Shown: piece after piece, positions 1-64,000 of the stretch
Layout of the letters: every line of letters starts with the position of its first letter
How positions within the stretch are numbered: the stretch's first letter is position 1
DNA from: an archaeon
GTDB taxonomy: Archaea > Nanobdellota > Nanobdellia > SCGC-AAA011-G17 > GW2011-AR17
Assembly (NCBI GenBank): GCA_043814545.1
Contig: JBDRJY010000018.1
Location: 18,046-82,045, forward strand
DNA: 64,000 bases
Reading direction: 5' to 3'
Notes under the pieces: model-generated
What the model saw: only the letters and a program-made list of their open reading frames with translations
The model's database searches: none
Told to the model about the DNA's origin: nothing
Position numbers and translations under genes: made by a program

Positions 1-837
1 AATTCTTTAGAAGCTGAAGTTTTTGTATCAGGCGAACCATGTTGGGGCGCTTGCGATTTAGCAATTAACGATGCTAAAGAACTTAAGGTGGACGCAATTA
101 TAATTTTCGGCCACGCTCCGTTTATTAAAACAGACATACCAATCATTTACGCGGAAACGCCTTACCTGAAAGACATCCCTAACGATTTACTAATTAAATT
201 GAAAGAAAAACTACAACCTTACAACAAAATTGGCTTAGCTGCATCAATCCAACACGTTCACCAATTACAAAATTTACAATTAAACAAACCAACTTTGATA
301 GCACCACAGTCAGGAAGAAACATATGCGAAGGTCAAGTTTTAGGCTGCGACTGTTCTGGAACAAAACAAATTCAAAGAGAAGTTGATGTTATACTAGTAA
401 TAGGAACAAGGTTTCATGCATTAGGTGTAGCATTAAACACAAGTAATCCAGTTATACTTTTAGATTTATACAATGAAGAAATTTTAAACATGGAAGAAGA
501 TAAAAACAAAATGTTACAAAAGCGTTACGCGCAAATTGAAAAAGCTAAAGAAGCAAAAAAGTTTGCAATCTTAATTTCTCTAAAACCTGGACAAAAAGAA
601 ATGCAATTAGCTAAACAATTACAGATAAAAAACTCAATAACAATTTCAATAACAGAAATAACACCTGAAAAACTAATACAATTCTACGACATAGACTGTT
701 TCATTAGTTTAGCATGTCCAAGGTTAGTAGTAGAAGAGTCAGCGAGGTTCACAAAACCCCTACTTAACTACAAAGAATATTTGGTTTTAACAAATCAATT
801 AGAATGGAATGATATTTTAAAATCAGGTTTGTATTAA
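1..837 (+). CDS. dph2: Diphthamide biosynthesis 2-(3-amino-3-carboxypropyl)histidine synthase Dph2, 5'-partial; reading frame is open from position 1
   Basis: Frame 1 translation from nt 1 gives ...GEPCWGACD..., the Dph2-type Cys motif. It continues into the listed 88..837 ORF and contains a second Cys (GCDCSG) region. Confidence 0.6.
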   Translation, partial: NSLEAEVFVSGEPCWGACDLAINDAKELKVDAIIIFGHAPFIKTDIPIIYAETPYLKDIPNDLLIKLKEKLQPYNKIGLAASIQHVHQLQNLQLNKPTLIAPQSGRNICEGQVLGCDCSGTKQIQREVDVILVIGTRFHALGVALNTSNPVILLDLYNEEILNMEEDKNKMLQKRYAQIEKAKEAKKFAILISLKPGQKEMQLAKQLQIKNSITISITEITPEKLIQFYDIDCFISLACPRLVVEESARFTKPLLNYKEYLVLTNQLEWNDILKSGLY

Positions 838-1362
838 TTATTTCTTCAATTTTTCAATCTTAGTTTTTTCAGAAATAATCGCTGAGTTACCTGAAGGATC
901 TTCAATAATAATCTTAAGCTTCTCATCGCCGTACTTAACCTTACGCATTTTTTTCAAAAGGTTTTTAGCTTTTTTCTTGATAGCAGGATCATCAGCATTA
1001 TCACGTTGTTCTTCAATAATTTTTTCAAATCTGTCAAGTAAACCTTCAACATTAGAAATATAGCCGATAGAAGCAGGACCGGGTTCAACACTCATTCGCA
1101 TTTGCGGAATTTTAACAGTTGCTTCAGAACTTTTAACAACTCTAACTTTCAGATCTTTCTCTGATTCTACCTCAAACGTAATCTTGCAAGGTTCTTTACT
1201 ATCAGCAGCTTCAACATCTGATTTATGAAACTTACAATTAGAACAAGTCATAGAAAATAAAAATACTTTACCAAAGTAAGGTATATCCATTTCTTCCTCT
1301 CTCAAGGTAAGGTTTTTTGTATGACAAAATCCACACATTTCTCCTTTAATTTCATCAACCAT
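838..1362 (-). CDS. ZPR1-type zinc-finger protein
   Basis: N-terminal C4 zinc ribbon (CGFC...CSNC) followed by a beta-rich domain, typical of archaeal ZPR1 (COG1779). Confidence 0.55.
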   Translation of the reverse strand: MVDEIKGEMCGFCHTKNLTLREEEMDIPYFGKVFLFSMTCSNCKFHKSDVEAADSKEPCKITFEVESEKDLKVRVVKSSEATVKIPQMRMSVEPGPASIGYISNVEGLLDRFEKIIEEQRDNADDPAIKKKAKNLLKKMRKVKYGDEKLKIIIEDPSGNSAIISEKTKIEKLKK

Positions 1363-1448
1363 GCAACAAAAAAAGAATTCAACTATTTATAAAACTTTTG
1401 AAAGAAGAAAACTATTTATATTTTTAATAACTCTAGGTTAACTAGAAA

Positions 1449-2018
1449 ATGACTGACTTTAAAAATAGGGACGATGTACCTAAAGATTTACAAACTTTGT
1501 TAAATTCTATTAAAAAATATCAAGGTGAATATGAATATGAAAGAGATTATTTAAAAGTTTATGAAAAGTTAAAAGATACAAACCCATTTTCAGTCTTAGT
1601 TTTTTATGAAAATCATTTTGAACGTACACAAAAGAAAGTTAGGCAAAGAAAAAAACTTAACCCATTTATGCCTGAAAGAATGTTAGCAGGCTTTGCCAGA
1701 TATATACAATTTTATTTCACTCCGGAATTAGAAGAAATGCGTTTAGGCAGCAATCCAGGATCTGGTTACCGCGTCACACAAAGAGTTTACGCTTTATCTT
1801 TAGCTAAACTTTCTGAAACAAAAGATATTCCAACACATATTCTTCTTTTAGATAAAGACGAAACTGTTAAGCATGTATATAGCAGTCCTACATTAATAGT
1901 CCAACCACATGAAGTGATACTAAATGAATCTTCTGAAGCTTACAGAATTCTAAAAAACACAACTAAAGCTTATTCTAGAACTAAAGAGGATTTAATAGAA
2001 TCTATATTTTTACTTTAA
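1449..2018 (+). CDS. hypothetical protein
   Basis: Clean ORF with TATA-like elements at about 1391 and 1415 upstream; no recognisable motif. Confidence 0.45.
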   Translation: MTDFKNRDDVPKDLQTLLNSIKKYQGEYEYERDYLKVYEKLKDTNPFSVLVFYENHFERTQKKVRQRKKLNPFMPERMLAGFARYIQFYFTPELEEMRLGSNPGSGYRVTQRVYALSLAKLSETKDIPTHILLLDKDETVKHVYSSPTLIVQPHEVILNESSEAYRILKNTTKAYSRTKEDLIESIFLL

Positions 2019-2030
2019 TAAGAAAAAAAA

Positions 2031-2456
2031 TTAATATTGGTCAATTGAGTTTCGCGGTGCCGAAGGTACAGCAGCTCTAAAAACTTGTGCAAATGAGGGT
2101 GTAACAACAATCCAATTTTCACCGAATCCTGCAATATCTCCGTCTAAAGCATCGCATGTTTTCTTTAATTTGTTAACAACACGTTTTAACTCAATAAGAT
2201 CTTTATCTTTAAGATGTTTTATATTAACCAAACCTATAGTATAACCGCCTCTCAAATCATCAAGAATTTCACGCAAATCAGTGAACTCTTTAACTGAATA
2301 GGGTTTGACTGTGACTTTAGCTTTATTTGTTTCGACTTCTTCAGAATGATCAATTTCAAGGTAATCATCATCCATTTCGTCTGGGTAAAGGTCTTCACTC
2401 ATACTACCAACGATTTTGTCCTTTATTCTTGCGAATGTGTCTCTCATATTATGCAC
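2031..2456 (-). CDS. sepF: Cell division protein SepF-like (DUF552)
   Basis: C-terminal YTIGLVNIKHL...DGDIAGFGENWIVVTPSF matches the SepF/DUF552 core; acidic N-terminal linker. Confidence 0.6.
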   Translation of the reverse strand: MHNMRDTFARIKDKIVGSMSEDLYPDEMDDDYLEIDHSEEVETNKAKVTVKPYSVKEFTDLREILDDLRGGYTIGLVNIKHLKDKDLIELKRVVNKLKKTCDALDGDIAGFGENWIVVTPSFAQVFRAAVPSAPRNSIDQY

Positions 2457-2521
2457 CCTCCAATTAATTTTTAGATATAAATATTCAATATATAAGTATT
2501 TGTATTCTTGAGCGTTGATTT

Positions 2522-2791
2522 TTATAGGCCAAACTCTTTATATGCCTTAATCTGGCTAATTAACTCTAGAATTTGATATTTTGTATAATTAGGCAATTTA
2601 GGATTTTTACTTAACTGATCTAGTTCTTTTAAAGCATTATGAAGCTTGACTATTTGTATTTCGTTACGGTTTTGTAAAGTTTTCTTTACGGATTTAATGT
2701 GTTTTCTTACTTCTAGCGGAACACTCTCATCTTTTTCAATCTGTCTTAAAGATTTGAATATCTTGGTTTTGTGCCTATCTCTTTTTCTAAC
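2522..2791 (-). pseudogene. UPF0147-family paralog with no canonical start codon (stop-to-stop frame); possible pseudogene or non-canonical start
   Basis: Manual minus-strand translation VRKRDRHKTKIFKSLRQIEKDESVPLEVRKHIKSVKKTLQNRNEIQIVKLHNALKELDQLSKNPKLPNYTKYQILELISQIKAYKEFGL is clearly paralogous to the ORF at 2845..3093. There is no ATG/GTG/TTG between the upstream TAA and the conserved core. A minus-oriented BRE/TATA (ccaaccTTTATAAAag) lies at about 2816-2830. Confidence 0.4.
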
Positions 2792-2844
2792 TTAGTTTTA
2801 TATATAGTTTTTAACTTTTATAAAGGTTGGTTTTTAATAGAATT

Positions 2845-3093
2845 CTATAACCCTTCTAACATGCTAACAACGTTCCAAATTTGGGGTCGGACATAAGACG
2901 GAATGTTAGGATCGTCGCTTAATTCATCAAGTTCTTGCAAAGCACGATTAGCCTTGATTTTAAGTTCTTCATCACCTTTCTGTAAAGCGAGAATAGCGTT
3001 TTTAACTTTGCAACGAACATTCTTAGGTACACTGTCATCTTCTTCAATTTGTGACAAGCAGTCAATCAAGTCTAGTAAGTGTTCGTCTGCCAT
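2845..3093 (-). CDS. UPF0147 family small protein
   Basis: 82-aa acidic helical protein, LSQIEEDDSVPKNVR...SDDPNIPSYVRPQIWNVVSMLE, typical of the archaeal UPF0147 family; last gene of the L37ae-rpoP-pfdB cluster. Confidence 0.55.
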   Translation of the reverse strand: MADEHLLDLIDCLSQIEEDDSVPKNVRCKVKNAILALQKGDEELKIKANRALQELDELSDDPNIPSYVRPQIWNVVSMLEGL

Positions 3094-3117
3094 TGTTTTT
3101 AGTCCCTTAAGTGAAGA

Positions 3118-3450
3118 TTATTTTTTTTCTTTTTGAAGTTGATCCATAACTTCTTTTTGGATAGCTTGTGCTTTATCTTTAAGTGAATCTTCCTGTTTCT
3201 TAATTGTTTTCAACCTTAAATCTAAAACATCTTTATTTTCATTAAGTTCTTTAATTAAATCATTTTTGTTAGATTCAATCATGATGCCACCAAGGATTTT
3301 ATAATTTTTACCTTTTGCATTTTCAAGTTCTTTAAGAGCATTTTTAATTTCAAGAATTTGGTTTTGAAAAGTTTGACGTTGCATCATTGAGTTTGTAAGA
3401 TTTTGTTCAATTACTTGCAACTGTGCAATTTGTTCTTCTTGGTTACTCAT
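3118..3450 (-). CDS. pfdB: Prefoldin beta subunit
   Basis: 110-aa coiled-coil protein with the central GGIMIES hairpin motif of prefoldin beta. Confidence 0.8.
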   Translation of the reverse strand: MSNQEEQIAQLQVIEQNLTNSMMQRQTFQNQILEIKNALKELENAKGKNYKILGGIMIESNKNDLIKELNENKDVLDLRLKTIKKQEDSLKDKAQAIQKEVMDQLQKEKK

Positions 3451-3584
3451 TTTGCCTCCACAACAGTTTGTACTGTTCTAGGTTTGAATATGATTTTACA
3501 ACCGCAGTACGGGCACCGAATTTTCTTTTTAACATAATCAGACTTAATTTCACGTCTACAATCGAAACATTTGTATACAGCCAT
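3447..3584 (-). CDS. rpoP: DNA-directed RNA polymerase subunit P (RpoP/Rpb12)
   Basis: Not in the ORF track. Manual translation MAVYKCFDCRREIKSDYVKKKIRCPYCGCKIIFKPRTVQTVVEAK (45 aa, CxxC...CxxC zinc ribbon). Its stop overlaps the pfdB ATG (ATGA) and its ATG overlaps the L37ae stop by 1 nt. Confidence 0.8.
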   Translation of the reverse strand: MAVYKCFDCRREIKSDYVKKKIRCPYCGCKIIFKPRTVQTVVEAK

Positions 3585-3799
3585 TATTTATCTCCTACAC
3601 GATAAGCTTTGCCAGCAAACTTAGAATCGCATTTTTTACAGTGCCAGATACCAGATGATATACGTTTGACAGTCAGTTGATTACAGTACGGACATTTCTG
3701 TTTAGAATATTGTATTTTTTCTATAGCTTGAACTTTATTACGCATTTTACGGCCATATCTTGCGCCGAACCGTCCTACAGATCCTGTTTTTTTTACCAT
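3584..3799 (-). CDS. rpl37ae: Ribosomal protein L37ae (eL43)
   Basis: MVKKTGSVGRFGARYGRKMRNKV...CPYCN...CKKCDSKFAGKAY. The ORF-track extension to 3877 runs into the tRNA-Pro gene, so the true start is the internal ATG at 3799. Confidence 0.85.
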   Translation of the reverse strand: MVKKTGSVGRFGARYGRKMRNKVQAIEKIQYSKQKCPYCNQLTVKRISSGIWHCKKCDSKFAGKAYRVGDK

Positions 3800-3818
3800 T
3801 TTATTTTCGCATATTAAA

Positions 3819-3893
3819 TGGGATCGCCCGGATTTGAACCGGGGTCGTCGGGTCCCAAACCCGAAAGGATGGACCAAGCTACCCTACGATCCC
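3819..3893 (-). tRNA. tRNA-Pro (anticodon UGG)
   Basis: Minus-strand GGGATCGTAGGGTAGCTTGGTCCATCCTTTCGGGTTTGGGACCCGACGACCCCGGTTCAAATCCGGGCGATCCCA. It has a 7-bp acceptor stem, anticodon loop TTTGGGA and T-loop GGTTCAAATCC. Confidence 0.85.
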
Positions 3894-3899
3894 ATTTGA

Positions 3900-4589
3900 T
3901 TATTTTTTCTTAGTAGCTTCAGGTTTTTTTGTTTCAGCTGCTGATGTTGCAGTAGCTTTCTCAGTTTTAGCTGCAACCTGTGCAGCTTTATCATCAGCAG
4001 CTTTTTTAGAAGCTGCGATTTGATCAAGTTCTCCTTGGAACCCTTTACGAATATTATCAAGTTGTTCTTTAAGTTTAGCACGCTTTTCATCGCTAACTTC
4101 AATTTTACCCGAATTGATAACTTTATCAAACTCGCCAGCATCAATCTTAGGATTAATCTTTAAAGCAACCAAACCTTCAACAAGGACACCCATTGCGTTA
4201 GCTGATCCAATAACAGTTTTAACTGCGCTTCGAAGGTTACGGATAAACAATGAAGTTTCCTTCATCTTAGCGATTTTGATAACATCTTCCATCGCCATGT
4301 TAGCAACTTTGTCAATATTAGGTATACCTGATCCTTTTTGCAGATTAAGTTCTTTCTTAATTAACTGCGAAACTGGTGGCGTACCAACTTCAATTTCAAA
4401 CTCTTTCGTTTCAGTATCTACAGTAACTTTGACAGGAACTTTCATTCCTTTAAATATTTCAGTTTTTTTATTGATGGCTGCAACAACTTCACTAATGTTA
4501 ACTTTTAATGGACCTAAGGCTGGTCCTAATGGTGGCGCTGCAGTTGCTTTTCCGCCTTCAACAAGAGATTCAATTTTTTCTTTAGCCAT
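3900..4589 (-). CDS. rpl11: Ribosomal protein L11 (uL11) with a roughly 65-aa Lys/Ala-rich C-terminal extension
   Basis: N-terminal PPLGPALGPLKVNISEVV L11 signature. Residues after about 165 (KEQLDNIRKGFQGELDQIAASKKAADDKAAQVAAKTEKATATSAAETKKPEATKKK) are low-complexity basic tail. Confidence 0.9.
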   Translation of the reverse strand: MAKEKIESLVEGGKATAAPPLGPALGPLKVNISEVVAAINKKTEIFKGMKVPVKVTVDTETKEFEIEVGTPPVSQLIKKELNLQKGSGIPNIDKVANMAMEDVIKIAKMKETSLFIRNLRSAVKTVIGSANAMGVLVEGLVALKINPKIDAGEFDKVINSGKIEVSDEKRAKLKEQLDNIRKGFQGELDQIAASKKAADDKAAQVAAKTEKATATSAAETKKPEATKKK

Positions 4590-4685
4590 TTTTATCTACT
4601 GAACTTATATACTCTCATTGAGAAATTTATCCCCTTTATAAGCTTTTCTGATTTAGTTTTGGCTTAGCCTTTATTATAGGAAACC

Positions 4686-4693
4686 TTTATAAA
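4686..4693 (+). promoter_or_regulatory. TATA box (aaaccTTTATAAAg) for the J-domain gene, 23 nt upstream of the ATG (leaderless)
   Basis: Matches the recurrent AAACC-TTTATAAA element seen before many genes in this window. Confidence 0.5.
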
Positions 4694-4716
4694 GAAAAAG
4701 TAGAAGTTTTTGAGTT

Positions 4717-5013
4717 ATGAAAGATTATTATAGGGTGTTAGGTATAAGTGATTCTGCTAGTGAGGTAGATATTAAGAAAGCTCATCGTCGGCAGGCTCGT
4801 TATTGGCATCCTGACTTGAACAATAGTCCTGAAGCTACGGAAAGGTTTAAGGAAGTTCAAGAAGCTTATGAAAATTTGTCTTCAAATAGTTCTCAAACTG
4901 ATATTATATTTTCTGATATTATTTTTGGCGAAGGGATTGGTTATTTTTTCTCGTTGAAAGATATTACTGCTAAAGTCAGAGGCCAAGTAATTTATGCGAG
5001 GGGTGGGTTTTGA
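4717..5013 (+). CDS. J-domain (DnaJ-like) protein, small
   Basis: [32 protein letters not shown] with an HPD tripeptide; 98 aa, no Zn-finger or C-terminal domains. Confidence 0.65.
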
Positions 5014-5744
5014 ACAAAGATCAGTTAGCTTATTTATTTGGAACTTTGGTTAATCTTCATTCCGAAATAGTTGTATATTCTATAACAATAGGGGTTGTTA
5101 GTTTGGAATATATATTTTTTGACAAAATTGATTTAGATTTTTATAAAACAGCTTTACCTTTAGGAACTTTAACTTTTGGTTTAATTATGTCAAGAGAATT
5201 TGGTAAAGATAAATTGAAAGTTAAGAAGATGAAGAAAATGTTAAAAGCTAACCATGAAAAATATCCGAGACAAGATTATGAAAGAATTGTTTTTGAATAT
5301 CGTGACGGTTTAGAAATGTTGCTTTCGGAAACAGCCAAGAAAGGGAAATATGAATGGGGGACGTGTTATAAATATTCAAGTTCAGAAAATGATGCAGTAA
5401 TAACAGATATTTTATCTCTTGAAGAATCAAAGGAAAAAAAGTTTGTAACTGATGTAAGTGAATCTTCGGTTCAGATAGAATATAATTTTGCAAAAACATT
5501 TGGTTATAACGGCCATCATCATTATCATCCTAAAACAATTAGTAATGGATTAGATGCAGCTAATTTTGTAATTAATCAAAGGGATAGGTCTATTGCAGAC
5601 ATATGTCTTTTAACATTTATGCTTAACGGCAGACCAGAAATAATTGGATATAATTTGTTAAATACTTATATTCCTACTGATGCATCAAAAACAGTTTTGA
5701 CTAAAGCTACTTGGAAAGACATTTACAGGTATTTGGGAAAATAA
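5010..5744 (+). CDS. Membrane-anchored protein with a JAB/MPN-like metal-binding motif (candidate deubiquitinase-like peptidase)
   Basis: TTG start overlapping the J-domain stop (TTGA). Two N-terminal hydrophobic helices. C-terminal [26 protein letters not shown] resembles the JAMM core GW(Y)HSHPxxxxxxSxxD but with shorter spacing (HxHx4Sx3D); Glu residues lie 45-60 aa upstream. Confidence 0.35.
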
Positions 5745-5849
5745 TTCTAAATGTTTAGTTAGTTTATTTGTTTTCGTCGGAAATCTTTCTAAATTTTATG
5801 GCCAAACTTTATTAATATTTTTTTCTTAATCTTTTCCGAGGTGGTTTTA

Positions 5850-6185
5850 ATGGAAAAACATTATTTGTTGTTGAACACGGCTGCACATAAGGCAGCAACA
5901 GGAAGTTTAGGTTTGTTAAAAGAATTAGATCAAGATAGGGTTTTTGGTTCTTTTGAAGAACTGTTAAATTATACAGTTAATGAAAAGTATAAAGGTGATG
6001 AAGCAGACATTGCTAGCGAGGTATTATCATACCTTGACCAACAAGATGGGAAAAACGTCATCTTAGAAATTAACGTGAAAGGTAATAAAGCAAATTTAGA
6101 TGAAAAAGTTAAATCTTATTTTATTGAAAAAGAAGAGGATTATGTATTAGACGTAGAATTAAGTTTACGTTCAAGGGTGGGATGA
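5850..6185 (+). CDS. Small protein with a C-terminal ubiquitin-like (beta-grasp-like) segment ending ...YVLDVELSLRSRVG
   Basis: SD GAGGTGG 5 nt upstream of the ATG at 5850. The C-terminal about 45 aa (VILEINVKGNKANL...YVLDVELSLRSRVG*) parallels the ubiquitin TLHLVLRLRGG tail with a single terminal Gly. The stop lies 1 nt before the next gene. Confidence 0.35.
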   Translation: MEKHYLLLNTAAHKAATGSLGLLKELDQDRVFGSFEELLNYTVNEKYKGDEADIASEVLSYLDQQDGKNVILEINVKGNKANLDEKVKSYFIEKEEDYVLDVELSLRSRVG

Positions 6186-6186
6186 A

Positions 6187-7011
6187 ATGGTTTCACCCTT
6201 TTTTGATTATTTTAATTCTTCTTCTTTTTTAGTGATAGACAATATAATTTATACTATTAAAGAAAATGTTAAATGTGACAAATATTTAAACTTACATAAT
6301 TGCTGTTATGGTTTACAAAAAACGGAACCAGTTTCAATATTTTTAGATTTTAATGAAAAAGATAATAAAACTACTTTGGTAGAATTTGTCTTATGTAGTC
6401 TTATTGGAAAAAATATATCCTCATCGATTCAACCAAAACTAAATTTGTTTAATGAAGACATTTTTGTTTATTTTGGAAAAATGCATTTACTTTTTTCTTT
6501 AGATTCAAATCAGTATACAGTTGGTGCAAAAATTAAAACTTCTTTAAAAGATTATGATTTTTTGTTACAAAAACAGATTTATGTTAACCATCCTTTGATA
6601 AAAAATGTTTTAGATAAAGGAGAATATTATGATCAAGAAAAAGATTTAGGTGTCCATGTCCATAATAACATAGTTTATGTTACCAAACAATCAAAACCTT
6701 TTATGATACAAAATCAATATCATTTTCCTTCCGCAAAAATTGGTGTGCCTTTATATTTATCAGACGAAATTTCTTGGCAAGATCCTATAGTTATTAATGA
6801 TTATACACATCCGGCATTACCATCTAAGAACAAACCTTACCAAAAAATATGTTGTGGTAACTTCAACTTTAACCAAATTCGTGAACGTTATGATTTACCT
6901 TCACAGATTAAATCTGTGCTTTTTCATGCGGAACAATTTTTAACGAAAGGTGTTTGGGATGATGCAGCTGGCGCTTGGCATAGGTTATCAACAATGGAGA
7001 GACCACAATGA
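6187..7011 (+). CDS. Protein with a C-terminal UBC/E2-like domain
   Basis: C-terminal HFPSAKIGVPLYL...YTHPALPSKNKPYQKICCGNFNF...W...SQIKSVLFHAEQFL follows the UBC core pattern FPxxPP...HPN(x)8-10 C...W...SKVLLSIxSLL. Its stop overlaps the E1 ATG (ATGA). Confidence 0.5.
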   Translation: MVSPFFDYFNSSSFLVIDNIIYTIKENVKCDKYLNLHNCCYGLQKTEPVSIFLDFNEKDNKTTLVEFVLCSLIGKNISSSIQPKLNLFNEDIFVYFGKMHLLFSLDSNQYTVGAKIKTSLKDYDFLLQKQIYVNHPLIKNVLDKGEYYDQEKDLGVHVHNNIVYVTKQSKPFMIQNQYHFPSAKIGVPLYLSDEISWQDPIVINDYTHPALPSKNKPYQKICCGNFNFNQIRERYDLPSQIKSVLFHAEQFLTKGVWDDAAGAWHRLSTMERPQ

Positions 7012-8216
7012 ATTATTCAAGACAACGTATGTTTGACCAAAGCCAACTTTTGAATGGTCATGTAACAGTTATTGGTCAGACAAAAATCTCGGAATACCTT
7101 TGTGCTTACTTAGCTGCAATGGGTATAGGTAAGATTAGTTTGATTGGAGAGAAAAATGAAGAAACCAAACCGTTGCAAGAAACAATCTTCGAATTGAATC
7201 CAGATGTATCAGTTAAGATTTTACAACTTCCTTTTCATCGAGCTTTTGTTAATACTGATTCGATTTTAGTTGACACAACAAACTCTTTAGAATCAAAGTT
7301 TAAACTTAAGCAATTTGAAAAATATTTGAGTGCATCTTCTTCAACGGACTCTTTTATTATAAGTCCAGACTTCTTTCACCCCTTAGATTCTCCTCAAGGA
7401 GATTATACTAGTGCTATGGCGGCTGCGATTTTAGTTGACGAGATTCGTAAACAGATTTTTGAAGAGGATATAAATTTAAATTTTTTAACTTATTCGTTAG
7501 GCTCAAATCCAAGATTTTTTTCTAAATTAGAATATGATAATAATGTGGTTTTAAATTCAAAACGTGTTTTGGTAGTTGGAGCAGGGGGTATAGGCACTTA
7601 TGCATGTTTAAATTTAATTCCTTTAGGCGCAAAAATAGATTTATTTGACGGCGATAAAATCGAAGATCATAATTTGAACCGTCAGATTTTTTATTATAAT
7701 GCAATAGGAGAAAACAAAGCTCAGGTTTTGGCTAAGCGCCTTAAACATTTGACACGTTGGTCTCAGTTAAAACCGAATAAAAATTATTTAGACAAAAAAA
7801 CTCTTTACAATCTTCCTGACTACGACTGTATTTTAAGTTGCGTTGATAATTGGGAAACAAGAAAAATATTAAGTAAGTACGCTCTAATAACTGAAACATC
7901 ATTGATTAACGCTTCTGTTACAGCTTACACAGCTTCGTTAGAAATATATGTTCCTGGTTTGACTTCTTGTTTAGAATGTAGGCACGATTTTGACAGGTTA
8001 ATGCAGACAGAAACGGCACCAGCTTCTTGTTCAAACATTGCTAATTCTAATATTGTTTCAACGAACGCGTTTATTGGTGCAATGATGGCTGCTGAGTTTA
8101 AAGCATTAAGTTCTCCACAAATATATCCTCAGATTTACAACTACGAATTTCTTTACGATTCACAATCCAACCATAAATTTGCACAGATCCCAATTGAAGC
8201 GAGGTGTGTACATTGA
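7008..8216 (+). CDS. E1-like (ThiF/MoeB/Uba family) enzyme with tandem adenylation-like domains: degenerate N-terminal, canonical C-terminal
   Basis: Domain 2 has VLVVGAGGIGTYACLNLIPLGAKIDLFDGDKIEDHNLNRQIFY, DCILSCVDNWETRKIL and CxxC (SCLECRHDF). Domain 1 starts with the ThiF-like YSRQ...IGKISLIGE but lacks GxGxxG (VIGQTKISE). Confidence 0.75.
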   Translation: MNYSRQRMFDQSQLLNGHVTVIGQTKISEYLCAYLAAMGIGKISLIGEKNEETKPLQETIFELNPDVSVKILQLPFHRAFVNTDSILVDTTNSLESKFKLKQFEKYLSASSSTDSFIISPDFFHPLDSPQGDYTSAMAAAILVDEIRKQIFEEDINLNFLTYSLGSNPRFFSKLEYDNNVVLNSKRVLVVGAGGIGTYACLNLIPLGAKIDLFDGDKIEDHNLNRQIFYYNAIGENKAQVLAKRLKHLTRWSQLKPNKNYLDKKTLYNLPDYDCILSCVDNWETRKILSKYALITETSLINASVTAYTASLEIYVPGLTSCLECRHDFDRLMQTETAPASCSNIANSNIVSTNAFIGAMMAAEFKALSSPQIYPQIYNYEFLYDSQSNHKFAQIPIEARCVH

Positions 8217-8632
8217 GCACCTTAGATTTATTGTTAACAAATGTATATTGTCCGGTTCAATATGATAAATTAGAAGAAATAAGCTTAGACAAACGTTTAT
8301 CTTACAAAAAATCGTTACAAGAATTTAAGCGATACGCAACAACCGAATATTCTAATGATTTAGCAAACATTCTTTTAGGAGAATTTGTTGGCAGAAAATT
8401 GGATTGGAACGATAGGTTAAAATTTTTTTACATGCGATATAATTCTTTAACTTCTTTGACAGAATCTCAAGAAGTTTCGTATTTAATTAATATATTAAAC
8501 AAAAATAAATATGTAAACAAAAAATACAAAAAACAACTCAAACAAGTAAAAAAGAAATTAAAACCAGGATTAATTAAAAGAATTTTGTTTAATCTTCTTC
8601 ATCCTCGCTATGATCATCTTCCCGACGGATAA
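8204..8632 (+). CDS. hypothetical protein (last gene of the E1/E2 cassette)
   Basis: GTG start overlapping the E1 stop. Basic C-terminus. The 3' end overlaps the convergent spt5 by about 44 nt, so its exact extent is uncertain. Confidence 0.35.
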   Translation: MCTLSTLDLLLTNVYCPVQYDKLEEISLDKRLSYKKSLQEFKRYATTEYSNDLANILLGEFVGRKLDWNDRLKFFYMRYNSLTSLTESQEVSYLINILNKNKYVNKKYKKQLKQVKKKLKPGLIKRILFNLLHPRYDHLPDG

Positions 8633-9062
8633 CTTTAACTGCATCCATTTTCAATGTAACTGGAATAGGTACAGCAGCTTCAAGCAACTCAACAATAACT
8701 TCTTCTTTTTGTTCATCTAATCTTGAAATTTTAGCTTTTTCATGTTTGAACGGACCAGAGATGATTTCAACAATGTCATTTTTCTGCATATTGATAGGCG
8801 TTTTAATTTGTTCTAGCATACCTTCAATTTCTTCGTACTCAACGGGTTTAGGTAACAAGCCTTTAGCATAAGGAACACCTTGAAAAGATTCTTCAGCATC
8901 TTCTTTACTAATTGCTTCAAGAAAAATGTAACTTCGCATACCATGTGGTCTAATCACACTGTATACACCAAGCTTTTTCTTTTGTACGTTAGACGTAACA
9001 AAGTCTACAACTTGATCTTCCCTGTTTGCTGTTGTTCTTAACACAAAAATTTTATTTTCCAT
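8589..9062 (-). CDS. spt5: Transcription elongation factor Spt5 (NusG homolog)
   Basis: NGN domain (IFVLRTTANREDQVVDFV) plus KOW (NDIVEIISGPFKHEKAKISRL); acidic C-terminus. Confidence 0.85.
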   Translation of the reverse strand: MENKIFVLRTTANREDQVVDFVTSNVQKKKLGVYSVIRPHGMRSYIFLEAISKEDAEESFQGVPYAKGLLPKPVEYEEIEGMLEQIKTPINMQKNDIVEIISGPFKHEKAKISRLDEQKEEVIVELLEAAVPIPVTLKMDAVKVIRREDDHSEDEED

Positions 9063-9064
9063 TT

Positions 9065-9247
9065 TTACGCGGTGATTATTTGAACTGCTATTGTAATGCT
9101 AAACCCAATTAAACCAATAATAGCCATGCCAAGCCCAGTAATCTTAACTATGGTTTTGAGCTCTTCCATGTTGGGTTTTTTGGTTATCTTGAGTACCCTT
9201 ATGCTTTCTTTTATAAAGCTTTTGATTTTAATAAAAATAGGACTCAT
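9065..9247 (-). CDS. secE: Preprotein translocase subunit SecE (Sec61 gamma)
   Basis: 60 aa with a single C-terminal TM helix; conserved position directly upstream of spt5. Confidence 0.7.
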   Translation of the reverse strand: MSPIFIKIKSFIKESIRVLKITKKPNMEELKTIVKITGLGMAIIGLIGFSITIAVQIITA

Positions 9248-9338
9248 TTTTAAACAAGAATGAATGGTAAGGAGTATAAAAAGCTTACGATTTCAAACAA
9301 AAGTCTTATTTACTTCATATATATTATTTTAAGCTATA

Positions 9339-9674
9339 ATGCTGACTATTGAAGAAGTTGTTAGGTTATGTGCTGATGAAAATATCGAAGCTTGTTTGCA
9401 TAAAAAGTCACATCCCTTGAAATTAAAAGGTAAATTGGATGTTCCTTATGGATTAGGTCAAGTAAATGTTTATGCACCAGAGGTTGAATCACAGCAAGAT
9501 TATGATTTCACGGTTTTACATGAATTTGTTCACGCACGAGATGAATATATTTTGGGTATAGTTAATAGGGATGATAACGAAGTTGAAAATGAAGCATTAC
9601 AAACTTATGAAGAAGCACCCGAAGTTCTTATGATAATAAAACAATTGTATCCGAATTTAAACCGAAGATTCTAA
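9339..9674 (+). CDS. Small putative Zn-metallopeptidase (HExxH)
   Basis: LHEFVHARDE HExxH motif in a 111-aa protein. Confidence 0.4.
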   Translation: MLTIEEVVRLCADENIEACLHKKSHPLKLKGKLDVPYGLGQVNVYAPEVESQQDYDFTVLHEFVHARDEYILGIVNRDDNEVENEALQTYEEAPEVLMIIKQLYPNLNRRF

Positions 9675-10169
9675 ATCAAACTTAACAACATTAGGCTTGT
9701 TTATTTCTAAAACTTTTCCACTTTGGATATTTTGTTTGACAACATGTGGATAAATCCGGCCCCAGTTTTGATATTTCAAAATTAGGTTATGGTGCCTAAC
9801 ATCAATTTCACCGGTTAAGTCGGCAATTGCCCATGGTTTAAGTTTATAATTATCATAATACCGTTTATTTTCGCGTTTAGTTTCTACAATTTCGTCGTCA
9901 ATATAAAACTCTAATCCTAGTTGATATTTGCAAAGATAAAGACTATCCATATACTTGTAAGCTTCAGTCTTTTGAATCATACGGTGAATATACTGATCAG
10001 TTTCTTCGTTATAGCCTTTAAAACCCATGTAAACCTGGAACCATGCAGATAAAACATTAGATGCTTTGATCTCAGGATAATTGGATTTTTCCCAATTTAG
10101 GATTGTCCAGATATAAAAATCTACACCATGTTCTTGATCATACTCAAACTGTTTTTTTGCGGATATCAT
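9657..10169 (-). CDS. hypothetical protein
   Basis: Clean 170-aa aromatic-rich ORF; no recognised motif. Confidence 0.45.
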   Translation of the reverse strand: MISAKKQFEYDQEHGVDFYIWTILNWEKSNYPEIKASNVLSAWFQVYMGFKGYNEETDQYIHRMIQKTEAYKYMDSLYLCKYQLGLEFYIDDEIVETKRENKRYYDNYKLKPWAIADLTGEIDVRHHNLILKYQNWGRIYPHVVKQNIQSGKVLEINKPNVVKFDLESSV

Positions 10170-10217
10170 TTTTTCAAAATAAGGTATATAATCATAATTT
10201 TTAATTATATATAAATT

Positions 10218-11414
10218 TTATTCTGTAACAAACTTTGCCCAATGTTTTCTGTACCATTCATAACGAGTATCAAGTTCTTCTTTTGTAGATTGTTTAACAC
10301 TTAACTCATCTAATTTTTTTCTTAATGTTTGAATAGCATCTTCTTCAAAACCTTCTAAAATCAGTTTTTCTAACTCTAGAACAGGACCGTAAACTTTTGT
10401 GTCACCTAACTGAACTTTAATATCGTTCCATTTGAAAGTGTGCCTTCTTCGTGACCATTTGGTATTGACTTCGTAACCTAAGGTTTGTATTAAATACATC
10501 ATTTCTGTAAAAAATTCAGGGGCAGTATGTAAATTAATTTCTTTATGAATCTCATCATGCATGTCGCCTATCTTTAAACATAAATTCATAGAATCATCGG
10601 TTCTTACGACCCGTAGATACTTGTTATCCATTTCAAACAAATGAGTAAACTGTTGTTGTTCTCTAACAAAAGGAGTATTTTGTGTAAAAAAGTCTAACAA
10701 CCGAAGATAGTCTCTTTTTGAAAGAAGACTTTTTGTTTCAATTTCTACAACATTCAGAGGTTCATTTATAGGTTTTTCTTTTGTAGGAACATTTGTATTT
10801 TCAGGAATAAAAGTTTTCCAATGTCTTTGAAACCATTCAAACTTATCATCCATAACTTCTTGTGTTGTAGGTTCTATACCTAAGGAGCAAAATTTATTTT
10901 TTAATTCATTCACAATCTCAGGGTTTTGTTCTTGGCTCATAACTTCCATGTCAATAAGACAACCATAACCAAGAGTATCATTAAGAGTAACCTTAACCCC
11001 TCCCCATCTAAACTCGTGCCGTTTACGTTTCCAAACACTATTTATTTCATAACCTAAATTAAGAAAAAGTAATTTTAGCTCAGGAAATTGTTCATGGGCA
11101 TACCTAACAGTAATCTTTTGTTTTTGTTCACTATTTATTCCACCAATCTTAACTTGAACAAAAGCATGAGAAAGGTTTTGCTGAATCCTTAACTCTTGAT
11201 CACCTTTAAAATAATAAGTTAATTGTTCGTCAACTTTTACTAACTCACCTTCACGTGAAAATAATTTAAGAAAATCTTGATATTTATTCCTTGAGATCAA
11301 ACCACGTACTTCATTTTCAATTGTCCGTTCGTTAGGTAATATTAAACTTTCTAAAGATTCTTGAGAATTAAAAGTTTTATTCCATAATCCATATAAATAT
11401 GAACAAAAAGCCAT
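10218..11414 (-). CDS. Tandem CYTH (triphosphate tunnel metalloenzyme, CyaB/ThTPase-like) domain protein
   Basis: Two repeated halves, each ending ...W(K/S)R(K/R)RH(E/T)F(R/K)W..(V/I)KV.L.DT..YG...(D/E)(M/L)E. The second half starts VVEIETK (ExExK) and the first has the degenerate ENEVR. Confidence 0.6.
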   Translation of the reverse strand: MAFCSYLYGLWNKTFNSQESLESLILPNERTIENEVRGLISRNKYQDFLKLFSREGELVKVDEQLTYYFKGDQELRIQQNLSHAFVQVKIGGINSEQKQKITVRYAHEQFPELKLLFLNLGYEINSVWKRKRHEFRWGGVKVTLNDTLGYGCLIDMEVMSQEQNPEIVNELKNKFCSLGIEPTTQEVMDDKFEWFQRHWKTFIPENTNVPTKEKPINEPLNVVEIETKSLLSKRDYLRLLDFFTQNTPFVREQQQFTHLFEMDNKYLRVVRTDDSMNLCLKIGDMHDEIHKEINLHTAPEFFTEMMYLIQTLGYEVNTKWSRRRHTFKWNDIKVQLGDTKVYGPVLELEKLILEGFEEDAIQTLRKKLDELSVKQSTKEELDTRYEWYRKHWAKFVTE

Positions 11415-11428
11415 AGGAAAAGAAAAAA

Positions 11429-12655
11429 TTAATTAACGAACTCGATTCCAAGCTCGTTTTCAATGTCAGACCTGTTTTTGTCAGTTAGTGTATGTCTCTT
11501 TCCAAAAATTTGCGGTGAGTCAACACCCGTAACAATCAACAATACTCTGATTGTATTTTCAAGGTCTTCACTAATTTGCGCTCCCCAAATTAGTTTCGCA
11601 TTTTCATCCAACTTTTCTGACACAGTTTCAACAACTTTTTTAGCTTCATCTAATGTCATATCAGAACCGCCAGATATGTTAATTAATGCACCATTAGCAC
11701 CTTGGATGTCAACATCTAATAAAGGGTTACTGATAGCTTTCTCAACAGCTTCGTTAGCTCTATGCTCAGAATCACTTTCACCGATACCAATCATTGCAAC
11801 TCCACCCTTACCCATTACAGCACGGATGTCTGCAAAGTCTAGGTTAACTAAACCTGTTTTTGTTACAAGTTCTGCAATACCTTTAACAGCATTGGTTAAG
11901 ATTTCATCCGCAACTTTAAACGCAGTGTGTAATGGTAAATCTGGTGCTAGTTCTAAAAGTTTATCATTAGGGATTACGATTAAGGTATCAACAACAGTAG
12001 CTAACCTTTCTAAACCTACGATGGCATTTTCGTACCTGCGCTGTCCTTCCATTGAAAACGGTATTGTAACTATGGCAACAGTTAATGCACCCATTTTTTT
12101 AGATATGTCAGCAATTACTGGCGCAGAACCTGTACCAGTACCACCACCAAGACCACAAGTAATGAAAACCATATCAGCACCAGCTAATTTTTGTTTAATC
12201 TCATGTTCACTTTCCTTTGCTGCCTCTTCACCAATTTGTGGCATGCTACCTGCGCCCAAACCCTTGGTAAGTTCACGCCCTAAAAGAATTTTGTGGTCGG
12301 CGTTTGTATACAATAAATCTTGAGCATCAGTATTAACTGCAATTGTTTCAGTACCTGTGATACCTATCTCGCTCATTCTGTTAATAGAATTGTTACCTCC
12401 ACCACCTGCACCAACAACTTTAATCTTAGCTTTTTGTGCTGTAAGTAGTTGTTCTAGCTCAGCATCAAGGTCGTGTGATTTTCTTACACGGTCATGCTGT
12501 GATGTCCCTGCTCCTTTAACTGACTCAGTTCTTCTAACTGGCTCAGTTCTAACTTGTTGTGGCATTTCTCTAGGCTGTTGAGGCCTTTGAAAATGATTAT
12601 CTTGTTGAGTCTCATTCTGTTCTTCAGAATCATTGATCACGTCTAAATATCCCAT
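11429..12655 (-). CDS. ftsZ: Cell division GTPase FtsZ with a roughly 70-aa Q/P/R-rich N-terminal extension
   Basis: [32 protein letters not shown] (tubulin signature), NTDAQ. Confidence 0.95.
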
Positions 12656-12739
12656 CGTGTTAATCCCCCTTTTATTATCTAATTAAAGAAAGAGTTTGCA
12701 AATATCTGATATATAAATATGATTATACTCAAGTAACAG

Positions 12740-13384
12740 TTATTTATTAACGATTTCTATATCTTTAATTTCGGGGAACCGTTTTTGGATTTGTTCTAGT
12801 AAAGGTTGCTTCAATTGGGGTGGTAAACCTAGTTTTATTTTTAATATACCTTCAACAATTTCAATATCAACTTCTGGCAGCTGTAAAGAAAGTTCTAGAT
12901 ATCCTTCGACTTGTTTTTTCAGTTCAGAAACAGTTTTAACAATAGTAACTTCATAACTTAAATCATGACTAGATAATGGGTGATTAAAGTCAACCAAAAT
13001 TCTACCACTGCTAACAGTTTTTATTATACCAATATTATTATCTACGTTAACCTGCATGCCTGGATGTGGCTGAATCTTTTGCTCTCGAAATTTGGATGCT
13101 GGTATCAGTTTAATTAATTTAACATCTTTTTTACCGAACGCTTTTTCGTCGGGTATTTCAACTGTATAAGTTTTACCAATTTCTTTACCTTCTAAAGATT
13201 CGTCTAAGCCTTGAAGAATATCACTTTCACCAACTTTTACTATAGCATGTTTATATTTTCGTTCAGAATCATAAACATTGTTTTTTTTAGCTAGCTCTTC
13301 ATCATTAACATCAAAAACTAAATTACGTGTTGGTAAACGTCCAACATATTTAACTTCAATATAATCTCCTTTTTTAATAGCCAT
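12740..13384 (-). CDS. FKBP-type peptidyl-prolyl cis-trans isomerase (archaeal long FKBP/SlyD-like)
   Basis: MAIKKGDYIEVKYVGRL...FDVNDEE...HPLSSHDL...; start is the internal ATG at 13384, 25 nt downstream of the TATA at 13409-13416. Confidence 0.8.
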   Translation of the reverse strand: MAIKKGDYIEVKYVGRLPTRNLVFDVNDEELAKKNNVYDSERKYKHAIVKVGESDILQGLDESLEGKEIGKTYTVEIPDEKAFGKKDVKLIKLIPASKFREQKIQPHPGMQVNVDNNIGIIKTVSSGRILVDFNHPLSSHDLSYEVTIVKTVSELKKQVEGYLELSLQLPEVDIEIVEGILKIKLGLPPQLKQPLLEQIQKRFPEIKDIEIVNK

Positions 13385-13408
13385 AGTTTTGAGAAAAATC
13401 ATAAGATA

Positions 13409-13416
13409 TTTATAAA
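13409..13416 (-). promoter_or_regulatory. TATA box (gcaaaccTTTATAAAta on minus strand) for the FKBP gene, leaderless spacing
   Basis: Same AAACC-TTTATAAA consensus. Confidence 0.5.
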
Positions 13417-13460
13417 GGTTTGCATAAGTTTTATATTCTGAATAAAAACTCTTTTCATGC

Positions 13461-13697
13461 ATGGCTTGGTTCGAATCACTTAACCCTATATTAAAAACTC
13501 ATTTGAGCGAACAGTTTAAACAATCGCATAAACAAAGAAAAGCGTTTTCTAAAGCTAAAGATCCTAGCAAAGCACAGTTATGGTGTGCTATAGCTTTTCT
13601 TTCTAAACAGGTTTCAGATTTGGATTACAAGGTTAAATATTTGGAACGTGTTTCTAAGATTAAATCTAAAGATATTAAGAATTTGAAGAAATATTAG
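13461..13697 (+). CDS. hypothetical small basic protein
   Basis: 78-aa ORF; weak support, no motif. Confidence 0.3.
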   Translation: MAWFESLNPILKTHLSEQFKQSHKQRKAFSKAKDPSKAQLWCAIAFLSKQVSDLDYKVKYLERVSKIKSKDIKNLKKY

Positions 13698-13791
13698 AAT
13701 TTTGGCTTACGCCTTTTAGGAATGTTTAGATTATTTATTTTGATATTTTATTGTTACTGTTTAGGAAAGAGCTAAAAGAAACAACTCATAA

Positions 13792-13808
13792 AGCCGAAGG
13801 CAAAACCC
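13792..13808 (+). promoter_or_regulatory. Upstream promoter-associated motif AGCCGAAGGCAAAACCC, immediately 5' of the aIF5A BRE/TATA
   Basis: Near-identical element (reverse complement of GGTTTTTGCCTTTGGCT) found in the same position relative to TATA at 51806-51822, and at 63499-63515. Confidence 0.45.
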
Positions 13809-13814
13809 GAAACT

Positions 13815-13822
13815 TTTATAAA
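13815..13822 (+). promoter_or_regulatory. TATA box for the aIF5A-L40e unit
   Basis: gaaactTTTATAAAca, 24 nt before the ATG at 13846. Confidence 0.55.
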
Positions 13823-13845
13823 CAACATATTATTCTAAACTCCTT

Positions 13846-14235
13846 ATGGATATAAAACAATCACACGCAGGCGGACTTAAACCTGGAAGATATGTTGTTT
13901 TTGACGACCTAGCATGCGTTGTTAAAAGTGTACAAACATCTAGGACAGGTAAACACGGTCATGCTAAGTGTAGGATTGAAGCTGTATCTATCAAAGATGG
14001 TAGAAAAATAATTAAAATTATCCCGGCGCATGATAATGTCGACACACCTATCATTGAGAAAAAAACTGCTCAAGTTTTGTCTGTCAAAAGCAAAACTGCA
14101 AATGTTATGGATATGGAATCATTCGAAACGTTTGATGTTGTAGTTCCTCAAAATCTTGAAGATCAGGTTAAGGAAGGCAGTCAGATTGTATATTGGATTG
14201 TGCTGGGCGATAAGATTGTGCAACAGGTAAAATAA
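13846..14235 (+). CDS. eif5a: Translation initiation factor 5A (aIF-5A)
   Basis: Hypusine loop SRTGKHGHAKC; 129 aa. Confidence 0.9.
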   Translation: MDIKQSHAGGLKPGRYVVFDDLACVVKSVQTSRTGKHGHAKCRIEAVSIKDGRKIIKIIPAHDNVDTPIIEKKTAQVLSVKSKTANVMDMESFETFDVVVPQNLEDQVKEGSQIVYWIVLGDKIVQQVK

Positions 14236-14236
14236 A

Positions 14237-14401
14237 ATGGCAAAATTTGATGAAGCTATCGCAAGGTTGTTTAACCGAGTGTTTGTTTGTAAAAAATGTA
14301 AATCTAAGAAAAGGATGGATATTCGTAAAGTTATCCAAAAGAAAGCTATCTGTAAAAAGTGTGGTAGTAAATATTTTCGACCAATCAAGAAAAACCGTTA
14401 G
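14237..14401 (+). CDS. rpl40e: Ribosomal protein L40e (eL40)
   Basis: Not in the ORF track. MAKFDEAIARLFNRVFVCKKCKSKKRMDIRKVIQKKAICKKCGSKYFRPIKKNR (54 aa, C4 zinc ribbon). Starts 2 nt after the aIF5A stop. Confidence 0.75.
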   Translation: MAKFDEAIARLFNRVFVCKKCKSKKRMDIRKVIQKKAICKKCGSKYFRPIKKNR

Positions 14402-14430
14402 AGTTAAAAAAGGAGGTGAAAGGCACATAA

Positions 14431-15645
14431 GTGCTTCAGTTTATGAACTGGGATCTGATTTCAATTCTAATCTTTTATACTATTCTTCTAATTTTATATA
14501 TCGTTTTCAAGGAAAAATTCACTGTCCAGTCTAAAATATTTGTTATGTACAAAGCCAAGTGGGGCTTAAAACTGATGGACAAGTATGCTAAGTTATGGCC
14601 AAACCTTTCAAAACTGTTCGCTTTTATTGGAGTAATTGTAGGTTTTGGTGGAATGTTATTCGTGTTTTGTTTTTTGATAATTGAAACATGGAAATTTATA
14701 ATTACACCTGGCGCTGAAGCAGCTTTAAAATTAATCATACCGACGGTACAAATACCTGGTTTACCGCCCTTATCGTTTTGGCATTGGATCATATCAATCT
14801 TTTTGGTAGCAGTTGTGCACGAGTTTTCTCACGGTGTTGTTGCGAGGTTGTACAGGGTAAAAATTAGAAGTTCAGGTTTTGCTTTCTTAGGTCCGTTGCT
14901 TGCAGCGTTTGTCGAACCTGACGAGAAAGGTATACAGCAATTAAAAAAACGTAAACAGTTAGCAATTTTTGCAGCTGGCCCGTTTTCTAATATCGTTATG
15001 GCAGGAATATTTTTGTTCCTTTTATTTTACGTTACTACGCCGTTGCAAGGTACAATGTTAGACGTGAATGGTATACAAGTTAACGAACTTATGGAAAATT
15101 ATTCTTTGATTGAGACAGGTATTGAAACTCCGTTTGTTTTATACAAAATGAACGGTTTACCTATTTATGAAGAAAACAATTTTGAAGATGTAATTTTGTT
15201 TTTGAAAGACGGTGATGTTATAACTTTAGGCACTGATAAAGGTGAGTATGAAGTTACTGCTATACAAAGTCCTGATGATCCTAACCGTGCGTTAGTAGGT
15301 ATGAAAGATTTCAGGTTATCTTACGCAGTTAAAGATGATGTAAGTTACCTTGGATCTTTGCCGTTGGCTTGGCCTTGGATAAACCTTTTGATACTTTGGA
15401 TTTTTCTTATCTCTCTTGGTGTAGGTTTGTTTAACTTATTGCCTTTAGGTCCGATTGATGGTGGTAGAATGTTTTACACTCTTTTGTTAGGTATAACACA
15501 TAATGAGTTACATACACGTAGAATTTGGACAATGGTATCTTGGTTTTGTTTGTTACTAATTGTTATTAACTTATTACCTTTACTGAATAAACTTTTAATT
15601 TTCCTTTTACAGGCAGTTACAATACTTATTTCTCTAACACTATAA
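14431..15645 (+). CDS. Site-2 protease (M50 family intramembrane Zn-metalloprotease) with PDZ domain
   Basis: HEFSHG HExxH in a TM helix, multiple TM segments, central PDZ-like region, and an LPLGPIDGG C-terminal motif (LDG of S2P). Confidence 0.8.
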   Translation: MLQFMNWDLISILIFYTILLILYIVFKEKFTVQSKIFVMYKAKWGLKLMDKYAKLWPNLSKLFAFIGVIVGFGGMLFVFCFLIIETWKFIITPGAEAALKLIIPTVQIPGLPPLSFWHWIISIFLVAVVHEFSHGVVARLYRVKIRSSGFAFLGPLLAAFVEPDEKGIQQLKKRKQLAIFAAGPFSNIVMAGIFLFLLFYVTTPLQGTMLDVNGIQVNELMENYSLIETGIETPFVLYKMNGLPIYEENNFEDVILFLKDGDVITLGTDKGEYEVTAIQSPDDPNRALVGMKDFRLSYAVKDDVSYLGSLPLAWPWINLLILWIFLISLGVGLFNLLPLGPIDGGRMFYTLLLGITHNELHTRRIWTMVSWFCLLLIVINLLPLLNKLLIFLLQAVTILISLTL

Positions 15646-16567
15646 TTTTTCTTGTAAGAGTTTTATGTGCATAATGCCTGATAGTTTTAACAGTTTTGAA
15701 TTTACTTTTTATGTTAACATTGTTTGGCATTACGATAACAACCCTTTTACCTTTCTTTGTTTGTTTGTAAACATTATTTAAGAAATCGTTATATAATTGG
15801 GTTTTTTCTTTGGTGAGTTTAGTTTTTCTACCATAAGGTAAATCTGTTACAATTACATTAAACTTTTCTTTCGCAGTAGTGGCGTCTTGTTTTTTTATCT
15901 TAGCTTTAAGTTTGAAATATTTAAGATTAGTTTTAGCTGCGTCCAACATTCTATCTTCAATGTCCGAACCTATTATTTGAGTCTTCATAAGCTTGGCTTC
16001 AATGAGGATGGCGCCAGTGCCACAGAACGGATCCCATAAAGTTTCTTTAGGTTTGACTTTTGAAAGATTTACTAAAACCTTGGCAATCTTAGCTGAGAAT
16101 GTGCCTGAATAAGCAACAGGTCGTTTCCTTAACGTACGTTCTCTAAATTGATTATTTGTGTCATGTAAAACTTTACCGCAGATAACTTTATTTTTTATAA
16201 AATAAAAGTTGAATAAGGTTTTTGGAGTTGATAAGTTAACTTTAGGTTTTTTAAACTTGGGCCAAATAAGGTCTGCAAGATATTTTTCTTCTAATTGTTT
16301 TTCCCCAAATGTTCTTATACAAAAATCTTTTTCATAATATTTTTGAAAATTAGTTTTTTTAATTTTATCTTCCAGTTCAGAGAATTTACAAATAAATATC
16401 TGTTGTAAAACTTTTTTTGTAAATGCCAAACGCGTGTAATCAATCTGTTTTGTATCAATGAATAGAAATCTATTAAATATTTTCTTTTCTTTTTTGTTTG
16501 TTAAAGATTTTATCTCTTCTTTAGCAAGATCTTTATTTTCCATTGATAGGACAAAGACATGTTTCAT
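15626..16567 (-). CDS. THUMP-domain RNA (guanine-N2) methyltransferase, Trm11/TrmG10-like
   Basis: SAM motif I DPFCGTGAILIEA and motif IV DLPYG (N6/N2-MTase DPPY-like). Start is the internal ATG at 16567, overlapping the upstream stop. Confidence 0.65.
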   Translation of the reverse strand: MKHVFVLSMENKDLAKEEIKSLTNKKEKKIFNRFLFIDTKQIDYTRLAFTKKVLQQIFICKFSELEDKIKKTNFQKYYEKDFCIRTFGEKQLEEKYLADLIWPKFKKPKVNLSTPKTLFNFYFIKNKVICGKVLHDTNNQFRERTLRKRPVAYSGTFSAKIAKVLVNLSKVKPKETLWDPFCGTGAILIEAKLMKTQIIGSDIEDRMLDAAKTNLKYFKLKAKIKKQDATTAKEKFNVIVTDLPYGRKTKLTKEKTQLYNDFLNNVYKQTKKGKRVVIVMPNNVNIKSKFKTVKTIRHYAHKTLTRKIIVLEK

Positions 16568-17250
16568 TTTATCTTTTTGAAAAATCCGTAAAGAGCAAAA
16601 ATCTCGCGTTTGGTAAGAAAAGATTTTCCTATTATCTTTTTCCATAGAGTTTTTTGTGTATTCTTTTTTTCTTCAGTTGAAAATTTTAATCTGTCCAATG
16701 CTTCATTTGCTAATTGTAAGGCAACTTCTTTGTCTTTTTTCTCTGCCACCCTAATATGTTTACCAACTTTATTTTTTTCTAATTCTTGAAAAAGTTCGTA
16801 AAAGATTATTGTTGCTGCATGAGAAGCGTTCATTGTAGGATAATCTTTTGAAGTAGGTATACTAACAATAAAATCGCACATACTAACTTCTTCGTTTGTT
16901 AATCCAGAATTTTCCCTGCCTATCATAATGGCAACTTTATTTTTTGGTAATACTTTACTAAATTCTTTTGGTGTTAAAGGTGAACGTGGAATATTATATT
17001 CACTGCCAAGCTTTGCAGTAGAACCAACAATATAATCGGTTTCAAGTTCTTTAATATATTTGAGAACCTTAGCTTTTTTCAAAACATCTTTTGCATGTGT
17101 TGCTCGGTCCAACCCTTCTTTTTCTAAATGATTGCATTTAGGATTAATTAAAATTAAGTTTGTTAGATTAAAATTTTTCATAGATCTAGCTATTGCTCCA
17201 ATGTTACCTGAATTTTGAAACTCTAACAGTACAACAAACACGTTTTTCAT
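16564..17250 (-). CDS. SPOUT-class tRNA/rRNA 2'-O-methyltransferase (TrmJ/TrmH-like)
   Basis: N-terminal LEFQNSGNIGAIARSMKNF and IVSIPT motifs of SpoU MTases. Confidence 0.7.
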   Translation of the reverse strand: MKNVFVVLLEFQNSGNIGAIARSMKNFNLTNLILINPKCNHLEKEGLDRATHAKDVLKKAKVLKYIKELETDYIVGSTAKLGSEYNIPRSPLTPKEFSKVLPKNKVAIMIGRENSGLTNEEVSMCDFIVSIPTSKDYPTMNASHAATIIFYELFQELEKNKVGKHIRVAEKKDKEVALQLANEALDRLKFSTEEKKNTQKTLWKKIIGKSFLTKREIFALYGFFKKIK

Positions 17251-17329
17251 ACGTTCAAAGACTTATTAGTGTTATTTAAACGTTTTTGTTAGGAAATTTT
17301 ATATAGTTTTGGATGTTTTAATTTTAATT

Positions 17330-18067
17330 ATGTTAGTTGACGTACATGCACACTTGGATCATGCACAATTTAAGAAAGATTTGGACGAAGTTATTGGCCG
17401 TGCAAAGAAAGCCCGAATTGTAGCAGTGATTAATAATGGGTTAAACGTTGAAACCAATCGTCAGACTTTAGACCTTGCAAAAAAATATTCTATTATCAAA
17501 CCAGCCTTAGGTTTGTATCCTACTTTTGCTGAAAAAATGTCTATGCAAGAAATTAAAACTGAATTTGATTTTATTAAAAAACAAAAAATAATTGCAATTG
17601 GTGAATGTGGTTTGGACAACAAATATGTTCTGGATGAAAAGAAACAACAAAAAGTTTTTAGTATGATGATTGAACTTGCCGAAAAAATGAAACTACCAAT
17701 CATTGTACATTCACGACAGTCTGAAGAAAAAGCAATTGAAATGTTGGAGTCTTCAAAGCTAAAAAAAATAGTTATGCATTGTTTTTGTGGTGGCTTAAAA
17801 TTAGTGAAAAGAATAGAAAAAAATGGTTGGTATTTTTCTGTTCCTCCGTCGGTAAACTACTCTAAAACTTTTCAAGAGCTTGTTGAACAAGTTTCGATTA
17901 ATCAGTTGATAACTGAAACAGATTCTCCTTACCTCGCACACAAAAAAACTGTTAGAAATGAACCAGAAAATATTAAATATTCTATCCAAAAGATTTCTGA
18001 AATTAAAAAACTGGACTTGAATGAAGTTGAAAAAATATTTTACATGAACTTTCGACAAATTTTTTAA
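17330..18067 (+). CDS. TatD-family hydrolase/DNase
   Basis: VDVHAHLD, GECGLD, HSR and ETDSPY motifs; start is the internal ATG at 17330. Confidence 0.8.
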   Translation: MLVDVHAHLDHAQFKKDLDEVIGRAKKARIVAVINNGLNVETNRQTLDLAKKYSIIKPALGLYPTFAEKMSMQEIKTEFDFIKKQKIIAIGECGLDNKYVLDEKKQQKVFSMMIELAEKMKLPIIVHSRQSEEKAIEMLESSKLKKIVMHCFCGGLKLVKRIEKNGWYFSVPPSVNYSKTFQELVEQVSINQLITETDSPYLAHKKTVRNEPENIKYSIQKISEIKKLDLNEVEKIFYMNFRQIF

Positions 18068-18129
18068 AATAGAAACGTTTTTAAATTAAAAAACACACGG
18101 TTTAATTAATTAATTACAATAAAAAAAAC

Positions 18130-18136
18130 GAGGTGA
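18130..18136 (+). promoter_or_regulatory. Shine-Dalgarno GAGGTGA, 8 nt before the ATG at 18145
   Basis: Perfect anti-SD complement. Confidence 0.5.
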
Positions 18137-18144
18137 TAAATTTT

Positions 18145-18429
18145 ATGGCAGTTGTCAAAAGAAAACGTAAGGTATCTAAGCAGAAGACATCCAAAACTAA
18201 AGCCACTCGTAAGAAAGCAACTAAGAAAAAAGTTACTTCAAGGAAAGTAGCTAAGAAAAAAGTTACTCCTAAGAAAGTAGCTAAGAAAAAAGTTGCTAAG
18301 AAAAAACCGGTTAAGAAAAAAGTTACTAAAAAGAAAGTAGCAGTTAAGAAAGCGCCGGTTAAAAGAAAACGAGTAGTTAAACGGAAACCCGCTAAAAGTA
18401 AGGTTACCAAACGAAGAAAAAAGAAATAA
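18145..18429 (+). CDS. Highly basic Lys-rich tandem-repeat protein (histone H1/Hc1-like tail)
   Basis: 94 aa, about 45% Lys, with repeated KKKVT(x)KKVA units encoded by a roughly 27-nt DNA tandem repeat. Confidence 0.6.
   Translation: MAVVKRKRKVSKQKTSKTKATRKKATKKKVTSRKVAKKKVTPKKVAKKKVAKKKPVKKKVTKKKVAVKKAPVKRKRVVKRKPAKSKVTKRRKKK
18230..18360 (+). repeat. Tandem about 27-nt coding repeats (aagaaaaaagttact..aagaaagtagct)
   Basis: Visible periodicity of aagaaaaaagtt(a/g)ct within the Lys-rich gene. Confidence 0.5.
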
Positions 18430-18459
18430 AAATTTTATTTTTATTTTTTCTTTATTTTT

Positions 18460-19056
18460 TTAAATATCAAATTTCATTCCAGTTGGTCCAGGATTAACAA
18501 CTAAAGTTTTACCAAGAACTTCTTTTTCACCAAAAGTTTCATGTATATGGCCACAAAGGTGTAAGATTGGTTTTACTTCTAGAATTAATTTTCTAATTGA
18601 TTTACAGCCAACATGTCCGAACCCAGGTATTAAATCTAACTTTGTGTCTATTGGCGGACCATGTGTGAAGGTAATAACAACATTATCTTTTTTAATCGTT
18701 TTTGCAAATTTATTTACAACTTTTTCAAATTCTGTGTTCTCTTTTGAAAAACCACCGCCTCCATAACCAAAAAATAAATAATTATTAATTTCATAACATC
18801 CTTTATGGAGGTAAGCAACAAAATCAAACTTTTCTGCGATTTGTGATAAACCCGATTCATGTTCATGATTTCCTGGTATTAGAAGGAAAGGTTTTCCGAA
18901 TCTTTTGAACTGAGAAATAATTTTTTCATCATGTTCTCCCCAATCTCCAACATCTCCTAAACAAATTATTATATCTACATCCTCTGTAACTTTTTTTAAC
19001 AATTTACTTAATGCTTTTCTATCTCCGTGTAGATCTCCAAATGCTAAAATTCTCAT
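18460..19056 (-). CDS. Calcineurin-like metallophosphoesterase (YfcE/MJ0936 family)
   Basis: FGDLHGD, GDVGD, GNHE, GHIHE motifs. Confidence 0.75.
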   Translation of the reverse strand: MRILAFGDLHGDRKALSKLLKKVTEDVDIIICLGDVGDWGEHDEKIISQFKRFGKPFLLIPGNHEHESGLSQIAEKFDFVAYLHKGCYEINNYLFFGYGGGGFSKENTEFEKVVNKFAKTIKKDNVVITFTHGPPIDTKLDLIPGFGHVGCKSIRKLILEVKPILHLCGHIHETFGEKEVLGKTLVVNPGPTGMKFDI

Positions 19057-19108
19057 AAGGATTTTAGAATAATAAAGTGTTTTTATATCTTTTGGAAAGA
19101 AAAAAAGA

Positions 19109-19135
19109 AGGAAGAAGACAATTGTCCTTCTTCCT
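19109..19135. other. Hairpin AGGAAGAAG-(acaattgtc)-CTTCTTCCT
   Basis: 9-bp perfect stem; the first of several dyad elements in the 19.06-19.50 kb non-coding region. Confidence 0.5.
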
Positions 19136-19500
19136 CAGGACTATCAAGCACGGTATCACCTCCTTTTATTTATGTGTTGATAATTAGGTTTGATTGGCAG
19201 TTGTTGCAGCTGTTGACTTAACAGTTGTTCGATTGTATCATTTGAGAGATCTATCAAAATACCACCCCTTGGTTTTTTCTTAAGTAGCTTAAGACAGACC
19301 GTCTTGCTACTTTATTCATGCGTCTTGTTTGGGCTCGGATATGTGCAATTTTCACGTAATCTTCCCATGTTATATAGCTCTCACTATTCTTGTTGAATAT
19401 CAATTTTGTTCCCTCCTTTTTCAGCTCCAGTGAGCTGTATAATTAGATAATCAAAATTTGTTTAAAAACCTCACGCGCACCCGTGTCAAGTGGCAAGTGG

Positions 19501-20550
19501 TTACTTTTCTTTCGTTTCAAGAACAGAATATTTGCCACCTTGGGCACTCATTTCCTCGGTAATAATGATTAAATTGGCTTCTTCCAGCATTTTCAGTTTA
19601 CGATGAAACGTTCTATACGACTTGTCAAAATCTTTTTTATACAGTTCATACATCTCAGTACTAGTCTTGCTTTTGTTAGCTTTAATCATTTTAAGAACTT
19701 CCTTACATTCTTTATCCAAATCCTTAGAATTAATTGGTTTAAAATCATTTAACTTAGATATAGCTAAATCCGAATGTTCAGGTTTAATTTGTTTAAGACT
19801 TTTATTTTCAGCAGCTGTACCAGCTTCACGTAACAAAAATAAACCAGTACGAACATCTTCAAGCTCAAAAGCTTTGTCTGCAACTTTTTCCAAGGCTTCA
19901 TTAGTCCAAACAGTTGGAACGAACGCCATTTCTACACGTTGTTGTAAAATGCCTAATATTTCATCGTAGTTGTAAGGCTTAAACTCCAGAATTTCAGGTA
20001 ATAATCTAGACTTAACTCTTTGATCTAATTGTACAAGCCAATCTTTGTCGTTAGTTATAAGGAAAATTGATTTTTTGTATAAATCTTCTAAAAGTTGGTA
20101 CAGAACTTGGTCAGCATCTATCTTATCAATTTCGTCGAGTATTATTACTGCAGCTTTTTTATTTAAGATTTCTGCAATGTTTTTCATAAGCTCATCAGTT
20201 TTTTTATTATGTGTCCATTTGTATCCTATCTGGTCACAGATTTCTAAAACAATTTTATGTGGAGTATCCTTTTTCCAACAATTAATATAAATTGGTAGGA
20301 TAGAATCAGTTTCTTTTTGCATTTCTCTTAGAACAAATCTGCAGGCAGCAGTCTTTCCTATGCCAGGTGCACCGGTAATCAAAATATTTTTACCCATTCT
20401 ACCAGAGAATAAAGGTTTGATACAAGTAGCTAAGTACTTTTGTTGTTCTTCTCTAAATTTGATAATGTGAGGTAGATAATCAAAATCTAAAGCGAATTCA
20501 TTTATGAACAAAGATTCATCTTCTTTTAACATTCCATTAAAAAGTCCCAT
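19501..20550 (-). CDS. cdc6: Orc1/Cdc6 replication initiator (AAA+ with winged helix)
   Basis: Walker A ITGAPGIGKTA, Walker B ILDEID, C-terminal winged-helix region. Confidence 0.9.
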   Translation of the reverse strand: MGLFNGMLKEDESLFINEFALDFDYLPHIIKFREEQQKYLATCIKPLFSGRMGKNILITGAPGIGKTAACRFVLREMQKETDSILPIYINCWKKDTPHKIVLEICDQIGYKWTHNKKTDELMKNIAEILNKKAAVIILDEIDKIDADQVLYQLLEDLYKKSIFLITNDKDWLVQLDQRVKSRLLPEILEFKPYNYDEILGILQQRVEMAFVPTVWTNEALEKVADKAFELEDVRTGLFLLREAGTAAENKSLKQIKPEHSDLAISKLNDFKPINSKDLDKECKEVLKMIKANKSKTSTEMYELYKKDFDKSYRTFHRKLKMLEEANLIIITEEMSAQGGKYSVLETKEK

Positions 20551-20627
20551 TTGAAAAAGGTTAATGATTGAATTTAAATAGATTACCCTAATAAAACATA
20601 TAAGTAACTACGATATTTGTTAAAGTT

Positions 20628-21227
20628 ATGATAAAGGCAATTATTTTTGATTTTGGTGGTGTATTTTCTAATTACGGTTCGTTTGCACCTTTTGTTAAAT
20701 TTTATGCTTCAAAGTTTGATAAGGATATTGATGAATTTTATGAAGTTATAAGAAAACATTATCGGGATGCAAGAGTTAACAAAATTTCGGGTAATCAGTT
20801 TTGGAAAGAGGTAGCTAAATATTTGGGAAATGAACCTGAACAAGTTCAGAAGGATTGCATGAAATTTTTTGGGTTTAATGAAAAAGTAAGAGAGCTTGCA
20901 GTAAAGTTAAAAAAACATTATAAGTTAGGTATTTTATCTAATCATGTTGAAAATTGGTTTGACTTGGAATTAAAAAAGCATAAGCTTTACGACTTAATTG
21001 ATGAGGTTGTTGTTTCTTACGAAGAAAAGATGGTTAAACCTGAAGAAGAATTTTATTTGTTAATTGTTAACCGTTTAAATGTAAAACCAAACGAATGTGT
21101 TTTTATTGATGATCAGTATCGGAATTTGGTATCGGCTGACAAGTTAGGAATAAAAGTTGTACATTTCAGAGATATAGAACAAGTGAAAGAAGATCTTAAA
21201 AAATTAAATGTTAATCTAAATGACTAG
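20628..21227 (+). CDS. HAD-superfamily hydrolase
   Basis: IIFDFGGV motif I, SN motif II, (V)FIDD motif IV. Confidence 0.7.
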   Translation: MIKAIIFDFGGVFSNYGSFAPFVKFYASKFDKDIDEFYEVIRKHYRDARVNKISGNQFWKEVAKYLGNEPEQVQKDCMKFFGFNEKVRELAVKLKKHYKLGILSNHVENWFDLELKKHKLYDLIDEVVVSYEEKMVKPEEEFYLLIVNRLNVKPNECVFIDDQYRNLVSADKLGIKVVHFRDIEQVKEDLKKLNVNLND

Positions 21228-21792
21228 TATTATCTAACATTAAAGTTTCATGACCATCGTCATTAACTTCAAACATACTAATGCTAGTATTACTCACATG
21301 TTCTATCTCTGGAAATTTGCTTGCATGAAGTTTTCTTAATATAATTAATATTGCTTTTCCAACACCACCATGCGCAACGAAAAGGACAATATCGTTTTTA
21401 TGTTTGGTATAAACAGAATTGAAAAAATTTTGCACACGTAGTACCATTTTTTCTGGTGTTTCTGCACCTTCAGGCAGACCATGAAGATCAATTAGTTTTC
21501 CTATTTCTACATGTGGCATTCCATGCCAGTCGGCACACATATATTTTTCCCTTAAACTTTTAACAAATTCAATAGGAGTATCAGGATGAAACTTTGCAAT
21601 TTCCTTGGCAGTATTAGCAGCACGACCTAAATCGCTAGAATAAATATAATCAATATTTTCATCTTTTAGTTTAACAGCAACTTTACGAGCTTGCTCCCAG
21701 CCTAACTCAGTCAACTCGCCGTCAGATTGTCCTTGATGAGTTTTTTCAATATTGCCAACAGTTTGTCCGTGCCGTATAAAGATAAGTTTCAT
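21211..21792 (-). CDS. Histidine phosphatase family protein (phosphoglycerate mutase-like)
   Basis: LIFIRHGQTVGN catalytic RHG motif; start is the internal ATG at 21792. Confidence 0.75.
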   Translation of the reverse strand: MKLIFIRHGQTVGNIEKTHQGQSDGELTELGWEQARKVAVKLKDENIDYIYSSDLGRAANTAKEIAKFHPDTPIEFVKSLREKYMCADWHGMPHVEIGKLIDLHGLPEGAETPEKMVLRVQNFFNSVYTKHKNDIVLFVAHGGVGKAILIILRKLHASKFPEIEHVSNTSISMFEVNDDGHETLMLDNTSHLD

Positions 21793-21865
21793 AGTTTTAA
21801 AGAGATAATAGATATTATATAAAATTAACCCACGGGGAAAAACCTTAAATATTTCTTTCTTCAAT

Positions 21866-22339
21866 ATGAAAACAATGGAAGAAAAGATTTTTCTTAAAGT
21901 TGAAGAGTCCCGGAAACGGTATTGGCACCTTTACCTTATAATAATCTTATTCATAGCATTATTTGCTTATGTTTACTTACAGATTTCTCAATCTTCGTAT
22001 GTATTATTAATTCTTGTACCTTCTCTGATAATAGCAATAGCATTAGAAATTGCAAGGTTGGGTAATATTCTTTATGTAATGGAATCTGGTGTAAGAAAAG
22101 AGGAAGGCGTTTTTAACAAAAAATATATTGACATTGATTATGTTGACATCTTAAGAATAGTTGCAAAGAAAACAGTTATTCAACGAGTCTTAAATTATGG
22201 TGATTTAGAATTTGATGCATCTGGTATGGGCGATGCAGCAGTAGAAATTCGTAACATCTCTAACCCTTTATTTGTTAAAGCTAAAATTGAAGATATGATG
22301 GATTCAATTAAAGGTAAAGAATCAGTAAAGAAAAAATAA
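21866..22339 (+). CDS. Membrane protein, bacterial-PH (YdbS/DUF304-like) candidate
   Basis: Two TM helices followed by a PH-like beta region. Confidence 0.45.
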   Translation: MKTMEEKIFLKVEESRKRYWHLYLIIILFIALFAYVYLQISQSSYVLLILVPSLIIAIALEIARLGNILYVMESGVRKEEGVFNKKYIDIDYVDILRIVAKKTVIQRVLNYGDLEFDASGMGDAAVEIRNISNPLFVKAKIEDMMDSIKGKESVKKK

Positions 22340-22693
22340 TTAAATTTCTTTAATTCCATCTTGAGTAATTGCAATCAACCTGATACCTATTCCTAAGTTA
22401 AACAATGCAGCTATGATTGCCATATGTTCTTTACCAGAACCAGAAACAACGTTAAGTGCAACTTCGTTCTTAAGTTTATCTTTTAATTCTGCAGTAATAT
22501 AATTTTTAATTTCTTCTAAAGGAGTAATAGGATTTATTACGATAAAATTAACTTTTTTTTCAGTTGTAAAATTCTTTTGACCGAACTCATTTGTAATAAG
22601 ATAAATATTAGTCCAATCTTTTTCGTTAATAAGTCTTCCAACGTGGCCCCAAGTGCCTTTCCCGGTTGATAAGTTAGCTACCAAATCTGTCAT
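22340..22693 (-). CDS. hypothetical protein
   Basis: 117-aa ORF; no motif recognised. Confidence 0.45.
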   Translation of the reverse strand: MTDLVANLSTGKGTWGHVGRLINEKDWTNIYLITNEFGQKNFTTEKKVNFIVINPITPLEEIKNYITAELKDKLKNEVALNVVSGSGKEHMAIIAALFNLGIGIRLIAITQDGIKEI

Positions 22694-22755
22694 ATATATA
22701 CACCAAATTAGATATAAAGTATATTCTATATATAAGGTTTATTATTGTATAATAT

Positions 22756-23010
22756 TTATTCTATTTTTTTAAACATTAAGTTACCTTCACCATCAACAGC
22801 ACCGCAACGTGTTATAGCCATTGCCATGTTATCTTCTTGACAGATTGCAAACAACTTTTTAGCTACAGCACAGGATTCAAAATTATTATTTTTATGTTCA
22901 CATAACCGGCAAAGGTTTTCACTTCGTCTTTTTTCATCCATTTCGGTGTTAGCCCAAATTTCTTTAGGTTCATCCCGATATTTATTTTTCACTAATTCAA
23001 TATTTACCAT
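22756..23010 (-). CDS. hypothetical Cys-containing small protein
   Basis: 84 aa with CRLCEH...C...C spacing that may bind metal. Confidence 0.4.
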   Translation of the reverse strand: MVNIELVKNKYRDEPKEIWANTEMDEKRRSENLCRLCEHKNNNFESCAVAKKLFAICQEDNMAMAITRCGAVDGEGNLMFKKIE

Positions 23011-23114
23011 AAAACATTATATTGTAATAATAACTATTTAACTTTAACTAAATTTTTTAAACGAATTCCAAAATTTTATAAATTATTATTCTATTAGAAT
23101 TAGGAGAGAACAAT

Positions 23115-23606
23115 ATGCCAACACAAATTTTATATCAAACTTGGAGAGGTGGGATTGGTTTGGGAGATCCAAAAGAACTCATTGGTTATTGTATAGAATC
23201 ACCAATTGAAGTTTTGCAAAAGGTATTTCAAACCTATGCAATTCATAAATTTCAGGGATTATCTAGGCCCGTAGATTGGGCCCATCCAAATGATTGTTTA
23301 GGATTAAACATAACTGAAACAGAAGCACCTCCTGGAACATTAATTATAGGAAATTTCCAAGATTTAGATTTGAGCCGAGCAAGAATAGATTATCAAAGAA
23401 CAGAACAAACATATAGGCATGCTTTAAAAAAAACAATGGCCCGTCATTTGAATCAAAAAGGAATAAGTTATTTAAGTACAAGAGACCAAAAAAAAATAGA
23501 GGATTTCGAAAGTAGGCTTCTGCTAGTATTAGAAGTAGCACAAGTTACGTTAGGGATTGAAAAACCAACTGTTAAAGATTTGCAACAGATACTTCAAGGA
23601 AAATAA
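23115..23606 (+). CDS. hypothetical protein
   Basis: 163-aa ORF. Confidence 0.45.
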   Translation: MPTQILYQTWRGGIGLGDPKELIGYCIESPIEVLQKVFQTYAIHKFQGLSRPVDWAHPNDCLGLNITETEAPPGTLIIGNFQDLDLSRARIDYQRTEQTYRHALKKTMARHLNQKGISYLSTRDQKKIEDFESRLLLVLEVAQVTLGIEKPTVKDLQQILQGK

Positions 23607-23607
23607 T

Positions 23608-24219
23608 TTATTTTAATTCTTTAACTAATTTCAAAGCTTCGTTAACCATAGAATCAACATCTAACTTACTTTCTTGGTCTTCAATCTTTTCGACAGTTGA
23701 AAGAGTTGCAGGATTTTTGGGCGCTAAAACACAACATACTTCAGGCCCTTTAGAAATTTCATAAGTGCCAATTTCGCGAGCTAACTTAATAGTTTCATTT
23801 TTATCGTTACAAAGCAAAGGTCTAACAACCATAATATCCACAGCGTTATCAATTACGCCCATGTTAGAAAGCGTTTGGCTACCCACTTGTCCTAAGTTAT
23901 CGCCAGTGGAAAGAAAATTACAATTATATTTCTCAGCTAATTTTTCAGCAACACGGAACATTAAACGTCGAGTAAGAATATAATAAAACCTGTTATTACA
24001 TTTTTCAATAATTTCTTTATGCTGCATACCATTCTTAACTGTAAGAAACTTTGAACAACCTATTTTCTTGCTTAACTCTAAAGCTTTATCTTCAGCAAGT
24101 TGGTCAGTGAACGGTTCCATAGAAAAAAACACAGCAACGAGTTCGACACCTTTCTGTTTTAATAAATGTCCAGCTACTGGACTATCAAACCCGCCTGATA
24201 ATAATAAAAGGGATTTCAT
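23608..24219 (-). CDS. PP-loop ATP pyrophosphatase, ThiI-like (tRNA sulfurtransferase catalytic domain only)
   Basis: SGGFDSP PP-loop at the N-terminus; no THUMP domain; 203 aa. Confidence 0.65.
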   Translation of the reverse strand: MKSLLLLSGGFDSPVAGHLLKQKGVELVAVFFSMEPFTDQLAEDKALELSKKIGCSKFLTVKNGMQHKEIIEKCNNRFYYILTRRLMFRVAEKLAEKYNCNFLSTGDNLGQVGSQTLSNMGVIDNAVDIMVVRPLLCNDKNETIKLAREIGTYEISKGPEVCCVLAPKNPATLSTVEKIEDQESKLDVDSMVNEALKLVKELK

Positions 24220-24234
24220 AATAAAAAGAAAAAA

Positions 24235-24840
24235 TTATTTAGACCTGCTTTTATTAGCACGTCTGCTCGGTCTTAACTTCTCCGCGCCTTTACCTTTATT
24301 TCTTAAGCCACGACTTTTACGTGCGAAAGAAGTTTTACCACGGAAAACTCTGTTAGTTTGGCTTCGTGCACAGATCCATTCCATTTTAGGGTCTTTCTTA
24401 ATTTCGGGCCTGTAAGGGTCTACTAAAATTACTTCATAAAAGTAATGTATACCATCTTTGCCAACAAAATAAGAGTTTAATACTTCTAAGTTTTCAAATT
24501 TTCTTTGAACACGTTCTTCAGCAATCCATTGATAGCTTTTACCAACAATTTTTTGCCTTCTAGAAGTCTTAGATCTACGACCTTTCTTGATTTGTTCACG
24601 TTTACGTCCGCCTCTGTTTACTCGAACTCGGGCAAGAACGTAACCTTTTTTAGCTTTGTAGCCAACGCTACGTGCTCTGTCTAACCTGGTTGGTCGGTCA
24701 ATTTTTACAATGGCATTTTCTTTTCGCCATGCAACCATTCGAAGCCTGTGCATTTCCTTATGCTCACCGGTCAGCTTTTTCCATAAGTTTCTTATGTGTT
24801 TGTACATTTTTTGTTCCAATTTGAGGTTCAGGTAGCCCAA
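24235..24840 (-). CDS. rpl15e: Ribosomal protein L15e (eL15)
   Basis: MGYLN..IRNLWKK...RPTRLDRARSVGYKAKKGYVLARVRVNRGGRKR. Confidence 0.9.
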   Translation of the reverse strand: MGYLNLKLEQKMYKHIRNLWKKLTGEHKEMHRLRMVAWRKENAIVKIDRPTRLDRARSVGYKAKKGYVLARVRVNRGGRKREQIKKGRRSKTSRRQKIVGKSYQWIAEERVQRKFENLEVLNSYFVGKDGIHYFYEVILVDPYRPEIKKDPKMEWICARSQTNRVFRGKTSFARKSRGLRNKGKGAEKLRPSRRANKSRSK

Positions 24841-24952
24841 CCATTGTGACTAGTCCCACATTCCTCTAAATCTAGGGTATTTGAAGAAATAATTTCTTTT
24901 TAAATGTTTGGTTTTTCGCTTTGCATGTTTATCCGATTTAGCTGTTAAGTAA

Positions 24953-25621
24953 TCACCAATGTTTTATCCTAAGTTTTAACCACCACGGTTTTCTGGAAGC
25001 TTTATATTCAATATTTTCTATAAAATTAAACATGTCTAGCCAATCTTCTTCTAATTGAGATTTACTTTCTGGATTTAAATAATAATCTTGAAAACAATCA
25101 GCAAAAAATTCTCCAGGATATTTATAAAAATGAGGAGTAAATTCTTCTTTATTGGAAGCCATCAAATTTAAAAATATAGGATTGCGGGAAAAATTTCTCC
25201 TAGTAAACAATTTTCCGATACGGGAATCAACAGCATGTCCAACTTCATGTAATATACTTTCAGTACGCGGTTCTTTTATTTCCCATACTTTATTAAAATC
25301 AAGAATCGGCTCCAAACCAATAAGAATTGAACCATAATAATCATTGTAAGCCATATCAATATCGTCCCAATATCTAGGATCTTCAACAGGGTCAACTTGA
25401 AGACCTTTAACACCAAGAAATTCTGGCTGATCAGTTAATAACATTTCACTATAAAATGCAATATAAACATTGTCTTCAATTAAAATATCTAAAATGCATG
25501 AAGGCACTTTATCCAAATGTTTTAAACATTTCTGAACATAAACATTATCATTTTCAATGTTACGATAGAATATAGATGGAAAAAGTTTTTCATTCATAAT
25601 CAATCGTGGTAGATATAACAT
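24953..25621 (-). CDS. Putative Zn-metallopeptidase (HExxH)
   Basis: ILHEVGHAVDS motif; 222 aa. Confidence 0.45.
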   Translation of the reverse strand: MLYLPRLIMNEKLFPSIFYRNIENDNVYVQKCLKHLDKVPSCILDILIEDNVYIAFYSEMLLTDQPEFLGVKGLQVDPVEDPRYWDDIDMAYNDYYGSILIGLEPILDFNKVWEIKEPRTESILHEVGHAVDSRIGKLFTRRNFSRNPIFLNLMASNKEEFTPHFYKYPGEFFADCFQDYYLNPESKSQLEEDWLDMFNFIENIEYKASRKPWWLKLRIKHW

Positions 25622-25673
25622 AATTATAGAATTTTCCTCTAAAATTTAAGCTTTTCTAAAAATTTAACAATAA

Positions 25674-25681
25674 CTTTATAA
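25674..25681 (+). promoter_or_regulatory. TATA box, 26 nt before the ATG at 25707
   Basis: aataacTTTATAAAtg. Confidence 0.45.
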
Positions 25682-25706
25682 ATGAAAAATCCTTGTCCTT
25701 TATATA

Positions 25707-27422
25707 ATGAAAAAGAGGTGTCTATTATTTATCCTAGCTTTGGTTATGTTGTTAGCTTATTCGGTCTCAGCAGTAGATGTTACATTAATTAGCCCTGATG
25801 ATGCTTATGAGTCTAGCACAAATAGCGTAAGTTTTTCTTGTTCAGCTTCAGCAAATGAATCTAGGACGATTGCTTTCCTATATTTTTGGACGGATGCTTA
25901 TGGTACTTGGGAGAAAAAATATACAAGTAATTTTTCACCTGCACTTTTCCCTTTAATTGATTTACCAAATGGCACTTTTTCTTGGTCTTGTCAGGCAGAA
26001 GATAATTCTTCCAATACTGCGTTTGGTGAAATACGAACATTTACTGTCAATACAACAGTAGAAACAGTAACTTTCACTGGTCCAATAGATAACCAAACTT
26101 GGTCAGAAGACAGTACTAAATCAGATGCATTTGATTTGGATACTTATTTTAGTACTGGACCATATCTGGTAACAGGTAATTCTTTAGTTACTATAACAAT
26201 AGATTCAAACAACGTTGTTTCGTTTTCGGGTCCGGCAAACTGGTCGGGCATTGAAAATGTTATTTTCACTTCAGGATCAACTGAAAGTAATTTGGTAACA
26301 TTAACAATTAACGGTGTTAATGATGCAGCATTATATTCAACAATATCTAATATTACAATAAATAAAAACCAAAATTATACATTAAATCTTTCAGAATATT
26401 TTTGGGACATTGAAGGCGACGAATTAAGTTATTCATCTTCATCATCGCCGAACTTAACAATTTATTTGAACTCAACACAAGCAACTATTATTCCTGACGA
26501 AAATTGGGAAGGTTTAGCTTCAATAATTTTCAAAGCACACGACGGTAATATTTCAACTTCAGCTAATAACATTTCAGTGATAGTAGGTTCCGTTTTAACT
26601 AACAATGCGCCAAGCATTGATTCTTATTCACCAATATCATCAAGTATAGAAATAACTGATCAAGAAACGCAAGCGTTTAGTGTAACTGCATTTGATAATG
26701 ATAATGATACTTTAAGTTATAGTTGGTATATTGATAGTGTTAAAGAAAGTAGTGCTTCAAGTTCTTCGTATACTTATACAGATAAAGAAGTAGGCATACA
26801 TACAATTTTGGTAGCAGTTTTTGATAGTACGACTACAACTAACAAAAGTTGGACATTGACAATTAGTGGCGAAGAATCAGCTGTAGGTTTTTTCGACGTT
26901 GAAGAGCAAGACTTAGAATCAATTATTGATATGACAGCATCAGAAGGTTTCTGTGGCGACGGTGTTACAGCTGATGATGAAACTTGTAGCAATTGCCCGA
27001 ACGATGTCAAATGTGTTGAAGGCCAGGTATGTAAAAACAGCGAATGTGTTGACAAGGCTAGCTTTTCAACAGGTTTAATAATTTTTCTAATTGTCTTAGC
27101 GGTGTTAGGTGCTGTAGGTGCAGGTCTATACTTTCTTTCTATGCGTAAATCCATTTACGAAAATCGGCAAAAAGATAAAATTATACAACAAGAAGAAATA
27201 AAATCTTTGTCTGAGTTAGGTGAACGTCCGCCGTCTGAAATAAATGACTTTTATAAACCATCTTCTCAACCTAAGGTAGTTCCAACAAAGTTAAACCCTT
27301 TGCAAAAATTTATAAAGAACCAGAAGTCACGACACATTACAACTGCTCAAATTAAGAAAAAATTGGCTGCAAAAGGATGGACTGATGAGCAAATTAGTGA
27401 AGCTTTTGAAATTTTAAAATGA
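25707..27422 (+). CDS. Secreted, C-terminally membrane-anchored surface protein with Ig/cadherin-like repeats and a Cys-rich module
   Basis: Signal peptide, repeated NGVNDA/VND-type beta modules, CGDGVTADDETCSNCPNDVKCVEGQVCKNSEC, a TM helix at about 455-477, then a cytoplasmic tail. Confidence 0.6.
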   Translation: MKKRCLLFILALVMLLAYSVSAVDVTLISPDDAYESSTNSVSFSCSASANESRTIAFLYFWTDAYGTWEKKYTSNFSPALFPLIDLPNGTFSWSCQAEDNSSNTAFGEIRTFTVNTTVETVTFTGPIDNQTWSEDSTKSDAFDLDTYFSTGPYLVTGNSLVTITIDSNNVVSFSGPANWSGIENVIFTSGSTESNLVTLTINGVNDAALYSTISNITINKNQNYTLNLSEYFWDIEGDELSYSSSSSPNLTIYLNSTQATIIPDENWEGLASIIFKAHDGNISTSANNISVIVGSVLTNNAPSIDSYSPISSSIEITDQETQAFSVTAFDNDNDTLSYSWYIDSVKESSASSSSYTYTDKEVGIHTILVAVFDSTTTTNKSWTLTISGEESAVGFFDVEEQDLESIIDMTASEGFCGDGVTADDETCSNCPNDVKCVEGQVCKNSECVDKASFSTGLIIFLIVLAVLGAVGAGLYFLSMRKSIYENRQKDKIIQQEEIKSLSELGERPPSEINDFYKPSSQPKVVPTKLNPLQKFIKNQKSRHITTAQIKKKLAAKGWTDEQISEAFEILK

Positions 27423-28459
27423 ATAAGATTGAAATATTAGCAAGGATTCGTAAGGCTTTAGAAACTTGTAAAGACCCGTTATTTTTTTATGACGATGACC
27501 CTGACGGTTTAGCTTCATTTTTATTATTATATAAATTTGCTAAGAAAGGTAAAGGTATTGTATTAAAAGTTGCTTATGGGTCAGACGAAGATTTAATTTT
27601 AAGAAAAATTGATGAATATAAACCTGATTCAGTTTTCATTTTAGACAGGGCAGTGGTTGATCAGGACATTGTTGACCAAATTAACATTCCTACTTATTTG
27701 ATAGATCATCACGGTCCACAGAAAATTCAAGGTGCAACTTATTTTAATCCTCTTTTATTTGATCCTAAAGATTCTAGGCCTACAAGTTACTGGTGTTACA
27801 AAGTTGTTAAAGAGAATTTATGGATTGCAATGACTGGGACTGTTGCTGACTGGTGTGTTTTACAAGATTTAAAGAAAGATTTCATAAAAAGTTATCCTGG
27901 TTATTTGGGAAGAATAAATGATCCTGCTAAAGCATTGCATGAAACTAAAGTAGGCCAGCTTGCAAGAATATTTTGGTTTTGTCTTAAGGGAAAAACTTCA
28001 CAGGTTAACAAATGTATTAACACTTTGGTAAAAATTGATGATCCCAAAGAAATCCTTGAACAAACGACACCGAGAGGGAAATATATTTACAAATATTATG
28101 CAAAAATAAATAGAAATTATGAAACACTTTTACACGATGCAGAAAAATGTTATAAGAAAAAAGATCCTTTGTTAGTTTTTACTTATACTCCAACTTCAAT
28201 GTCATTGACAGCAATTCTTGCAAACGAATTATTATACAAATATCCAGAAAAAATAATTATCATTGCTCGTCAAAATTCTGATAAAGTAATCATGAGTTTG
28301 CGTAGTGCTAAACATCCGATTCTTTCAATGTTAAAGATTGTCTTAGGTAAAGTGAACGGTTACGGCGGTGGTCACACATTAGCATGTGGTGCAACAGTTG
28401 ACCAGACACAGTTTAAAGAATTTATTCGAATGATTAGAGAATCAATAAAAAAAAGGTGA
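27419..28459 (+). CDS. DHH/DHHA1 phosphoesterase (NrnA/RecJ-like)
   Basis: DDDPDG (motif I-II), LIDHHGP (DHH), GGGHTLACGA (DHHA1 GGGH). Confidence 0.75.
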   Translation: MNKIEILARIRKALETCKDPLFFYDDDPDGLASFLLLYKFAKKGKGIVLKVAYGSDEDLILRKIDEYKPDSVFILDRAVVDQDIVDQINIPTYLIDHHGPQKIQGATYFNPLLFDPKDSRPTSYWCYKVVKENLWIAMTGTVADWCVLQDLKKDFIKSYPGYLGRINDPAKALHETKVGQLARIFWFCLKGKTSQVNKCINTLVKIDDPKEILEQTTPRGKYIYKYYAKINRNYETLLHDAEKCYKKKDPLLVFTYTPTSMSLTAILANELLYKYPEKIIIIARQNSDKVIMSLRSAKHPILSMLKIVLGKVNGYGGGHTLACGATVDQTQFKEFIRMIRESIKKR

Positions 28460-28501
28460 AGAAGAATAAAAAAGTTATTATGTTTATTATTAGTTTTAGT
28501 A

Positions 28502-30400
28502 ATGTTACCGTTAGCTTACGCACAGGTGTCTGACTATAATACTTATTCTTCGTTGACTATTGAATCAGATATAACTTCCAGTATTGAAACCCAAAATACA
28601 GGCAACGGTGCAAAGTTAAATTCTTTTACTACAAATTTATCCTTTTTCCCTCGTGAAGATATCTACCAAAAAATTGTTTCACAAACACCAATATCTTCTC
28701 CAGGAGCAACAATAACTGAAACTGAAAATTATTTCCTTTATGAATGGACAACTCCTACAGAGTCAACTTTAACTTACGGGTTAAAAACTCAATTGCAAAT
28801 TAACAATGATTTAACCTTAATAGGTTCTAAAGTACATTTTCCATTCAACTCTTTAACAGAAGACTTGTTAACTTATACTCAACATACAGAAAAGATAGAT
28901 ATTAATGATAGGATAACTGCACAAGCGCAAGAACTTGCTCAAGGTGAAACAGATTTGTTTCATCTTACGTTCAAAGTTGCAGATTGGGTTAAAGAAAACA
29001 TTGAATATAATTTATCGACATTAACACAGGAAGCTGTTCAACCTTCAAGTTGGGTATTGGAAAATGGTCAAGGTGTTTGTGACGAACTAACCAACCTTTA
29101 CATTTCTATGATGCGGTCTTTAGGTGTCCCTGCTCGATTTGTTGCAGGGCAAGCATATACAAATTTAGGTAACGAGTTTGGCAACCATGGTTGGGCAGAA
29201 GTTTATTTCCCTGGTTATGGATGGATACCGTTTGATGTGACTTATGGCCAGCTGGGTTGGGTCGATCCTACTCACATTGTTTACAAACGTTCAATTGACA
29301 GCGGCGAATCTTCAGCTGAATATTTTTGGCGTGCACAAAACATGGACGTTGTGATAGGCCAGTTAAATATAATATCGACGATAATACAATTTAACGGTGA
29401 AGCAACAAAATATATTGAACTTAGCGTCGAACCTTTGACAGACACAGCAGGTCCTGACAGTTATGTGCCAGTAAAAGTTACAGTGAAAAACCTTTACAAC
29501 TTTTATGTTCCAATAACTTTAATGTTTTCTAAGGCACCTGAAATTTATGGCACTAATCAGAAAGCTGTTTTGCTTGAACCTGGCGAAGAAAAAGATGTAT
29601 ACTGGATAATCAAAATCCCATCGGACATTGACCCGTTGTATGTTTACACTTCAACTTTAGAAATTAAATCTGGCCGTGGCCAGTTAGCAGAGTCAAGTAT
29701 AATTTATGGTTCAGGTCATGAAACATACACTAAAGAATTTGCCGAATCAATAGTAGAACAATATGTGCTTCAGGAAAGTGCACCTTTGCTAGACAATGTT
29801 GACCTTAATTGCGAGTTTGACCAAGAATCTTATTATGGTACAGAATCAGCAAATTTAATTTGTAATTTAATTTCTTCAAAATCTCAAAATTTAGAAATTT
29901 GTTTAGTTGAAAATTGTCAAACTTTATCAAATTTTATGGGGACAACGTCTCTGGAATGGTCAATACCTTTGGCAGAGTATTCAACTAAAGTTATGCTTGT
30001 TTATGCGACGGACGGCGAAAGTTACAGATATTCTTATCCAGTCTTAAACATTGTAAAACAACCTAATGTTTTTGTAATTGATTACGATCCTAAGATTTTA
30101 ACATTTGGCGAAAAAACGGATGTAGTTTTTACTGTTAAGACAGATAATTATGCAGAAAATTTAGTTTTAACAATTAAAGGGCAAGGTGGTGCAACAATGG
30201 CAAGTTTACAGGATGAGGTAGACATAACATTGCCTGTTAAAGGATCATATGTATTTGCAGGCAAAATTCCAGTTAAGCTTTTGTACCAGGATACTGCAGG
30301 TAAAAATTACGAAGTTGAGCAATCCTTAGAAATAACAGTAGAAAATATACCTTGGATATTAGAATTTTACTTAAAAATAGTAAGTTTGTTTTCAGATTAG
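28502..30400 (+). CDS. Transglutaminase-like (Cys-His-Asp) domain surface protein
   Basis: GQGVCDELTNLYISMMRSLGVPARFVAG...GNHGWAEVYF...WIPFD catalytic core. The in-frame upstream 28460-28501 codes KKLLCLLVLV, a signal-peptide h-region, without a canonical start. Confidence 0.75.
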   Translation: MLPLAYAQVSDYNTYSSLTIESDITSSIETQNTGNGAKLNSFTTNLSFFPREDIYQKIVSQTPISSPGATITETENYFLYEWTTPTESTLTYGLKTQLQINNDLTLIGSKVHFPFNSLTEDLLTYTQHTEKIDINDRITAQAQELAQGETDLFHLTFKVADWVKENIEYNLSTLTQEAVQPSSWVLENGQGVCDELTNLYISMMRSLGVPARFVAGQAYTNLGNEFGNHGWAEVYFPGYGWIPFDVTYGQLGWVDPTHIVYKRSIDSGESSAEYFWRAQNMDVVIGQLNIISTIIQFNGEATKYIELSVEPLTDTAGPDSYVPVKVTVKNLYNFYVPITLMFSKAPEIYGTNQKAVLLEPGEEKDVYWIIKIPSDIDPLYVYTSTLEIKSGRGQLAESSIIYGSGHETYTKEFAESIVEQYVLQESAPLLDNVDLNCEFDQESYYGTESANLICNLISSKSQNLEICLVENCQTLSNFMGTTSLEWSIPLAEYSTKVMLVYATDGESYRYSYPVLNIVKQPNVFVIDYDPKILTFGEKTDVVFTVKTDNYAENLVLTIKGQGGATMASLQDEVDITLPVKGSYVFAGKIPVKLLYQDTAGKNYEVEQSLEITVENIPWILEFYLKIVSLFSD

Positions 30401-30515
30401 TTGCGTTTTTAAAAAGATATCATTCTATTATAACAAAACTTATATAGCAATAATTAGTTCACCAACTAACGATTAACAAAAAGCGAGGTGTATTAAAATT
30501 ATCACAAAAGTACTT

Positions 30516-30713
30516 TTGGTATTACTGGGATTGATTATAGTTTTTTTAGTGGTGTATAGTATGCGTAGTGAAACACCAGAACGGTTGTATAAACGCGCGT
30601 CAAAACTGCATGGAAAAGGTGAGAAAGCTTATAATTCTGGCCATTACGATTTGGCTGAAGCATTTTATAACAATGCTAACGAGTTACGTAAAATGGCTAG
30701 GGGGAATGATTAA
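30516..30713 (+). CDS. small membrane protein
   Basis: One TM helix; 65 aa. Confidence 0.35.
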   Translation: MVLLGLIIVFLVVYSMRSETPERLYKRASKLHGKGEKAYNSGHYDLAEAFYNNANELRKMARGND

Positions 30714-30715
30714 TA

Positions 30716-31417
30716 ATGGAATGGTATGAAGAATTGGATTACGATGAAAATCCTCTTAAGATTGAGACAAAAATTGTTGGAAACGAAGGTGTTATTGACG
30801 AAATTTTTTATTCAATCCTTTCAGGAAACATGTTGTTCCTTGAAGGCGCTGAAGGTATGGGCAAGACAAAGATTCTTGGTGAAATAATCAAAAAGTTTGG
30901 CGGCCGGCGTAAAATAATTTACGTTAACTGTCGAACATTGCAAGCAGGGTTAAATATTGAAAAACTTCTTGTTAACTGTAACGGTCTTTTAGGAAAAATT
31001 TTAAAAAGAAAACCTAAAAATATGATACTTTTGCTTGATGAGATTGAATTTTTATCTAAGACTAACCGTGAACGGATTAAATATTATTTTGATCAAAATT
31101 ATTTACGATCAGTAATCTTTTCAAGTCGCCAGTTTGAAAATGTTGAGCTAGGTGAAAGTATTAAGGAACGGCTTAGTAAAGTGGTCAAGGTTGAATCTCT
31201 TTCAGATTATGAAGCAGTTCAACTAATTCATAATAAGATTGGCACAAACTTGTTATCAGAACGTTTGATTAAAGAAGTATATAAACTTTCAAATAAGAAC
31301 CCACAAATGTTCTTGGACAATTGTAACAAAGTTTGTTCGCAAGCAATAAAAAACCCGGAATTGAAAGAAGATGATGTACAATCAATTGTTTCAAGCCAGG
31401 AGGTAGTAGCACAATGA
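30716..31417 (+). CDS. ExeA/GspA-like AAA+ (AAA_22) ATPase, paralog 1
   Basis: N-terminal NP motif, Walker A GAEGMGKTK, Walker B LLLDEIE. Confidence 0.5.
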   Translation: MEWYEELDYDENPLKIETKIVGNEGVIDEIFYSILSGNMLFLEGAEGMGKTKILGEIIKKFGGRRKIIYVNCRTLQAGLNIEKLLVNCNGLLGKILKRKPKNMILLLDEIEFLSKTNRERIKYYFDQNYLRSVIFSSRQFENVELGESIKERLSKVVKVESLSDYEAVQLIHNKIGTNLLSERLIKEVYKLSNKNPQMFLDNCNKVCSQAIKNPELKEDDVQSIVSSQEVVAQ

Positions 31418-32487
31418 ATAATTTATGGTATAAACAACTAGGATTTAATAATAACCCGTTTAGTATTAAACCAGCTATTTTTAGCGATGAATTGCTTGGC
31501 CTTGACAAGCTTATGGACGAAATTGCTTATCATATTTTAACAAATAAATTAATTTTTATTGAGGGTAATTTTGGAGAAGGTAAAACTACTATGTTGAAAC
31601 GTTTGATAAAAGACTTCGGCGGTAAAAAACAAGTTATCTATTTCAGTTGCAACCGTCTTGATAGTAGGTTAGACGTTGACAGGTTGTTAACTGGACGTTA
31701 TGGTTTTTTGGGAAAGTTGTTTAACAAAAAAGGTAAGGACATGATTCTTTTACTTGACGAAGCTCAAGGTCTTACAAAGAAAGACGCTGAAAACTTGTAT
31801 TCACACTTTTTAGGCGGTTACTTTAAGTCTATAATCTTTGTTGGTGTAGAATATAATAAAGAAAACTTTACTGACAAGGTTAACAAAGAGATGAAACTTT
31901 TCACGTTACCTCAGCTAAATAAAGAAGATGCAGTACAAATTATTAAAAAACGTGCTGGCGACTTTGAAATGTTAACTGGTGACGTTGTTGAATTAATCTT
32001 TGAAAGATCAGGTAAAAATGTACGTCGTATGTTAAAAAACTGTGAAATGCTTTGTAGGAGAGCATATTCATTTGGTGAAACTGGGGTTACGGCAAAACTT
32101 ATTGAAGAAATGTTGCCTGATGTTAAGAAAAAAGTTAAGAAAGTATTAAAGGTAAGTAAAAAGAAAATTTCAGATGCAAGTCAAAAGTCGGAAAAACCAG
32201 ATGTTTTAATTGAAGAGATAAAAGTTAAAAAAACTAAAAAGTTTGTTCCTAAAAAGAAAAAAGAAGTTGAAGAAATCTTAGAGGAAGCAGGTATTCCTGC
32301 AAATTCTAAAAAGAAAGAGATTAAAATCGAAATTATTGAAGAAGAAGATGATGACGATGATTTAGAAGATGATCAAGAAATTTTCAACAAAAAGCAGGCA
32401 AATCTGGAAAAGATAGCTCCACATGCAATGGAAGAAGCCTTGAATCGTCCAACTGAAGAACTTTTATCTGATGAACAGTACTATTAA
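31414..32487 (+). CDS. ExeA/GspA-like AAA+ (AAA_22) ATPase, paralog 2, with K/E/D-rich C-terminal tail
   Basis: LGFNNNPFSIKP N-terminus (ExeA-like NPF), Walker A GNFGEGKTT, Walker B LLLDEAQ; ATGA overlap with paralog 1. Confidence 0.55.
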   Translation: MNNLWYKQLGFNNNPFSIKPAIFSDELLGLDKLMDEIAYHILTNKLIFIEGNFGEGKTTMLKRLIKDFGGKKQVIYFSCNRLDSRLDVDRLLTGRYGFLGKLFNKKGKDMILLLDEAQGLTKKDAENLYSHFLGGYFKSIIFVGVEYNKENFTDKVNKEMKLFTLPQLNKEDAVQIIKKRAGDFEMLTGDVVELIFERSGKNVRRMLKNCEMLCRRAYSFGETGVTAKLIEEMLPDVKKKVKKVLKVSKKKISDASQKSEKPDVLIEEIKVKKTKKFVPKKKKEVEEILEEAGIPANSKKKEIKIEIIEEEDDDDDLEDDQEIFNKKQANLEKIAPHAMEEALNRPTEELLSDEQYY

Positions 32488-32905
32488 AATGACTAACTTC
32501 ATAAAAACAATTGGAACAAGCTTAGCTTCTGTTTCTTTAGGTTTATTTTTAATGGGGGCTAACCCTTACCAAGAAATGAAACCTTTTGAAATTGAAACAG
32601 GAGATAAGAAAGCTTATTTTAGTTTAGAATCAGACGGGCGTAGAGTTTTAGAACAAAATGTTGTTGCAGGTGAAGATGATTATATGTTGGTGATAGCTGA
32701 ATACGACGGCAATAATAACGATATTGATATTGTTACAATACGTGCTGAAGATCATTTTCATTATATTTCGCAAGAAACCCAACCAGATTTATGGCAAAAA
32801 TGTCAAGATTCATTTAACCAGGCACATACCTATGTACAGCAGGAAGGGTTATACATAACATACGCTAATCTTTTCAAAGATATCCAATTTAGTCTGTTCA
32901 AATAA
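32471..32905 (+). CDS. hypothetical protein with N-terminal signal/TM
   Basis: 144-aa ORF. Confidence 0.4.
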   Translation: MNSTIKMTNFIKTIGTSLASVSLGLFLMGANPYQEMKPFEIETGDKKAYFSLESDGRRVLEQNVVAGEDDYMLVIAEYDGNNNDIDIVTIRAEDHFHYISQETQPDLWQKCQDSFNQAHTYVQQEGLYITYANLFKDIQFSLFK

Positions 32906-32945
32906 GGTTAATTTTATAAACTTGCGTTAGTTTTTCTTTTATATT

Positions 32946-33515
32946 ATGTATATAGACGTAGTATCTTTTGATGAAAGCGGTTTTGATTTAGGATTTGTAA
33001 ATTATAAAGTTGAAATTTTGACAGAATTAAAACAATTAAAAAAAATCAAGAATGGTACTGTGGTTATTTTTGAAGGTTCAACCAACGAAATTAACCGTCA
33101 AGCTATGGAAACTGGCAGAGTTGATATTTTGTTAAGCCCAGAAAAACATTGTCATAAAGATTTTATGCATCACAGAAACTCTGGCTTAAACCAGGTCTTA
33201 TGCAACATTGCAAACAAGAAAAAAACAGCCATCGGCATATCCCTGAATGATCTTTTATATTTGGAAAACCGTGGACAGCGTATGGGCAGAATTATGCAAA
33301 ATGTTAAGCTTTGTAAAAAATATAAAGTTAAATTAGTTTTTGCTTCATTTGCTAAAGACAAGTTTGGTCAACGTCCTGTAAAAGATATGTTAGCCATTGC
33401 AAAAACTTTAGGCATGACTGACAAGCAAGCCAAAGAATCTTTGGAAGCATTAGCGCAAATTATAAATAATAAGAAAGTATTATTTATAGCAAAAGGGGTA
33501 AAATTAGTGAAATGA
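32946..33515 (+). CDS. Possible RNase P protein component Rpp30/Rnp3 (TIM-barrel PHP-like)
   Basis: Size and the GRVDILLSPE motif resemble RNase_P_p30; weak. Confidence 0.35.
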   Translation: MYIDVVSFDESGFDLGFVNYKVEILTELKQLKKIKNGTVVIFEGSTNEINRQAMETGRVDILLSPEKHCHKDFMHHRNSGLNQVLCNIANKKKTAIGISLNDLLYLENRGQRMGRIMQNVKLCKKYKVKLVFASFAKDKFGQRPVKDMLAIAKTLGMTDKQAKESLEALAQIINNKKVLFIAKGVKLVK

Positions 33516-36340
33516 TAAAAAGAGGGATGATTTTGTTTATAGTATTCTTGTTAACTTTAAGTTTAGCCACAGCTTTAGATATTTACGAGCCTGATGATAA
33601 TTTTGGCAACGCAACTTATTTAGAAATTAATAGTGATTGGCAGTTTCACGACTTTAATTCTACTGAATTTAATGTAACAGAAGATAATGATTATGTAAAG
33701 TTTAACGCAACTGCTGGTAAAGAATATGTGATTGAAACCCAAGCTTTAGAATCTTATGACGAAGCTGATACTTACATTTACTTGTATTACGAGAATGGAA
33801 CTTTGATTGATACTAATGACGATATTCAGAACGGTTTAATTCGAGACTCAAGATTAACTTTAACTGCAACTAATGATATGACTTATTATGTTTGGATAAA
33901 AGAATATTACAGTCAGCAAGGGGGAAAATATAATATAAGAGTACATGAACCTTTCGGAATTTTGGTTCCATACATTGTTTATCCGACGGAAAATCTTAAT
34001 GTAAGCCAATATACAGTTTTCAACGTCACGTTGGGTTTCCAATGTATTGGTGGAATATGTATGGATGTTGACGTTTACCTCGACCCTAAAGAAAACAAAG
34101 ATAACAAAGTTGAAAAACGAATATTTGAAACTTTAGAAAATGCTAACGAAGTTAGCGTGATTGTTAAGTTTAAAGACGATGTTTCGCAATTGCAAGATTT
34201 TGATTTAGAACACGAGCTTGAAACAGTTAACATGGTTACTGGAATTGTAAATGAGCAAGGTTTGGAAAACTTGCAAAAGTCTGACAAGGTTGAAAAAGTT
34301 TTTTACAACAGGCCAATAAGTTTATTCTTGGACCAAAGCATTCCTTTCATTAACGCTGACGATGTTTGGACACGGCAGCTTAACGGTTTAAACATAACTG
34401 GTGAAGGTTATAGTGTTTGTGTTTTAGACACAGGTATTAATTATCAGCATGAAGCTTTCGGTTCATGTAATCAAACAAATAATATCAGTGATGGTTCTTG
34501 CGAAAAAGTTATTGCTGGTTACGATTTTGTTAATAACGACGCAGATCCAATGGCTGACCACGAACATGGTACACACGTTGCAGGTATTGTTGCATCAGAA
34601 AATACAACTTATCCTGGTGTAGCACCCGGGGCAAAGATTGTAGCTATAAAAGTTTTAGATTCTAGTGGTAACGGTAATTTGGCAAATTTGTTGGCAGGCA
34701 TGGATTGGTGCATTTCTAAAGCAGACGTTTACAACATTTCAGTTTTATCTTTAAGCCTAGGGGACAACACACAATTATTTACAGAACCTTGCAACCTTAT
34801 GCCTGAAGCTGAAACAATTAATCGGGCAGTTGAAAATGGTATTCTTGTAACAATTGCTTCTGGTAACGAAGGGCAGAGTGACAGAATATCTGTGCCTGGC
34901 TGTGTTGAAAATGCTACAACTGTTGGTTCAGTAACTTTGTCTGACGGCTTTTCATCTTTCGGGAATAGGGCAAATTTCTTAGACATTTTAGCACCAGGGA
35001 ACAGTATTTTTGCACCTTACGGAACAAGTTACACTTCATTATCAGGCACGTCAATGGCAACACCTCACGTGGCAGGCGCAGCAGTTTTGGTTAAACAATG
35101 GTTTAAACAAAAATATGATCGCGATTTAACAGCTTATGATTTGAATAAACTTTTGAAATATCCAGGAAAAACTTTGACAGAAAATTCAATTGATTACAAA
35201 AGGTTAGATGTTTTATCTGCAATAGATGCTAAAGGTCTTGTACCGACGGAATACGCTGAGCCGTTTTATACACTTTCGTCTAATCCTGCAATTGATTCTT
35301 GTTTAATGTTTATAGCAGAAAACGAAACATGTAATCAGACTTGGATTGTTAACGCTACTGGCGAAGAAGGGACATGGCAATTTTTTGGAATTTATGGAAT
35401 GGAAAATGATTGGTACGAATCACCAAAGTTCAATGTTACAATTTATGTACCTGTTCCCCCACCTAACATCGAACCAAACTTTACGCAAAACATTTCTGAC
35501 ATAGAATTTGTTGAAGATAATCCTTACTTATTAAATTTGACAGACAACTTTTATGATACTGAAGAATTGACATATAGTTTATTCAACATTACTAATTTAA
35601 CTTTAACACAAAATGGAACAATAGCAAATTTAACATCTGACTTAAACTTTAATGGTATAAAAGAAATTCAAATCACTGCAACTGATTCGATTAATCAATC
35701 TGTAATAAGTAACATTTTCATTGTAAACATTACAGCTGTTAACGACGCACCAGTTTTATCAGAAATTGCAAACGTTTCAATCATAATAACTGAATCTGTA
35801 CAAATTAATGCGGAAGCTACAGATGTTGACAGTATAAATTTAACTTTTACTTACGAATCTCCTTTGAACGCTTCAGGCTTTTGGCAAACGACTGACAGCG
35901 ATGCAGGAAATTATACATTAAACGTAACAGTTTATGACGGAGAATTAACAGATTCTAGGTTTGTAACAATTTTTGTTTCATCTAACATAACGACTGAAGA
36001 AGAACCTGAAGAATCTAATGTTGTAACCTCTGATGAAGAAGAAGAGGAAGAAGTTTCTGGCGGCGGCGGCGGTTATGTTCCAACATCTAATGACGATGAA
36101 GAAGAGGAAGAAGATGAACCAGTACCTTCAATTATTAAAGAATCTGAAGAAGATTTAAACACAACTATTGGTTTAGAAAACGAAATAGGTTCAACACCTA
36201 CAGGATTCTTTTCAACAAATATACCACGGTTTGGAACTTTCTTAAACAAAAACAATTTACATTACATTTTAGCTTTTTTAATTGTATTAGCAGGTGTGGC
36301 AATGTCGATAGTATTTAACGAGAAACACAAAAAGCAATAG
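33512..36340 (+). CDS. Secreted S8 subtilisin-like serine protease with C-terminal cadherin-like repeats, acidic linker and TM anchor
   Basis: Catalytic triad contexts VLDTGI (Asp), HGTHVAGIV (His), GTSMATPHVAG (Ser); VNDAP repeats; E/D-rich plus GGGGG linker; C-terminal TM. Confidence 0.85.
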   Translation: MIKRGMILFIVFLLTLSLATALDIYEPDDNFGNATYLEINSDWQFHDFNSTEFNVTEDNDYVKFNATAGKEYVIETQALESYDEADTYIYLYYENGTLIDTNDDIQNGLIRDSRLTLTATNDMTYYVWIKEYYSQQGGKYNIRVHEPFGILVPYIVYPTENLNVSQYTVFNVTLGFQCIGGICMDVDVYLDPKENKDNKVEKRIFETLENANEVSVIVKFKDDVSQLQDFDLEHELETVNMVTGIVNEQGLENLQKSDKVEKVFYNRPISLFLDQSIPFINADDVWTRQLNGLNITGEGYSVCVLDTGINYQHEAFGSCNQTNNISDGSCEKVIAGYDFVNNDADPMADHEHGTHVAGIVASENTTYPGVAPGAKIVAIKVLDSSGNGNLANLLAGMDWCISKADVYNISVLSLSLGDNTQLFTEPCNLMPEAETINRAVENGILVTIASGNEGQSDRISVPGCVENATTVGSVTLSDGFSSFGNRANFLDILAPGNSIFAPYGTSYTSLSGTSMATPHVAGAAVLVKQWFKQKYDRDLTAYDLNKLLKYPGKTLTENSIDYKRLDVLSAIDAKGLVPTEYAEPFYTLSSNPAIDSCLMFIAENETCNQTWIVNATGEEGTWQFFGIYGMENDWYESPKFNVTIYVPVPPPNIEPNFTQNISDIEFVEDNPYLLNLTDNFYDTEELTYSLFNITNLTLTQNGTIANLTSDLNFNGIKEIQITATDSINQSVISNIFIVNITAVNDAPVLSEIANVSIIITESVQINAEATDVDSINLTFTYESPLNASGFWQTTDSDAGNYTLNVTVYDGELTDSRFVTIFVSSNITTEEEPEESNVVTSDEEEEEEVSGGGGGYVPTSNDDEEEEEDEPVPSIIKESEEDLNTTIGLENEIGSTPTGFFSTNIPRFGTFLNKNNLHYILAFLIVLAGVAMSIVFNEKHKKQ

Positions 36341-36687
36341 TGTCAATTTTGCTTTATAAATTTTATGTACAACAATCCTAAATTTAGTTTACATATCCCT
36401 TAATAAACAAAAAATTAGAGTTATATTTAGGTGATAAACAATATGTGAACAATGTGGTGGCCGTTACGATCACGAGAAGGCCCGTATGCTATGCCAACAG
36501 CTCCAGGATAAGGCTGGTACTGTTGATAGGTTAACAGTTATTTCTATGCTACAAAGCGTTTACAATCACGAAGAGTTAGCACGTTGGGTTTCAACCAAGA
36601 TAAACGATTACGAATCTTTACAAAGAAAATTGAAAGATTTGAGTTAAATCTTAGATTATGTTTTAATTATCTGGTTAATGGACAAAA

Positions 36688-37158
36688 TTATTTAGAATAA
36701 ATAACAGAATGTTTATGATTACTTTTATCACTCATAGGTATACCTGCAAGTTCACCTAATTTTTGAATTTTATGATTAGTCATATTAGATTTTCTAATAA
36801 AAAATACTTCGACATCATATGTATCTTGAATAAATTTTTCGTTTCTATATGCAAGATTAAGTTCGTCTTTAGAAAATGGTTTTCCGTCTGGTTCTCTATC
36901 AAGCCATTTTGGAATTGGATAATTATCTTCGACAAAAACAATAAAATCAAAATCTGAATATAAACTTCCTCGAAATCCTGGTGGTTCATATTTTCCAAAA
37001 GTTCCTTTAACAGATGAACCCATAAGAATAATTTTTAGAATTTGATTATTTGGTAATAACTTCTTTTTAATTTTTTCAATAGCCTGTTTTCTTCATAAAT
37101 CTTGTTTTTCTTTAGGAAAAATTGTTTTTAGTGGTCTGGATTTTAAATGTTCTTCCAT
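36688..37158 (-). pseudogene. Minimal nucleotidyltransferase (MNT, Pol-beta superfamily) interrupted by an in-frame TGA
   Basis: Minus-strand frame reads MEEHLKSRPLKTIFPKEKQDL-TGA(37093-37095)-RKQAIEKIKKKLLPNNQILKIILMGSSVKGTFGKYEPPGFRGSLYSDFDFIVFV...; a GSx5-10SDxD NTase motif. The N-terminal helix needed for the fold lies upstream of the listed ATG (37023) and is cut by the stop. Confidence 0.5.
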
Positions 37159-37305
37159 AATATTTTAAATTATTTATGTTGTATATAAATATAACGAATC
37201 ACGATCCCAAATTCAAATAATTCATTGACAATGTTTTAGCTTTATTCACCCGCAGGGAAAACCCAAACAGATAATCTTATAAGACTTCTTAATATTCTAT
37301 ACAAT

Positions 37306-38178
37306 ATGGAAAATGTTGGCGGTCAGGCTGTTATTGAAGGCGTTATGATGAAAGCTAAAGATACAATAGTCACAGCTGTTAGAAAACCTACTGGAGAGAT
37401 TGTTTATCAAAAAAAGAAATTTAAGTCTTTAACAAAAAAACCAGTTTTAAAATGGCCTTTCATAAGGGGTATTGTAAATTTAATTGAAATGTTAGTTATT
37501 GGAATAAAATCATTAAACTATTCTACAGACATTGCAATGGATGAAGAAGGTACAGGTAAACACGAAAAACTTTCCTGGTTTCATATTCTTATAACAATTG
37601 TTTTATCCTTAGGCTTAGCTTTGGTATTGTTCAAGTTTGTACCATTACTAATTACACAGTTATTGAATAATAATGTAAGTTTGTTTGAGAATAGATATAT
37701 TTTCAATATTACTGAAGGTTTGTTAAAAATTATGATTTTAGTATTATATATTTACGTTATATCATATTTTGCTGATATTAAAAGAACATTCATGTACCAT
37801 GGCGCTGAACATAAAGCTGTGCATTGTTACGAAAGTGGTAAAGAATTAATAGTTAAAAATTGTAGAAAATTTTCCACGATCCATCCGCGTTGCGGTACTA
37901 GCTTTATCTTGTTAGTGTTAGGAATCAGTATCATTGTATACATTTTCTTACCATTAGACATTTCAATTTGGTCCAAATACGGTTTAAGATTATTATTGTT
38001 ACCTGTTATTGCCGGAATATCTTACGAAGTTTTGAAACTAAGTGCTAAACATCAAAAGAATATCATTTTGAAACTGATAATGGCACCTGGTTTAGCTTTG
38101 CAAAGGTTAACAACTAACGAACCTACTGACGATCAGATAGAGGTAGCTTTATTTTCTTTGAAGAAAGCGTTAAAATAA
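37306..38178 (+). CDS. DUF1385 (YqhQ-like) membrane-associated protein
   Basis: YHGAEHKAVHC motif characteristic of DUF1385. Confidence 0.55.
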   Translation: MENVGGQAVIEGVMMKAKDTIVTAVRKPTGEIVYQKKKFKSLTKKPVLKWPFIRGIVNLIEMLVIGIKSLNYSTDIAMDEEGTGKHEKLSWFHILITIVLSLGLALVLFKFVPLLITQLLNNNVSLFENRYIFNITEGLLKIMILVLYIYVISYFADIKRTFMYHGAEHKAVHCYESGKELIVKNCRKFSTIHPRCGTSFILLVLGISIIVYIFLPLDISIWSKYGLRLLLLPVIAGISYEVLKLSAKHQKNIILKLIMAPGLALQRLTTNEPTDDQIEVALFSLKKALK

Positions 38179-38634
38179 TTATTCTAATTTAGATTCTAAT
38201 TTTTCATATTTCTCATTATTAATTGAGCTATTTATACCATAAAATCCAGCAAAAGATAATGCAACAATTTCAGCACTGATTATCGTCGTTAATGGTAGTG
38301 GTAACTGTGATACAGAGTTAGTTAAAGTAAGTAAAAAGTTATAATCATTATTCAAGAAATAAAAGAATAAATCGAGCATTCTTGAGGATTTTGCATCCCA
38401 TAAAGCATTTGAAAACATCTCAAAACCGAAATAACTTCCACCTAAAATCAATCCACCCAAACATCCATTATAAACTAGATTTCTTCGACTCTTTTGTTCT
38501 TTAATAAAATCTTGTTCTTCTGGAGAACCATTAAGTAAAATCTCACGTTCATCATCTAACGTTTCCTGGTTGTACCAAAATATGTCTCGTAGACTGAAGT
38601 GTTTCATTTTTTCTGTGTTAAAATAATTTTGCAA
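38179..38634 (-). CDS. hypothetical membrane protein
   Basis: Hydrophobic segments; 151 aa. Confidence 0.4.
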   Translation of the reverse strand: MQNYFNTEKMKHFSLRDIFWYNQETLDDEREILLNGSPEEQDFIKEQKSRRNLVYNGCLGGLILGGSYFGFEMFSNALWDAKSSRMLDLFFYFLNNDYNFLLTLTNSVSQLPLPLTTIISAEIVALSFAGFYGINSSINNEKYEKLESKLE

Positions 38635-39043
38635 AAGTTAGTTTAGTTAACAAATCATCTAACTCTTCAAATTCAGATTTTTTAAATTTTCTTGCAAGTA
38701 ATTGTTTAGGTTCTTTTGTCACATAATAAACAGGTTTTAATTTGATTAAACTTCCTTTTTGAAATTCTGCTTGTTTATCTTCCATAGCTTGAACCAATTC
38801 AGGAATAGAAAAATAATTGTATTCTATACTTTGACAAATTAAGGGCCCATCTAAAGACCATATAAAACCATAAGTTTTTGGTTTAAATAATTTATTTTTA
38901 TATGCAAAAGGTGATGCAATAAAGAAAGTCAGTGTTTCATTAATTGGTGATTCAAAATTTCTTTCCACCAAAATATCATTATGATCTGTGTATCTATGTA
39001 AACCTTCAACAGCTTCTGGGAAATCTTTAAACACATGTATCAT
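38618..39043 (-). CDS. hypothetical protein
   Basis: 141-aa ORF. Confidence 0.4.
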   Translation of the reverse strand: MIHVFKDFPEAVEGLHRYTDHNDILVERNFESPINETLTFFIASPFAYKNKLFKPKTYGFIWSLDGPLICQSIEYNYFSIPELVQAMEDKQAEFQKGSLIKLKPVYYVTKEPKQLLARKFKKSEFEELDDLLTKLTFAKLF

Positions 39044-39078
39044 TTTATATTAAAATAAAAAAATAAAAAAAGGCAAGC

Positions 39079-40359
39079 TTAAGCTTGCTCAAAGTCGAAC
39101 TCTTCTTCGTTGTCTCTGCCAACATATGCTTTGATAACCAAGCCAAGGATTACTAAAACAATCAGTGCAGCTAAAATACCGCTAGCGACTGCGTAACCAT
39201 TAACTGTGTTTTCTTCAGCAACGTTAACATTGAACGACTGTTCTTCAACGATTGTGTCGCCACTTTTTACAACAACTGAAAATTGGTGTGAACCAGCTTC
39301 TTCAGGTGTAATGGTGTAAACAACTTCGCCAGTTGAACCAGGAGCTACAGTAAATAATGACTGACTAACTGATGTTTCAGCCCAGAACTCAGCACCGTTA
39401 ACTTCAACAGTGTAAGCTTTTGAACTGTCACCAAAGTTACCAACCAATACTTTAAAGTTAGATTCTTGACCAACCTTAAGTTCGTCAACACTAGCTTGTA
39501 TTGCAGCAACTGAACTGTCGTCACCATCTTGTACAGTGGTACCGTCATTGCTAACATAGATTGTTTCAGTTTGTGTTACAACTGAGTGACCTCTGTTGTA
39601 AGTAACTTCAACTAAAACTTCGTATGAACCTTCAGGAGCATCTTCAGGAATAGTCAAGTAGATACTGTCTGAACTCAATGAAGTTTCTTCATCTTCATTA
39701 GCTTCTTCGGTATTTGTCAATTCATCAATGTAAGTGCTAGCTGATACGCCAAGGCTTTCAATTTTAACTGTAACCTTGATGTCTTCTTCTTTGTTTTCCC
39801 CAGTGTTTTCAACTCTAACTTTAGTTGTTAGGGTTTGACCTGCTTCAACAGTTTCTGAAGGGCTCATTACAACATCTTGAATTGTCAAATCATGTCGAGC
39901 AGCTTCAACGAACAAAGTAAAACTTTTTTCGTAGCTAAAATCATCATTATAAGCTTCTACGTGTAACGTATACTCGTCATCAGCATCCATGTCAGCTGGA
40001 ACATCTAATGTCAAATACTTGATGTATCTTACACCCTGTTCAACGTCAAACATTTCAGTAACATCTTCGATGTCATCATACTCGTAACCGCCTATCCAAG
40101 CTTTAACTTTTATGTCTTCATCTAGGGTAGTGAAACTGGTTAATTTAAGGGCAAGAGAAACAGTTTCTCCACGCTCAACTTGAACAACGTCACCTGTTTC
40201 AGTGTGAACACCGTTCACATAAAAATCAAATTCAGTAAAATCCAAGTTACCAGCAGCAACTACACCGGTCATTGTTATTAAGAATAACATAACTAGACCT
40301 AAGATTGCTTTGATTGCTTTCATTTTTGTTCTCATTTGGTTAAACCTAATGTTTGGCAC
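39079..40359 (-). CDS. Secreted surface protein with CARDB-like repeats and C-terminal TM anchor
   Basis: Signal peptide, two DLTIQDVVMSP / VKVENTGE-type modules, C-terminal hydrophobic helix plus short charged tail. Confidence 0.6.
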   Translation of the reverse strand: MPNIRFNQMRTKMKAIKAILGLVMLFLITMTGVVAAGNLDFTEFDFYVNGVHTETGDVVQVERGETVSLALKLTSFTTLDEDIKVKAWIGGYEYDDIEDVTEMFDVEQGVRYIKYLTLDVPADMDADDEYTLHVEAYNDDFSYEKSFTLFVEAARHDLTIQDVVMSPSETVEAGQTLTTKVRVENTGENKEEDIKVTVKIESLGVSASTYIDELTNTEEANEDEETSLSSDSIYLTIPEDAPEGSYEVLVEVTYNRGHSVVTQTETIYVSNDGTTVQDGDDSSVAAIQASVDELKVGQESNFKVLVGNFGDSSKAYTVEVNGAEFWAETSVSQSLFTVAPGSTGEVVYTITPEEAGSHQFSVVVKSGDTIVEEQSFNVNVAEENTVNGYAVASGILAALIVLVILGLVIKAYVGRDNEEEFDFEQA

Positions 40360-40480
40360 CTCTTTGTTATTGTAAAGTTAAGATTGTGCATTATTATCAC
40401 TTTAGAATGACAACAAGTATTATATAAACCTTTCGTCTTTAACAGGTAATAAACATTCTTTAGAATTAGGCTCTTAGGAG

Positions 40481-41044
40481 CTAGTTTTCGGGCAGTTGGT
40501 CCACTTCTTTGAAGAATAAAACCCATTTTTTGAGTTCATTTACGGTTCTTTCACCGAACTTCTTGTACCATTCTATATTCTCTTGAATCGTGATTTCACG
40601 TCCGAATTTAGTTGGATGTTTGCTGTAGAAGAAATCTGCAAAGGCTACAATCTTTTCTTCAATAGTGTTAGGAATCATATCTCTTTCTGGAAGGCCTTGT
40701 TTTTTAGCTTCTTCTTTGGTTAAACCTACGCCTAAATGATGTTCACATGCAATTGCGTGTTTAGGTAAACCTTCTTTTTCTAGGATTTCTCTGCCTAACA
40801 TACCATGCATATTGTACGGATATTTCCCATGACAATGGATTTCTGGAGCATTTGTCATGAAACAGCCAATGTCATGCAACATTGCAGCTTCTTCAATGAA
40901 TTTCAAGTCAGGGTTATACTCTTTCATTCGTTTAGCTATCTCTAATGCTTTTTTAGTAACTTGTTTAGAATGTTCTAACACTATTGTTAATGCTTCTTGA
41001 TTATTTTTATAATATTTTTTTAATAAAGTGATAGTATCAACCAT
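40481..41044 (-). CDS. HD-domain phosphohydrolase
   Basis: H...HD motif (MLHDIG), downstream His residues. Confidence 0.7.
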   Translation of the reverse strand: MVDTITLLKKYYKNNQEALTIVLEHSKQVTKKALEIAKRMKEYNPDLKFIEEAAMLHDIGCFMTNAPEIHCHGKYPYNMHGMLGREILEKEGLPKHAIACEHHLGVGLTKEEAKKQGLPERDMIPNTIEEKIVAFADFFYSKHPTKFGREITIQENIEWYKKFGERTVNELKKWVLFFKEVDQLPEN

Positions 41045-41094
41045 AGAATATTAAATGAAATTTTATTGTTTTTAAGTTTAATGGATTTTTCCCT

Positions 41095-41382
41095 TTGGGT
41101 GAATATAGTTTTAATGAATCATTGACTATGGTAACAGAAAAATCTATATACCTTATTAAATATTATTATAATATGAAAAATTTACTTTTATTAAGCTGGA
41201 GAAAAGCATGGATAATTATTGTTTCTGGATTTATCTTTGTACTCTTACATAACCTAATCAGTGGATTATTTGGAATTGAAGAGCCGTTTTTTTTCATTCT
41301 AGTTGTGTTTGTTCTTCCGATTTATGTAATCCTTGCAGTTATTTACAGTTTGATTTACTTAATTAAAAAAAAAAGAAAATAG
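41095..41382 (+). CDS. small membrane protein
   Basis: Two TM helices; 95 aa. Confidence 0.35.
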   Translation: MGEYSFNESLTMVTEKSIYLIKYYYNMKNLLLLSWRKAWIIIVSGFIFVLLHNLISGLFGIEEPFFFILVVFVLPIYVILAVIYSLIYLIKKKRK

Positions 41383-41401
41383 AAAATTCTTAAAGAAAAG
41401 C

Positions 41402-41569
41402 CTAAAGGCTTTCCATAACTTTTTCAAAATACGCAACCGGTTTAATATCGGTTACAACAGTTTTGTGAATGACCCAACGACCATCCATGCTTTTACCTAT
41501 GCTTGTTTCTAAGATAGGTTGTTTTTGTAACTGTTCAATCTTTTTTTCTGAAAGATCCACTAATTCCAT
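41402..41569 (-). CDS. small hypothetical protein (55 aa) with strong SD
   Basis: Not in the ORF track. MELVDLSEKKIEQLQKQPILETSIGKSMDGRWVIHKTVVTDIKPVAYFEKVMESL; GGAGGTGA 5 nt upstream of the ATG. Confidence 0.45.
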   Translation of the reverse strand: MELVDLSEKKIEQLQKQPILETSIGKSMDGRWVIHKTVVTDIKPVAYFEKVMESL

Positions 41570-41679
41570 AGTTATTCACCTCCAAGTTTATTCAAATAAA
41601 TCTAGAAAGAGTCTTAAAAAGAATATCTTAAAAAATACATAGAATTTTCCGACACTTCACAAAAATCTTAACTAAAGTT

Positions 41680-41775
41680 TTATAATTTTTCTTTGCCCGT
41701 AATCATATACTTAATGACAAGATACATTGCACCAAGTCCGACGAGACTTAAGTATAGTAATAGAAAATTGCTCAT
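41680..41775 (-). CDS. candidate 31-aa membrane peptide
   Basis: MSNFLLLYLSLVGLGAMYLVIKYMITGKEKL; ATG overlaps the stop of the upstream Zn-ribbon ORF (ATGA). Confidence 0.25.
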   Translation of the reverse strand: MSNFLLLYLSLVGLGAMYLVIKYMITGKEKL

Positions 41776-41882
41776 CTTTTCTTTAGGCAGGTTATACACC
41801 TAAACTTAGGAATGCTAATATTCATACTGTCGAACACTTTTAACGGTTTACCGCATTCGAAACATTTTACTTTAATTTCCAT
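41772..41882 (-). CDS. candidate 36-aa zinc-ribbon peptide
   Basis: MEIKVKCFECGKPLKVFDSMNISIPKFRCITCLKKR (CxxC...CxxC). Confidence 0.3.
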   Translation of the reverse strand: MEIKVKCFECGKPLKVFDSMNISIPKFRCITCLKKR

Positions 41883-41988
41883 CTTACTCTGTTGAGGAAA
41901 ATCTATCTTTTATAAACCTTTCGAAACGTAGTTTTCTTAACAACAATGCTTTTATACCTAAAAAATTATGATTGGTCTAAGAAGAAAA

Positions 41989-42561
41989 ATGATAATAACA
42001 ATTAGCGGCCCTCATGGTTCCGGAAAAACAACTGTTGGCAAAATCATTGCTGAAAAATTAAATTATGAATTCTTTTCTACTGGTGATGCAAGGGGGGAGA
42101 TAGCTCTTAAACATAACATGACTATGAATGAACTTAACAAAATAGGGGAGACTGAAGCTTGGCCTCATAAAGAAGTTGACGATTATATTATGGAGTTAGG
42201 TTCAAGAGCAGATGATATTGTTATTGATTCTTGGCTAGCTTTCCATTTCATTCCAAAATCTTTCAAAATCTTTTTCAAGGTAGATCCAAAAATTGCTGCT
42301 GAACGAATTTTCAAGCAAAAACAATCTGATTCTAATGTCAGAGAAGATGAAGAAAAAACAAAAGATGTTGAAGATACTTTAAGGGATATTGAAGAAAAAA
42401 CAGCTAGCTGGAAAGTTGGGATAAAGAAATTATACGACATTGACCCTTTTGATGAACAACATTATGATATTATTATAGACACTTCAAATTTAACAATAGA
42501 GCAAGTAGCAGATGATTTACTGGCTAAAATTAAATCTTGGATAAATACGGAAACTATATAA
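41989..42561 (+). CDS. cmk: Cytidylate kinase, archaeal type
   Basis: MIITISGPHGSGKTT P-loop; about 190 aa, typical of archaeal CMP kinases; alternative upstream start at 41968. Confidence 0.65.
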   Translation: MIITISGPHGSGKTTVGKIIAEKLNYEFFSTGDARGEIALKHNMTMNELNKIGETEAWPHKEVDDYIMELGSRADDIVIDSWLAFHFIPKSFKIFFKVDPKIAAERIFKQKQSDSNVREDEEKTKDVEDTLRDIEEKTASWKVGIKKLYDIDPFDEQHYDIIIDTSNLTIEQVADDLLAKIKSWINTETI

Positions 42562-44858
42562 ATTCTGTATTTTTACAAAAATTTATGGGGTTTAGAGATA
42601 GATTAGAAGAGATGTTAACAAATGTTTCATCTATTGAAGCTATACAATTTGTTGTTGATGGATATTCTCAAAAACGTTCTGATTTTTCTGTATGGGCTGC
42701 TGAAGAGTTGGTAGGTAGGGGCATGTCAGATTTTCGTTTATACAAGATCTTGGCTAAAAATCATTTTCAGCAAGGAGAGTTTAATAGAGGGTTTGAAAAC
42801 CTTGAACTCGCTATAGATAATAACCCTGAAGATGCTGAATCTTATTTTTTAAGAGGTTTAGGAAAAGCACAAGTTTATCGGCACCAAACCAAATCAAAAA
42901 ATTCAGAAGAAATTTTATCTGATATAAAAGATAATTTTGTCCTGGCTGTTAAACATGATTTATCCTTTTACAGAAATGTTTTAGATTACTTAAACTGTCA
43001 GACTGATTTAGATACGCCTGGCGCAGACATTCCTTCCACTACTGAAGTAGGCCTCGTTGCAACAAAAACTTTTAAGGAAGTAGGAGGAAAATTTGATTCA
43101 GATTTATTGTTAAGCACTTTTGGTGCACTTGATATTGATTTTATTGACGACTTTAAATTTTTGCAATGGTTTTATGAACAAGCAAAAGTTCTTGAAGAAC
43201 CAGATTTTATCACTGATGAGCTTAAAGCAAAACTAGTTTTGCACAATTACAACGACATTGAATATTTGATTAACACTTTTAGTGGTGAATTATTTAAAAA
43301 TTGTTGGTTCCCTGACGAGAAAAAACAAAAGTTAATGCTTAACAAAATTTGGAATCATAATAATAAGGCTGTGCAAACAAATCCTGTTTTTAACTATAGG
43401 TTAGCAGAGTTTATCTGGATAGATGGTAATTTGTTAAATACTAATGCAAACTTTGCTTCAATTTGTATACGTAACGCAATTGAAAACGAGTATTATAATA
43501 AAGAAGCAGCTGAGGCAATGTTACACAGAATTTATTGTCACAGGATAATTGCTGCTGAAGACGAACGTGTTTCTCAGATTGCTCGTCGTGAATATAGAGA
43601 GTTTTGTGCTAAGAATGGTATTGTAGCTTTAGACAAGATTGAAGAACATTTAGACCCTGATGATTTGGAAGAAGATACTATTAACGAAATGTTACCTGCT
43701 TTGTTAGGTCCAACTCCAGATTCTGTTACAGACTTTTCGTTAAGAAACATGATTCTTAACATTAAACACGAACTTGATACTCGTATTATTGGCCAAGAAG
43801 AACCTAGTCGCGCTTTATCTGAGGCAATAGGTAATCATGTTTATCGTGTGCGTGAAATTTTGTTAGGACATCAACCGCAGACAGACCATAGTAATTTGTT
43901 GTTAATTGGTTCGACAGCTACAGGAAAAACTTTGTCAGCGAAAGTAGCCTTAGAATTTGCATTGAAAGAATTTAAACTACCTGCTATAAACTTTGACGCT
44001 TCAACTATAACTGAACATGGTTATGTTGGCGCTGATGCTGAAGATTGTTTACAATTATTATATCTTGAATCGGGTAAAAATCTGAAAGCAACTGAATGTG
44101 GCATTATATTTTTGGATGAGTTTGATAAGAAAAATTCTCAAGGTAATACTGGTTCTAGGGATGTCAGTGGTAGTGGCGCAATGCATTCACTTTTAAAAAT
44201 TTTGGAAGGTCATAAAACTCTTGTTACAATAGGTCAGCATCCAGATAAAGAAGACGTAATTATTGACACTTCAAACATTTTATTCATTGCAATGGGTGCA
44301 TTCCAAGGTTCAACTAACCAATATTCTTTAGATTCAGCAATAAAACAAATTAGAAAACAAAAATTAGGTATAGGTATTAAGTCAGAAAAAATTGACCCTT
44401 TATTATTATCAGATAGAATTCTTTTGCCTGAAGCTTTACATATGTTCGGCATAATCCCACAGGTATCAGGCAGATTACCATATAAAATCCGGTTTAATGA
44501 ACTTACTGAACAAAATTTATATGAAATTTTACAAAATGATTTGCGTATTAATAATCTTGAACGTATTCCTGTCTTTAGAAATAGATATAGGAAAATTTTT
44601 GACCGTGACTTAGTTGTACAAAAAGATGCAATGCAGGAAATAGCTAAATATGCTTACGAGTTAAAGCTAGGTGCGCGTGGTTTAAACGAGATTTGTGATC
44701 TTGTGATTGGCAATTTAATTAGACAAGAACTTTTTGAAAAAGAAATTAATGATGCTTCAAAACGTGTTATAACTCCACAATATGTTCGTAAAACTTTAGA
44801 AAACAAGCGTCAAGAGCAAAATGAAGATAAGAAAAGAGGTTTAGGTTTTAGTTCTTAG
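42537..44858 (+). CDS. ClpX/HslU-family AAA+ unfoldase fused to a roughly 430-aa TPR-like N-terminal domain
   Basis: LLLIGSTATGKT (Walker A), EHGYVGADAEDCL (the ClpX GYVG pore-loop motif), IIFLDEFDK (Walker B), RDVSGSGAMHSLLKILEG, NILFIAMGAF, GARGLNE (sensor 2). The N-terminal domain is helical, repeat-like (NPEDAESYFLRGLGKA), with no Zn-binding ClpX N-domain. Confidence 0.75.
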   Translation: MDKYGNYINSVFLQKFMGFRDRLEEMLTNVSSIEAIQFVVDGYSQKRSDFSVWAAEELVGRGMSDFRLYKILAKNHFQQGEFNRGFENLELAIDNNPEDAESYFLRGLGKAQVYRHQTKSKNSEEILSDIKDNFVLAVKHDLSFYRNVLDYLNCQTDLDTPGADIPSTTEVGLVATKTFKEVGGKFDSDLLLSTFGALDIDFIDDFKFLQWFYEQAKVLEEPDFITDELKAKLVLHNYNDIEYLINTFSGELFKNCWFPDEKKQKLMLNKIWNHNNKAVQTNPVFNYRLAEFIWIDGNLLNTNANFASICIRNAIENEYYNKEAAEAMLHRIYCHRIIAAEDERVSQIARREYREFCAKNGIVALDKIEEHLDPDDLEEDTINEMLPALLGPTPDSVTDFSLRNMILNIKHELDTRIIGQEEPSRALSEAIGNHVYRVREILLGHQPQTDHSNLLLIGSTATGKTLSAKVALEFALKEFKLPAINFDASTITEHGYVGADAEDCLQLLYLESGKNLKATECGIIFLDEFDKKNSQGNTGSRDVSGSGAMHSLLKILEGHKTLVTIGQHPDKEDVIIDTSNILFIAMGAFQGSTNQYSLDSAIKQIRKQKLGIGIKSEKIDPLLLSDRILLPEALHMFGIIPQVSGRLPYKIRFNELTEQNLYEILQNDLRINNLERIPVFRNRYRKIFDRDLVVQKDAMQEIAKYAYELKLGARGLNEICDLVIGNLIRQELFEKEINDASKRVITPQYVRKTLENKRQEQNEDKKRGLGFSS

Positions 44859-45144
44859 GAAATGGCGTCCCAGACTTTCTTAAATTTTCATCTATTTTTT
44901 GATTAACTTCAGTTGTAACTTGGTTTGCCACTAGCTTAGCTCTATATTGTTTGAACTGATGTTTAAAGTGCATTGGACAAGCCCTTTCGCAATTGTTACA
45001 TAAAGTACAAATGTAAAATATTTTATCGATTACATCCTTATTTTTTAGAATGTTTTTTCCTCTAGGAGAAACAGTTTCTCTTAACAATATTTTGTAAACA
45101 GGACAAACACTTTTACAAATTCCGCATTCAATGCACTTAGTCAA
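44848..45144 (-). CDS. 2x[4Fe-4S] ferredoxin-type subunit (GlcF N-terminal half-like)
   Basis: CIECGICKSVCP and CTLCNNCERACP. Confidence 0.7.
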   Translation of the reverse strand: MTKCIECGICKSVCPVYKILLRETVSPRGKNILKNKDVIDKIFYICTLCNNCERACPMHFKHQFKQYRAKLVANQVTTEVNQKIDENLRKSGTPFPKN

Positions 45145-46285
45145 TTACTTTCCCTCTGTTCATTATATTTTTAGAATCATACTGTGCTTTTAATATTTGT
45201 AATCTAGACTTTTCTTCTTCAGTTAACTCTTGTTTGTTTTTTAGGCCAATGCCAAATTCTACGCCAATTTTGCCGTTCATAATTTTTACGAATTGTTTGA
45301 CTTCTGGTATTTGTTTAGAATCTTTTTTGAATGAAAGATAAAATATTCCTTTTGCTATATGCCCATAACAAGGCACTTGGTTTTTCCGTATCCAATGTAA
45401 GAATTGCCCTACTTTATTTAACGGTATTTGTACGTCAAGAATATCATAGTATCGATTTATTGCGAGGTGAAAGGGTAATTTTTTTCTCATGTTCCATACA
45501 ACGTTAACATCTTCATCGATATTGCCTTCAGCATCAGAATATTCTACAATTAGATGTGAACCTTCGCCTAACTCTAATAACTCCGAACAATGTTCGCCGA
45601 TATATTCTATCGCAACAATGTTAGGTTTAACTAAAAGTTGATCTAACTCTTTAATCAATCTGCTAATTAATGGAAACTTCATTATCTTAACGGTAGTTTT
45701 ATCTTTATCTTTGATTTTTATTTTCGCTTGTACAATAATTCCTGAAAGGCCTTCTTGCCCACACACGTTTTTTAATATATCGCGTTTCATTCTCAAATGT
45801 TTCCCGTTTCCGTCAATCATTTCAACTTCTAAAAGCCAATCGGATATACGGTTTTTGTTAATATTTTTAAAATCTAACGCGTTCGTTGCAATAATTCCTC
45901 CCATAGTCCTTGCTTCTTTATCGATAGGCTTAATTGGAAACTCTTTTTCTCTAAAATTTAGGTTATCTAATTTCACACCAGCCTGTATAACAATATAATC
46001 GTTAGTAAGTTCTAAAATTTTGTTCATCTTAGACATGTCAACAACCAAAGCTTTCTGCGGAACACAACCGCCAACTTTACTTGTTCCACCGCCTCGAATA
46101 ACTAAAGGCAGATTTTGCCTATTTGCGTGTCGTACCAAGTCATGAACTTGTTGAATATTTGTAGGGAAAACAACCCCGTAAGCAAAACCATCTTGCTTGC
46201 TTGCATCTCGACTATAAACAATTTTTTCAATATCTTCTTCAGAATAATTAATGTCACCAAAGATTTCTTTTAGTTTAGCATTCAT
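45137..46285 (-). CDS. FAD-linked oxidase (GlcD/D-lactate dehydrogenase-like)
   Basis: FAD-binding PCMH-type N-terminal domain (VIRGGGTS). Confidence 0.7.
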   Translation of the reverse strand: MNAKLKEIFGDINYSEEDIEKIVYSRDASKQDGFAYGVVFPTNIQQVHDLVRHANRQNLPLVIRGGGTSKVGGCVPQKALVVDMSKMNKILELTNDYIVIQAGVKLDNLNFREKEFPIKPIDKEARTMGGIIATNALDFKNINKNRISDWLLEVEMIDGNGKHLRMKRDILKNVCGQEGLSGIIVQAKIKIKDKDKTTVKIMKFPLISRLIKELDQLLVKPNIVAIEYIGEHCSELLELGEGSHLIVEYSDAEGNIDEDVNVVWNMRKKLPFHLAINRYYDILDVQIPLNKVGQFLHWIRKNQVPCYGHIAKGIFYLSFKKDSKQIPEVKQFVKIMNGKIGVEFGIGLKNKQELTEEEKSRLQILKAQYDSKNIMNRGKVID

Positions 46286-46953
46286 ATTAACACCTCGGAA
46301 AGTTCTAAAACTTTTACATCCTTAGAATTTTCTTTAAGATGTTTGTAACACCAAGGACAGGATACAATTAATTTTTCAGTTTTAACAGATTTAAGGTTAC
46401 GTTTAGCAATTTCGTTAGCTATCTTAGGCGAATTTTCTTTAAGTAACCCGTGCGACCCGCAACACAAACCTGAATCTTCACGAACTTTAAACCCTATTTT
46501 TTGCAACAAAGTTTTAACATCTTTATTATTAGAATCACAACATAAATGTAAAGTAACTTCTTCATCTTTGTAATTTTTGTTTAACAATTCTATCTTTTTC
46601 AACAGCGTTGTAACTATTGGTTCAACTTCAACATTATGATACTGTGTAAAAACATTTACGCATGAAGGACAGTTTGTAATTAGAGTATGTATTTTTTGAT
46701 TTTTAATAATTTCAGAATTTTGGTCAAGCAACATGTTAAATGTTTCAAGGAAACCAGAAGAAAGTGAGGGGTTACCGCAACAACCTTCAATATCTGTAAG
46801 CCGCAAAAACTCTACGCCCAATGAATTAAGGATTATTTTGTAATTTGCGACCACTTCAGGTAAAAAGGACTTACAAAAACAGCCCGGAAAATATAATACA
46901 TTTTTTTTGAAAAGCCCTCTAAATGCCATTGCGGTTACAACTAGGCTGTTCAA
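46282..46953 (-). CDS. CCG-domain (Cys-rich, HdrB/GlcF C-terminal-like) protein
   Basis: Two CCG-type motifs (CFCKSF...CCGNP; ...CCGSHG). Confidence 0.6.
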   Translation of the reverse strand: MNSLVVTAMAFRGLFKKNVLYFPGCFCKSFLPEVVANYKIILNSLGVEFLRLTDIEGCCGNPSLSSGFLETFNMLLDQNSEIIKNQKIHTLITNCPSCVNVFTQYHNVEVEPIVTTLLKKIELLNKNYKDEEVTLHLCCDSNNKDVKTLLQKIGFKVREDSGLCCGSHGLLKENSPKIANEIAKRNLKSVKTEKLIVSCPWCYKHLKENSKDVKVLELSEVLI

Positions 46954-47025
46954 AGTGTCGATTTATAAAGACTTAGATACTTTAAAGTAATAATTTATAT
47001 AGAAAGAAGGTTGTTTTAAAAATAT

Positions 47026-47541
47026 ATGAAGTATAAGCATAAACTTGTTGTCAGGATAGGATTATTGGTTCTGGTTGGTATATTGTTTCCTTACATCTAC
47101 TACATGCTAAATCCCTTGACATTACATGTGTCTTATTACATTTTAAGATTATTTAGTGAAGCTACTTTACTCAATTCTTCGATTATAATTGAAGGAATAA
47201 CTTTAAACTTTATTGATGCATGTTCAGCTGGCGCAGCTTTTTTATTATTAGCAATTTTGGTGTTGTTAACAAAAGCCTTATCATTTAAAAAAATGTTAAA
47301 GATGTTTGTTATGGGTAGTGTATTAATATTTTTAATGAATATTGTAAGAATAGAATTTTTAATTTTGATATTAACTAATTACGGTTTAAATTTGTTTGAC
47401 AAAATACATATGGTTTTTTGGCGAATACTTTCAACAATTTTTGTAGCTTTGGTATGGATTTTCATGGATAAATATTTTAAGTTAAGAACAATTCCAATTT
47501 ATTCAGATATAAAATATCTTATTAAGATGATTAAGAATTAA
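47026..47541 (+). CDS. Polytopic membrane protein, possible archaeosortase/exosortase-family member
   Basis: IDACSAGAAFLLLAIL (candidate catalytic Cys in a TM helix) followed by a conserved Arg (NIVRIEF); 171 aa, shorter than ArtA. Confidence 0.35.
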   Translation: MKYKHKLVVRIGLLVLVGILFPYIYYMLNPLTLHVSYYILRLFSEATLLNSSIIIEGITLNFIDACSAGAAFLLLAILVLLTKALSFKKMLKMFVMGSVLIFLMNIVRIEFLILILTNYGLNLFDKIHMVFWRILSTIFVALVWIFMDKYFKLRTIPIYSDIKYLIKMIKN

Positions 47542-47824
47542 TTCTAGCGCTTTGATGTTCAAATGTATAACCAAGTTTTTCTTCTAGCTCAGATATTTGT
47601 GCAGTTAATTTTCTTCGTTGATAGATATTATTAATACCTGAATATATAACATAACATGCCAAAGGTGTGGCTACGCTACCCAGAACCAAATTACCACCGT
47701 ACAATGCTGCAGTACCTAAAACCGATATAATAGCTGTACCGTTCCAACCTATGTGTTCTCTTTCTAATTTTATTCTTTCTTTTAAAAGAGAACTATACTC
47801 ATCCTGAACAAGATTAATAGACAT
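47531..47824 (-). CDS. small membrane protein
   Basis: 97 aa, two TM segments. Confidence 0.35.
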   Translation of the reverse strand: MSINLVQDEYSSLLKERIKLEREHIGWNGTAIISVLGTAALYGGNLVLGSVATPLACYVIYSGINNIYQRRKLTAQISELEEKLGYTFEHQSARINS

Positions 47825-47866
47825 GATAATTAAAGAAAAATAAATGGTTTAAATATCTTTTGCTAA

Positions 47867-48325
47867 TTAATGAAAAACAACTGAATGATTAAGAAATTCT
47901 CCTTTATCATAATTCATTTTTGCTGAAAAAAACTTTTCACCTTCTATCCATTTCAAGAAATGCTTGTCACCACCCCAAATGTTTAGGTTAAGAATTTCAG
48001 GATTATTGATCCAAGCTAGGTTGCCTTCGGGAGAATCAATTAACTCCCCATAAAATTCAGTAGCTACATAAACAAAAACTCGCCATTCCTCGTTGTCGTC
48101 AAACTCCGGAAAAGTTAAGAAACCTTTTAATAAAGGGTTTTTTATGATTAATCCAGATTCTTCTCTCACTTCTCGAATAACACATTCTTCAGGAGTTTCA
48201 CCAGGTTTTATTTTTCCACCAAGACCGTTCCATTTACCTTTGTGCATATCATTTTCTTTCTTAATCCGATGCAACATTAGAGTTTTATTTTCAGATTTAA
48301 TATAACAAAGAGTAGCAAGTTTCAT
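47867..48325 (-). CDS. NUDIX hydrolase
   Basis: Nudix box GGKIKPGETPEECVIREVREESGL. Confidence 0.8.
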   Translation of the reverse strand: MKLATLCYIKSENKTLMLHRIKKENDMHKGKWNGLGGKIKPGETPEECVIREVREESGLIIKNPLLKGFLTFPEFDDNEEWRVFVYVATEFYGELIDSPEGNLAWINNPEILNLNIWGGDKHFLKWIEGEKFFSAKMNYDKGEFLNHSVVFH

Positions 48326-48364
48326 AAAGATTAATTTAAGAAAATAATTATATAAAGATTTATG

Positions 48365-48961
48365 TTAATGAACATAATAATGATCAATCTTTTTACGTTT
48401 TTTATATAATAAATAAACAATTACTAGGACAGCTACAGCTATGATAGAAATCCAATTCAAATAAGTGTTAAGCATGTTAACAATCATTTCTCCAAACACC
48501 ATTAAAAATCCGGCTAATAAGAAAAATCTAGCACCACGCCCAATTGTTGAAGCTATTACAAATTTTTTAAAATTAATATAAAATACTCCTGCAGCAATTG
48601 TAAATATTTTAAACGGCAAAGGCGTAAATGCAGCAATTGCAATTGCCCACGCACCATATTTGTCAAACAACCTGTGAACGCGGTCGATCTTATCCTTGCG
48701 AAACATTTTTTCAAGAACAATCTTTTCACCAGCATATCCGATGCCATAACCGAACATAGCACCAAGCACTGATCCGACTGTACATATTAAAGCATATAAT
48801 AAACCTAGCTTTGGGTTAGCAAGAGTCAAAATAATCAACAATACATCAGGGGGTATTGGAAAGAACGAAGATTCCATAAAAGCTAATATGAACAAACCCC
48901 ATTCACCTAAAGGTAAAAAAGTATTTTGTGTCCAGATTAAAACACTATTGAATAAACCCAT
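48365..48961 (-). CDS. DedA/VTT-domain (YqaA-like) membrane protein
   Basis: FFPIPPDVLLI re-entrant loop motif; multiple TM helices. Confidence 0.65.
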   Translation of the reverse strand: MGLFNSVLIWTQNTFLPLGEWGLFILAFMESSFFPIPPDVLLIILTLANPKLGLLYALICTVGSVLGAMFGYGIGYAGEKIVLEKMFRKDKIDRVHRLFDKYGAWAIAIAAFTPLPFKIFTIAAGVFYINFKKFVIASTIGRGARFFLLAGFLMVFGEMIVNMLNTYLNWISIIAVAVLVIVYLLYKKRKKIDHYYVH

Positions 48962-48963
48962 TT

Positions 48964-49830
48964 TTAACCTTGTAATATAATAAGGTCTTCAGTGGTTAAA
49001 ACTTTTTTCATTTTCAACTTTTCTTCAACCTCTTTTGTTTTCTCTTTTAGCTTTTCAGCATCCCTTTTCTTTTTATTTTTCGCTTTTTTAACTTTATCAG
49101 ACCGATCTTTACCTTTTAATAAGTTAAGAACATTAAGCTTATTTTTCAATTTCTTGTTAACTTCTAAAAATTCGTTTTTGTATTTGATAAACTCGTCAAA
49201 CGCTTTTTCTTGTTCAATTTTAACCTTGTTAATATCTTTAGATAATGTTTTGAAATCGTCAAGACCGTCTTTATTTTCTTTGTTAAATTCAGTCAGTTTT
49301 TTATGAAACTCGTCAGCTTTTTTCTTAGCATCGTTAATTTTATTAGAAACTTCTTGCATTTCGTCGGAGACGTTTACAATATCTTTAACTTTATTATATT
49401 TTTTCTTAAGATCATTAATTTGTTTCATTATCCGCTTTTCTTGATTGAAAGGAAGAGCTTCAGTTTCAATCTTAAGTTCTAAAGCATCCATATCACGTTT
49501 TAGTTGTGAAGCGTTAACAGGTTTAGATTCGGTATTATCCATCTTACCTTTTTTATTGCCTAACTCTTTTACTTTAACAATTAAGATTCGTACTTGATCG
49601 TTATATCTATCACGTTCTTTACGCAACTTAGAAATATCTTGTACATTAGTACCCGATTGGTTTTGCATACCTTTAATCTGAGCAATCATGTCAGCAATTT
49701 TTTGCTTAAGATCCTCTTTTTTCTTGAACCACTCTTCTTTTTTCTCGTTAATTTTTTCTAACTCGTCCTTTAAACTTGAAACTTCCTTGTTGAGTGTTTC
49801 TTCTTGTTTTTTATCAATTTCCTTAGCCAT
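48964..49830 (-). CDS. K/E-rich coiled-coil protein
   Basis: Heptad-rich throughout; 288 aa; resembles the conserved archaeal coiled-coil proteins near ribosomal operons. Confidence 0.5.
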   Translation of the reverse strand: MAKEIDKKQEETLNKEVSSLKDELEKINEKKEEWFKKKEDLKQKIADMIAQIKGMQNQSGTNVQDISKLRKERDRYNDQVRILIVKVKELGNKKGKMDNTESKPVNASQLKRDMDALELKIETEALPFNQEKRIMKQINDLKKKYNKVKDIVNVSDEMQEVSNKINDAKKKADEFHKKLTEFNKENKDGLDDFKTLSKDINKVKIEQEKAFDEFIKYKNEFLEVNKKLKNKLNVLNLLKGKDRSDKVKKAKNKKKRDAEKLKEKTKEVEEKLKMKKVLTTEDLIILQG

Positions 49831-49902
49831 GTAATTTCACTTTCTTTGCGTCTTAAAGATTATTAAAAAGCTCTAAATAAGTAAAAAATAAAAAAGAGCT
49901 TT

Positions 49903-50196
49903 CTAACCGAATAAAGCGCCTAGTCCAGCTGCTGCTGCACCTTCGTCTTTCTTTTCTTCTTTCTTTTCTTCTTTAGCTGGAGCTGCTTCACTTGAAACTG
50001 CTGCCTGAGCTACTGGAGCTGCAATAACTTCTTTACAAGCTGCGTCAATATCAACACCGTCCAAAGCTGCTAAAAGAGCTTTGACACGACCGTCATCAAC
50101 TTTTACGCTTGCTGCTTCCAGAACTTTCTTAACATTAGCTTCGTTTAACTCTGTTCCAGCTTTATGCAATAACATTGCTGCGTAGACATATTCCAT
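49903..50196 (-). CDS. rpl12: Ribosomal stalk protein P1 (aP1/L12e)
   Basis: Ala-rich hinge and C-terminal [22 protein letters not shown]. Confidence 0.85.
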
Positions 50197-50197
50197 T

Positions 50198-51067
50198 TTA
50201 TTTTTCTCCTATTTTAGTCTTGAGACTATTAGCTTGCGCGTCAGCTTTAGCCAAAATTAGTTTGACATTATCTGACGTGATTATATCCTGCGAATTAGCC
50301 AATGCTGAAGCTTCAGCGTGTGCTTTTCTTAACAATAATTTAACAGTGTCATTATTGACATAACCAATATGCATTGCAACACTTAATGCTTGACTGTGCA
50401 GTAACTTAATATTATTAATATATTCGGCTTCATCAATTTCTAAGATTTTTCTTGTATAAACAATACCATCTTCAAATGTTGAAAGGATGTTTAGCCCAAC
50501 TTCCATAGGTTCAATTCCTAACCTAGTTAAAAGTTCAGCAGTCTTACTAGTGATTTTATCACCTTCTTTCAGAACAACTTTATTTTCCTTAATATGAATC
50601 TTACCTTCTTTAATTTCTGTTTTGATTCCTAAAGAACCAAGTTCACCAATAACTGGGCCTGGCGCAAAACTTGTAGCACCAGCTTGGACGACAATGTCCT
50701 TAGGCGCAATTTGACCTGCTTTTGCAGGTGCGGTAGATTTACTTTTTGCTAATTTTTTATATAATTTGAACGAATCTTCATTTGTGAATATCATTGCAGG
50801 CATACCACGAATGGTGCTTTTAATCTCATCAAGCTTGTCACCTACTTTATCTTTGATTTGGTCAAGAGCAACTTTAATGATACGATTTTTAGCCATATAT
50901 ACTTCAGCTTGACCCCTTAATTGTCCTCTCATCCTTTGCAATTGTAAGGAGGGTAGGTTAGCCATGTCAACTATACCAATAACTTTGTATTTCTTAGCAA
51001 GGTCAACAAGTTGTTTAACTTGTTTCTTTTTAGAATCGCTTACGTGGGCTACTTTGGGTTTACTCAT
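50198..51067 (-). CDS. rpl10: Ribosomal protein uL10 (P0)
   Basis: N-terminal L10 domain ([25 protein letters not shown]). Confidence 0.9.
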
Positions 51068-51729
51068 TTTGTTGTCTCCCTCACTTTAACAGGTTTACCC
51101 ATGGTTAATTTAAGTAATATAGAATTAATGTTTTGTTCATGCTGTGGTAAAGTATTAACAAGTTGGTTATACACAATCATAAAATTGTCAGCAATTTGTT
51201 CAGATGTCATATCTTCTGTACCAAGAGGACATTTGATAATAGTATCAGCTTTTGTTATAACTCTTATCAGATTTTGTAACATTTCACACACTGGTTTAGT
51301 TTCGCCTTTAGGTGCTACGATACAACCTGCTTTAGGGTTAGGCATTTTACCTTTAGTACCTAAGTACCTACCAAAGTTTTTTGCAATGTCGGGCATAAGG
51401 TTAGCTTGTGCAATGAAAAAATCATATTCTCTTACTATTTTTTTGAATGTTCTCAGTTCTGATTTTAGTTTAGAAAAATCTGAATTTAAAATAACTTTAT
51501 CGCAATTAGCTTCAGCATCTTTTACTAAAGCGTTGTCAACGAATGCGCAAACCTTAGCCTTTTTTCCTTTACCATGTGGTAGGGAGACAAAAAAGTCCAC
51601 TTTTTCCTCAGGCTTTTTTAGATTAATTTGTTTAAGATTGATTATAAGGTCAACAGTTTGTGAAAACTTTCTTTTAGGAGAATTCTTTTTTGCTTCTTCT
51701 AATGCTTGAATTACTTGTTTTTTATTCAT
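51064..51729 (-). CDS. rpl1: Ribosomal protein uL1
   Basis: GKGKKAKVCAF...MPDIAKNFGRYLGTKGKMPNPKAG. Confidence 0.9.
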   Translation of the reverse strand: MNKKQVIQALEEAKKNSPKRKFSQTVDLIINLKQINLKKPEEKVDFFVSLPHGKGKKAKVCAFVDNALVKDAEANCDKVILNSDFSKLKSELRTFKKIVREYDFFIAQANLMPDIAKNFGRYLGTKGKMPNPKAGCIVAPKGETKPVCEMLQNLIRVITKADTIIKCPLGTEDMTSEQIADNFMIVYNQLVNTLPQHEQNINSILLKLTMGKPVKVRETTK

Positions 51730-51791
51730 GATATTTCCCTCCTACAAATGCTGTAGTACAGCGGGTTTAGAGTATGTTTAATTTTAGATTA

Positions 51792-51799
51792 TTTATAAA
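51792..51799 (-). promoter_or_regulatory. TATA box (aaaaccTTTATAAAta, minus strand) for the L1-L10-P1 operon
   Basis: Same consensus as elsewhere; the 17-nt upstream motif lies immediately 5' of it. Confidence 0.5.
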
Positions 51800-51805
51800 G
51801 GTTTT

Positions 51806-51822
51806 GGTTTTTGCCTTTGGCT
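51806..51822 (-). promoter_or_regulatory. Upstream promoter-associated motif GGTTTTTGCCTTTGGCT (minus-strand sense AGCCAAAGGCAAAAACC)
   Basis: Identical 17-mer at 63499-63515 and a near-identical one at 13792-13808, each 5' of a promoter. Confidence 0.45.
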
Positions 51823-52247
51823 TAGTAAGGTTGATAAACGTCTCCCATTATTCTAAAAGTTTTATGCGCATCAAAACAGAAATTCATTAGATCTGTTAAA
51901 TTATCTTTTGAAAGATTTTCTGCATCTCTAAGTTTTATACTAAAATTCCTCATTTTATAGCCAAGATTTCCGATAGCTGTAACAGGATTATCTTTTTGGC
52001 CAAACAGGTAAGATAAGGTGTTTATAACGATTTCATCATAAGATTGTAATTGTTCTAGACTACCCAGATCATTCCTGTCAACCCATTCTTTTAATTGTTT
52101 AACATTTCCCCAATTGACTTCAGTTTCGCTTATACGATAATAATCCATAGTTATGGACGCTCTTAAGAACATGTCAGCAATAAAATGATAATTATTGTCA
52201 AATATGCCTGGTTTAACTTTTCTGAAATCAATATAGTTAGGGTTCAT
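51822..52247 (-). CDS. hypothetical protein
   Basis: 141-aa ORF. Confidence 0.45.
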   Translation of the reverse strand: MNPNYIDFRKVKPGIFDNNYHFIADMFLRASITMDYYRISETEVNWGNVKQLKEWVDRNDLGSLEQLQSYDEIVINTLSYLFGQKDNPVTAIGNLGYKMRNFSIKLRDAENLSKDNLTDLMNFCFDAHKTFRIMGDVYQPY

Positions 52248-52353
52248 TGTAAGTTTTTGGAGATATTTAATCTTTAAATTTGTTTTGTTTATTAATAGGA
52301 AGGTTTAAATATAGGTTGTTTACTACCTCTTAGAAAATAATTAAAGGAATAAA

Positions 52354-53067
52354 ATGACAATAAAAACATGTTTATATGGATTGGCAGCTGCTGGCGCTTT
52401 AATGTTAGCTAAGCCTGCTTTTGCAGATGAAGATTCAGTTGAAGAAAGAAAGTTTGACGGTTCAGCACATTTAGGTTCAACTGTTAAATCAAGAAAAAAC
52501 GCTTTTGGTTTAGTTCTTTCAGAAGGTGTTATTATTGAAAGTGATGCATCAGTTGGTTACGGTCCTTTTCATTTAGGAACAGACGTTGTTTACGATGTAC
52601 TTGCTACTAAAGTCACAGAAATTGATACTGTTGGCGGTGTTGGCGGTTCAGTTGATAAAGTAAATATGGATTTAAGTATGATTTATGTTGCTTTACCTGA
52701 AAGTAACGGACTTGCTGGAATTCCTGCATTAATGGGTAAAGTTGGTTTTGACGTTCCTTTTAACCCAACTATCTTTACTTGTTGGGATTTTAAGAAAGGA
52801 ATTTATACTGACTTAACAGTTGGTACTGCAAATGTCCCAATAGGAGAAATTTATTATAATTTAAGCATGACTGGTGGTGTGAATTACAGTAACTTTATCC
52901 CTGAAGGAACTTGGAATTTCCATTTACAACAACGTCATAAATTAATATTTCCAATCTCTGATCATTTTTCAGCAGGTTTGGAAGGTGGCGTAATTGTTGG
53001 TCAAGCTTCAAGTGAAGAGCAATACCACGAATACTACGCAAACTTAGGTTTCAGTTTAGACCTATAA
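52354..53067 (+). CDS. Secreted hypothetical protein
   Basis: Signal peptide MTIKTCLYGLAAAGALMLAKPAFA; beta-rich, Gly-rich; local GC somewhat above flanks. Confidence 0.45.
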   Translation: MTIKTCLYGLAAAGALMLAKPAFADEDSVEERKFDGSAHLGSTVKSRKNAFGLVLSEGVIIESDASVGYGPFHLGTDVVYDVLATKVTEIDTVGGVGGSVDKVNMDLSMIYVALPESNGLAGIPALMGKVGFDVPFNPTIFTCWDFKKGIYTDLTVGTANVPIGEIYYNLSMTGGVNYSNFIPEGTWNFHLQQRHKLIFPISDHFSAGLEGGVIVGQASSEEQYHEYYANLGFSLDL

Positions 53068-53129
53068 TTTTTTTTATATTTAATTAAACAAAATTTTTCT
53101 TTAAGAACTTTCGAAAGATTTACGAAAAA

Positions 53130-53648
53130 TTATTTCAATTCTAACAAATAAACAGTTAGTTTCTCAAAAAATAAACTTTTTTCTTCAAGAACTTCAAACT
53201 TATATTTCAGTTTTTTAAATATTTTTTTCACATCTCCACCCTGCGAACTGAAAACAATTAGAATTTGTCCATTTTCATTCAAATGTTTTTTGGCTTGCAC
53301 TAAAAACTTTTCTAAAACTTCATACCCTTTTTTACCGCCAGTGGTAATAAGTTGCGATTCTTTATCTTCAAGTGTTTCTTCAGGTAAATAGGGAGGATTA
53401 AATATTATTAAATCAAACTTACCTTTAACTTTAGAAAATAGATCTGATTGTATAACCTTAACACCTTTTTCTTTTACATGTTTAATAGCTTCTTTATTTA
53501 TATCAACTGCTAAGACATCTTTAGTTTTTTTCAAGGCAGTTAAAGCTTGCAAACCAGAACCTGTTCCCATATCAAGAACTTTACCTTTAGCATATTTCAA
53601 AACATATTTTTGTAACAGAAAAGAATCTTCGCTAGGTTCGTAAATCAT
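53130..53648 (-). CDS. N5-glutamine methyltransferase (HemK/Mtq2-like)
   Basis: VLDMGTGSG motif I and NPPY motif IV. Confidence 0.7.
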   Translation of the reverse strand: MIYEPSEDSFLLQKYVLKYAKGKVLDMGTGSGLQALTALKKTKDVLAVDINKEAIKHVKEKGVKVIQSDLFSKVKGKFDLIIFNPPYLPEETLEDKESQLITTGGKKGYEVLEKFLVQAKKHLNENGQILIVFSSQGGDVKKIFKKLKYKFEVLEEKSLFFEKLTVYLLELK

Positions 53649-54091
53649 TTTAACACTTCAAAATATTCTCTCACCCTTTCAAGTATGGAATGTAAATAAT
53701 ATTTTTCAATTTTTTTTTCGAATAACACAGACACATCTTCAAACTCAGTCATTCTATAATTGTTTTTAATTTTTTCAATTAAATATAAATCACGTAACCG
53801 TTTTAACTGTCTACGTATGTTAGACGAAGCAATACCTTTTATTGGAAGTTTCTCATTTTCACGCAGTTTAACAACTTTAGCTTTAACTTGTTCAGAACTA
53901 AGTTCTTCTTTAGCATCGAGAAGAGCTTGAAAAACATCTACAACAACATCCCTAGAATCGCCAGGTTGCAACAATCCTACAGACAGGCAAACCTTACGTA
54001 TAAGCTCTCTTCGAGGCATTTCGTACGGTTTTTCGTACCGGCGCAAAGTGATTTCAGCCAAAGGAATGTCTTTAGAAATGGTAGATTTCAT
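53645..54091 (-). CDS. Putative winged-helix transcriptional regulator
   Basis: 148 aa with an HTH-like RRELIRKVCLSVG...; weak. Confidence 0.35.
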   Translation of the reverse strand: MKSTISKDIPLAEITLRRYEKPYEMPRRELIRKVCLSVGLLQPGDSRDVVVDVFQALLDAKEELSSEQVKAKVVKLRENEKLPIKGIASSNIRRQLKRLRDLYLIEKIKNNYRMTEFEDVSVLFEKKIEKYYLHSILERVREYFEVLK

Positions 54092-54178
54092 TTATAGATT
54101 CTTTACTTCTTTTATCCTATATAAACTTTTCTTGATTAAATGACAAGTTTTATAAAATTTCCAAATCTTTAAATTATT

Positions 54179-54622
54179 ATGAAAATGCCTAATGCCAAAA
54201 TTCAGATTGATCAATATACATTAATATTGTATAAAGAATATTTAATTGACAAAAGGTTAGTTGAAGAAGATAATAAAAGATATAATGGCATAACAACAAT
54301 TGATTTCAAAGCAATGATATCGCAACGACCTTTTGACGAATTAGTTTTGCGAGATATTTTAGACGCTCCAATTGTAATTTATAGAAATAATGTTTATGGT
54401 TTGCTTATATTAGAAACAGAAGTTACAAACCGTACAGGCCAATGCCCAAAACACGAAAGACCTTACACTCAGATTACATTAACACCAGATCAAGGCGTAA
54501 TAACAGATATAGAACGTTTATCTTTCTTAACAAATTATGAAGAACACAAGTTTGACGACCATGTTATTTATACTCACGTTAAAAACTTTGATTTAGAGTT
54601 AAGAATAAATTTTACTCAATAA
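54179..54622 (+). CDS. hypothetical protein
   Basis: 147-aa ORF. Confidence 0.4.
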   Translation: MKMPNAKIQIDQYTLILYKEYLIDKRLVEEDNKRYNGITTIDFKAMISQRPFDELVLRDILDAPIVIYRNNVYGLLILETEVTNRTGQCPKHERPYTQITLTPDQGVITDIERLSFLTNYEEHKFDDHVIYTHVKNFDLELRINFTQ

Positions 54623-57491
54623 GAATAGCTGGTTTTGAAGGTGAAGCTGTTTTAGCTTTTTGTTCTTGAGAATCTTCTGATAATATAATTACAATTTCTG
54701 AATTAAAATATTTTTTTAGATCTTTGCTTAGCTTAGTTATAGAATCCAGTTCAGTTTTCTGGTCTAAGACTGTTTCAGGAATTTTTGTAGGATCTTTTAC
54801 TAAAACAGGTATAAGTTTAGTAATATCTTTACCATATTTTTTCATATCCGTTTTCATTATAGATTGCGTAAGAATTTTAACATCTCTTGTTTCTTCCAAC
54901 ATTTCCTTGAACATTGTAAAAAACTCGTATTTCCATTTTGGACTAATTATGTAAGTTATCTTTTTGGGTTTATCTACCTTGATTAATTTTAAGACGGTAC
55001 GAGTATCGGCTTTTAAGTTATCAACCATATCATCAATGTATTCTAAGGTTAAGTTAACTTTAGTAGAATCTGACTTTGGCCAGTCCGATATGGAAACATA
55101 ATCTTTAAACCCATGTTTTTCAAAAAGTTCTTCGGCATAATGCGGTATTAAAGGTGTTAACAACTTAATCCATTTTAAGCTAATATAATTGTTAAAGATA
55201 AAAATATCTTCTTCACTTCCCTTAGTTAAAGCTTTGTTATATATTGACGGTATTTCATGTAACACAACGTTTGAATAAGTTCTAAGATCCATTTGTGTTA
55301 AGGCTTTAGTAGCTTTTTCAATTTGCTTTTCAAACCTGGAACATAAAGAAAGTAAAAGGTCAGGCATTTTGCCTTTGGCTTTAGACTTTGCACAGTTTTC
55401 TAAAATGGTATAAACATTTTCAACATGTTTTTTCGCTTTTTCAACTTCGCTTGATTCCCAGTTTAAAGTACTTTCAACAGATGTAGAGTTGCAAAGGTAA
55501 GACCTGAACGCGTCAGCGCCGTATTTTTTGTTTAGATCAAATAAAGTTACAACGTTTCCTTTAGACTTAGACATTTTATGACCTTCGCTTAAAATCATTC
55601 CGTGGAAAGTTATTTTCTTTGGCCATGTTTTCTTTGGGAAAATTGCAGTATGTGCAAAAATCATGAACGATAAATGGTTAGATAAATGTGCTTGGAAAGT
55701 GTGCCTATGGTCAACAGGATACCAGTAATCAAAATTCTTTTTTAATTCTTTCAACTCTTTTTCTTCAATCTTGGTTTTCTTTGCAACATCTTTTATGTTA
55801 CCTTCACCTAAATACACATAATCGAAAAATTCTAAAGGTAAATTGTTAGGTTTAAGTTTATATTCTTGTACAAGATTTTGGATAGTGTACAACGACATGT
55901 AAATAGTTGAATCTGATAAAGATTCTATGACCCATTCTTTGTTAAACGGTAGTTTTGTACCTAAACCTCTTCTTCTTGCGCAAGGTCTTTTATCTAGCCA
56001 AGCAAAAACATCTTCAAACTGTTTCCTATATTTATCAGGAACAATTTCCATCTGTTTCAAACATTTGTTAGCTTCGATTTTCCAACCTTTAGCATTAAAA
56101 TCTAAGAACCATTGATCATCTAACACTGCAACAATAATATCTCCGCCGTCACGCGACTGTGCGTGCCTAGAAGTTTCATAAAAAATGTCAGCTTCACCTT
56201 TCTTAATCAAATCATTTTTAATTTCATCTTTAGCTTTTGTTACAGGCATACCTGTGTACTTACCGCAAGTGTCCATCATAACTCCAGTGTGAAAACCAAC
56301 CTTGTAAATTTCTTGAGTTGCTTTGGTTAACAAATCGTGCTGGTCAACAGATTTGATTTTAAGTTTTTTACAAATTTCTACTGCTGGAAAATCTCCGTAA
56401 CCTTTTGATTTTATTATTGGCAGAAGTTTTATTTTTTTGATCTCTTCATAATTAAATTTATATTTTTTTGCAAGTTGATCATTATCTTGTAACTCTTTCA
56501 ACGAGATCCAGTCGAAAGGCGCATCGCTTGGCACAGATGTTACTAAACCTGTTCCAATCTTAGCATCACAATGTAGTGAAGGTAAAATTATAATCTTACG
56601 ATTGATTACAGGAGCAGTACAAGTTTTACCGATAAGATCTTTACCTTTAATGTTTTCTAAAATCTTAACTTTCTTATCTTGATACTTTAACTTTTTAACA
56701 CATTCTTTGCTAACAATCCATCTCTCATCGCCAACTTGCGCTTTAACATATTCAATGTCAGGATGAACCCACATATTAGTTTGCCCATACATTGTTTCAG
56801 GTCTTAATGTGGCAGCAACAATGTAAGAATCTTCAAATTTAAATTTTAACAAAGTAAATTCTTGTTTGTCAACAGGGTTAGTATCGCCATCAGCAATATC
56901 ATCTTCGCCAACTGCAGAGTTTAATGATAAGCTGTATAGGACAGGATACTTGCCTTGAACAAGATAACCTTTTTCTTTGTACTTATGGAACTGCCATTCA
57001 ACCAGTTTTTGGTGAATGGAATCATTAGAAGTAAAAACTCGTGTCCAATCAACGCCTAAACCTAAGGTAGAAAACTCTGAAATCATTTTAGGCGCAAAAA
57101 AATCTACAATCTTTTGCGGTTCTTCGAACGATTTAATAATTTTATTAATTTCTTTAGAATCTTTCACATAAGCTTTAACATAACTTTTGTACAACTCAAT
57201 TTTCTTTTTATCTTTATTTTTTATAGCTAGACTAATACCTAAGACTGGTGTACCGGAAACGTGGAAAGCTAATGGAAACAAAACATTTTTGCCAGTCATC
57301 CTTAAGAAACGAGAATAAACATCAGCTTCAGTAACAACACGCGCATGCCCAATATGTAAACTGCCAGAAATGTACGGGTAAGGCACTGTCATGAAAAACT
57401 TTTCTTTAGATTTGTCAATCTCAGGTTCAAAAATCTTATCAGATGCCCACTTCTTTTGCCATTTATCTTGGACTTTCTTAAAGCTAACCAT
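54612..57491 (-). CDS. leuS: Leucyl-tRNA synthetase, archaeal type
   Basis: HIGH motif (PYPYISGSLHIGHARV), KMSKS, CP1 editing domain; 959 aa. Confidence 0.95.
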   Translation of the reverse strand: MVSFKKVQDKWQKKWASDKIFEPEIDKSKEKFFMTVPYPYISGSLHIGHARVVTEADVYSRFLRMTGKNVLFPLAFHVSGTPVLGISLAIKNKDKKKIELYKSYVKAYVKDSKEINKIIKSFEEPQKIVDFFAPKMISEFSTLGLGVDWTRVFTSNDSIHQKLVEWQFHKYKEKGYLVQGKYPVLYSLSLNSAVGEDDIADGDTNPVDKQEFTLLKFKFEDSYIVAATLRPETMYGQTNMWVHPDIEYVKAQVGDERWIVSKECVKKLKYQDKKVKILENIKGKDLIGKTCTAPVINRKIIILPSLHCDAKIGTGLVTSVPSDAPFDWISLKELQDNDQLAKKYKFNYEEIKKIKLLPIIKSKGYGDFPAVEICKKLKIKSVDQHDLLTKATQEIYKVGFHTGVMMDTCGKYTGMPVTKAKDEIKNDLIKKGEADIFYETSRHAQSRDGGDIIVAVLDDQWFLDFNAKGWKIEANKCLKQMEIVPDKYRKQFEDVFAWLDKRPCARRRGLGTKLPFNKEWVIESLSDSTIYMSLYTIQNLVQEYKLKPNNLPLEFFDYVYLGEGNIKDVAKKTKIEEKELKELKKNFDYWYPVDHRHTFQAHLSNHLSFMIFAHTAIFPKKTWPKKITFHGMILSEGHKMSKSKGNVVTLFDLNKKYGADAFRSYLCNSTSVESTLNWESSEVEKAKKHVENVYTILENCAKSKAKGKMPDLLLSLCSRFEKQIEKATKALTQMDLRTYSNVVLHEIPSIYNKALTKGSEEDIFIFNNYISLKWIKLLTPLIPHYAEELFEKHGFKDYVSISDWPKSDSTKVNLTLEYIDDMVDNLKADTRTVLKLIKVDKPKKITYIISPKWKYEFFTMFKEMLEETRDVKILTQSIMKTDMKKYGKDITKLIPVLVKDPTKIPETVLDQKTELDSITKLSKDLKKYFNSEIVIILSEDSQEQKAKTASPSKPAILIE

Positions 57492-58059
57492 TACCTTTAA
57501 TTCGTAGTTTTTTGGTATTTTTAAGTGTTTTTATTAGATATAGGACTAAAGCAATAATGGGCAGTAACCCGAATAAGTAATACCATTTAGCATTATCCCT
57601 TACTTTTACGCCGGTGGCTTGACCAGTGATTGGGCTCACACTAACAGTTTCAATGTTAGTGAAAGAAGGTTTTATTTCTGTACCACCTTTAATGTTAATT
57701 GAATCTGGTATAGCAATAGTGTTTACTATGTTTAGTGCTTGTTGTGTTTCACTTAATTCTGTAATATAAATTAAATTAGAATAATTTCCGTCTGTTAAGT
57801 AAGGTTCTGATTTTATTGTTATTAATTTTTTATCTGTTATGTTTAAACTAAAATCATTTTCACTGAACGTGATAAAATCTGAATCACTTGTTAATTTAAT
57901 ATTAACATTTTCGTTAAGATTATTGAAAACCATTAATTCTCTTTCTACGAAATCTCCTCTTTGTACAGTTCCAAAATCTAAATTGGTAGGCGTTATCGCT
58001 AACGCGTTAACTGTAGGTAACAAAATTAAAAAAATTAAAAAAAAATGTTTCATTTTCAA
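57484..58059 (-). CDS. Secreted protein with C-terminal TM anchor
   Basis: Signal peptide; C-terminal YLFGLLPIIALVLYLIKTLKNTKKLRIK. Confidence 0.5.
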   Translation of the reverse strand: MKMKHFFLIFLILLPTVNALAITPTNLDFGTVQRGDFVERELMVFNNLNENVNIKLTSDSDFITFSENDFSLNITDKKLITIKSEPYLTDGNYSNLIYITELSETQQALNIVNTIAIPDSINIKGGTEIKPSFTNIETVSVSPITGQATGVKVRDNAKWYYLFGLLPIIALVLYLIKTLKNTKKLRIKGNG

Positions 58060-59318
58060 CTTACCACTGACGTAATTTGCAACGCTCCAACATAATTGTC
58101 AGACTTGGTTTGTGCCGGCACATTTATCCTTAACATGAGTTCGCTTTGCGCTTGTGGTAAAAGGTTTAAGTCCAGTTCAGTACCTGTTTTACTTAATGTA
58201 AACCATTCGTTGTTAAAATAATATTCAACATTTTCCACGTTAAGTGTACCGCTCTGTCCAACTAAATCCGTACCTTGAACATTTATGTCCACGCCAGTGT
58301 TACCAGTGTTACTTATTGTTAAGATTTGTTCAGTTGAAATTTCTCCAGGGTTTAAAGTTGAAAAATCTAGCTCGCTTGTGTCTAAAACAGTTGAAATGAT
58401 TGCCAAATATTTAAAGCTTGTAGAGTTTTGTGTTTGCAATTTTCCGTCGGAAACAGTAGCTGTTATTTGGTAATCTCCTGCTAAATCAGAATATTGCATG
58501 TTAAACGAACCGTTAAATAAACTTTGCGTTGCACTAGAGTTAGAATTAAAGTTTAATTCCACAATTTGGTTGTTTACTTCAATTTGCACTTCAGTCACAT
58601 CATCAAAACCGTTAAGGTCTTCAATCATTATTTCGACTTCAACAGTTTTAGGCGAGTTGATGTTAGGCATGATTTGTACACCTTCTTCTTGAGAATTGTC
58701 CGGGCTTAAAACAATTTCAATTATTTCTGGAGCTGAATTATTTATCGTTATAATTAATATTACATCTTCTTCAGATGCTTCTTGGATATTACCAGAGCCA
58801 GGGTTAGATTCTTGTTCAGCCCAATTGTCGATAGTATTAGGTAAAGAATAATTTATTCTCGCTAAAGAATTACCGTTACCATTAGCACCATAAGATGTGT
58901 TATAAGTAAAAGTTTCTGTATAATTTCCGTTACTTAACACAATTGTATCTTCTGTAGCTAACGTAAAATAACCGTCGACAGCTGTATAAGTTCCGTCTGT
59001 ATTATCCCAAACACCATCACCGTTTCCCCAGGCAGTTTCAAAACTTTCTAAATCTTCATCGTCAGTGTCAATCAACTCACGCGCAATAACAATATATTCT
59101 CCAGGACTAATCGTTACGTCTTCAAAATTGTATCCATCCAAAGTCCAAACAGTTAAGTCCACACCACTTTCACCATTGTTATAAATTTCCACCCATTCAC
59201 CATCAGTCTCAGATTCAGTTTGCGTCGGCGCGTACATAACTTCAGTTACTATTACTTCTGCAGCAACATAATGTACGCATAACATTAAAGCTAACATTAA
59301 CAACATAATTTTTTTCAT
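58056..59318 (-). CDS. Secreted beta-rich surface protein
   Basis: Start at the internal ATG at 59318 (MKKIMLLMLALMLCVHYVAAEV signal peptide) preceded by SD AAGGAGGT; the ORF-track N-terminal extension is unlikely. Confidence 0.55.
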   Translation of the reverse strand: MKKIMLLMLALMLCVHYVAAEVIVTEVMYAPTQTESETDGEWVEIYNNGESGVDLTVWTLDGYNFEDVTISPGEYIVIARELIDTDDEDLESFETAWGNGDGVWDNTDGTYTAVDGYFTLATEDTIVLSNGNYTETFTYNTSYGANGNGNSLARINYSLPNTIDNWAEQESNPGSGNIQEASEEDVILIITINNSAPEIIEIVLSPDNSQEEGVQIMPNINSPKTVEVEIMIEDLNGFDDVTEVQIEVNNQIVELNFNSNSSATQSLFNGSFNMQYSDLAGDYQITATVSDGKLQTQNSTSFKYLAIISTVLDTSELDFSTLNPGEISTEQILTISNTGNTGVDINVQGTDLVGQSGTLNVENVEYYFNNEWFTLSKTGTELDLNLLPQAQSELMLRINVPAQTKSDNYVGALQITSVVS

Positions 59319-59486
59319 ATTATTAACCTCCTTTTTGTTAAAATAAATTTTAGGATTAAAGTTTAAAACTGATTCTGAGAAAAAACATGTAATCTTAGAT
59401 CTAATACCGTGAATATTAGTTGTTTTACCATAAACCTGCAAAATAGTAAATTATAAAAACCCCACGAAACTTAAAAAATCCATATA

Positions 59487-59561
59487 GGATCCGTAGCATA
59501 GTTTGGATGATGCGTTGGCCTTCTAAGCCAAAGATCCAGGGTTCAAATCCCTGCGGATCCA
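59487..59561 (+). tRNA. tRNA-Arg (anticodon UCU)
   Basis: GGATCCG acceptor pairs with CGGATCC; anticodon loop CTTCTAA; T-loop GGTTCAAATCC. Confidence 0.85.
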
Positions 59562-59564
59562 TAT

Positions 59565-59637
59565 GCTGGCGTGCCCAAGCGGTTAAGGGGATCGGCTGCA
59601 ACCCGGTTATTCCCAGGTTCGAGTCCTGGCGCCAGCT
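59565..59637 (+). tRNA. tRNA-Cys (anticodon GCA)
   Basis: GCTGGCG acceptor pairs with CGCCAGC plus U73 discriminator; anticodon loop CTGCAAC; T-loop GGTTCGAGTCC. Confidence 0.85.
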
Positions 59638-59640
59638 TTT
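59627..59640 (+). repeat. attL-like 14-nt direct repeat TGGCGCCAGCTTTT (3' end of tRNA-Cys)
   Basis: Exact copy at 60778-60791. Confidence 0.55.
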
Positions 59641-59655
59641 CTTATTTTTTTACTA
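59638..59655 (+). terminator. Oligo-T tract after tRNA-Cys
   Basis: ttttcttatttttttact. Confidence 0.3.
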
Positions 59656-59744
59656 CTTCTGAGTAATAGCAAAAGCGAAAGATTTAAATATGATTAATTC
59701 ACCAAAATATTAAGAAATTTACTTAAAAGGAGAACAAAAATAAA

Positions 59745-60038
59745 ATGAACACAATTGAACATTTCAAAGCGTTAAACCAAATCCGAAAAGAAGATGGTTT
59801 ATTGGAAGCTTTAAAATCTGATGCAGTTCAAACTGCAATAAGACATCCTGCTTTACTTGCTTTACCTTTCTATTTAGGTAAAGTTGAAGCTCAACCATTG
59901 AATGAAGGATATGCTGAAGCAACAGTTGGTTCTGATGGTGAGTATACACGATTTGTCAGACGAGAACCAGGTAGTGATTTAACAATCATTGAAGAAAGAC
60001 AAGAAGATGGTTCTTGGATAAAAAGGGCTGAATATTAA
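59745..60038 (+). CDS. hypothetical protein (islet)
   Basis: 97-aa ORF, GC-richer codon usage. Confidence 0.45.
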   Translation: MNTIEHFKALNQIRKEDGLLEALKSDAVQTAIRHPALLALPFYLGKVEAQPLNEGYAEATVGSDGEYTRFVRREPGSDLTIIEERQEDGSWIKRAEY

Positions 60039-60053
60039 GAAAATTTAATTAAA

Positions 60054-60728
60054 ATGGGATTACAAAAATTATTAACCGGAGCTAGACAACATGTAACAGA
60101 TTCAGTTGGTCTTTTTGTAGTTTCAACACCCTTAGGTGCTTTTTTAGAAAATGTTTTAGCAGGAATGAGTGATGAAGTTTCTTTTAAATCGAGAGCCATA
60201 GTTGGTGGACTTTACTTAGGTGGATTGGGAGGAATAATGGGTTACTTTAGAGATAAATCTAGAAAACTCTTTCATGTGACAGATAAAACAAAAGAAGGAT
60301 ATCAACAAATACATGATATGGCTTATATTGCAACAGTAACAGCTATTGTAAATCCTTTAATCTATTTAGGTGCAGGCGCTAAAGATGCAAAAGAAATTGC
60401 ACTTGGTACTGGTTTCGCAACATTAACAGCTCTTTGTACTGGAGGTATTATGGGGTATTCAGTTGATCTTTTTAGAGATCTTACAGGATATAAAAAATCT
60501 GAAAGAATTCCACAAAGTATTAGCTATGCCCGACCATATTTTAAAAAGAGTTTAGCAGCTGGAATACTTACTACTTCAATAGGATTAGCAGGACTTGTTT
60601 ATCATTTAACTCCCGATCAACCTGAAGAAATAAATGAAGAGACTATTAGTTCTCTTGAAACAATTTCAGACAATAATGATTTGCCAAATACAAGTTATGA
60701 AACTATAGATATAATTATTCAAGAATAA
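60054..60728 (+). CDS. Polytopic membrane protein, possibly AlaE/YgaW-family small exporter-like
   Basis: 4-5 TM helices; the pattern V.DS...VVS...G.FLE..L.GMS.E.SF.SR.I.G......GG..GYFRD resembles bacterial AlaE as recalled from memory; needs profile confirmation. Confidence 0.35.
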   Translation: MGLQKLLTGARQHVTDSVGLFVVSTPLGAFLENVLAGMSDEVSFKSRAIVGGLYLGGLGGIMGYFRDKSRKLFHVTDKTKEGYQQIHDMAYIATVTAIVNPLIYLGAGAKDAKEIALGTGFATLTALCTGGIMGYSVDLFRDLTGYKKSERIPQSISYARPYFKKSLAAGILTTSIGLAGLVYHLTPDQPEEINEETISSLETISDNNDLPNTSYETIDIIIQE

Positions 60729-60777
60729 ATTTCTTATTTTTAATTTAAGCCCTTAACTACCCAACTTGGCTAACGCT

Positions 60778-60791
60778 TGGCGCCAGCTTTT
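60778..60791 (+). repeat. attR-like 14-nt direct repeat TGGCGCCAGCTTTT
   Basis: Exact copy of 59627-59640. Confidence 0.55.
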
Positions 60792-60835
60792 AAAACCAAG
60801 AAGATTTATATATCTCTTTAATATTAACATAATTT

Positions 60836-61021
60836 ATGAACATTATAAGCAGATTAATAACTGGAATTCTTGCTATTATCCTAGGATCATATTTAATAAT
60901 AATTAGTTCTTCTGACCTTTGGATATTATTTTATGGAATACCAATTGTTCTTATAGGAATTTTCATTTTATTTAATAAAAAAGAAGATAATATTGAGAAG
61001 ATCAAAGGAGGAAAAAAATGA
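60836..61021 (+). CDS. small membrane protein
   Basis: Two TM helices; 61 aa. Confidence 0.35.
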   Translation: MNIISRLITGILAIILGSYLIIISSSDLWILFYGIPIVLIGIFILFNKKEDNIEKIKGGKK

Positions 61022-61341
61022 CAGATATAATTGTTACAACTGGGAATGAAATTCCAGGAAAAAAGACTATAAAAGTTTTAGGTGTTGTCAAAGGGAGCAC
61101 AGTAAGAGCAAGAAATATTGGCAGAGATATTGGTGCTGGACTTAAGAGTATTATTGGTGGAGAGGTTAAAACATATACAGCTATGACAATGAATGCGAGA
61201 GACGAAGCATATAATAGAATGGTTAATGATGCATTGAATATGAAAGCTGATGCAATTATTGGTGTACGATTTACAACTTCAATGATAATGACTGGAGCTT
61301 CTGAAATGCTTGCATATGGAACTGCGATTAAAACCAATTAA
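61018..61341 (+). CDS. YbjQ/UPF0145 (DUF74) family protein
   Basis: GVVKGSTVRARNIGRDIGAGLKSIIGGEV...ADAIIGVRF typical of UPF0145. Confidence 0.7.
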   Translation: MTDIIVTTGNEIPGKKTIKVLGVVKGSTVRARNIGRDIGAGLKSIIGGEVKTYTAMTMNARDEAYNRMVNDALNMKADAIIGVRFTTSMIMTGASEMLAYGTAIKTN

Positions 61342-61432
61342 CATTCTATAAACTTTACAATAGAATAAAAAGACATAGCCAAAGACCAATTAACAACTTA
61401 GAATATAAAATAAAAAAATAAAAAAAAGAAAT

Positions 61433-63364
61433 TTATTTCTTAAACAGCATTCTCAGGAAATACAAAGCAACTAATACTAAGATTATATCGCCTAAAATCC
61501 ATAACAACTGTTTATTTTCTTGGAACCAACCTTCACCTGAAACTTCTGCAGATTCAGCAATGTTTACAGTAACAAGTTCTGTATTTTCTGAACCGTCAGC
61601 GCTAGTCGCAGTAACAGACATTGAATGCCTACCCGTTACACCATCCATTAATTCAAGGTATATGTAAGCATGGTACGAATCGCCTGCTCCAAGTGTATTA
61701 ATTTGTTCAATACCTAGAACATTAGCCCACATTGAAACGTCACCAACGCTTAGCAATACAGTATCTTTACCATTTCCATCGTTTGTAACGGTGATAGGTA
61801 TGGTAACCGTGGTAGAACCTACAGCAACGTTGTACTCGTCTGAGCTAGTTTTAAGTGTAACCATACTGGTTATTGCGTTGTTAGAATTTGCTACGTTAGC
61901 AACATTTGAACAACTGTCAACATCTAGTTCAAACAATTCTGAAACATACTCGTCACCGTCATCGTAGTATACGATAACTTCAACGTATAGGTTACCAGCA
62001 GTTAAATCGTCGGTAAGCTCTATTTCAAATGTTTTTTTGTAATCATTGTCACTGTCTGAATAGTCGCCAAGGTCAAACTTAGCAGAATCTATATCAATTC
62101 CAAGCTGTGAACTTTTTACACGAATGTAAACATCGTCTTCGTTTTTCTCGCCAACGTTTTCAACTTCAACAGTCACTTCAAGAATGTCGCCGCAAACAAG
62201 TCCTTCTTCCTGACTAAAATCAACACCAGTGATAGCTACAGAATGACTTTCCCTTTTTAGGTCAAGTTCAACTGTTTCATAATCGCAGTTTTGATCTTCG
62301 TCACCGTCTTCGTAAGCTCTAACATACAATACAATGTTATCGCCTTCATCGAATTCAGCATTAAAAGGAATTTCTAAATCAAGGTTAAAATTTTCTTTAT
62401 CGTTATCTTTGATTTCTGTGTCTGCACTTTCAACACTAGCTAATTCTTCATCAGTGTCTAAGTTGTACAAAATAGCTTCAACAATAACATCTTGGTCGTC
62501 GTCAGCATCGTTTTGAACTTTTACATTGATTTCGATGGTTTCACCAGGTTTGTAATCGTCACCGTTGTCAGGATCTTCGATTGAAACTTCCAAGTCACCA
62601 ACTAGACCATCATTACACATTACAGGTTCAACTTGTAAGCTGAATGAAATGGACTGTGAATCTAGAGTGCTGGTTGTAACAACAAAGTTACCTGTGTACA
62701 AGTCAACATCCATTTTATCTGCAATGGTTAAGTCAACTGTAACAGTTTCTGAATCACCAGGTGCTAGTTCTAAAGCATTAACATCTGTAAACTCAAAGGT
62801 TAAAAGTTCGCCATCATTATCTTCGTCATTACCATCATATACAATTGTCCATGTGTCTAGAACTGTAGAACCAGTGTTCTCAATTATAAACTCTAAGTCA
62901 GCATATGAATCATCTGCCTGTTCAATATTCCATTCAGTTTCAGATAAGCTGAAAGATTCAACTTCGTTAACTGTAACAGTATAATCTACTTCAACAGGTG
63001 TTGTACCGTCTGCAGCGTCAGAAACGCTTAGCGTACCAACATAGTTGCCAGCTAATAAATCAGAAGCAGGTATGGTAACATCAAAAGTTTGTGTCTGAGA
63101 TGTTCCAACTAAAAGGTCAGTAAGATCTTCAATTGTTGGATCATCGATTGTGTAATCACCGTTTACTAAATCAGTGCTTACAAAGTTAACTGTTGCAATG
63201 GTGTCAAGACCAGTGTTATTCACTGTAACCGACACAGTTACTGTATCTCCTGGGTTGCCTGCGACAGTATCAATAGAATCAACTATCAAGTCAGCATCCG
63301 CAGCTGCTATTAAAGAAACAGCTAGAATTACAATAACCAACAAGCTTGTCAGTAATTTTTTCAT
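61433..63364 (-). CDS. Large secreted surface (S-layer-like) protein with CARDB-like repeats and C-terminal TM plus basic tail
   Basis: Signal peptide, Asp/Thr/Val-rich beta repeats, C-terminal LLWILGDIILVLVALYFLRMLFKK. Confidence 0.6.
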   Translation of the reverse strand: MKKLLTSLLVIVILAVSLIAAADADLIVDSIDTVAGNPGDTVTVSVTVNNTGLDTIATVNFVSTDLVNGDYTIDDPTIEDLTDLLVGTSQTQTFDVTIPASDLLAGNYVGTLSVSDAADGTTPVEVDYTVTVNEVESFSLSETEWNIEQADDSYADLEFIIENTGSTVLDTWTIVYDGNDEDNDGELLTFEFTDVNALELAPGDSETVTVDLTIADKMDVDLYTGNFVVTTSTLDSQSISFSLQVEPVMCNDGLVGDLEVSIEDPDNGDDYKPGETIEINVKVQNDADDDQDVIVEAILYNLDTDEELASVESADTEIKDNDKENFNLDLEIPFNAEFDEGDNIVLYVRAYEDGDEDQNCDYETVELDLKRESHSVAITGVDFSQEEGLVCGDILEVTVEVENVGEKNEDDVYIRVKSSQLGIDIDSAKFDLGDYSDSDNDYKKTFEIELTDDLTAGNLYVEVIVYYDDGDEYVSELFELDVDSCSNVANVANSNNAITSMVTLKTSSDEYNVAVGSTTVTIPITVTNDGNGKDTVLLSVGDVSMWANVLGIEQINTLGAGDSYHAYIYLELMDGVTGRHSMSVTATSADGSENTELVTVNIAESAEVSGEGWFQENKQLLWILGDIILVLVALYFLRMLFKK

Positions 63365-63498
63365 TTTTTGGTATACCCCCTAATTATTACTAATTAGTTG
63401 GACTTTGAGATAAAGTGATTATATATAAACGTTACTGTTATATCCTCTATTTTAGAGTCTATTATGGGGTTTTAGAGCTTAACTATTAAGAATTCTGG

Positions 63499-63515
63499 GG
63501 TTTTTGCCTTTGGCT
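63499..63515 (-). promoter_or_regulatory. Third copy of GGTTTTTGCCTTTGGCT, upstream of the surface-protein gene
   Basis: Identical 17-mer to 51806-51822; about 135 nt 5' of the ATG at 63364 on the minus strand. Confidence 0.4.
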
Positions 63516-63519
63516 GGGG

Positions 63520-64000
63520 CTATATCTTCAAACTTAGAACTTTAGACTGGCCTTCAACCATTGAAACGCCGTAAATTGTGTGCGCTTCAGAAATAATAGC
63601 ATCATTGTGAGAGATTACTATATATTGCGCATGATCCGAATATTTTGCTATTAGCCTTGATAGTAAGGCAGAATTTTGTTTATCCAATGCTGCATCAACT
63701 TCGTCTAATAGATAGAATGGTGCAGGTGAAAATTCTTGGACAGCGAAAATGAATGCTAAGGCAGCCATGGTTTTTTCTCCACCAGACAAACTTTTGATGT
63801 CTAAAGCTTTTGTTCCCGTAAGTTTAACCTGGATATCTACACCGCCTTGGAACGGATCCTCTTCATTTTCTAATAATAAATGTGCCTCACCTTTACTGGA
63901 TAAACTAGCAAAAATTTCTTTGAAATGTTTTGCAAGGTCTTTAAACGTTTTCATGAAAATATCTTTCTTCTTTGATTCTATCTCAAACATAAGTTCTAAA
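63520..64000 (-). CDS. SMC/Rad50-family ABC ATPase, C-terminal part (gene continues past the window end)
   Basis: ABC signature LSGGEKT, Walker B LLDEVDAALD, H-loop ISHN. Confidence 0.7.
   Translation of the reverse strand, partial: LELMFEIESKKKDIFMKTFKDLAKHFKEIFASLSSKGEAHLLLENEEDPFQGGVDIQVKLTGTKALDIKSLSGGEKTMAALAFIFAVQEFSPAPFYLLDEVDAALDKQNSALLSRLIAKYSDHAQYIVISHNDAIISEAHTIYGVSMVEGQSKVLSLKI

Follow-up and report, generated by a model that had tools for sequence, protein, structure and literature searches.

A candidate ubiquitination-like gene cassette with a compact two-domain E1 in an archaeon

The locus described here raises the question of whether an archaeon with a small genome encodes a complete ubiquitin-like conjugation system and, if so, which of its genes belong to that system. 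We analysed a 64,000-nt stretch of DNA (GCA_043814545.1, contig JBDRJY010000018.1, positions 18,046 to 82,045, forward strand), called the window below. An earlier note on this DNA had proposed a cassette of six genes encoding a J-domain protein, a JAMM-like protein, a ubiquitin-like modifier (Ubl), an E2-like protein, a tandem-domain E1 and a protein without assignment. Our analysis indicates that the three genes from 5850 to 8216 quite probably form a three-part ubiquitination-like conjugation system consisting of the Ubl, the E1 and the E2-like protein. The upstream pair, which encodes the J-domain protein and a hydrophobic protein with an HxH motif, is separate, and its link to the cassette is uncertain.

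Layout of the locus

All six plus-strand open reading frames were present where the earlier note had placed them, and every peptide string quoted from them was found (Table 1). The description of the genes as tightly packed is correct for most of the junctions. The stop of the J-domain gene overlaps the start of the HxH gene by 4 nt (5010–5013), the Ubl and E2-like genes are 1 nt apart (6185 versus 6187), the E2-like and E1 genes overlap by 4 nt (7008–7011), and the E1 and last genes overlap by 13 nt (8204–8216). However, a gap of 105 nt (5745–5849) that includes an AT-rich, TATA-like stretch separates the HxH gene from the Ubl gene. Scans for sigma-70 promoters and terminators gave scores at background. 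The Ubl start at 5850 is the start common to its orthologues. A hairpin at the Ubl/E2-like junction was discarded as a candidate element; it is kept in the closest relative only and not further. The cassette lies within the SecE-Spt5-L11 gene cluster, where its neighbours are L11, prefoldin, SepF, Spt5, SecE and FtsZ. The names used in the present annotation are 'hypothetical protein' and 'ThiF family adenylyltransferase'.

Table 1. Coordinates of the genes, domains and candidate active-site residues (positions in the window)
Feature	Position	Strand	Remarks
Small J-domain protein, 98 aa	4717..5013	+	HPD at residue 31; Pfam DnaJ
HxH protein, 244 aa, possible metal-dependent hydrolase	5010..5744	+	N-terminal hydrophobic segment; invariant E115-W-G-T, H171-x-H173, D192
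Ubiquitin-like modifier (Ubl), 111 aa	5850..6185	+	Ends ...LRSRVG-stop; Gly111 codon 6180-6182
E2-like protein, 274 aa	6187..7011	+	N-terminal domain ~residues 1-130; UBC-like C-terminal domain ~residues 130-270
E2-like protein, active-site residues	His208-Pro209 6808-6813; candidate catalytic Cys222 6850-6852	+	
Single-chain E1, 402 aa	7008..8216	+	Inactive adenylation-like domain plus active adenylation domain
E1, inactive adenylation-like domain	Residues 1-~152, 7008-7463	+	Followed by linker helix with DEIRK motif
E1, active adenylation domain	Residues ~176-396	+	Candidate catalytic Cys341 at 8028-8030
Lysine-rich protein, 142 aa	8204..8632	+	Overlaps end of E1 gene; lineage-specific; no family match

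Features of the E1, the E2-like protein and the Ubl

The E1 had been read as a degenerate N-terminal ThiF-like domain followed by a canonical adenylation domain, and profile matches supported both parts. Residues 176–396 matched Pfam ThiF with an E-value of 7.7e-43 (146.8 bits against a cut-off of 28.1). The N-terminal domain alone matched ThiF in register at 8e-4 and the C-terminal domain of its own chain at 2e-4, and the family profile of this domain reached ThiF at 4e-12 over about 130 residues, MoeB at 7e-10, the inactive domain of Uba1 at 4e-4 and NAE1 at 1e-3. The nucleotide motifs of the N-terminal domain are lost, with GQTKIS in place of GxGxxG and no D..NLNRQ. We examined conservation in a genome scan that used one genome per species and yielded 64 loci with a two-domain E1. 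Residues G191, G193, G196, N222, R225, Q226, K237, D280 and C341 of the active domain were conserved in all 64 loci and D216 in 63 of them; R5 of the N-terminal YSRQ motif was present in 57/64. The crossover loop holds a Zn-type CxxC (C324), with 16 residues between C324 and the invariant Cys341. Another 61 residues follow Cys341, and in most members Cys/His occur close to the C-terminal end. The E1 has neither an inserted catalytic-Cys domain in the crossover loop nor a C-terminal ubiquitin-fold domain, and a Pfam search found no rhodanese domain in it. When PDB was searched with the family profile, SAE2 (4.6e-30) and ThiF ranked highest for the active domain. The top single-sequence PDB match had raised an MccB/RiPP reading, which we dropped on two grounds: a folded protein of the beta-grasp type serves as substrate, and both SAE2 and ThiF outrank MccB in the profile search.

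For the E2-like protein, the earlier claim of a UBC/E2 core stood as regards predicted fold and His-Pro...Cys arrangement, but not as regards known families. In the predicted model, the C-terminal domain has the helix, four-strand meander, long loop and crossover helix of the UBC fold. The candidate catalytic Cys222 is placed in the loop after the meander, with the conserved His 14 residues ahead of it; both His208 and Cys222 are invariant in 76 sequences (39 + 37). Alignment with UBE2D2 by hhalign put HP onto HPN and C222 onto Cys85, with an E-value of only 0.07. No invariant His or Glu lies C-terminal to Cys222 in the family alignment. Neither UQ_con nor Prok-E2_A-E matched any of 39 members or of 5 bacterial members, and the protein and its family profile found nothing meaningful in Pfam, NCBIfam, PADLOC or PDB sequences. 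A word-indexed search for relatives gave only 2, and it was an exhaustive representative search that revealed the family.

The predicted model of the small protein at 5850–6185 has a beta-grasp fold and the chain ends ...RVG-stop, which supports the earlier view of it as Ubl-like. To judge by the model, the protein is as close to MoaD and SAMP1 as it is to ubiquitin, or nearly so; the final residues, which have low pLDDT, form a flexible C-terminal tail ending in Gly. Sequence and family profile gave no meaningful match in Pfam, NCBIfam, PADLOC or PDB sequences. Homologues end in VG or GG followed by a tail of 0–10 residues; in the window, Gly111 is the last residue and there is no such tail. 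In the first locus set, all six tailed Ubls adjoin a canonical JAMM gene, and the four tail-less Ubls have no canonical JAMM gene next to them. In sister loci, the JAMM proteins have the motif E...HSHx7SxxD, and their E-values against Pfam Prok-JAB run from 1.5e-8 to 5e-5; a JAMM relative at one locus (L009) has a degenerate metal site.

Spread of the gene set, flanking genes and alternative readings

A check of gene order found the same arrangement in two diverged relatives, L001 (84% identity to the window for the E2-like protein and 89% for the E1) and L003 (52% for the E1), and the Ubl/E2-like/E1 trio recurred in 9 of 10 further loci reached via E1 relatives. Because the order is kept in these relatives and the trio recurs elsewhere, the arrangement is not due to chance. 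In the genome scan, the E2-like gene was also present in 48/64 loci, and within 5 kb of the two-domain E1 there was a Ubl homologue in 46/64 and a JAMM protein in 39/64. Many members have the order Ubl-E2-JAMM-E1; no canonical JAMM gene occurs in the window. A search for related loci seeded with the single E1 sequence found none in genomes, and alignments of the E2-like protein contained no stretch with enough conservation to serve as a query. Scanning viral contigs with the E1 profile gave only generic single-domain ThiF matches and thus no sign of a virus-borne cassette. The gene set is a member of a widespread family that is not covered by the annotation libraries searched (Pfam, NCBIfam and PADLOC). 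The family occurs in DPANN archaea and in several bacterial phyla, the bacterial calls resting on MAG contigs in which binning errors are possible.

The flanking genes are a different matter. The J-domain assignment was confirmed by a Pfam DnaJ match of 5.9e-20 (71.6 bits against a curated cut-off of 27.8) and by the HPD motif; this gene adjoins the cassette in the window clade only (the window, L001 and L003). The 142-aa protein, previously listed as an unknown, indeed has no family in Pfam, NCBIfam or PADLOC, and its orthologues were found only in L001 and L003. In L004 and L008 its place is taken by a 136-aa Lrp/AsnC-like protein, and hhalign showed no relation between the two. The HxH protein has its Kyte-Doolittle maximum (1.68) at residues 19–38 and gave no signal in Pfam, NCBIfam, PADLOC or PDB searches. 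A ferritin match of its profile (E-value 0.005) was judged to be chance because it rests on a shared EWGT string.

Could all six genes nonetheless be one unit, in which the J-domain protein would recruit an Hsp70 and the HxH protein, as a divergent JAMM/MPN+ isopeptidase anchored in the membrane, would release the Ubl from its conjugates? The invariant residues of the HxH protein in a 20-member alignment make up the residue set of a JAMM site, its HxH and xxD repeatedly fall on HSH and SxxD when hhalign compares it with true JAMM proteins, and its gene stays beside the cassette in the window, L001, L003 and L010, in a lineage whose cassette has no canonical JAMM gene. By contrast, the motif departs from E...HxHx7SxxD: its spacing is 10–16 where a JAMM site has 7, and the Ser position may be N, S, H or G. 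The protein has no Pfam JAB or Prok-JAB match, whereas the sister-locus JAMM proteins do, and the E-values of 0.08–0.45 in profile comparisons with the latter equal those of negative controls. In addition, 16 of the 17 metagenome loci with an HxH gene have no cassette, the exception being a window-clade locus, and one of the 16 lies among bacterial-type isoprenoid genes; the 105-nt gap with its TATA-like stretch divides the two gene groups, and the 64-kb window contains no DnaK gene. We regard the single six-gene unit as unlikely. Judged by its conserved residues, the HxH protein is a possible metal-dependent hydrolase, and it probably stands outside the core of the cassette.

Two further readings concern the core genes. 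The Ubl and E1 could be a sulfur-carrier or SAMP-like pair. The Ubl would then be turned into a thiocarboxylate for the thiolation of tRNA or cofactors, or be conjugated without an E2 ('sampylation'), and the 274-aa protein would do some work other than that of an E2. The closest sequence relatives of the active domain do include ThiF, MoeB and Uba4, the Ubl model is approximately as similar to MoaD and SAMP1 as to ubiquitin, and archaeal SAMP conjugation is reported to work without an E2 (PMC2948915, PMC4895103). However, the E1 differs from ThiF, MoeB and UbaA in being a pseudo-dimer within one chain, and it has no rhodanese domain. MoaE, ThiG, ThiH, NcsA and rhodanese partners are all absent from the neighbourhoods. 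In three-quarters of the genome loci (48/64), the E1 is linked to a UBC-fold protein whose His...Cys is invariant, and the family often has JAMM peptidases and tailed precursors. The locus is thus not a plain MoeB/ThiF beside MoaD/ThiS genes, the finding that the earlier note had named as evidence for a sulfur-carrier system, and we consider this reading highly improbable. We give as little credence, or slightly less, to a reading in which the E1 modifies targets directly and the 274-aa protein, rather than being a transfer enzyme, acts as a Cys/His hydrolase or as an inactive adaptor of UBC/RWD-like type. Inactive UBC-like domains typically lack the Cys (Iyer 2006), whereas here His208 and Cys222 are both invariant and in register with the HPN...Cys of canonical E2s.

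Comparison with known systems and proposed mechanism

The earlier note had likened the locus to Bil, Bub, CBASS or Caldiarchaeum-like systems. The combination of Ubl, E2-like protein and E1 agrees with this; the window has no canonical JAMM gene, and the Bil types of E2 and E1 and the traits of Bub are absent. Bil operons of Types I and II encode BilA (Ubl), BilB (E2), BilC (JAMM) and BilD (E1) (Chambers et al., PMC10557695). As in Bil, the family has Ubl, E2, JAMM and E1 as separate genes, often in this order, a single-chain E1 with inactive N-terminal and active C-terminal adenylation domains, the crossover-loop CxxC and C-terminal Cys/His noted above, a Ubl that often carries a short tail past the conserved Gly, and no encoded E3. 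Unlike Bil, its E1 has the IAD-AAD arrangement without the helical CYS domain of about 80 residues, and the top 60 PDB matches of the E1 profile do not include BilD. We compared the E2-like protein with the prokaryotic E2 families 6a–6e as described in Iyer 2006. Its His precedes the Cys (HP...C) rather than following it as in 6d, there is no CEHH (6c/Type II), and it has an extra N-terminal domain and no sequence match to solved BilB. The window copy further differs from Bil by having neither JAMM gene nor Ubl tail. In Bub (6E/DUF6527), the E1 is a homodimer without a catalytic Cys and the E2 uses Ser and oxyester chemistry (Ye et al., PMC11601596). By contrast, Cys222 and Cys341 are invariant here, the E1 is two-domain, and there are no gene fusions and no DUF6527 protease in Pfam searches.

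The cassette enzymes have features in common with eukaryotic ones. The inactive-plus-active pairing is that of SAE1/SAE2 and NAE1/UBA3, with SAE2 as best PDB relative of the active domain and with an N-terminal profile that reaches Uba1 and NAE1. As in the minimal E1 UBA5, where the catalytic Cys is within a short crossover loop (PMC11601596), the candidate catalytic Cys of the window E1 lies in a short crossover loop. Unlike eukaryotic E1s, it is one 402-aa chain without CYS/SCCH, FCCH or ubiquitin-fold domain, and it belongs to a small-genome archaeon. Archaeal SAMP/UbaA/HvJAMM1 systems differ in having no E2 and a single-domain E1. Caldiarchaeum-type systems, as outlined in PMC5654768, comprise E1, E2 and a small RING E3; in contrast to these and to Asgard systems, the E2-like protein here has no match in Pfam, not even to UQ_con, and the cassette proteins scanned have none to a RING family.

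From the conserved residues and the known behaviour of E1s and E2s, we infer the following mechanism. The 111-aa beta-grasp protein would be made already mature, with Gly111 free at the C-terminus. Within the E1, the C-terminal adenylation domain would bind ATP and adenylate this Gly. The degenerate N-terminal domain would take the place that the partner subunit has in dimers of ThiF or MoeB, and the conserved Arg5 from its YSRQ motif would probably reach into the active site. The Ubl would then be held as a thioester on Cys341 in the crossover loop, move to Cys222 of the UBC-like domain and from there pass onto target lysines. Since no E3 is encoded, targets would probably be picked by the N-terminal domain of the E2-like protein. 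In related cassettes with a tailed Ubl, the JAMM peptidase would trim the tail and probably also reverse conjugation; in the window lineage, the Ubl has no tail and the cassette has no canonical JAMM gene.

We tentatively put forward a broader reading, which is somewhat less likely than not. These loci would represent a previously undescribed lineage of complete ubiquitination-like systems that is scattered widely over DPANN archaea and several bacterial phyla. They would pair a classical-type His-Pro...Cys E2 site with an E1 that uses a crossover-loop Cys and would be the smallest single-chain E1 of the inactive-plus-active type so far known. In the window lineage, the system may have become fixed in the SecE-Spt5-L11 cluster, shed its JAMM gene and the tail of its Ubl, gained the J-domain protein and the putative membrane metallohydrolase, and come to act, in an organism whose genome is very small, in housekeeping protein quality control or regulation rather than in defence.

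Before the Bil work, the inactive-plus-active E1 layout was reportedly considered a eukaryotic hallmark. This family has that layout in a minimal chain of 400 aa, beside an E2-like protein that keeps a His-before-Cys site. Because the cassette is fixed among core genes in the window lineage, a non-defence role is testable, and because the proteins are small, biochemical reconstitution should be feasible. Complete Ubl-E1-E2 cascades outside eukaryotes, here in an archaeon with a small genome, bear on the origin of the eukaryotic ubiquitin machinery and on the role of protein tagging in prokaryotes.

Gene order and setting of the cassette

The genes for a ubiquitin-like protein (Ubl), an E2-like protein and a tandem-domain E1 form a cassette within a run of six co-oriented ORFs. 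The earlier note had described the six as tightly packed, and the overlaps and gaps agree with this except for a 105-nt gap preceding the Ubl gene. The window is AT-rich (~32% G+C) and carries archaeal genes (L11, L37ae, prefoldin, SepF, Spt5, SecE, FtsZ and IF5A). The NCBI entries for identical proteins, from an archaeal MAG, read 'hypothetical protein' or, in the case of the E1, 'ThiF family adenylyltransferase'.

Features of the window and of related loci (L-numbers), with their coordinates
Feature	Locus	Coordinates	Strand
J-domain gene	window	4717-5013	+
HxH gene	window	5010-5744	+
Ubl gene	window	5850-6185	+
E2-like gene	window	6187-7011	+
E1 gene	window	7008-8216	+
Last gene	window	8204-8632	+
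Cassette region in SecE-Spt5-L11 cluster	window	3900-9247	
Hairpin	window	6173-6200	
tRNA-Pro(TGG), tRNA-Arg(TCT), tRNA-Cys(GCA) genes	window	3818-3894, 59487-59637	
HxH tandem array	L002	148-2538	
HxH tandem array	L014	1156-2645	
JAMM relative	L009	8182-8823	
Gene directly after E1	L004	8277-8687	
Gene directly after E1	L008	8253-8669	
E1 with several E2-like genes	L085	1784-3103	
E1 with several E2-like genes	L101	5001-6296	
Six-gene operon	L120	4389-9999	
Six-gene operon	L122	4479-10324	

Conservation of gene order in related genomes was borne out by two relatives, L001 and L003, in which the interval from L11 to Spt5 is laid out as in the window. The cassette's position in the SecE-Spt5-L11 cluster is kept even where the relative's E1 is only 52% identical. 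In all three genomes this otherwise conserved archaeal cluster surrounds a cassette of opposite orientation.

A hairpin with an 11-bp stem followed by a T-run (dG -14.4, z -2.5) covers the Ubl stop and the E2-like start, and might lower E2/E1 expression relative to Ubl. L001 has the identical hairpin, L003 a weak one and L009 none, so its conservation is not established. Among the tRNA genes of the window, those for Arg and Cys are just 3 nt apart.

The E1, E2-like and Ubl proteins

Pfam ThiF matches E1 residues 176-396 (7.7e-43). In this C-terminal domain G191, G193, G196, N222, R225, Q226, K237 and D280 are present in all 64 genome loci and D216 in 63 of them; Cys341, on a short crossover loop 17 residues past CxxC, is likewise found in 64 of 64. 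The N-terminal 155 residues alone give a weak in-register ThiF match (8e-4; 4e-5 for the L001 orthologue) and are similar to the C-terminal domain of the same chain (2e-4). An N-terminal-domain profile of 15 family members matched E. coli ThiF at 4e-12 over ~130 residues, MoeB at 7e-10, the inactive domain of Uba1 at 4e-4 and NAE1 at 1e-3. The nucleotide motifs are gone from this domain, with GQTKIS replacing GxGxxG and D..NLNRQ missing, and YSRQ is retained. In MoeB/ThiF dimers the Arg of the YSRQ-type motif extends into the partner's active site. The N-terminal ThiF matches, the lost motifs and the conserved C-terminal residues therefore confirm the tandem inactive-plus-active E1 that had been proposed. 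The E1 lacks both an inserted Cys domain and a ubiquitin-fold domain.

The E2-like protein had no match in annotation libraries or among PDB sequences, and a word-indexed search returned only itself and one 84% relative. An exhaustive search gave 56 cluster representatives, with conservation over residues ~120-270. G155, Y206, H208, P209, C222 and L267 are invariant in an alignment of 39 sequences, and H208 and C222 occur in all 37 further genome-locus sequences. AF2 modelled the protein with high confidence (pLDDT 90), and the Foldseek matches of the model are mostly E2s, none better than E 0.068. Aligned with four canonical E2s, the family's C-terminal domain reached an E of only 0.07 (unrelated controls, 0.26-0.48); this weak alignment pairs HP with HPN, Cys222 with the catalytic Cys and the next helix with helix 2. 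The E2-dominated structural matches, invariant H208/C222 and HP/Cys register uphold the UBC/E2-type core suggested earlier. We read the protein as a divergent enzyme of the UBC fold, in which His precedes Cys as in the classical site and to which an extra N-terminal domain is joined. Loci L085 and L101 have one E1 with two or three adjoining E2-like genes, which suggests that the target-recognition component has diversified.

The AF2 model of the Ubl (pLDDT 88.5) has disordered last few residues and predicts that a beta-grasp with extra helices makes up the entire protein. The likeness to ubiquitin extends beyond the C-terminal 45 residues noted earlier. The Ubls of the window, L001, L003 and L009 stop at the conserved Gly.

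Neighbouring genes

The product of the HxH gene had been taken as JAB-like, with a JAMM (metallopeptidase) site of shortened spacing. E115-W-G-T, H171-x-H173 and D192 are conserved among its relatives (L001, L002, L003 and 17 metagenome loci), and the Ser and Asp aligned earlier lie inside a five-residue insertion missing from other members. The true pattern is E...HxHx(10-16)[N/S/H/G]xxD, and the spacing is therefore longer than in JAMM. No match was found to sequence models or a PDB profile. With hhalign, comparison with cassette JAMM domains gave E values of 0.08-0.45, equal to unrelated controls, yet the motifs line up. Among the 17 metagenome loci, Ubl and E2-like genes adjoin only in L010, a window-clade fragment; in L018 the HxH gene has IspD/F/E/H and UppS-like genes around it, as judged by eye from translations. 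We conclude that HxH is a separate widespread family, possibly of metallohydrolases, and that it came to adjoin the cassette in this lineage only. In some metagenome contigs two or three diverged HxH paralogues stand in tandem; L001 has two copies and the window one.

The J-domain protein is real, as first noted. An all-against-all comparison of loci tied its gene to the cassette in the window clade only, and no DnaK gene occurs within the 64 kb window. The last gene encodes a lysine-rich, clade-specific protein of 142 aa, whose window, L001 and L003 versions all end in ...DG; it has no relatives outside the clade among the loci compared. Elsewhere (L004, L008, L073, L075 and L076) a gene of 136-148 aa directly follows E1 and by eye resembles a helix-turn-helix regulator of the Lrp/AsnC type; in L005 a nearby gene gives weak Pfam HTH_24/AsnC matches. 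Overall, the cassette claimed in the earlier note is real and its core was read correctly; its JAB-like component is unsupported. In the strict sense the cassette comprises three genes, or perhaps four.

Distribution, known systems and proposed mechanism

An E1 search found ~26 full-length two-domain relatives (26-89% identity), the named ones being Woesearchaeota and Nanoarchaeota MAGs. Ten further loci were compared (L001, L003, L004-L009, L027 and L028), across which Ubl, E2-like and E1 are homologous; no Ubl was detected in L027. L004-L009, L027 and L028 have unrelated contexts, several adjoining toxin-antitoxin, HEPN or 23S-rRNA-IVP genes. Six loci encode Pfam Prok-JAB matches (1.5e-8 to 5e-5) with canonical E...HSHx7SxxD. 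In an alignment of Ubl homologues drawn from genes neighbouring E1 relatives, the Ubls of these six run 2-5 residues past the conserved Gly (VG-NGTA, VG-CR, IG-YKTA, VG-ANE, VG-WQQTE and VG-GR). The JAMM relative of L009 has WRNRRNH for WHSHG, and its metal site is therefore degenerate; it adjoins a Ubl ending exactly at Gly.

An E1-profile scan with one genome per species gave 80 loci, 64 with a two-domain E1. An E2-like gene accompanies 48 of these 64, a Ubl homologue found by iterated profile 46, and a JAMM gene within 5 kb 39. By title, the archaea are Woese-, Pace-, Nano- and Aenigmatarchaeota. Because bacterial titles also occur (Desulfobacterales, Syntrophobacterales, Acidobacteriota, Thermoflexales, Acetothermia and Latescibacterota, although individual contigs may be mis-binned), the family is not DPANN-specific. 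In bacteria the Ubl sequence closes with ...QEGG or ...GG, followed by 0-10 further residues. Pfam, NCBIfam and PADLOC lack the bacterial members as well.

The family resembles Bil in gene complement and two-domain E1 (PMC10557695), but Bil's defining features are lacking: the cassette family is without a CYS domain, the His of its E2 comes ahead of the Cys where 6d E2s have it after, and the CEHH pattern of 6c E2s is missing. Sequence comparison did not link the E2-like protein to solved BilB, and the best 60 matches of the E1 profile do not include BilD; that profile places the active domain about equally near the SUMO E1 SAE2 and ThiF (both ~5e-30). The family is unlike Bub, which has a homodimeric E1 and oxyester chemistry (PMC11601596). 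In the DPANN and archaeal literature, as partially covered, we found no description of such a cassette.

The analysis shows the folds, as modelled, the conservation of catalytic residues and the linkage of the genes; each chemical step is inferred. The best-supported model is a thioester relay from E1 to E2. The N-terminal domain of the E2-like protein would select targets, and the JAMM proteins of relatives may process the Ubl, by analogy with BilC and BubC (PMC10557695, PMC11601596).

The related operon of Desulfobacterales MAGs (L120 and L122) begins with the genes for E1, a Ubl ending ...QEGG plus 1-2 residues and the E2-like protein; next come those for a protein of 150-190 aa and an AAA+ ATPase resembling ClpX (Pfam AAA_2, 6.9e-20), and JAMM is last. 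This operon hints that tagging is tied to unfolding.

Follow-up and report, generated by a model that had tools for sequence, protein, structure and literature searches.

The open reading frame (ORF) at positions 7008 to 8216 of the 64-kb stretch of DNA analyzed here (the window) probably encodes the E1 enzyme of a compact protein conjugation cassette, an enzyme that would act as a built-in heterodimer. The ORF lies on the forward strand, runs from an ATG to a TGA, and specifies a 402-residue ThiF/E1 protein of a small-genome archaeon of the DPANN type. We observed that the protein is an internal duplication with a degenerate N-terminal half and an intact C-terminal half, that its predicted structure has the overall fold of an E1, and that its gene is linked to those of candidate partners; we infer the identity of its substrate and its targets. 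The cassette as a whole is most likely a minimal E1-E2-modifier conjugation system. The features of the E1 gene, with the evidence for each, are as follows.

7008 to 8216, forward strand: E1-like enzyme with inactive and active adenylation domains in one chain (ORF, Pfam ThiF, AlphaFold2 [AF2] model, Foldseek)
7008 to 7502, forward strand: inactive adenylation domain (IAD), residues 1 to 165 (hhalign against the C-terminal half; matches of its stand-alone profile)
7014 to 7025, forward strand: YSRQ, residues 3 to 6 (conservation of R5 and Q6; aligns with RYNRQ of MoeB and RYSRQ of ThiF)
7068 to 7094, forward strand: VIGQTKISE, degenerate glycine loop of the IAD, residues 21 to 29 (aligned by hhalign with GAGGIGT of the active domain)
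7269 to 7283, forward strand: VDTTN, the IAD counterpart of CVDNW (hhalign register)
7503 to 8213, forward strand: active adenylation domain (AAD), residues 166 to 402 (best Pfam ThiF stretch; PDB sequence matches)
7578 to 7598, forward strand: GAGGIGT nucleotide-binding loop, residues 191 to 197 (invariant glycines)
7647 to 7685, forward strand: DGDKIEDHNLNRQ, residues 214 to 226 (motif seen in the translation)
7647 to 7718, forward strand: DGDKIEDHNLNRQ ... K237, the ATP, Mg, and arginine motifs (invariant residues)
7824 to 7850, forward strand: DCILSCVDN with the catalytic Asp280, residues 273 to 281 (D280 invariant)
7968 to 7979, forward strand: CLEC, crossover-loop half of a presumed Zn site, residues 321 to 324 (cysteine conservation; analogy with BilD)
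8028 to 8030, forward strand: Cys341, in a short and flexible crossover loop, candidate for the catalytic, thioester-forming residue (invariance)
8202 to 8213, forward strand: C-terminal RCVH, with C400 and H402 as the presumed other half of the Zn site (C400 conservation)

Judged from its sequence, the protein belongs to the E1/ThiF/MoeB adenylyltransferase superfamily. It scored 146.8 bits (E 7.7e-43) against Pfam ThiF (PF00899), for which the cut-off is 28.1, in two matched stretches, the better of which spans residues 176 to 396; the GxGxxG loop, the DxD, the Arg of NLxRQ, the Lys, and the catalytic Asp all fall within residues 191 to 281. This combined motif and profile signal is far beyond what chance would be expected to give, and every motif quoted in the preliminary description of the locus was found in the 402-residue translation where it had been placed.

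That description had also read the chain as an intramolecular pseudo-dimer, and both profile comparison and modeling bear this out. When the profile of the N-terminal half was aligned with that of the C-terminal half (hhalign), the match covered 151 columns with a probability of 98.4% and an E value of 4.9e-15. The N-terminal profile on its own matched MoeB (E 2.8e-21) and ThiF (E 1.4e-20), as well as the IADs and AADs of Uba1 and UBA6, plus NAE1 and SAE1, and not a rhodanese or some unrelated fold, the outcome that had been named as refuting a pseudo-dimer. These comparisons show that the two halves are homologous and that the first is a degenerate ThiF/E1 adenylation domain. A specific kinship of this half with the IADs of eukaryotic E1s or of BilD was considered and found to be unsupported, MoeB and ThiF being the best-scoring matches. 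The first domain had been put at about residues 1 to 180, but the boundary lies nearer residue 165.

Independent genomes yielded 45 distinct proteins that share the two-domain layout and match the N-terminal half strongly, so the layout is not an artifact of assembly or gene calling. The N-terminal half of the window protein has lost the nucleotide, Mg, and Zn motifs; the hhalign register shows no counterpart in it of the DxD...NLxRQ...K segment or of the CxxC. It begins with YSRQ and carries VIGQTKISE in place of GxGxxG, as had been claimed, and within this loop G23 is the sole invariant residue, with position 25 being G in 18 of 45 members and D in 16. Where the AAD has the catalytic, Mg-associated Asp280 (45/45), the IAD has Thr91 (35/45). 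What it retains is the N-terminal RQ (R5 in 42 and Q6 in 39 of the 45), and, by analogy with BilD, Arg5 is presumed to be an arginine finger that the IAD lends to the ATP site of the AAD. The second domain, by comparison, was described as having every catalytic element, and the alignment agrees: G191, G193, and G196 and likewise D214, D216, N222, L223, R225, Q226, and K237 are invariant (45/45), and R285 is found in 43 of 45. By these sequence criteria, the adenylation site of the C-terminal half is intact. PDB sequence matches of the AAD included MccB, ThiF, SAE2, UBA3, Uba4, and MoeB; the best match to the family profile was SAE2 (E 4.6e-30), and the best single-sequence matches of the C-terminal half were MccB and ThiF, neither of which is a conjugation E1.

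The AF2 model of the enzyme (pLDDT 88.7; pTM 0.91) predicts an overall E1 fold in which the inactive and active domains are paired within one chain like the core of a Uba1-type E1. In Foldseek comparisons, the top matches of the whole chain, across both adenylation domains, were to UBA7 (E 4e-19; TMq 0.76) and to UBA6 and Uba1 (TMq 0.62 to 0.70). The likeness to Uba1 that had been proposed thus holds for the IAD-AAD core and does not extend to the accessory domains: the sequence, the family alignment, and the model revealed no FCCH, no SCCH/CYS domain, no ubiquitin-fold domain (UFD), and no insertion in the IAD. There is no UFD because the final AAD strand is followed at once by ...ARCVH, where the chain stops. 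A Cys-domain insertion between the halves, for which a check had been suggested, is absent as well; the stretch from the CxxC to Cys341 is just 16 residues long, and across the family it ranges from 10 to 28.

Cys341 is invariant in all 45 sequences, including four that lack both Zn motifs, and the loop around it has low pLDDT in the AF2 model (below 50 at residues 338 to 340). Its conservation suggests a role as the thioester site, although it could in principle be structural. Of the remaining cysteines, C321 is present in 41 of 45 members and C324 in 35, with His in its place in 6 more; C400 is present in 41, most relatives having CxC or CxCH at this end; and four family members (L027, L031, L032, and L044) have lost the CxxC along with the Cys pair at the C terminus. 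By analogy with known enzymes, C321/C324 and C400/H402 are presumed to be Zn ligands.

The E1 gene is accompanied by the following ORFs.

5841 to 6185, forward strand: small candidate modifier, 114 residues (C-terminal Gly; position directly upstream of the E2-like gene)
6187 to 7011, forward strand: E2-like protein, 274 residues (conserved HP...C; weak UBC-fold matches)
8204 to 8632, forward strand: conserved downstream ORF, 142 residues (overlaps the E1 stop; 52% identical to its orthologue in the related locus L001)
4717 to 5744, forward strand: lineage-specific upstream genes, for a DnaJ-domain protein (4717 to 5013) and a 244-residue protein (5010 to 5744)

The candidate modifier could start at GTG 5841 (114 residues), but its start is probably ATG 5850 (111 residues), which is preceded by GAGGTG. 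It ends in ...LRSRVG, followed at once by the stop. Among the 15 listed members of its family, 14 have [VIMGST]G near the end, with 0 to 4 residues after the Gly in 12 and 10 to 11 in two of the weakest matches; the C termini are mostly [VIM]G plus 0 to 4 residues. The candidate thus has the C-terminal Gly that characterizes ubiquitin-like modifiers, which is either present at the end from the outset, as here, or uncovered by trimming. Comparison with ubiquitin and NEDD8 by hhalign was not significant, and PDB searches with the modifier-family and E2-like-family profiles returned nothing above noise (designed TIM barrels, for example).

A small ORF upstream of an adenylating enzyme might also suggest a peptide substrate, with the enzyme acting in the manner of MccB or PaaA, or in RiPP maturation, on the C terminus of the upstream product and dispensing with a thioester relay. 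MccB is the best single-sequence PDB match (E 9e-14) and PaaA matches too; however, the MccB match is limited to the generic adenylation core, and in place of a peptide clamp of the MccB type the N terminus has a dead ThiF repeat. The invariant Cys341 and the E2-like and JAMM partners would be unexpected for such chemistry, and the upstream product has 111 to 114 residues here (114 to 196 across the family) and ends in Gly. We consider this explanation highly improbable and regard the upstream product as a candidate modifier.

The E2-like protein has an N-terminal beta-rich region and a candidate UBC-like domain at the C terminus containing H208-P209 ... C222. In an alignment of 89 sequences, P209 is invariant, and G155, F180, H208, and C222 each reach 90% conservation or more. 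Word-indexed homologue searches with the 274-residue protein found almost nothing, and an exhaustive HMMER search (E ≤ 0.001) of a 1.84-billion-protein library was needed to recover the family, which has 294 cluster representatives. Its AF2 model (pLDDT 89.6) gave Foldseek matches that were weak (E 0.07 to 0.6) but, in the top 50, nearly all to UBC E2s or RWD domains. When the protein was aligned by hhalign with five canonical E2s, HP fell on HPN and C222 on C85 of UBE2D2, at a non-significant probability of 3%. Pfam searches of the 89 members yielded no match to Prok-E2 or UQ_con and no recurrent family, and neither the modifier nor the E2-like protein had a match in Pfam, NCBIfam, or PADLOC. 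The neighbor may be an E2, with Cys222 as its putative thioester site.

The 142-residue downstream product and its L001 orthologue both end in ...DG and the former has no family match in Pfam, PADLOC, or NCBIfam; the downstream small ORFs do not form one family, since those of 142 and 138 residues are not detectably related to those of 136 and 138 residues in different lineages. Upstream, the DnaJ-domain gene (Pfam DnaJ, E 5.9e-20) and the gene for the 244-residue protein are conserved in L001 only. An HHHYHP stretch suggested that the latter might be a JAB protein, but the hhalign probability was 2.6% and the spacing does not fit a JAMM motif. No JAB-family ORF or deconjugating protease was found in the 64-kb window.

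The cassette genes are translationally coupled here, the stop of the E2-like gene overlapping the start of the E1 gene (ATGA). In 46 well-flanked two-domain E1 loci from DPANN archaea and some bacteria, counted within 6 kb and on the same strand, an E2-like gene was present in 42, a JAMM protease gene in 37, and both in 33, and the JAB proteins of the related cassettes carry the canonical E…HSHx7SxxD motif. The two loci that have no JAB in the cassette are those whose modifier stops at Gly (Fisher p = 0.03), but they are close relatives of each other.

This linkage bears on whether the enzyme could be a sulfur-carrier activator of the MoeB/ThiF/UbaA/Uba4 type, which would adenylate and thiocarboxylate a small carrier and so serve tRNA thiolation or the synthesis of a cofactor instead of protein tagging. 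ThiF-type enzymes have a crossover-loop cysteine, Cys184 in ThiF, and Cys341 lies on a short crossover loop as in ThiF/MoeB-type enzymes; moreover, the closest sequence matches of the E1 include ThiF, MoeB, and Uba4, and in NCBIfam it scores highest against the ThiF, MoeB, and UbaA models. The NCBIfam scores, however, are far under the family cut-offs (for example, 111.6 versus 275 for ThiF), the cassette lacks a rhodanese domain as well as genes for thiamine, MoCo, or NcsA, and a one-chain IAD and AAD layout is not known among sulfur-transfer E1s. The association with E2-like and JAMM genes in most of the 46 loci also speaks against sulfur transfer, which we regard as a very unlikely function.

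A further explanation is that the cassette is orthologous to Bil (BilABCD), an antiviral ubiquitination system of bacteria, and has moved to archaea, with the E1 as BilD and virion proteins as the tagged targets. BilD from Ensifer aridi (PDB 8TYZ and 8TZ0), the E1 of BilABCD antiphage ubiquitination, is an IAD and AAD pseudo-dimer of about 505 residues in which Arg9 of the IAD serves as a finger, Zn is bound by a crossover CxxC and two C-terminal cysteines, and a thioester is relayed from E1 to E2 (PMC10557695). It has a mobile alpha-helical CYS domain of ~80 residues, so that C343 and C417 are about 74 residues apart (PMC10557695). The window E1 has the same domain layout, its model matches 8tyz_A/8tz0_A (Foldseek E about 4e-16; TMq 0.71; identity 13%), the partners encoded beside its relatives are of the same kinds (a modifier, an E2-like protein, and a JAB), and some relatives adjoin toxin-antitoxin-type genes (HEPN/MNT, PIN/RHH, and ParE). 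Against orthology, the CYS domain is absent, with 16 residues from CxxC to Cys where BilD has about 74, and in the E2-like protein HP precedes the Cys and no His is conserved after it, whereas BilB has CEHH. The family profile had 76 PDB matches, and the best 60 of them do not contain BilD but do include SAE2, ThiF, MoeB, Uba1, Cap2, and BubCD. PADLOC gave Cap2-type E1 matches to the AAD only and nothing for the partner proteins, and the cassette lies between rpl11 and spt5/secE, beside the DnaJ gene, and not in a defense island. On balance, orthology with Bil seems unlikely.

For the conjugation cassette that we favor, we postulate the following mechanism. The dead N-terminal domain (residues 1 to 165) would stand in for the other subunit of a MoeB/ThiF-type homodimer, contributing Arg5 of YSRQ to the only active site, and the C-terminal domain (residues 166 to 402) would bind ATP and Mg and adenylate the terminal Gly (…RSRVG) of the candidate modifier, whose gene lies two genes upstream. 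The modifier would then pass to Cys341, on the short flexible crossover loop, as a thioester. The E2-like protein encoded next door would receive it on Cys222 and conjugate it to targets, while the Zn site formed by C321/C324 and C400/H402 would staple the crossover loop to the C terminus. In most related genomes, the cassette JAMM protease would trim a short tail off the modifier precursor; here, in a cassette without a JAMM gene, the modifier would be made with its Gly already exposed.

The fused arrangement of a dead and a live adenylation domain was long regarded as a eukaryotic hallmark. The premise that prokaryotic E1-like proteins are normally single-domain homodimers is out of date, since BilD had already been shown to be a pseudo-dimer (PMC10557695). 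Among prokaryotes, the IAD and AAD layout was previously shown for bacterial BilD only (2023/24), and our literature search found no description of an IAD-AAD E1 from DPANN or other archaea, nor of tandem prokaryotic E1s besides BilD; the gene cassette reported here is undescribed. It may be, and we advance this tentatively, that the cassette in the window typifies a ubiquitin-like conjugation system which has not been described before and which is widespread among DPANN archaea and also occurs in some bacteria. Such a system would have the most reduced IAD-AAD E1 known (about 400 residues, its catalytic Cys on a bare loop, lacking both UFD and CYS domain), E2-like proteins of a new family whose HP…Cys active site is of the eukaryotic style, a modifier unlike ubiquitin in sequence, and an optional JAMM maturase. 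Its presence in archaea would extend the fused E1 architecture to them in a smaller form, with a loop Cys and its own unannotated E2-like and modifier families, the former a family of 294 cluster representatives that current domain databases miss entirely. Such a natural minimal E1 would offer a test of which canonical parts, such as the CYS domain and the UFD, a thioester relay needs and, if the mechanism is correct, a minimal model in which a dead subunit and a loop Cys suffice for E1-to-E2 transfer. It would also be a data point in the debate over whether ubiquitination originated in bacteria, in archaea, or several times; a common ancestry of this fusion with that of eukaryotic E1s, or an origin separate from that of BilD, would change the view of where and how often the architecture evolved.

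Several known systems share parts of this organization. The ubiquitin operons of Caldiarchaeum and Asgard archaea encode an E1-like protein with a Cys domain of about 60 residues, an E2-like protein, a RING E3, and Rpn11 (PMC5654768). They resemble the present cassettes in combining an archaeal E1 with E2-type and JAMM proteins; their JAMM protease trims the modifier precursor to expose Gly, as proposed for the relatives of the window cassette, and their E2 has an HPN-type loop (PMC5654768), to which the HP of the E2-like family may correspond. Unlike these cassettes, they have a recognizable ubiquitin, a canonical UBC E2, and a RING E3, and in Pfam searches the window partners did not match those families and no RING protein was found. 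Cap2, the E2-E1 fusion of type II CBASS, differs in that PADLOC E1-E2 models cover only residues 169 to 331, within the AAD, and the cassette has no CD-NTase. The Bub (6E/DUF6527) system uses a homodimeric E1 without a catalytic Cys (a Tyr oxyester), a Ser-type E2, and a DUF6527 protease, whereas the window encodes an E1 with an invariant Cys341 and an E2-like protein with a near-invariant Cys222 and gave no DUF6527 match in Pfam.

With MoeB, ThiF, UbaA, and Uba4/Uba5, the enzyme shares the adenylation fold and motifs, the short loop Cys, the Cys pairs of a presumed Zn site, and RY(S/N)RQ. Whereas those enzymes pair two identical, active subunits, the window protein carries its partner subunit in cis and in a catalytically dead form, and the gene context is one of E2-like and JAMM genes rather than sulfur metabolism. 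Eukaryotic E1s, either single chains (Uba1, UBA6, and UBA7) or heterodimers (SAE1-SAE2 and NAE1-UBA3), likewise are IAD-AAD pseudo-dimers with a single active site, but the window enzyme has 402 residues where they have about 1000, lacks the FCCH, four-helix bundle, SCCH/CYS domain, and UFD, and carries its candidate catalytic Cys directly in the crossover loop, as do noncanonical E1s. In comparison with BilD, it comes from an archaeal host, is smaller, has a 16-residue loop in place of a CYS domain, is farther in sequence from BilD than from SAE2, ThiF, and MoeB (among the best 60 of 76 PDB matches), and has a partner that conserves only G155, F180, H208, P209, and C222, with HP…C and not the C…H (CEHH) order of Bil. 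Like BilD, however, it joins an IAD bearing an N-terminal Arg to an AAD, with neither FCCH nor UFD; it has the corresponding Zn motifs in CLEC and C400/H402, which are lost together in four relatives; and it is encoded with a modifier and an E2-type protein and, in its relatives, with a JAMM protease.

The window is AT-rich (G+C content, approximately 32%) and archaeal, carrying genes for L11, L37ae, prefoldin, Spt5, SecE, FtsZ and aIF5A. Every motif quoted in the preliminary description was found in its place in the translation of the E1-like ORF:

7008-8216, + strand: E1-like ORF, ATG to TGA, 402 residues
residues 3-6: YSRQ
residues 21-29: VIGQTKISE
residues 191-197: GAGGIGT
residues 214-226: DGDKIEDHNLNRQ
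residues 273-281: DCILSCVDN
residues 321-324: CLEC

Pfam ThiF (PF00899) matched the 402-residue protein in two separate stretches (E = 7.7e-43), the stronger at residues 176 to 396; the sole annotation of the identical database entry is 'ThiF family adenylyltransferase [archaeon]'.

In this study, three independent tests agreed that the N-terminal half of this E1 is a second adenylation domain. When a 26-sequence family alignment was cut at residue 165 and the resulting halves were compared profile to profile, residues 12 to 163 aligned with residues 180 to 384 over 151 columns (probability, 98.4%; E = 4.9e-15). A profile built from 38 N-terminal halves and searched against solved structures matched MoeB (E = 2.8e-21), ThiF (E = 1.4e-20) and Uba4, together with NAE1, SAE1 and the inactive and active domains alike of Uba1, UBA6 and UBA7. 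At its start, the profile aligned with the RY(N/S)RQ motif of MoeB and ThiF. Furthermore, the confident whole-chain AlphaFold2 model made from the family alignment (mean pLDDT, 88.7; pTM, 0.91) matched UBA7 (E = 4e-19; TMq, 0.76), UBA6 and Uba1 (TMq, 0.62 to 0.70) and BilD, the E1 of the bacterial BilABCD antiphage ubiquitination system (8tyz_A and 8tz0_A; TMq, 0.71). Since TM-scores of approximately 0.7 normalised on all 402 residues need both domains superposed together, the model predicts that the halves pack in the manner of a genuine E1 pseudodimer. The pseudodimer interpretation is thus supported by the duplication seen in the profiles and by the whole-chain matches; the N-terminal half is a Rossmann-like E1 repeat, and an unrelated N-terminal fold is ruled out by the profile comparisons and the model.

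Residue conservation, counted over 45 distinct two-domain E1 relatives from independent genomes, bears out the earlier assignment of a complete second domain and a degenerate first one. The active-site residues of the C-terminal half (G191, G193, G196, D214, D216, N222, L223, R225, Q226, K237 and D280) were all kept in 45/45 relatives. In the N-terminal half, G23 alone is retained from the glycine loop, the DxD…NLxRQ…K region is deleted or replaced, Thr91 (35/45 relatives) occupies the counterpart of the catalytic Asp280, and CxxC is absent. Arg5 was kept in 42 of the 45 relatives and Gln6 in 39; the equivalent arginine of MoeB-type dimers, like Arg9 of BilD, enters the ATP site of the partner (PMC10557695). 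Most simply, the dead N-terminal half would have been retained as a scaffold and arginine-finger donor.

The CLEC motif (C321 and C324) was present in approximately 41/45 relatives, as was a C-terminal Cys/His pair (C400 and H402; CxC or CxCH in most relatives), and both were missing together from L027, L031, L032 and L044. In BilD, the crossover CxxC and two C-terminal Cys residues form one Zn site (PMC10557695); a single putative Zn site built likewise from the two motifs of the archaeal E1 would account for their joint loss. Cys341 was kept in all 45 relatives, including the four without the Zn motifs, and its role is therefore independent of Zn. It lies 16 residues after the CxxC in the window E1 (10 to 28 over the family), in the least confident region of the model (pLDDT of <50 at residues 338 to 340), and we take it to be a candidate thioester cysteine carried by a mobile crossover loop. 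The preliminary description had proposed looking for a Cys-domain insertion; the window E1 has none, its 16-residue gap comparing with approximately 74 residues between the equivalent points of BilD. It likewise has no FCCH and, since the chain ends at …ARCVH, no UFD.

Four genes on the + strand are tightly coupled, and the E1 gene comes third; the others are as follows:

5841/5850-6185, + strand: small candidate modifier gene; last codons AGG GTG GGA TGA (…R-V-G-stop), next ATG one base on
6187-7011, + strand: gene for the 274-aa E2-like protein; stop overlaps the E1 start (ATGA)
8204-8632, + strand: 142-aa ORF; overlaps the E1 stop

These neighbours had no match in Pfam, NCBIfam or PADLOC. 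Loci around E1 homologues were scanned with HMMs from alignments made in this analysis, linkage being defined as the same strand and a distance of at most 6 kb. Among 46 well-flanked two-domain E1 loci, 42 had a homologue of the 274-aa gene, 37 had a JAB/JAMM protease gene and 33 had both; the proteases carry the canonical E…HSHx7SxxD motif. The main hosts are Woesearchaeota, Pacearchaeota, Nanoarchaeota and Aenigmatarchaeota, with some MAGs from bacteria (Desulfobacterales, Syntrophobacterales, Latescibacterota, Acetothermia and others).

The rpl11-spt5/secE cluster is normally contiguous in archaea; it is split in the window by the + strand cassette (4717-8632), which lies between rpl11 (3900-4589, - strand) and spt5/secE (8589-9247, - strand). 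The same location was found in L001, the closest relative of the window locus; in more distant relatives the cassette is at other sites, adjoining HEPN/MNT, PIN/RHH or ParE genes. No G+C anomaly was found at the window cassette (region 3900-9247).

Several further features of these loci were observed. The 142-aa ORF and its L001 counterpart share 52% identity, and both finish …DG; the window ORF had no family match and no detectable relatedness to the ORFs of approximately 137 aa that follow E1 in loci L002 and L006, and it could serve as another substrate or as an accessory factor. A DnaJ-domain gene (4717-5013) and a 244-aa ORF (5010-5744, + strand) overlap at the stop of the former. The 244-aa product and its L001 orthologue have in common a G-x-x-H-[YF]-H … D-R stretch, with E…EW upstream of it; additional hydrophobic segments are present at the N terminus of the window copy. 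The 244-aa protein had no family match in Pfam, NCBIfam or PADLOC and no detectable JAB relationship; it is perhaps a very divergent metallo-enzyme. Locus L004 (3878-10117) has an expanded cassette with two paralogous modifier genes (one ending …AVSP, without Gly) and two JAB genes, and L020 (3732-8356) has three E2-like paralogues 3' of E1, which suggests diversified specificity. In L055 to L086 (Desulfobacterales and Syntrophobacterales), the E1 is approximately 413 aa, the N-half profile matches its first ~50 residues only, and E2-like (~371 aa) and JAB (~266 aa) genes lie downstream in a different order; these loci may represent a bacterial branch of this system that has degenerated further. 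Outside the cassette, a 398-aa ORF (10218-11414, - strand) has two clearly similar halves (e.g., LGYEINSVWKRKRHEFRWGGVKV… versus LGYEVNTKWSRRRHTFKWNDIKV… and KFEWFQRHWKTF versus RYEWYRKHWAKF); Pfam CYTH matched the L001 orthologue faintly, and the window ORF has the appearance of a tandem CYTH-like duplication.

The 274-aa protein is probably E2-like. An exhaustive HMMER search with its family gave 294 cluster representatives, and in an 89-sequence alignment G155, F180, H208, P209 and C222 alone were conserved in at least 90%. The resulting Y-x-H-P…13…C motif is reminiscent of the HPN…C signature of E2s. The AF2 model, a confident one (pLDDT, 89.6), runs from a beta-rich N-terminal region through a helix, a beta-meander and a long loop with the HP and Cys222 to two helices. 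Foldseek gave no PDB match at an E value of ≤0.001; nearly all of the top 50 weak matches (E = 0.07 to 0.6) were UBC-fold E2s (Ubc13, UBE2H, UBE2S and UbcH8) or RWD domains. Profile comparison with five canonical E2s was not significant; its single local alignment placed HP on HPN and Cys222 on the catalytic Cys85 of UBE2D2. None of the 89 family members matched a Pfam E2 family.

The GTG listed as the start of the modifier gene (5841) sits within a Shine-Dalgarno-like GAGGTG that precedes ATG 5850; the latter is the likely start, giving a 111-aa product (MEKHYLLL…) that matches the start of the L001 orthologue. Among the relatives listed, 14/15 have [VIMGST]G near the C terminus (e.g., VGNGTA, IGYKTA, VGANE, VGCR, VGGK and VGR…), followed by 0 to 4 residues in most and by 10 or 11 in two of the weakest matches. 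Judged by sequence, such C termini are a signature of conjugation through a terminal Gly, often after trimming. The window and L001 modifiers end exactly at Gly and their cassettes are the two that lack JAB, an association (Fisher P = 0.03) that is only suggestive, the two supporting loci being related. Profile comparisons revealed no similarity to ubiquitin and no match in the PDB.

Beyond the architecture, motif conservation, fold and gene linkage shown above, we infer a relay in which the terminal Gly of the modifier would be adenylated in the C-terminal half of the E1, with Arg5 supplied by the dead N-terminal half. Cys341 would then take over the modifier as a thioester and pass it on to Cys222 in the E2-like protein, conjugation to targets being the last step. 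A JAMM protease would, in most lineages, mature the modifier precursor and possibly also remove the tag. Searched against the PDB, the E1 family profile gave SAE2 (4.6e-30), ThiF and MoeB as leading matches, and BilD was not in the best 60 of 76. That the window E1 instead activates a sulfur carrier seems to us quite improbable, and an MccB-like peptide-modifying role would be more surprising still. The conjugation relay is also to be weighed against orthology with Bil, which we consider unlikely, if less so than the other two: the IAD-AAD (inactive-active adenylation domain) core, the presumed Arg finger and the putative Zn staple are like those of BilD, whereas three BilD features are missing: the window E1 has no CYS domain, its E2-like partner is not of the BilB type, and its sequence is not closely related to that of BilD.

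In Cap2, an E2 is fused to the E1 and the fusion protein is a homodimer. The E1 of Bub is also a homodimer, and oxyesters are used (PMC11601596). BilD has the IAD-AAD layout (PMC10557695; reviewed in PMC11354881) and was the sole published prokaryotic E1 with it found in our literature search, in which no account of this type of E1 from DPANN or other archaea turned up. Given this precedent, a pseudodimeric prokaryotic E1 is not categorically new, and the earlier premise of homodimeric prokaryotic E1-like proteins is outdated (PMC10557695). The likeness to Uba1-type E1s extends to the fold of the IAD-AAD core and stops short of the FCCH, CYS domain and UFD. The N-terminal half resembles known IADs no more closely than it resembles MoeB or ThiF; the duplication could be shared with BilD or with eukaryotic E1s, or be independent, and this similarity favors neither. 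Caldiarchaeum and Asgard systems differ: their ubiquitin, UBC and RING components are recognisable as such, and their E1 has a cysteine domain of approximately 60 aa (PMC11354881; PMC5654768). In conclusion, the window E1 is a distinct, smaller variant of the BilD-type layout, found in archaea, whose cassette partners belong to unannotated families.

What the first reader, a model, noticed from the sequence alone, without database searches (positions are those of the whole stretch)
42537..44858. ClpX/HslU-type unfoldase with a novel roughly 430-aa TPR-like N-terminal domain and no ClpP/HslV nearby
The C-terminal 340 aa carry every ClpX hallmark: Walker A, the GYVG pore loop (EHGYVGADAE), Walker B IFLDEFDK, the RDVSGxG...LLKILEG box and sensor-2 GARGL. 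ClpX/HslU are rare in archaea and normally pair with a peptidase. Here the ATPase is fused to a large helical N-domain. The ClpX zinc-ribbon N-domain and the HslU I-domain are both absent, and no ClpP-like gene is in the window. This may be a stand-alone remodeller, or a defence or PQC module acquired from bacteria.
Basis: partly seen in the sequence, partly recalled or inferred. Interest (0 to 1): 0.55.

Follow-up and report, generated by a model that had tools for sequence, protein, structure and literature searches.

The report
Archaeal ClpX-like unfoldase with TPR domain
This gene encodes an intact ClpX-type protein-unfolding motor whose usual zinc-finger head is replaced by a TPR-like helical domain; it belongs to a small, apparently undescribed family in tiny (DPANN) archaea, which as a group are thought to lack ClpX's usual protease partner ClpP.

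Summary
The ORF is real. Its start is most likely ATG 42585 (757 aa), not TTG 42537. The C-terminal ~365 aa are a ClpX-type AAA+ module with intact Walker A/B, GYVG pore loop, pore-2 RDVSG, Arg finger and sensor-2. There is no zinc ribbon, RKH loop or HslU I-domain. The N-terminal ~345 aa model confidently (pLDDT 88) as a TPR-like alpha-solenoid, followed by a ~40-aa disordered linker.

First, the N-domain is not unique. It is homologous (hhalign 95%, E 4e-8) to the N-domains of at least 11 other 50%-identity clusters of 645-696-aa archaeal proteins (e.g. Nanoarchaeota UBA9640), sometimes in tandem pairs. Second, the ClpP-docking loop is not absent. It is canonical [ILV]GF in 11/11 of those relatives and IGI / TGF / FGF in the query and its two orthologs.

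No ClpP, HslV or 20S gene lies in the fully annotated window or in eight related loci. The gene is syntenic in three genomes, has its own conserved TATA box, and is the fastest-evolving gene of its block (35% identity versus 60-81% for neighbours; dN/dS 0.30 versus 0.06-0.18), though its ATPase core stays constrained.

Verdict: a new architectural variant of a known kind. Its docking partner is unknown.

The parts
42554..42562 (+). Conserved TATATAAAT box (candidate archaeal TATA box), overlapping the stop codon of the upstream cytidylate-kinase gene and about 23-31 nt upstream of the ATG
   Evidence: The same motif lies at the same distance from the ATG in the window, L001 and L003. Its promoter function is inferred, not shown.
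42585..44858 (+). Most likely coding sequence (757 aa + stop) of the TPR-ClpX-like ATPase. The mechanical ORF starts at TTG 42537.
   Evidence: (P0001 is identical from this ATG).
42585..43619 (+). N-terminal TPR-like alpha-solenoid domain (residues 1 to about 345; about 20 helices plus one small beta-hairpin)
   Evidence: AlphaFold model from the family alignment: pLDDT 87.7, pTM 0.72. All top Foldseek hits are TPR superhelices, but with TM only about 0.3. The profile hits consensus TPR proteins in the PDB through one motif at about residues 50-95. 5 of 14 family N-domains hit Pfam TPR models. hhalign to the wider family's N-domains: 94.9%, E 4.3e-8.
43629..43736 (+). Acidic, predicted-disordered linker (residues about 349-384)
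   Evidence: pLDDT <50 in the full-length model. Highest pN/pS outside the N-terminus, 0.61-0.86. Poorly aligned across the family.
43758..44783 (+). ClpX-type AAA+ module (large and small subdomains; residues about 392-733)
   Evidence: NCBIfam ClpX 1.4e-59, Pfam AAA_2/AAA/ClpB_D2-small, PDB ClpX 1e-42. Foldseek TM 0.74-0.81 on ClpX chains.
43908..43931 (+). Walker A, GSTATGKT (residues 442-449)
   Evidence: Aligned with ClpX GPTGSGKT. G442, T444, G447, K448 and T449 are invariant in the family.
44019..44030 (+). Pore-1 loop GYVG (residues 479-482)
   Evidence: Aligned with E. coli ClpX G152-Y153-V154-G155.
44112..44129 (+). Walker B, LDEFDK (residues 510-515)
   Evidence: D511, E512, D514 and K515 are invariant in the family.
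44157..44171 (+). Pore-2 loop motif RDVSG (residues 525-529)
   Evidence: Aligned with E. coli ClpX TRDVSG.
44349..44393 (+). IGF-loop equivalent, KQKLGIGIKSEKIDP, with tripeptide I-G-I at residues 594-596
   Evidence: Aligned column for column with E. coli I268-G269-F270. The orthologs carry TGF and FGF, and 11/11 wider-family members carry [ILV]GF. The region 594-608 is disordered in the model.
44469..44477 (+). Arginine-finger motif G-R-L (R630)
   Evidence: R630 is invariant in the family and aligned with E. coli R307.
44670..44684 (+). Sensor-2 motif GARGL (R698)
   Evidence: G696, A697 and R698 are invariant and aligned with E. coli R370.
44784..44855 (+). C-terminal tail: a charged, variable stretch followed by RGLGFSS
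   Evidence: RG[LI]GFSS is conserved between the window and L001 but absent in P0004. Its function is unknown.

Best explanation
The gene encodes an active, hexamer-forming ClpX-family AAA+ protein unfoldase/translocase. The zinc-binding N-domain of bacterial ClpX is replaced by a ~345-aa TPR-like alpha-solenoid held on a ~40-aa flexible acidic linker.

Proposed mechanism. The six TPR solenoids sit above the ring and capture substrates or adaptor proteins, as TPR domains typically do by binding short linear peptides. The GYVG pore-1 and RDVSG pore-2 loops grip the polypeptide, and ATP hydrolysis (Walker A/B, R630 finger, R698 sensor-2) pulls it through the pore.

The protein is the fast-evolving branch of a DPANN-archaeal family whose other members keep a canonical [ILV]GF docking loop. 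I therefore infer that the family hands substrates to a ring-shaped partner with hydrophobic docking clefts, either a ClpP-like peptidase or something else encoded elsewhere. I lean, only about 55:45, to this protein still docking through its I-G-I loop rather than working alone.

Shown: domain composition, motif integrity, family membership, synteny, purifying selection on the ATPase core, and the absence of a partner gene nearby.
Inferred: hexamer formation, the TPR domain acting as a receptor, and the existence and nature of a partner.
For: - ClpX-type module with every catalytic and pore motif intact. The predicted fold superposes on ClpX from ClpXP complexes at TM 0.74-0.81.
- The ATPase core is under strong purifying selection (pN/pS 0.10-0.18). 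Whole-gene dN/dS is 0.30.
- N-domain: a confident all-alpha solenoid model whose top structural hits are all TPR proteins, and a profile that hits consensus TPR proteins. The linker is disordered.
- The N-domain is homologous to that of the wider family. That family is found in archaeal contigs (Nanoarchaeota UBA9640; archaeal neighbours such as PolB, Cdc48 and RNase HII).
- Docking tripeptide: canonical [ILV]GF in 11/11 family members despite only 23-27% overall identity to the query, and IGI/TGF/FGF in the query subclade, in a loop that is otherwise variable and disordered. IGF loops are the ClpP-binding element of ClpX/ClpA (PMC9035409).
- The gene is positionally conserved with its own conserved TATA-like box in three genomes, so it is a maintained cellular gene.
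Against: - No ClpP, HslV, 20S or other self-compartmentalising peptidase gene lies in the 64-kb window or in any of eight related loci. From my own knowledge, canonical ClpP is generally regarded as absent from archaea.
- The tripeptide differs in each of the three orthologs (IGI, TGF, FGF), whereas it is nearly invariant in true ClpX. That fits relaxed constraint after loss of a partner.
- The protein evolves 2-3 times faster than all its neighbours, which could mean relaxed or shifted function.
- Only one unambiguous TPR motif is detectable by sequence, and structural matches to TPR proteins are weak (TM about 0.3). 'TPR-like receptor' is therefore a class-level inference.
- Nothing was tested biochemically.
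Confidence: 0.6

Rival explanations
1. Stand-alone unfoldase/remodeller or disaggregase. The same ClpX-type motor with a TPR receptor works without any peptidase. The xG-hydrophobic loop would be a relic or would be used for something else. The analogy, from my own knowledge, is to peptidase-free ClpX homologues (yeast Mcx1) or to Skd3/CLPB, which is a repeat domain fused to an HCLR-clade AAA+ module.
For: - No peptidase gene in the window or in eight related loci.
- The docking tripeptide is non-canonical and differs in each ortholog (IGI/TGF/FGF).
- Accelerated evolution of the whole protein relative to syntenic neighbours fits a change of constraints after losing a partner.
Against: - All three orthologs keep Gly plus a hydrophobic residue at the tip of a flexible loop.
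- The wider family keeps a perfect [ILV]GF in 11/11 members, which is hard to explain without a docking partner.
- Only about 185 kb in total was inspected, so a partner elsewhere in the genomes is not excluded.
Confidence: 0.33
2. A conflict-driven protein, involved in antiviral defence or host-symbiont interaction. Its TPR domain would track rapidly changing foreign or host targets, which would explain the fast evolution.
For: - It is the fastest-evolving gene of its block (35% identity against 60-81% for neighbours; dN/dS 0.30 against 0.06-0.18).
- pN/pS is about 1 at the extreme N-terminus.
- The hosts are DPANN archaea, which from my own knowledge are typically episymbionts.
Against: - No window reaches pN/pS clearly above 1 apart from residues 1-40.
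- The N-domain as a whole sits at 0.2-0.4.
- The neighbours are housekeeping genes in conserved synteny, not a defence island.
- PADLOC gives only a generic AAA hit (17.7 bits).
Confidence: 0.05
3. A decaying gene under relaxed selection that is on its way to becoming a pseudogene.
For: - Elevated dN/dS and low identity between orthologs.
- The L001 copy carries a 1-bp deletion that splits the ORF.
Against: - The frame is intact over 757 codons in the window and 748 in L003.
- Every catalytic motif is preserved.
- The ATPase core has pN/pS 0.10-0.18.
- The L001 deletion lies in a short A-run (AAA read as AA), and the downstream frame remains open and conserved (dN/dS 0.25), so it looks like a sequencing or assembly error.
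Confidence: 0.02

Closest known systems
Bacterial ClpX (the ATPase of the ClpXP protease)
   Same: - Single HCLR-clade AAA+ module about 33% identical to E. coli ClpX in the structural alignments.
- Same order of Walker A, GYVG pore-1, Walker B, RDVSG pore-2, IGF-type loop, Arg finger and sensor-2.
- The predicted fold superposes at TM 0.74-0.81.
   Different: - No C4 zinc-binding N-domain; a ~345-aa TPR-like solenoid plus linker takes its place.
- The RKH loop is deleted.
- The docking tripeptide is IGI rather than [ILMV]GF.
- It scores 202 bits against the 359-bit equivalog cutoff.
- The host is an archaeon and there is no adjacent clpP.
Unnamed DPANN-archaeal 'TPR-ClpX-like' family (e.g. 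HII14750.1 / HII14749.1 of Nanoarchaeota archaeon UBA9640, annotated only as 'AAA domain-containing protein')
   Same: - Same architecture: a helical TPR-like N-domain sharing the motif (C)KLxYDDxx[FY]LxxxFGxxLF, a variable linker, and a ClpX-like AAA+ module without RKH loop or zinc ribbon.
- N-domains are homologous by hhalign (94.9%, E 4.3e-8).
   Different: - The query subclade has about 60 extra residues in the N-domain, a 4-residue insert in the small subdomain and a ~20-aa C-terminal tail.
- Its docking tripeptide is non-canonical.
- It sits on the longest branch of the NJ tree.
- It is single-copy, whereas some relatives occur as tandem pairs.
HslU
   Same: HCLR-clade AAA+ unfoldase. 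The N-terminal part of the module aligns.
   Different: Much weaker match: 99 bits in NCBIfam and E 1e-13 to 6e-19 in the PDB. There is no I-domain insertion, and an IGF-type loop is present, which HslU lacks.
Skd3/human CLPB and yeast Mcx1 (compared from my own knowledge, not tested here)
   Same: HCLR-clade AAA+ unfoldases that work without a peptidase. Skd3 also carries an N-terminal helical repeat (ankyrin) domain.
   Different: Different AAA+ subfamily (ClpB NBD2) and repeat type in Skd3; both are eukaryotic organellar proteins. The resemblance is functional analogy only.

Membership tests
ClpX (NCBIfam equivalog PRK05342 / TIGR00382) | Whole-protein score at or above the curated equivalog cutoff | tested here: not met
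   202.1 bits against a cutoff of 359, and 182.8 against 370.75.
ClpX | N-terminal C4 zinc-binding domain (zf-C4_ClpX, PF06689) | tested here: not met
   No PF06689 hit and no Cys cluster in the N-terminus. Bacterial hits in the same searches do carry PF06689.
ClpX | Intact AAA+ ATPase motifs (Walker A, Walker B, Arg finger, sensor-2) | tested here: met
   GSTATGKT, LDEFDK, GRL (R630) and GARGL (R698) align with E. coli K125, E185, R307 and R370.
ClpX | GYVG pore-1 loop and RDVSG pore-2 loop | tested here: met
   Both motifs are present and aligned with the E. coli ClpX motifs.
ClpX | RKH loop | tested here: not met
   The loop is shortened to IG--QHP. It is also absent from all archaeal family members.
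ClpX | IGF/[LIVM]GF ClpP-docking loop | tested here: inconclusive
   A homologous, disordered loop is present but its tripeptide is I-G-I (orthologs TGF and FGF). The wider family has [ILV]GF in 11/11.
ClpX | Functional partnership with ClpP (a clpP gene in the genome, a physical complex) | not testable with these tools
   No ClpP in the window or in eight related loci. The whole genomes could not be read.
HslU | I-domain insertion and an HslV partner | tested here: not met
   No insertion at the I-domain position. The HslU model scores 99 bits against a 362-bit cutoff, in three fragments. tblastn finds no HslV.
DPANN TPR-ClpX-like family (unnamed) | Homologous helical N-domain with the KLxYDDxxFLxxxFG core motif | tested here: met
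   hhalign 94.9%, E 4.3e-8 over 267 columns. The query motif is LVLHNYNDIEYLINTFSGELF, and F232 is invariant.
DPANN TPR-ClpX-like family (unnamed) | ClpX-like AAA+ module lacking the zinc ribbon and the RKH loop, in an archaeal genome | tested here: met
   Archaeal markers in the window: RNase P p30, ribosomal P1/L10/L1/L15e/L11, aIF5A, Spt5 and Cdc6.
TPR repeat proteins | Recognisable 34-residue TPR motifs by sequence | tested here: inconclusive
   The query alone gives E 0.08-0.09 for TPR_14 and TPR_11. The family profile hits consensus TPR proteins through one motif (about residues 50-95). 5 of 14 family N-domains hit Pfam TPR models, best at 1.3e-6.
TPR repeat proteins | Right-handed helix-turn-helix solenoid fold | tested here: met
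   The model (pLDDT 87.7) has about 20 antiparallel helices. The top 50 Foldseek hits are almost all TPR or related helical-repeat proteins, though with TM only about 0.3.
Known anti-phage defence systems (PADLOC) | Significant match to a defence-system protein model, and a defence-island context | tested here: not met
   Only DolB at E 4e-4, 17.7 bits, over the generic P-loop region. The neighbours are housekeeping genes.

The most novel reading that the evidence does not exclude
DPANN archaea possess a previously unrecognised ATP-dependent proteolytic or protein-remodelling system. A ClpX-derived motor with a TPR receptor domain would use its conserved [ILV]GF loops to dock onto a non-canonical partner. 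Candidates are the archaeal 20S proteasome alpha-ring or a ClpP-fold SDH-type peptidase such as the one 5 kb from the UBA9640 gene pair. That would be a ClpX-type/proteasome or ClpX-type/novel-peptidase hybrid unknown in any organism. The window protein would be a rapidly diverging offshoot of it.
Probability: 0.15. Interest if true: 0.8.

Novelty: new variant of a known kind. Interest (0 to 1): 0.5.

Why it matters
ClpX is one of the best-understood protein-unfolding machines, and ClpXP is treated as a bacterial and organellar system. Archaea are thought to rely on PAN or Cdc48 with the 20S proteasome, and on Lon.

A maintained archaeal family that keeps the ClpP-docking loop but swaps the substrate-recognition head for a TPR solenoid raises a concrete, testable question: what do these loops dock onto in organisms thought to lack ClpP?

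The answer would either extend the known distribution of ClpP-type proteolysis into DPANN archaea or reveal a new motor-partner pairing. The TPR head would also be a natural example of re-targeting a ClpX motor by swapping its N-domain. The strikingly fast evolution of this one housekeeping-embedded gene may point to changing substrates in these episymbiotic archaea.

Tried and rejected
- The word-indexed homolog search with the full protein and with the N-domain alone found only the protein itself, one 74%-identical fragment and one bacterial ClpX. This first made the N-domain look like an orphan. The exhaustive phmmer search overturned that.
- The search for related loci with the 11-sequence N-domain alignment failed because no stretch was conserved enough. 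With four closer sequences it recovered only UBA9640.
- The metagenome scan with the subclade N-domain recovered only the same organism again (L009, 100% identity). The subclade therefore remains three lineages.
- The exact-sequence look-up of P0001 found no record.
- Literature searches for ClpX or ClpP with DPANN, Woesearchaeota or Nanoarchaeota found no description of such proteins.
- Rejected readings: HslU-type (weak match, no I-domain); defence system (no PADLOC support, housekeeping synteny); recent HGT island (normal G+C, conserved synteny); pseudogene (intact motifs, constrained core).
- The C-terminal RG[LI]GFSS was considered as a relocated docking motif, but P0004 lacks it, so it is left unexplained.
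- The NJ tree has no support values and is affected by long branches. I draw no conclusion from it about a bacterial origin.
Full report
**1. The observation**

The window contains an uninterrupted ORF at 42537..44858 (+), 773 aa from a TTG.

NCBI annotates the identical protein from the ATG at 42585: P0001, 757 aa, 'MAG: AAA family ATPase [archaeon]', on an 87.5-kb contig. Both orthologs found later also start at the equivalent ATG. In all three genomes a conserved TATATAAAT box lies about 25 nt upstream of that ATG, overlaps the stop codon of the upstream cytidylate-kinase gene, and falls inside the putative TTG extension. I therefore take 42585 as the start and use 757-aa numbering below.

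**2. The AAA+ module is ClpX-type and intact**

- Pfam finds AAA_2, AAA and ClpB_D2-small.
- NCBIfam's best model is the ClpX equivalog (1.4e-59, 202 bits), well below its 359-bit cutoff. HslU reaches only 99 bits, in fragments.
- Against PDB sequences the best hits are ClpX chains (1e-42), and HslU is far weaker.
- The family-alignment AlphaFold model superposes on ClpX subunits from ClpXP cryo-EM structures with target-normalised TM 0.74-0.81.
- In an alignment keyed to E. coli numbering the following are all conserved: Walker A (GSTATGKT), pore-1 GYVG, Walker B LDEFDK, pore-2 RDVSG, the Arg finger (R630) and sensor-2 (GARGL, R698).
- Three ClpX features are missing or altered. There is no zinc-binding N-domain (no PF06689, no Cys cluster). 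The RKH loop is deleted. The docking tripeptide is altered (section 3).

These elements are the ones that define ClpX function in the review PMC9035409.

**3.

The stretch KQKLGIGIKSEKIDP aligns with the E. coli IGF loop (GIGFGATVKAKSDK). In the 45-sequence alignment, I-G-I falls in the same columns as I268-G269-F270. The region (residues 594-608) is predicted disordered, as IGF loops are.

The two orthologs carry T-G-F and F-G-F. The eleven more distant archaeal relatives all carry canonical [ILV]-G-F.

**4. The N-domain**

On its own it looked like an orphan. The word-indexed search found only one relative, P0002. The exhaustive phmmer search changed that. It revealed a full-length homolog, P0004 (748 aa, 37% identity across residues 39-766). 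It also revealed a set of 645-696-aa proteins whose alignments run into the N-domain: P0006, P0008 and P0133, plus P0009, P0010, P0016, P0031, P0093, P0118, P0141 and P0143.

These share the core motif (C)KLxYDDxx[FY]LxxxFGxxLF, which in the query reads LVLHNYNDIEYLINTFSGELF. A profile-profile comparison of the query-subclade N-domains against the eleven others gives 94.9% probability and E 4.3e-8 over 267 columns.

Modelled with this alignment, residues 1-349 give a confident structure (pLDDT 87.7, pTM 0.72) of about 20 antiparallel helices. All the top Foldseek hits are TPR superhelices (consensus TPR, OGT, IFIT5, PEX5, SPY), but at TM only about 0.3. The family profile hits consensus TPR proteins through one clear motif at about residues 50-95. 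Five of 14 N-domains hit Pfam TPR models.

'TPR-like alpha-solenoid' is therefore supported at class level, with no specific structural relative. Residues 349-384 form an acidic, disordered linker.

**5. Who has it**

P0016 and P0143 are HII14749.1 and HII14750.1, adjacent genes of Nanoarchaeota archaeon UBA9640. Other members sit on contigs with archaeal neighbours such as family-B DNA polymerase, Cdc48, RNase HII, SMC and RuBisCO form III.

The window itself is archaeal. It encodes RNase P p30; ribosomal proteins P1, L10, L1, L11 and L15e; aIF5A; Spt5; Cdc6/Orc1; diphthamide synthase; FtsZ and SepF.

Full-text literature searches found no description of ClpX-like proteins in these archaea.

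**6. Genomic context and inheritance**

The gene sits in the same place in three genomes: after cmk, and before a convergent Fer4/FAD-oxidase/CCG cluster. The genomes are the window, L001 (JGI 3300033064) and L003 (GCA_054040335.1, a 599-kb contig). In L003 synteny extends over more than 20 genes. G+C is unremarkable. This is a vertically inherited cellular gene, not an island.

The L001 copy is split by a 1-bp deletion in a short A-run, but the frame is otherwise intact.

**7. No peptidase partner nearby**

tblastn with E. coli ClpP and HslV, T. acidophilum 20S alpha/beta and the UBA9640 SDH-type protease found nothing in the window or in loci L001-L008.

Pfam on 61 window ORFs found only three peptidases, none of them self-compartmentalising: a secreted-type S8, a membrane M50 and an ATLF-like metalloprotease. 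A transglutaminase-like protein was also found.

Precomputed Pfam for the neighbours in L003-L008 shows no PF00574. The only ClpP-fold gene seen is a PF01972 SDH-type protease 5 kb from the UBA9640 pair. It is separated from the pair by four unrelated genes.

**8. Evolutionary rate**

| Comparison | ATPase | Syntenic neighbours |
|---|---|---|
| Identity, window vs L003 | 35% (N-domain 31%, AAA+ 41%) | 60-81% for 16 neighbours; P1 98% over a partial match |
| Identity, window vs L001 | 74-78% | 81-93% (8 neighbours) |
| dN/dS, window vs L001 | 0.30 (N-domain 0.33, AAA+ 0.25) | 0.06-0.18 |

A sliding window shows a tightly constrained ATPase core (pN/pS 0.10-0.18). The fast regions are the first 40 residues (about 1.1), the linker (0.6-0.9) and the small subdomain and tail (about 0.5).

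The enzyme is thus maintained, but its periphery changes quickly. The cause is unknown.

**9. Interpretation**

What is shown:
- an intact ClpX-family motor fused to a TPR-like solenoid through a flexible linker;
- membership of an archaeal family;
- positional conservation in three genomes;
- a constrained catalytic core.

What is inferred:
- it forms a hexamer, as ClpX does;
- the solenoid recruits substrates or adaptors;
- polypeptides are translocated by the GYVG and RDVSG loops.

The open question is the exit side. Strict [ILV]GF conservation in eleven divergent relatives argues for a docking partner in the family. In the query subclade the tripeptide drifts (IGI, TGF, FGF), though it keeps the Gly and a hydrophobic third residue, and no partner gene is nearby. 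I lean slightly towards a retained partner encoded elsewhere (about 55:45) over a stand-alone remodeller.

Defence and pseudogene readings have little support (sections 6-8).

**10. Comparison and novelty**

It works like ClpX, but it fails several membership criteria: the equivalog score, the zinc ribbon and the RKH loop. The canonical IGF test is inconclusive and ClpP partnership is untestable here. It does meet the criteria of the unnamed DPANN family.

I rate it a new variant of a known kind. It is a moderately interesting finding whose main value is the testable question of what a ClpX-type docking loop binds in archaea.

Noticed in passing
L002 9953-11989 and 12035-14092; L008 753-2843 and 2867-5035: Family members occur as tandem paralog pairs, each combining one canonical and one degenerate copy. 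In UBA9640, P0143 has IGF and GYVG while P0016 has pore-1 'GIWG' and 'VARF' before the Arg finger. In L008, P0133 has VGF while the 722-aa neighbour has 'ISF' at the docking tripeptide. This may indicate hetero-hexamers.
   Followed up: partly
L002 3991-5010 (-), 14125-14991 (+), 15005-17311 (-): A ClpP-fold SDH-type serine protease (PF01972) lies about 5 kb upstream of the UBA9640 ClpX-like pair. Met-aminopeptidase (M24) and Cdc48 follow immediately downstream. This could be a loose proteostasis neighbourhood or chance.
   Followed up: partly
L004 6722-7276; L006 6667-7740; L007 5827-6900: A small stand-alone TPR protein is encoded directly downstream of the ATPase in the P0009 and P0010 contexts (DAGK - PUA-methyltransferase - ATPase - TPR - ParA). 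It is a candidate adaptor.
   Followed up: no
Proteins P0005, P0047, P0061, P0074 (no locus fetched): The exhaustive search also returned multi-module ClpX-like proteins. P0005 (1238 aa) has three ClpX-like AAA+ modules in tandem. The 776-987-aa proteins have a transmembrane-looking N-terminus and two ClpX-like modules. Their origin and function are unknown.
   Followed up: no
window 42554-42562; L001 about 2522-2530; L003 about 9965-9973: A conserved TATATAAAT box overlaps the cmk stop codon about 25 nt upstream of the ATPase ATG. This suggests a dedicated promoter and a leaderless or short-leader mRNA.
   Followed up: partly
L001 about 3935-3940: A 1-bp deletion in a short A-run (AAA read as AA) splits the L001 ortholog into 468-aa and 263-aa calls. 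The downstream frame is conserved, so this is probably a sequencing or assembly error.
   Followed up: yes
window 44835-44855: The C-terminal RG[LI]GFSS, following a variable charged stretch, is conserved between the window and L001 but absent in P0004. It is an LGF-like motif at the extreme C-terminus with no known meaning.
   Followed up: partly
window 30716-31417 and 31414-32487: Two adjacent AAA_14 / NB-ARC-like (STAND-type) ATPases are conserved in the same position in L003.
   Followed up: no
window 24953-25621 (-): A 222-aa protein has an anthrax-lethal-factor-like (ATLF, PF07737) metalloprotease domain (E 1.5e-18), which is unusual in an archaeon.
   Followed up: no
window 6187-8632: A ThiF/E1-like protein (7008-8216) is flanked by two unannotated ORFs. 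This may be a ubiquitin-like (SAMP-type) activation module.
   Followed up: no
window 61433-63364 (-), 58056-59441 (-), 39079-40359 (-), 25707-27422 (+): Several putative surface proteins are present, with A2M bait-region, lamin-tail, CARDB and Big_9/cadherin-like domains. This is typical of DPANN cell-surface repertoires.
   Followed up: no
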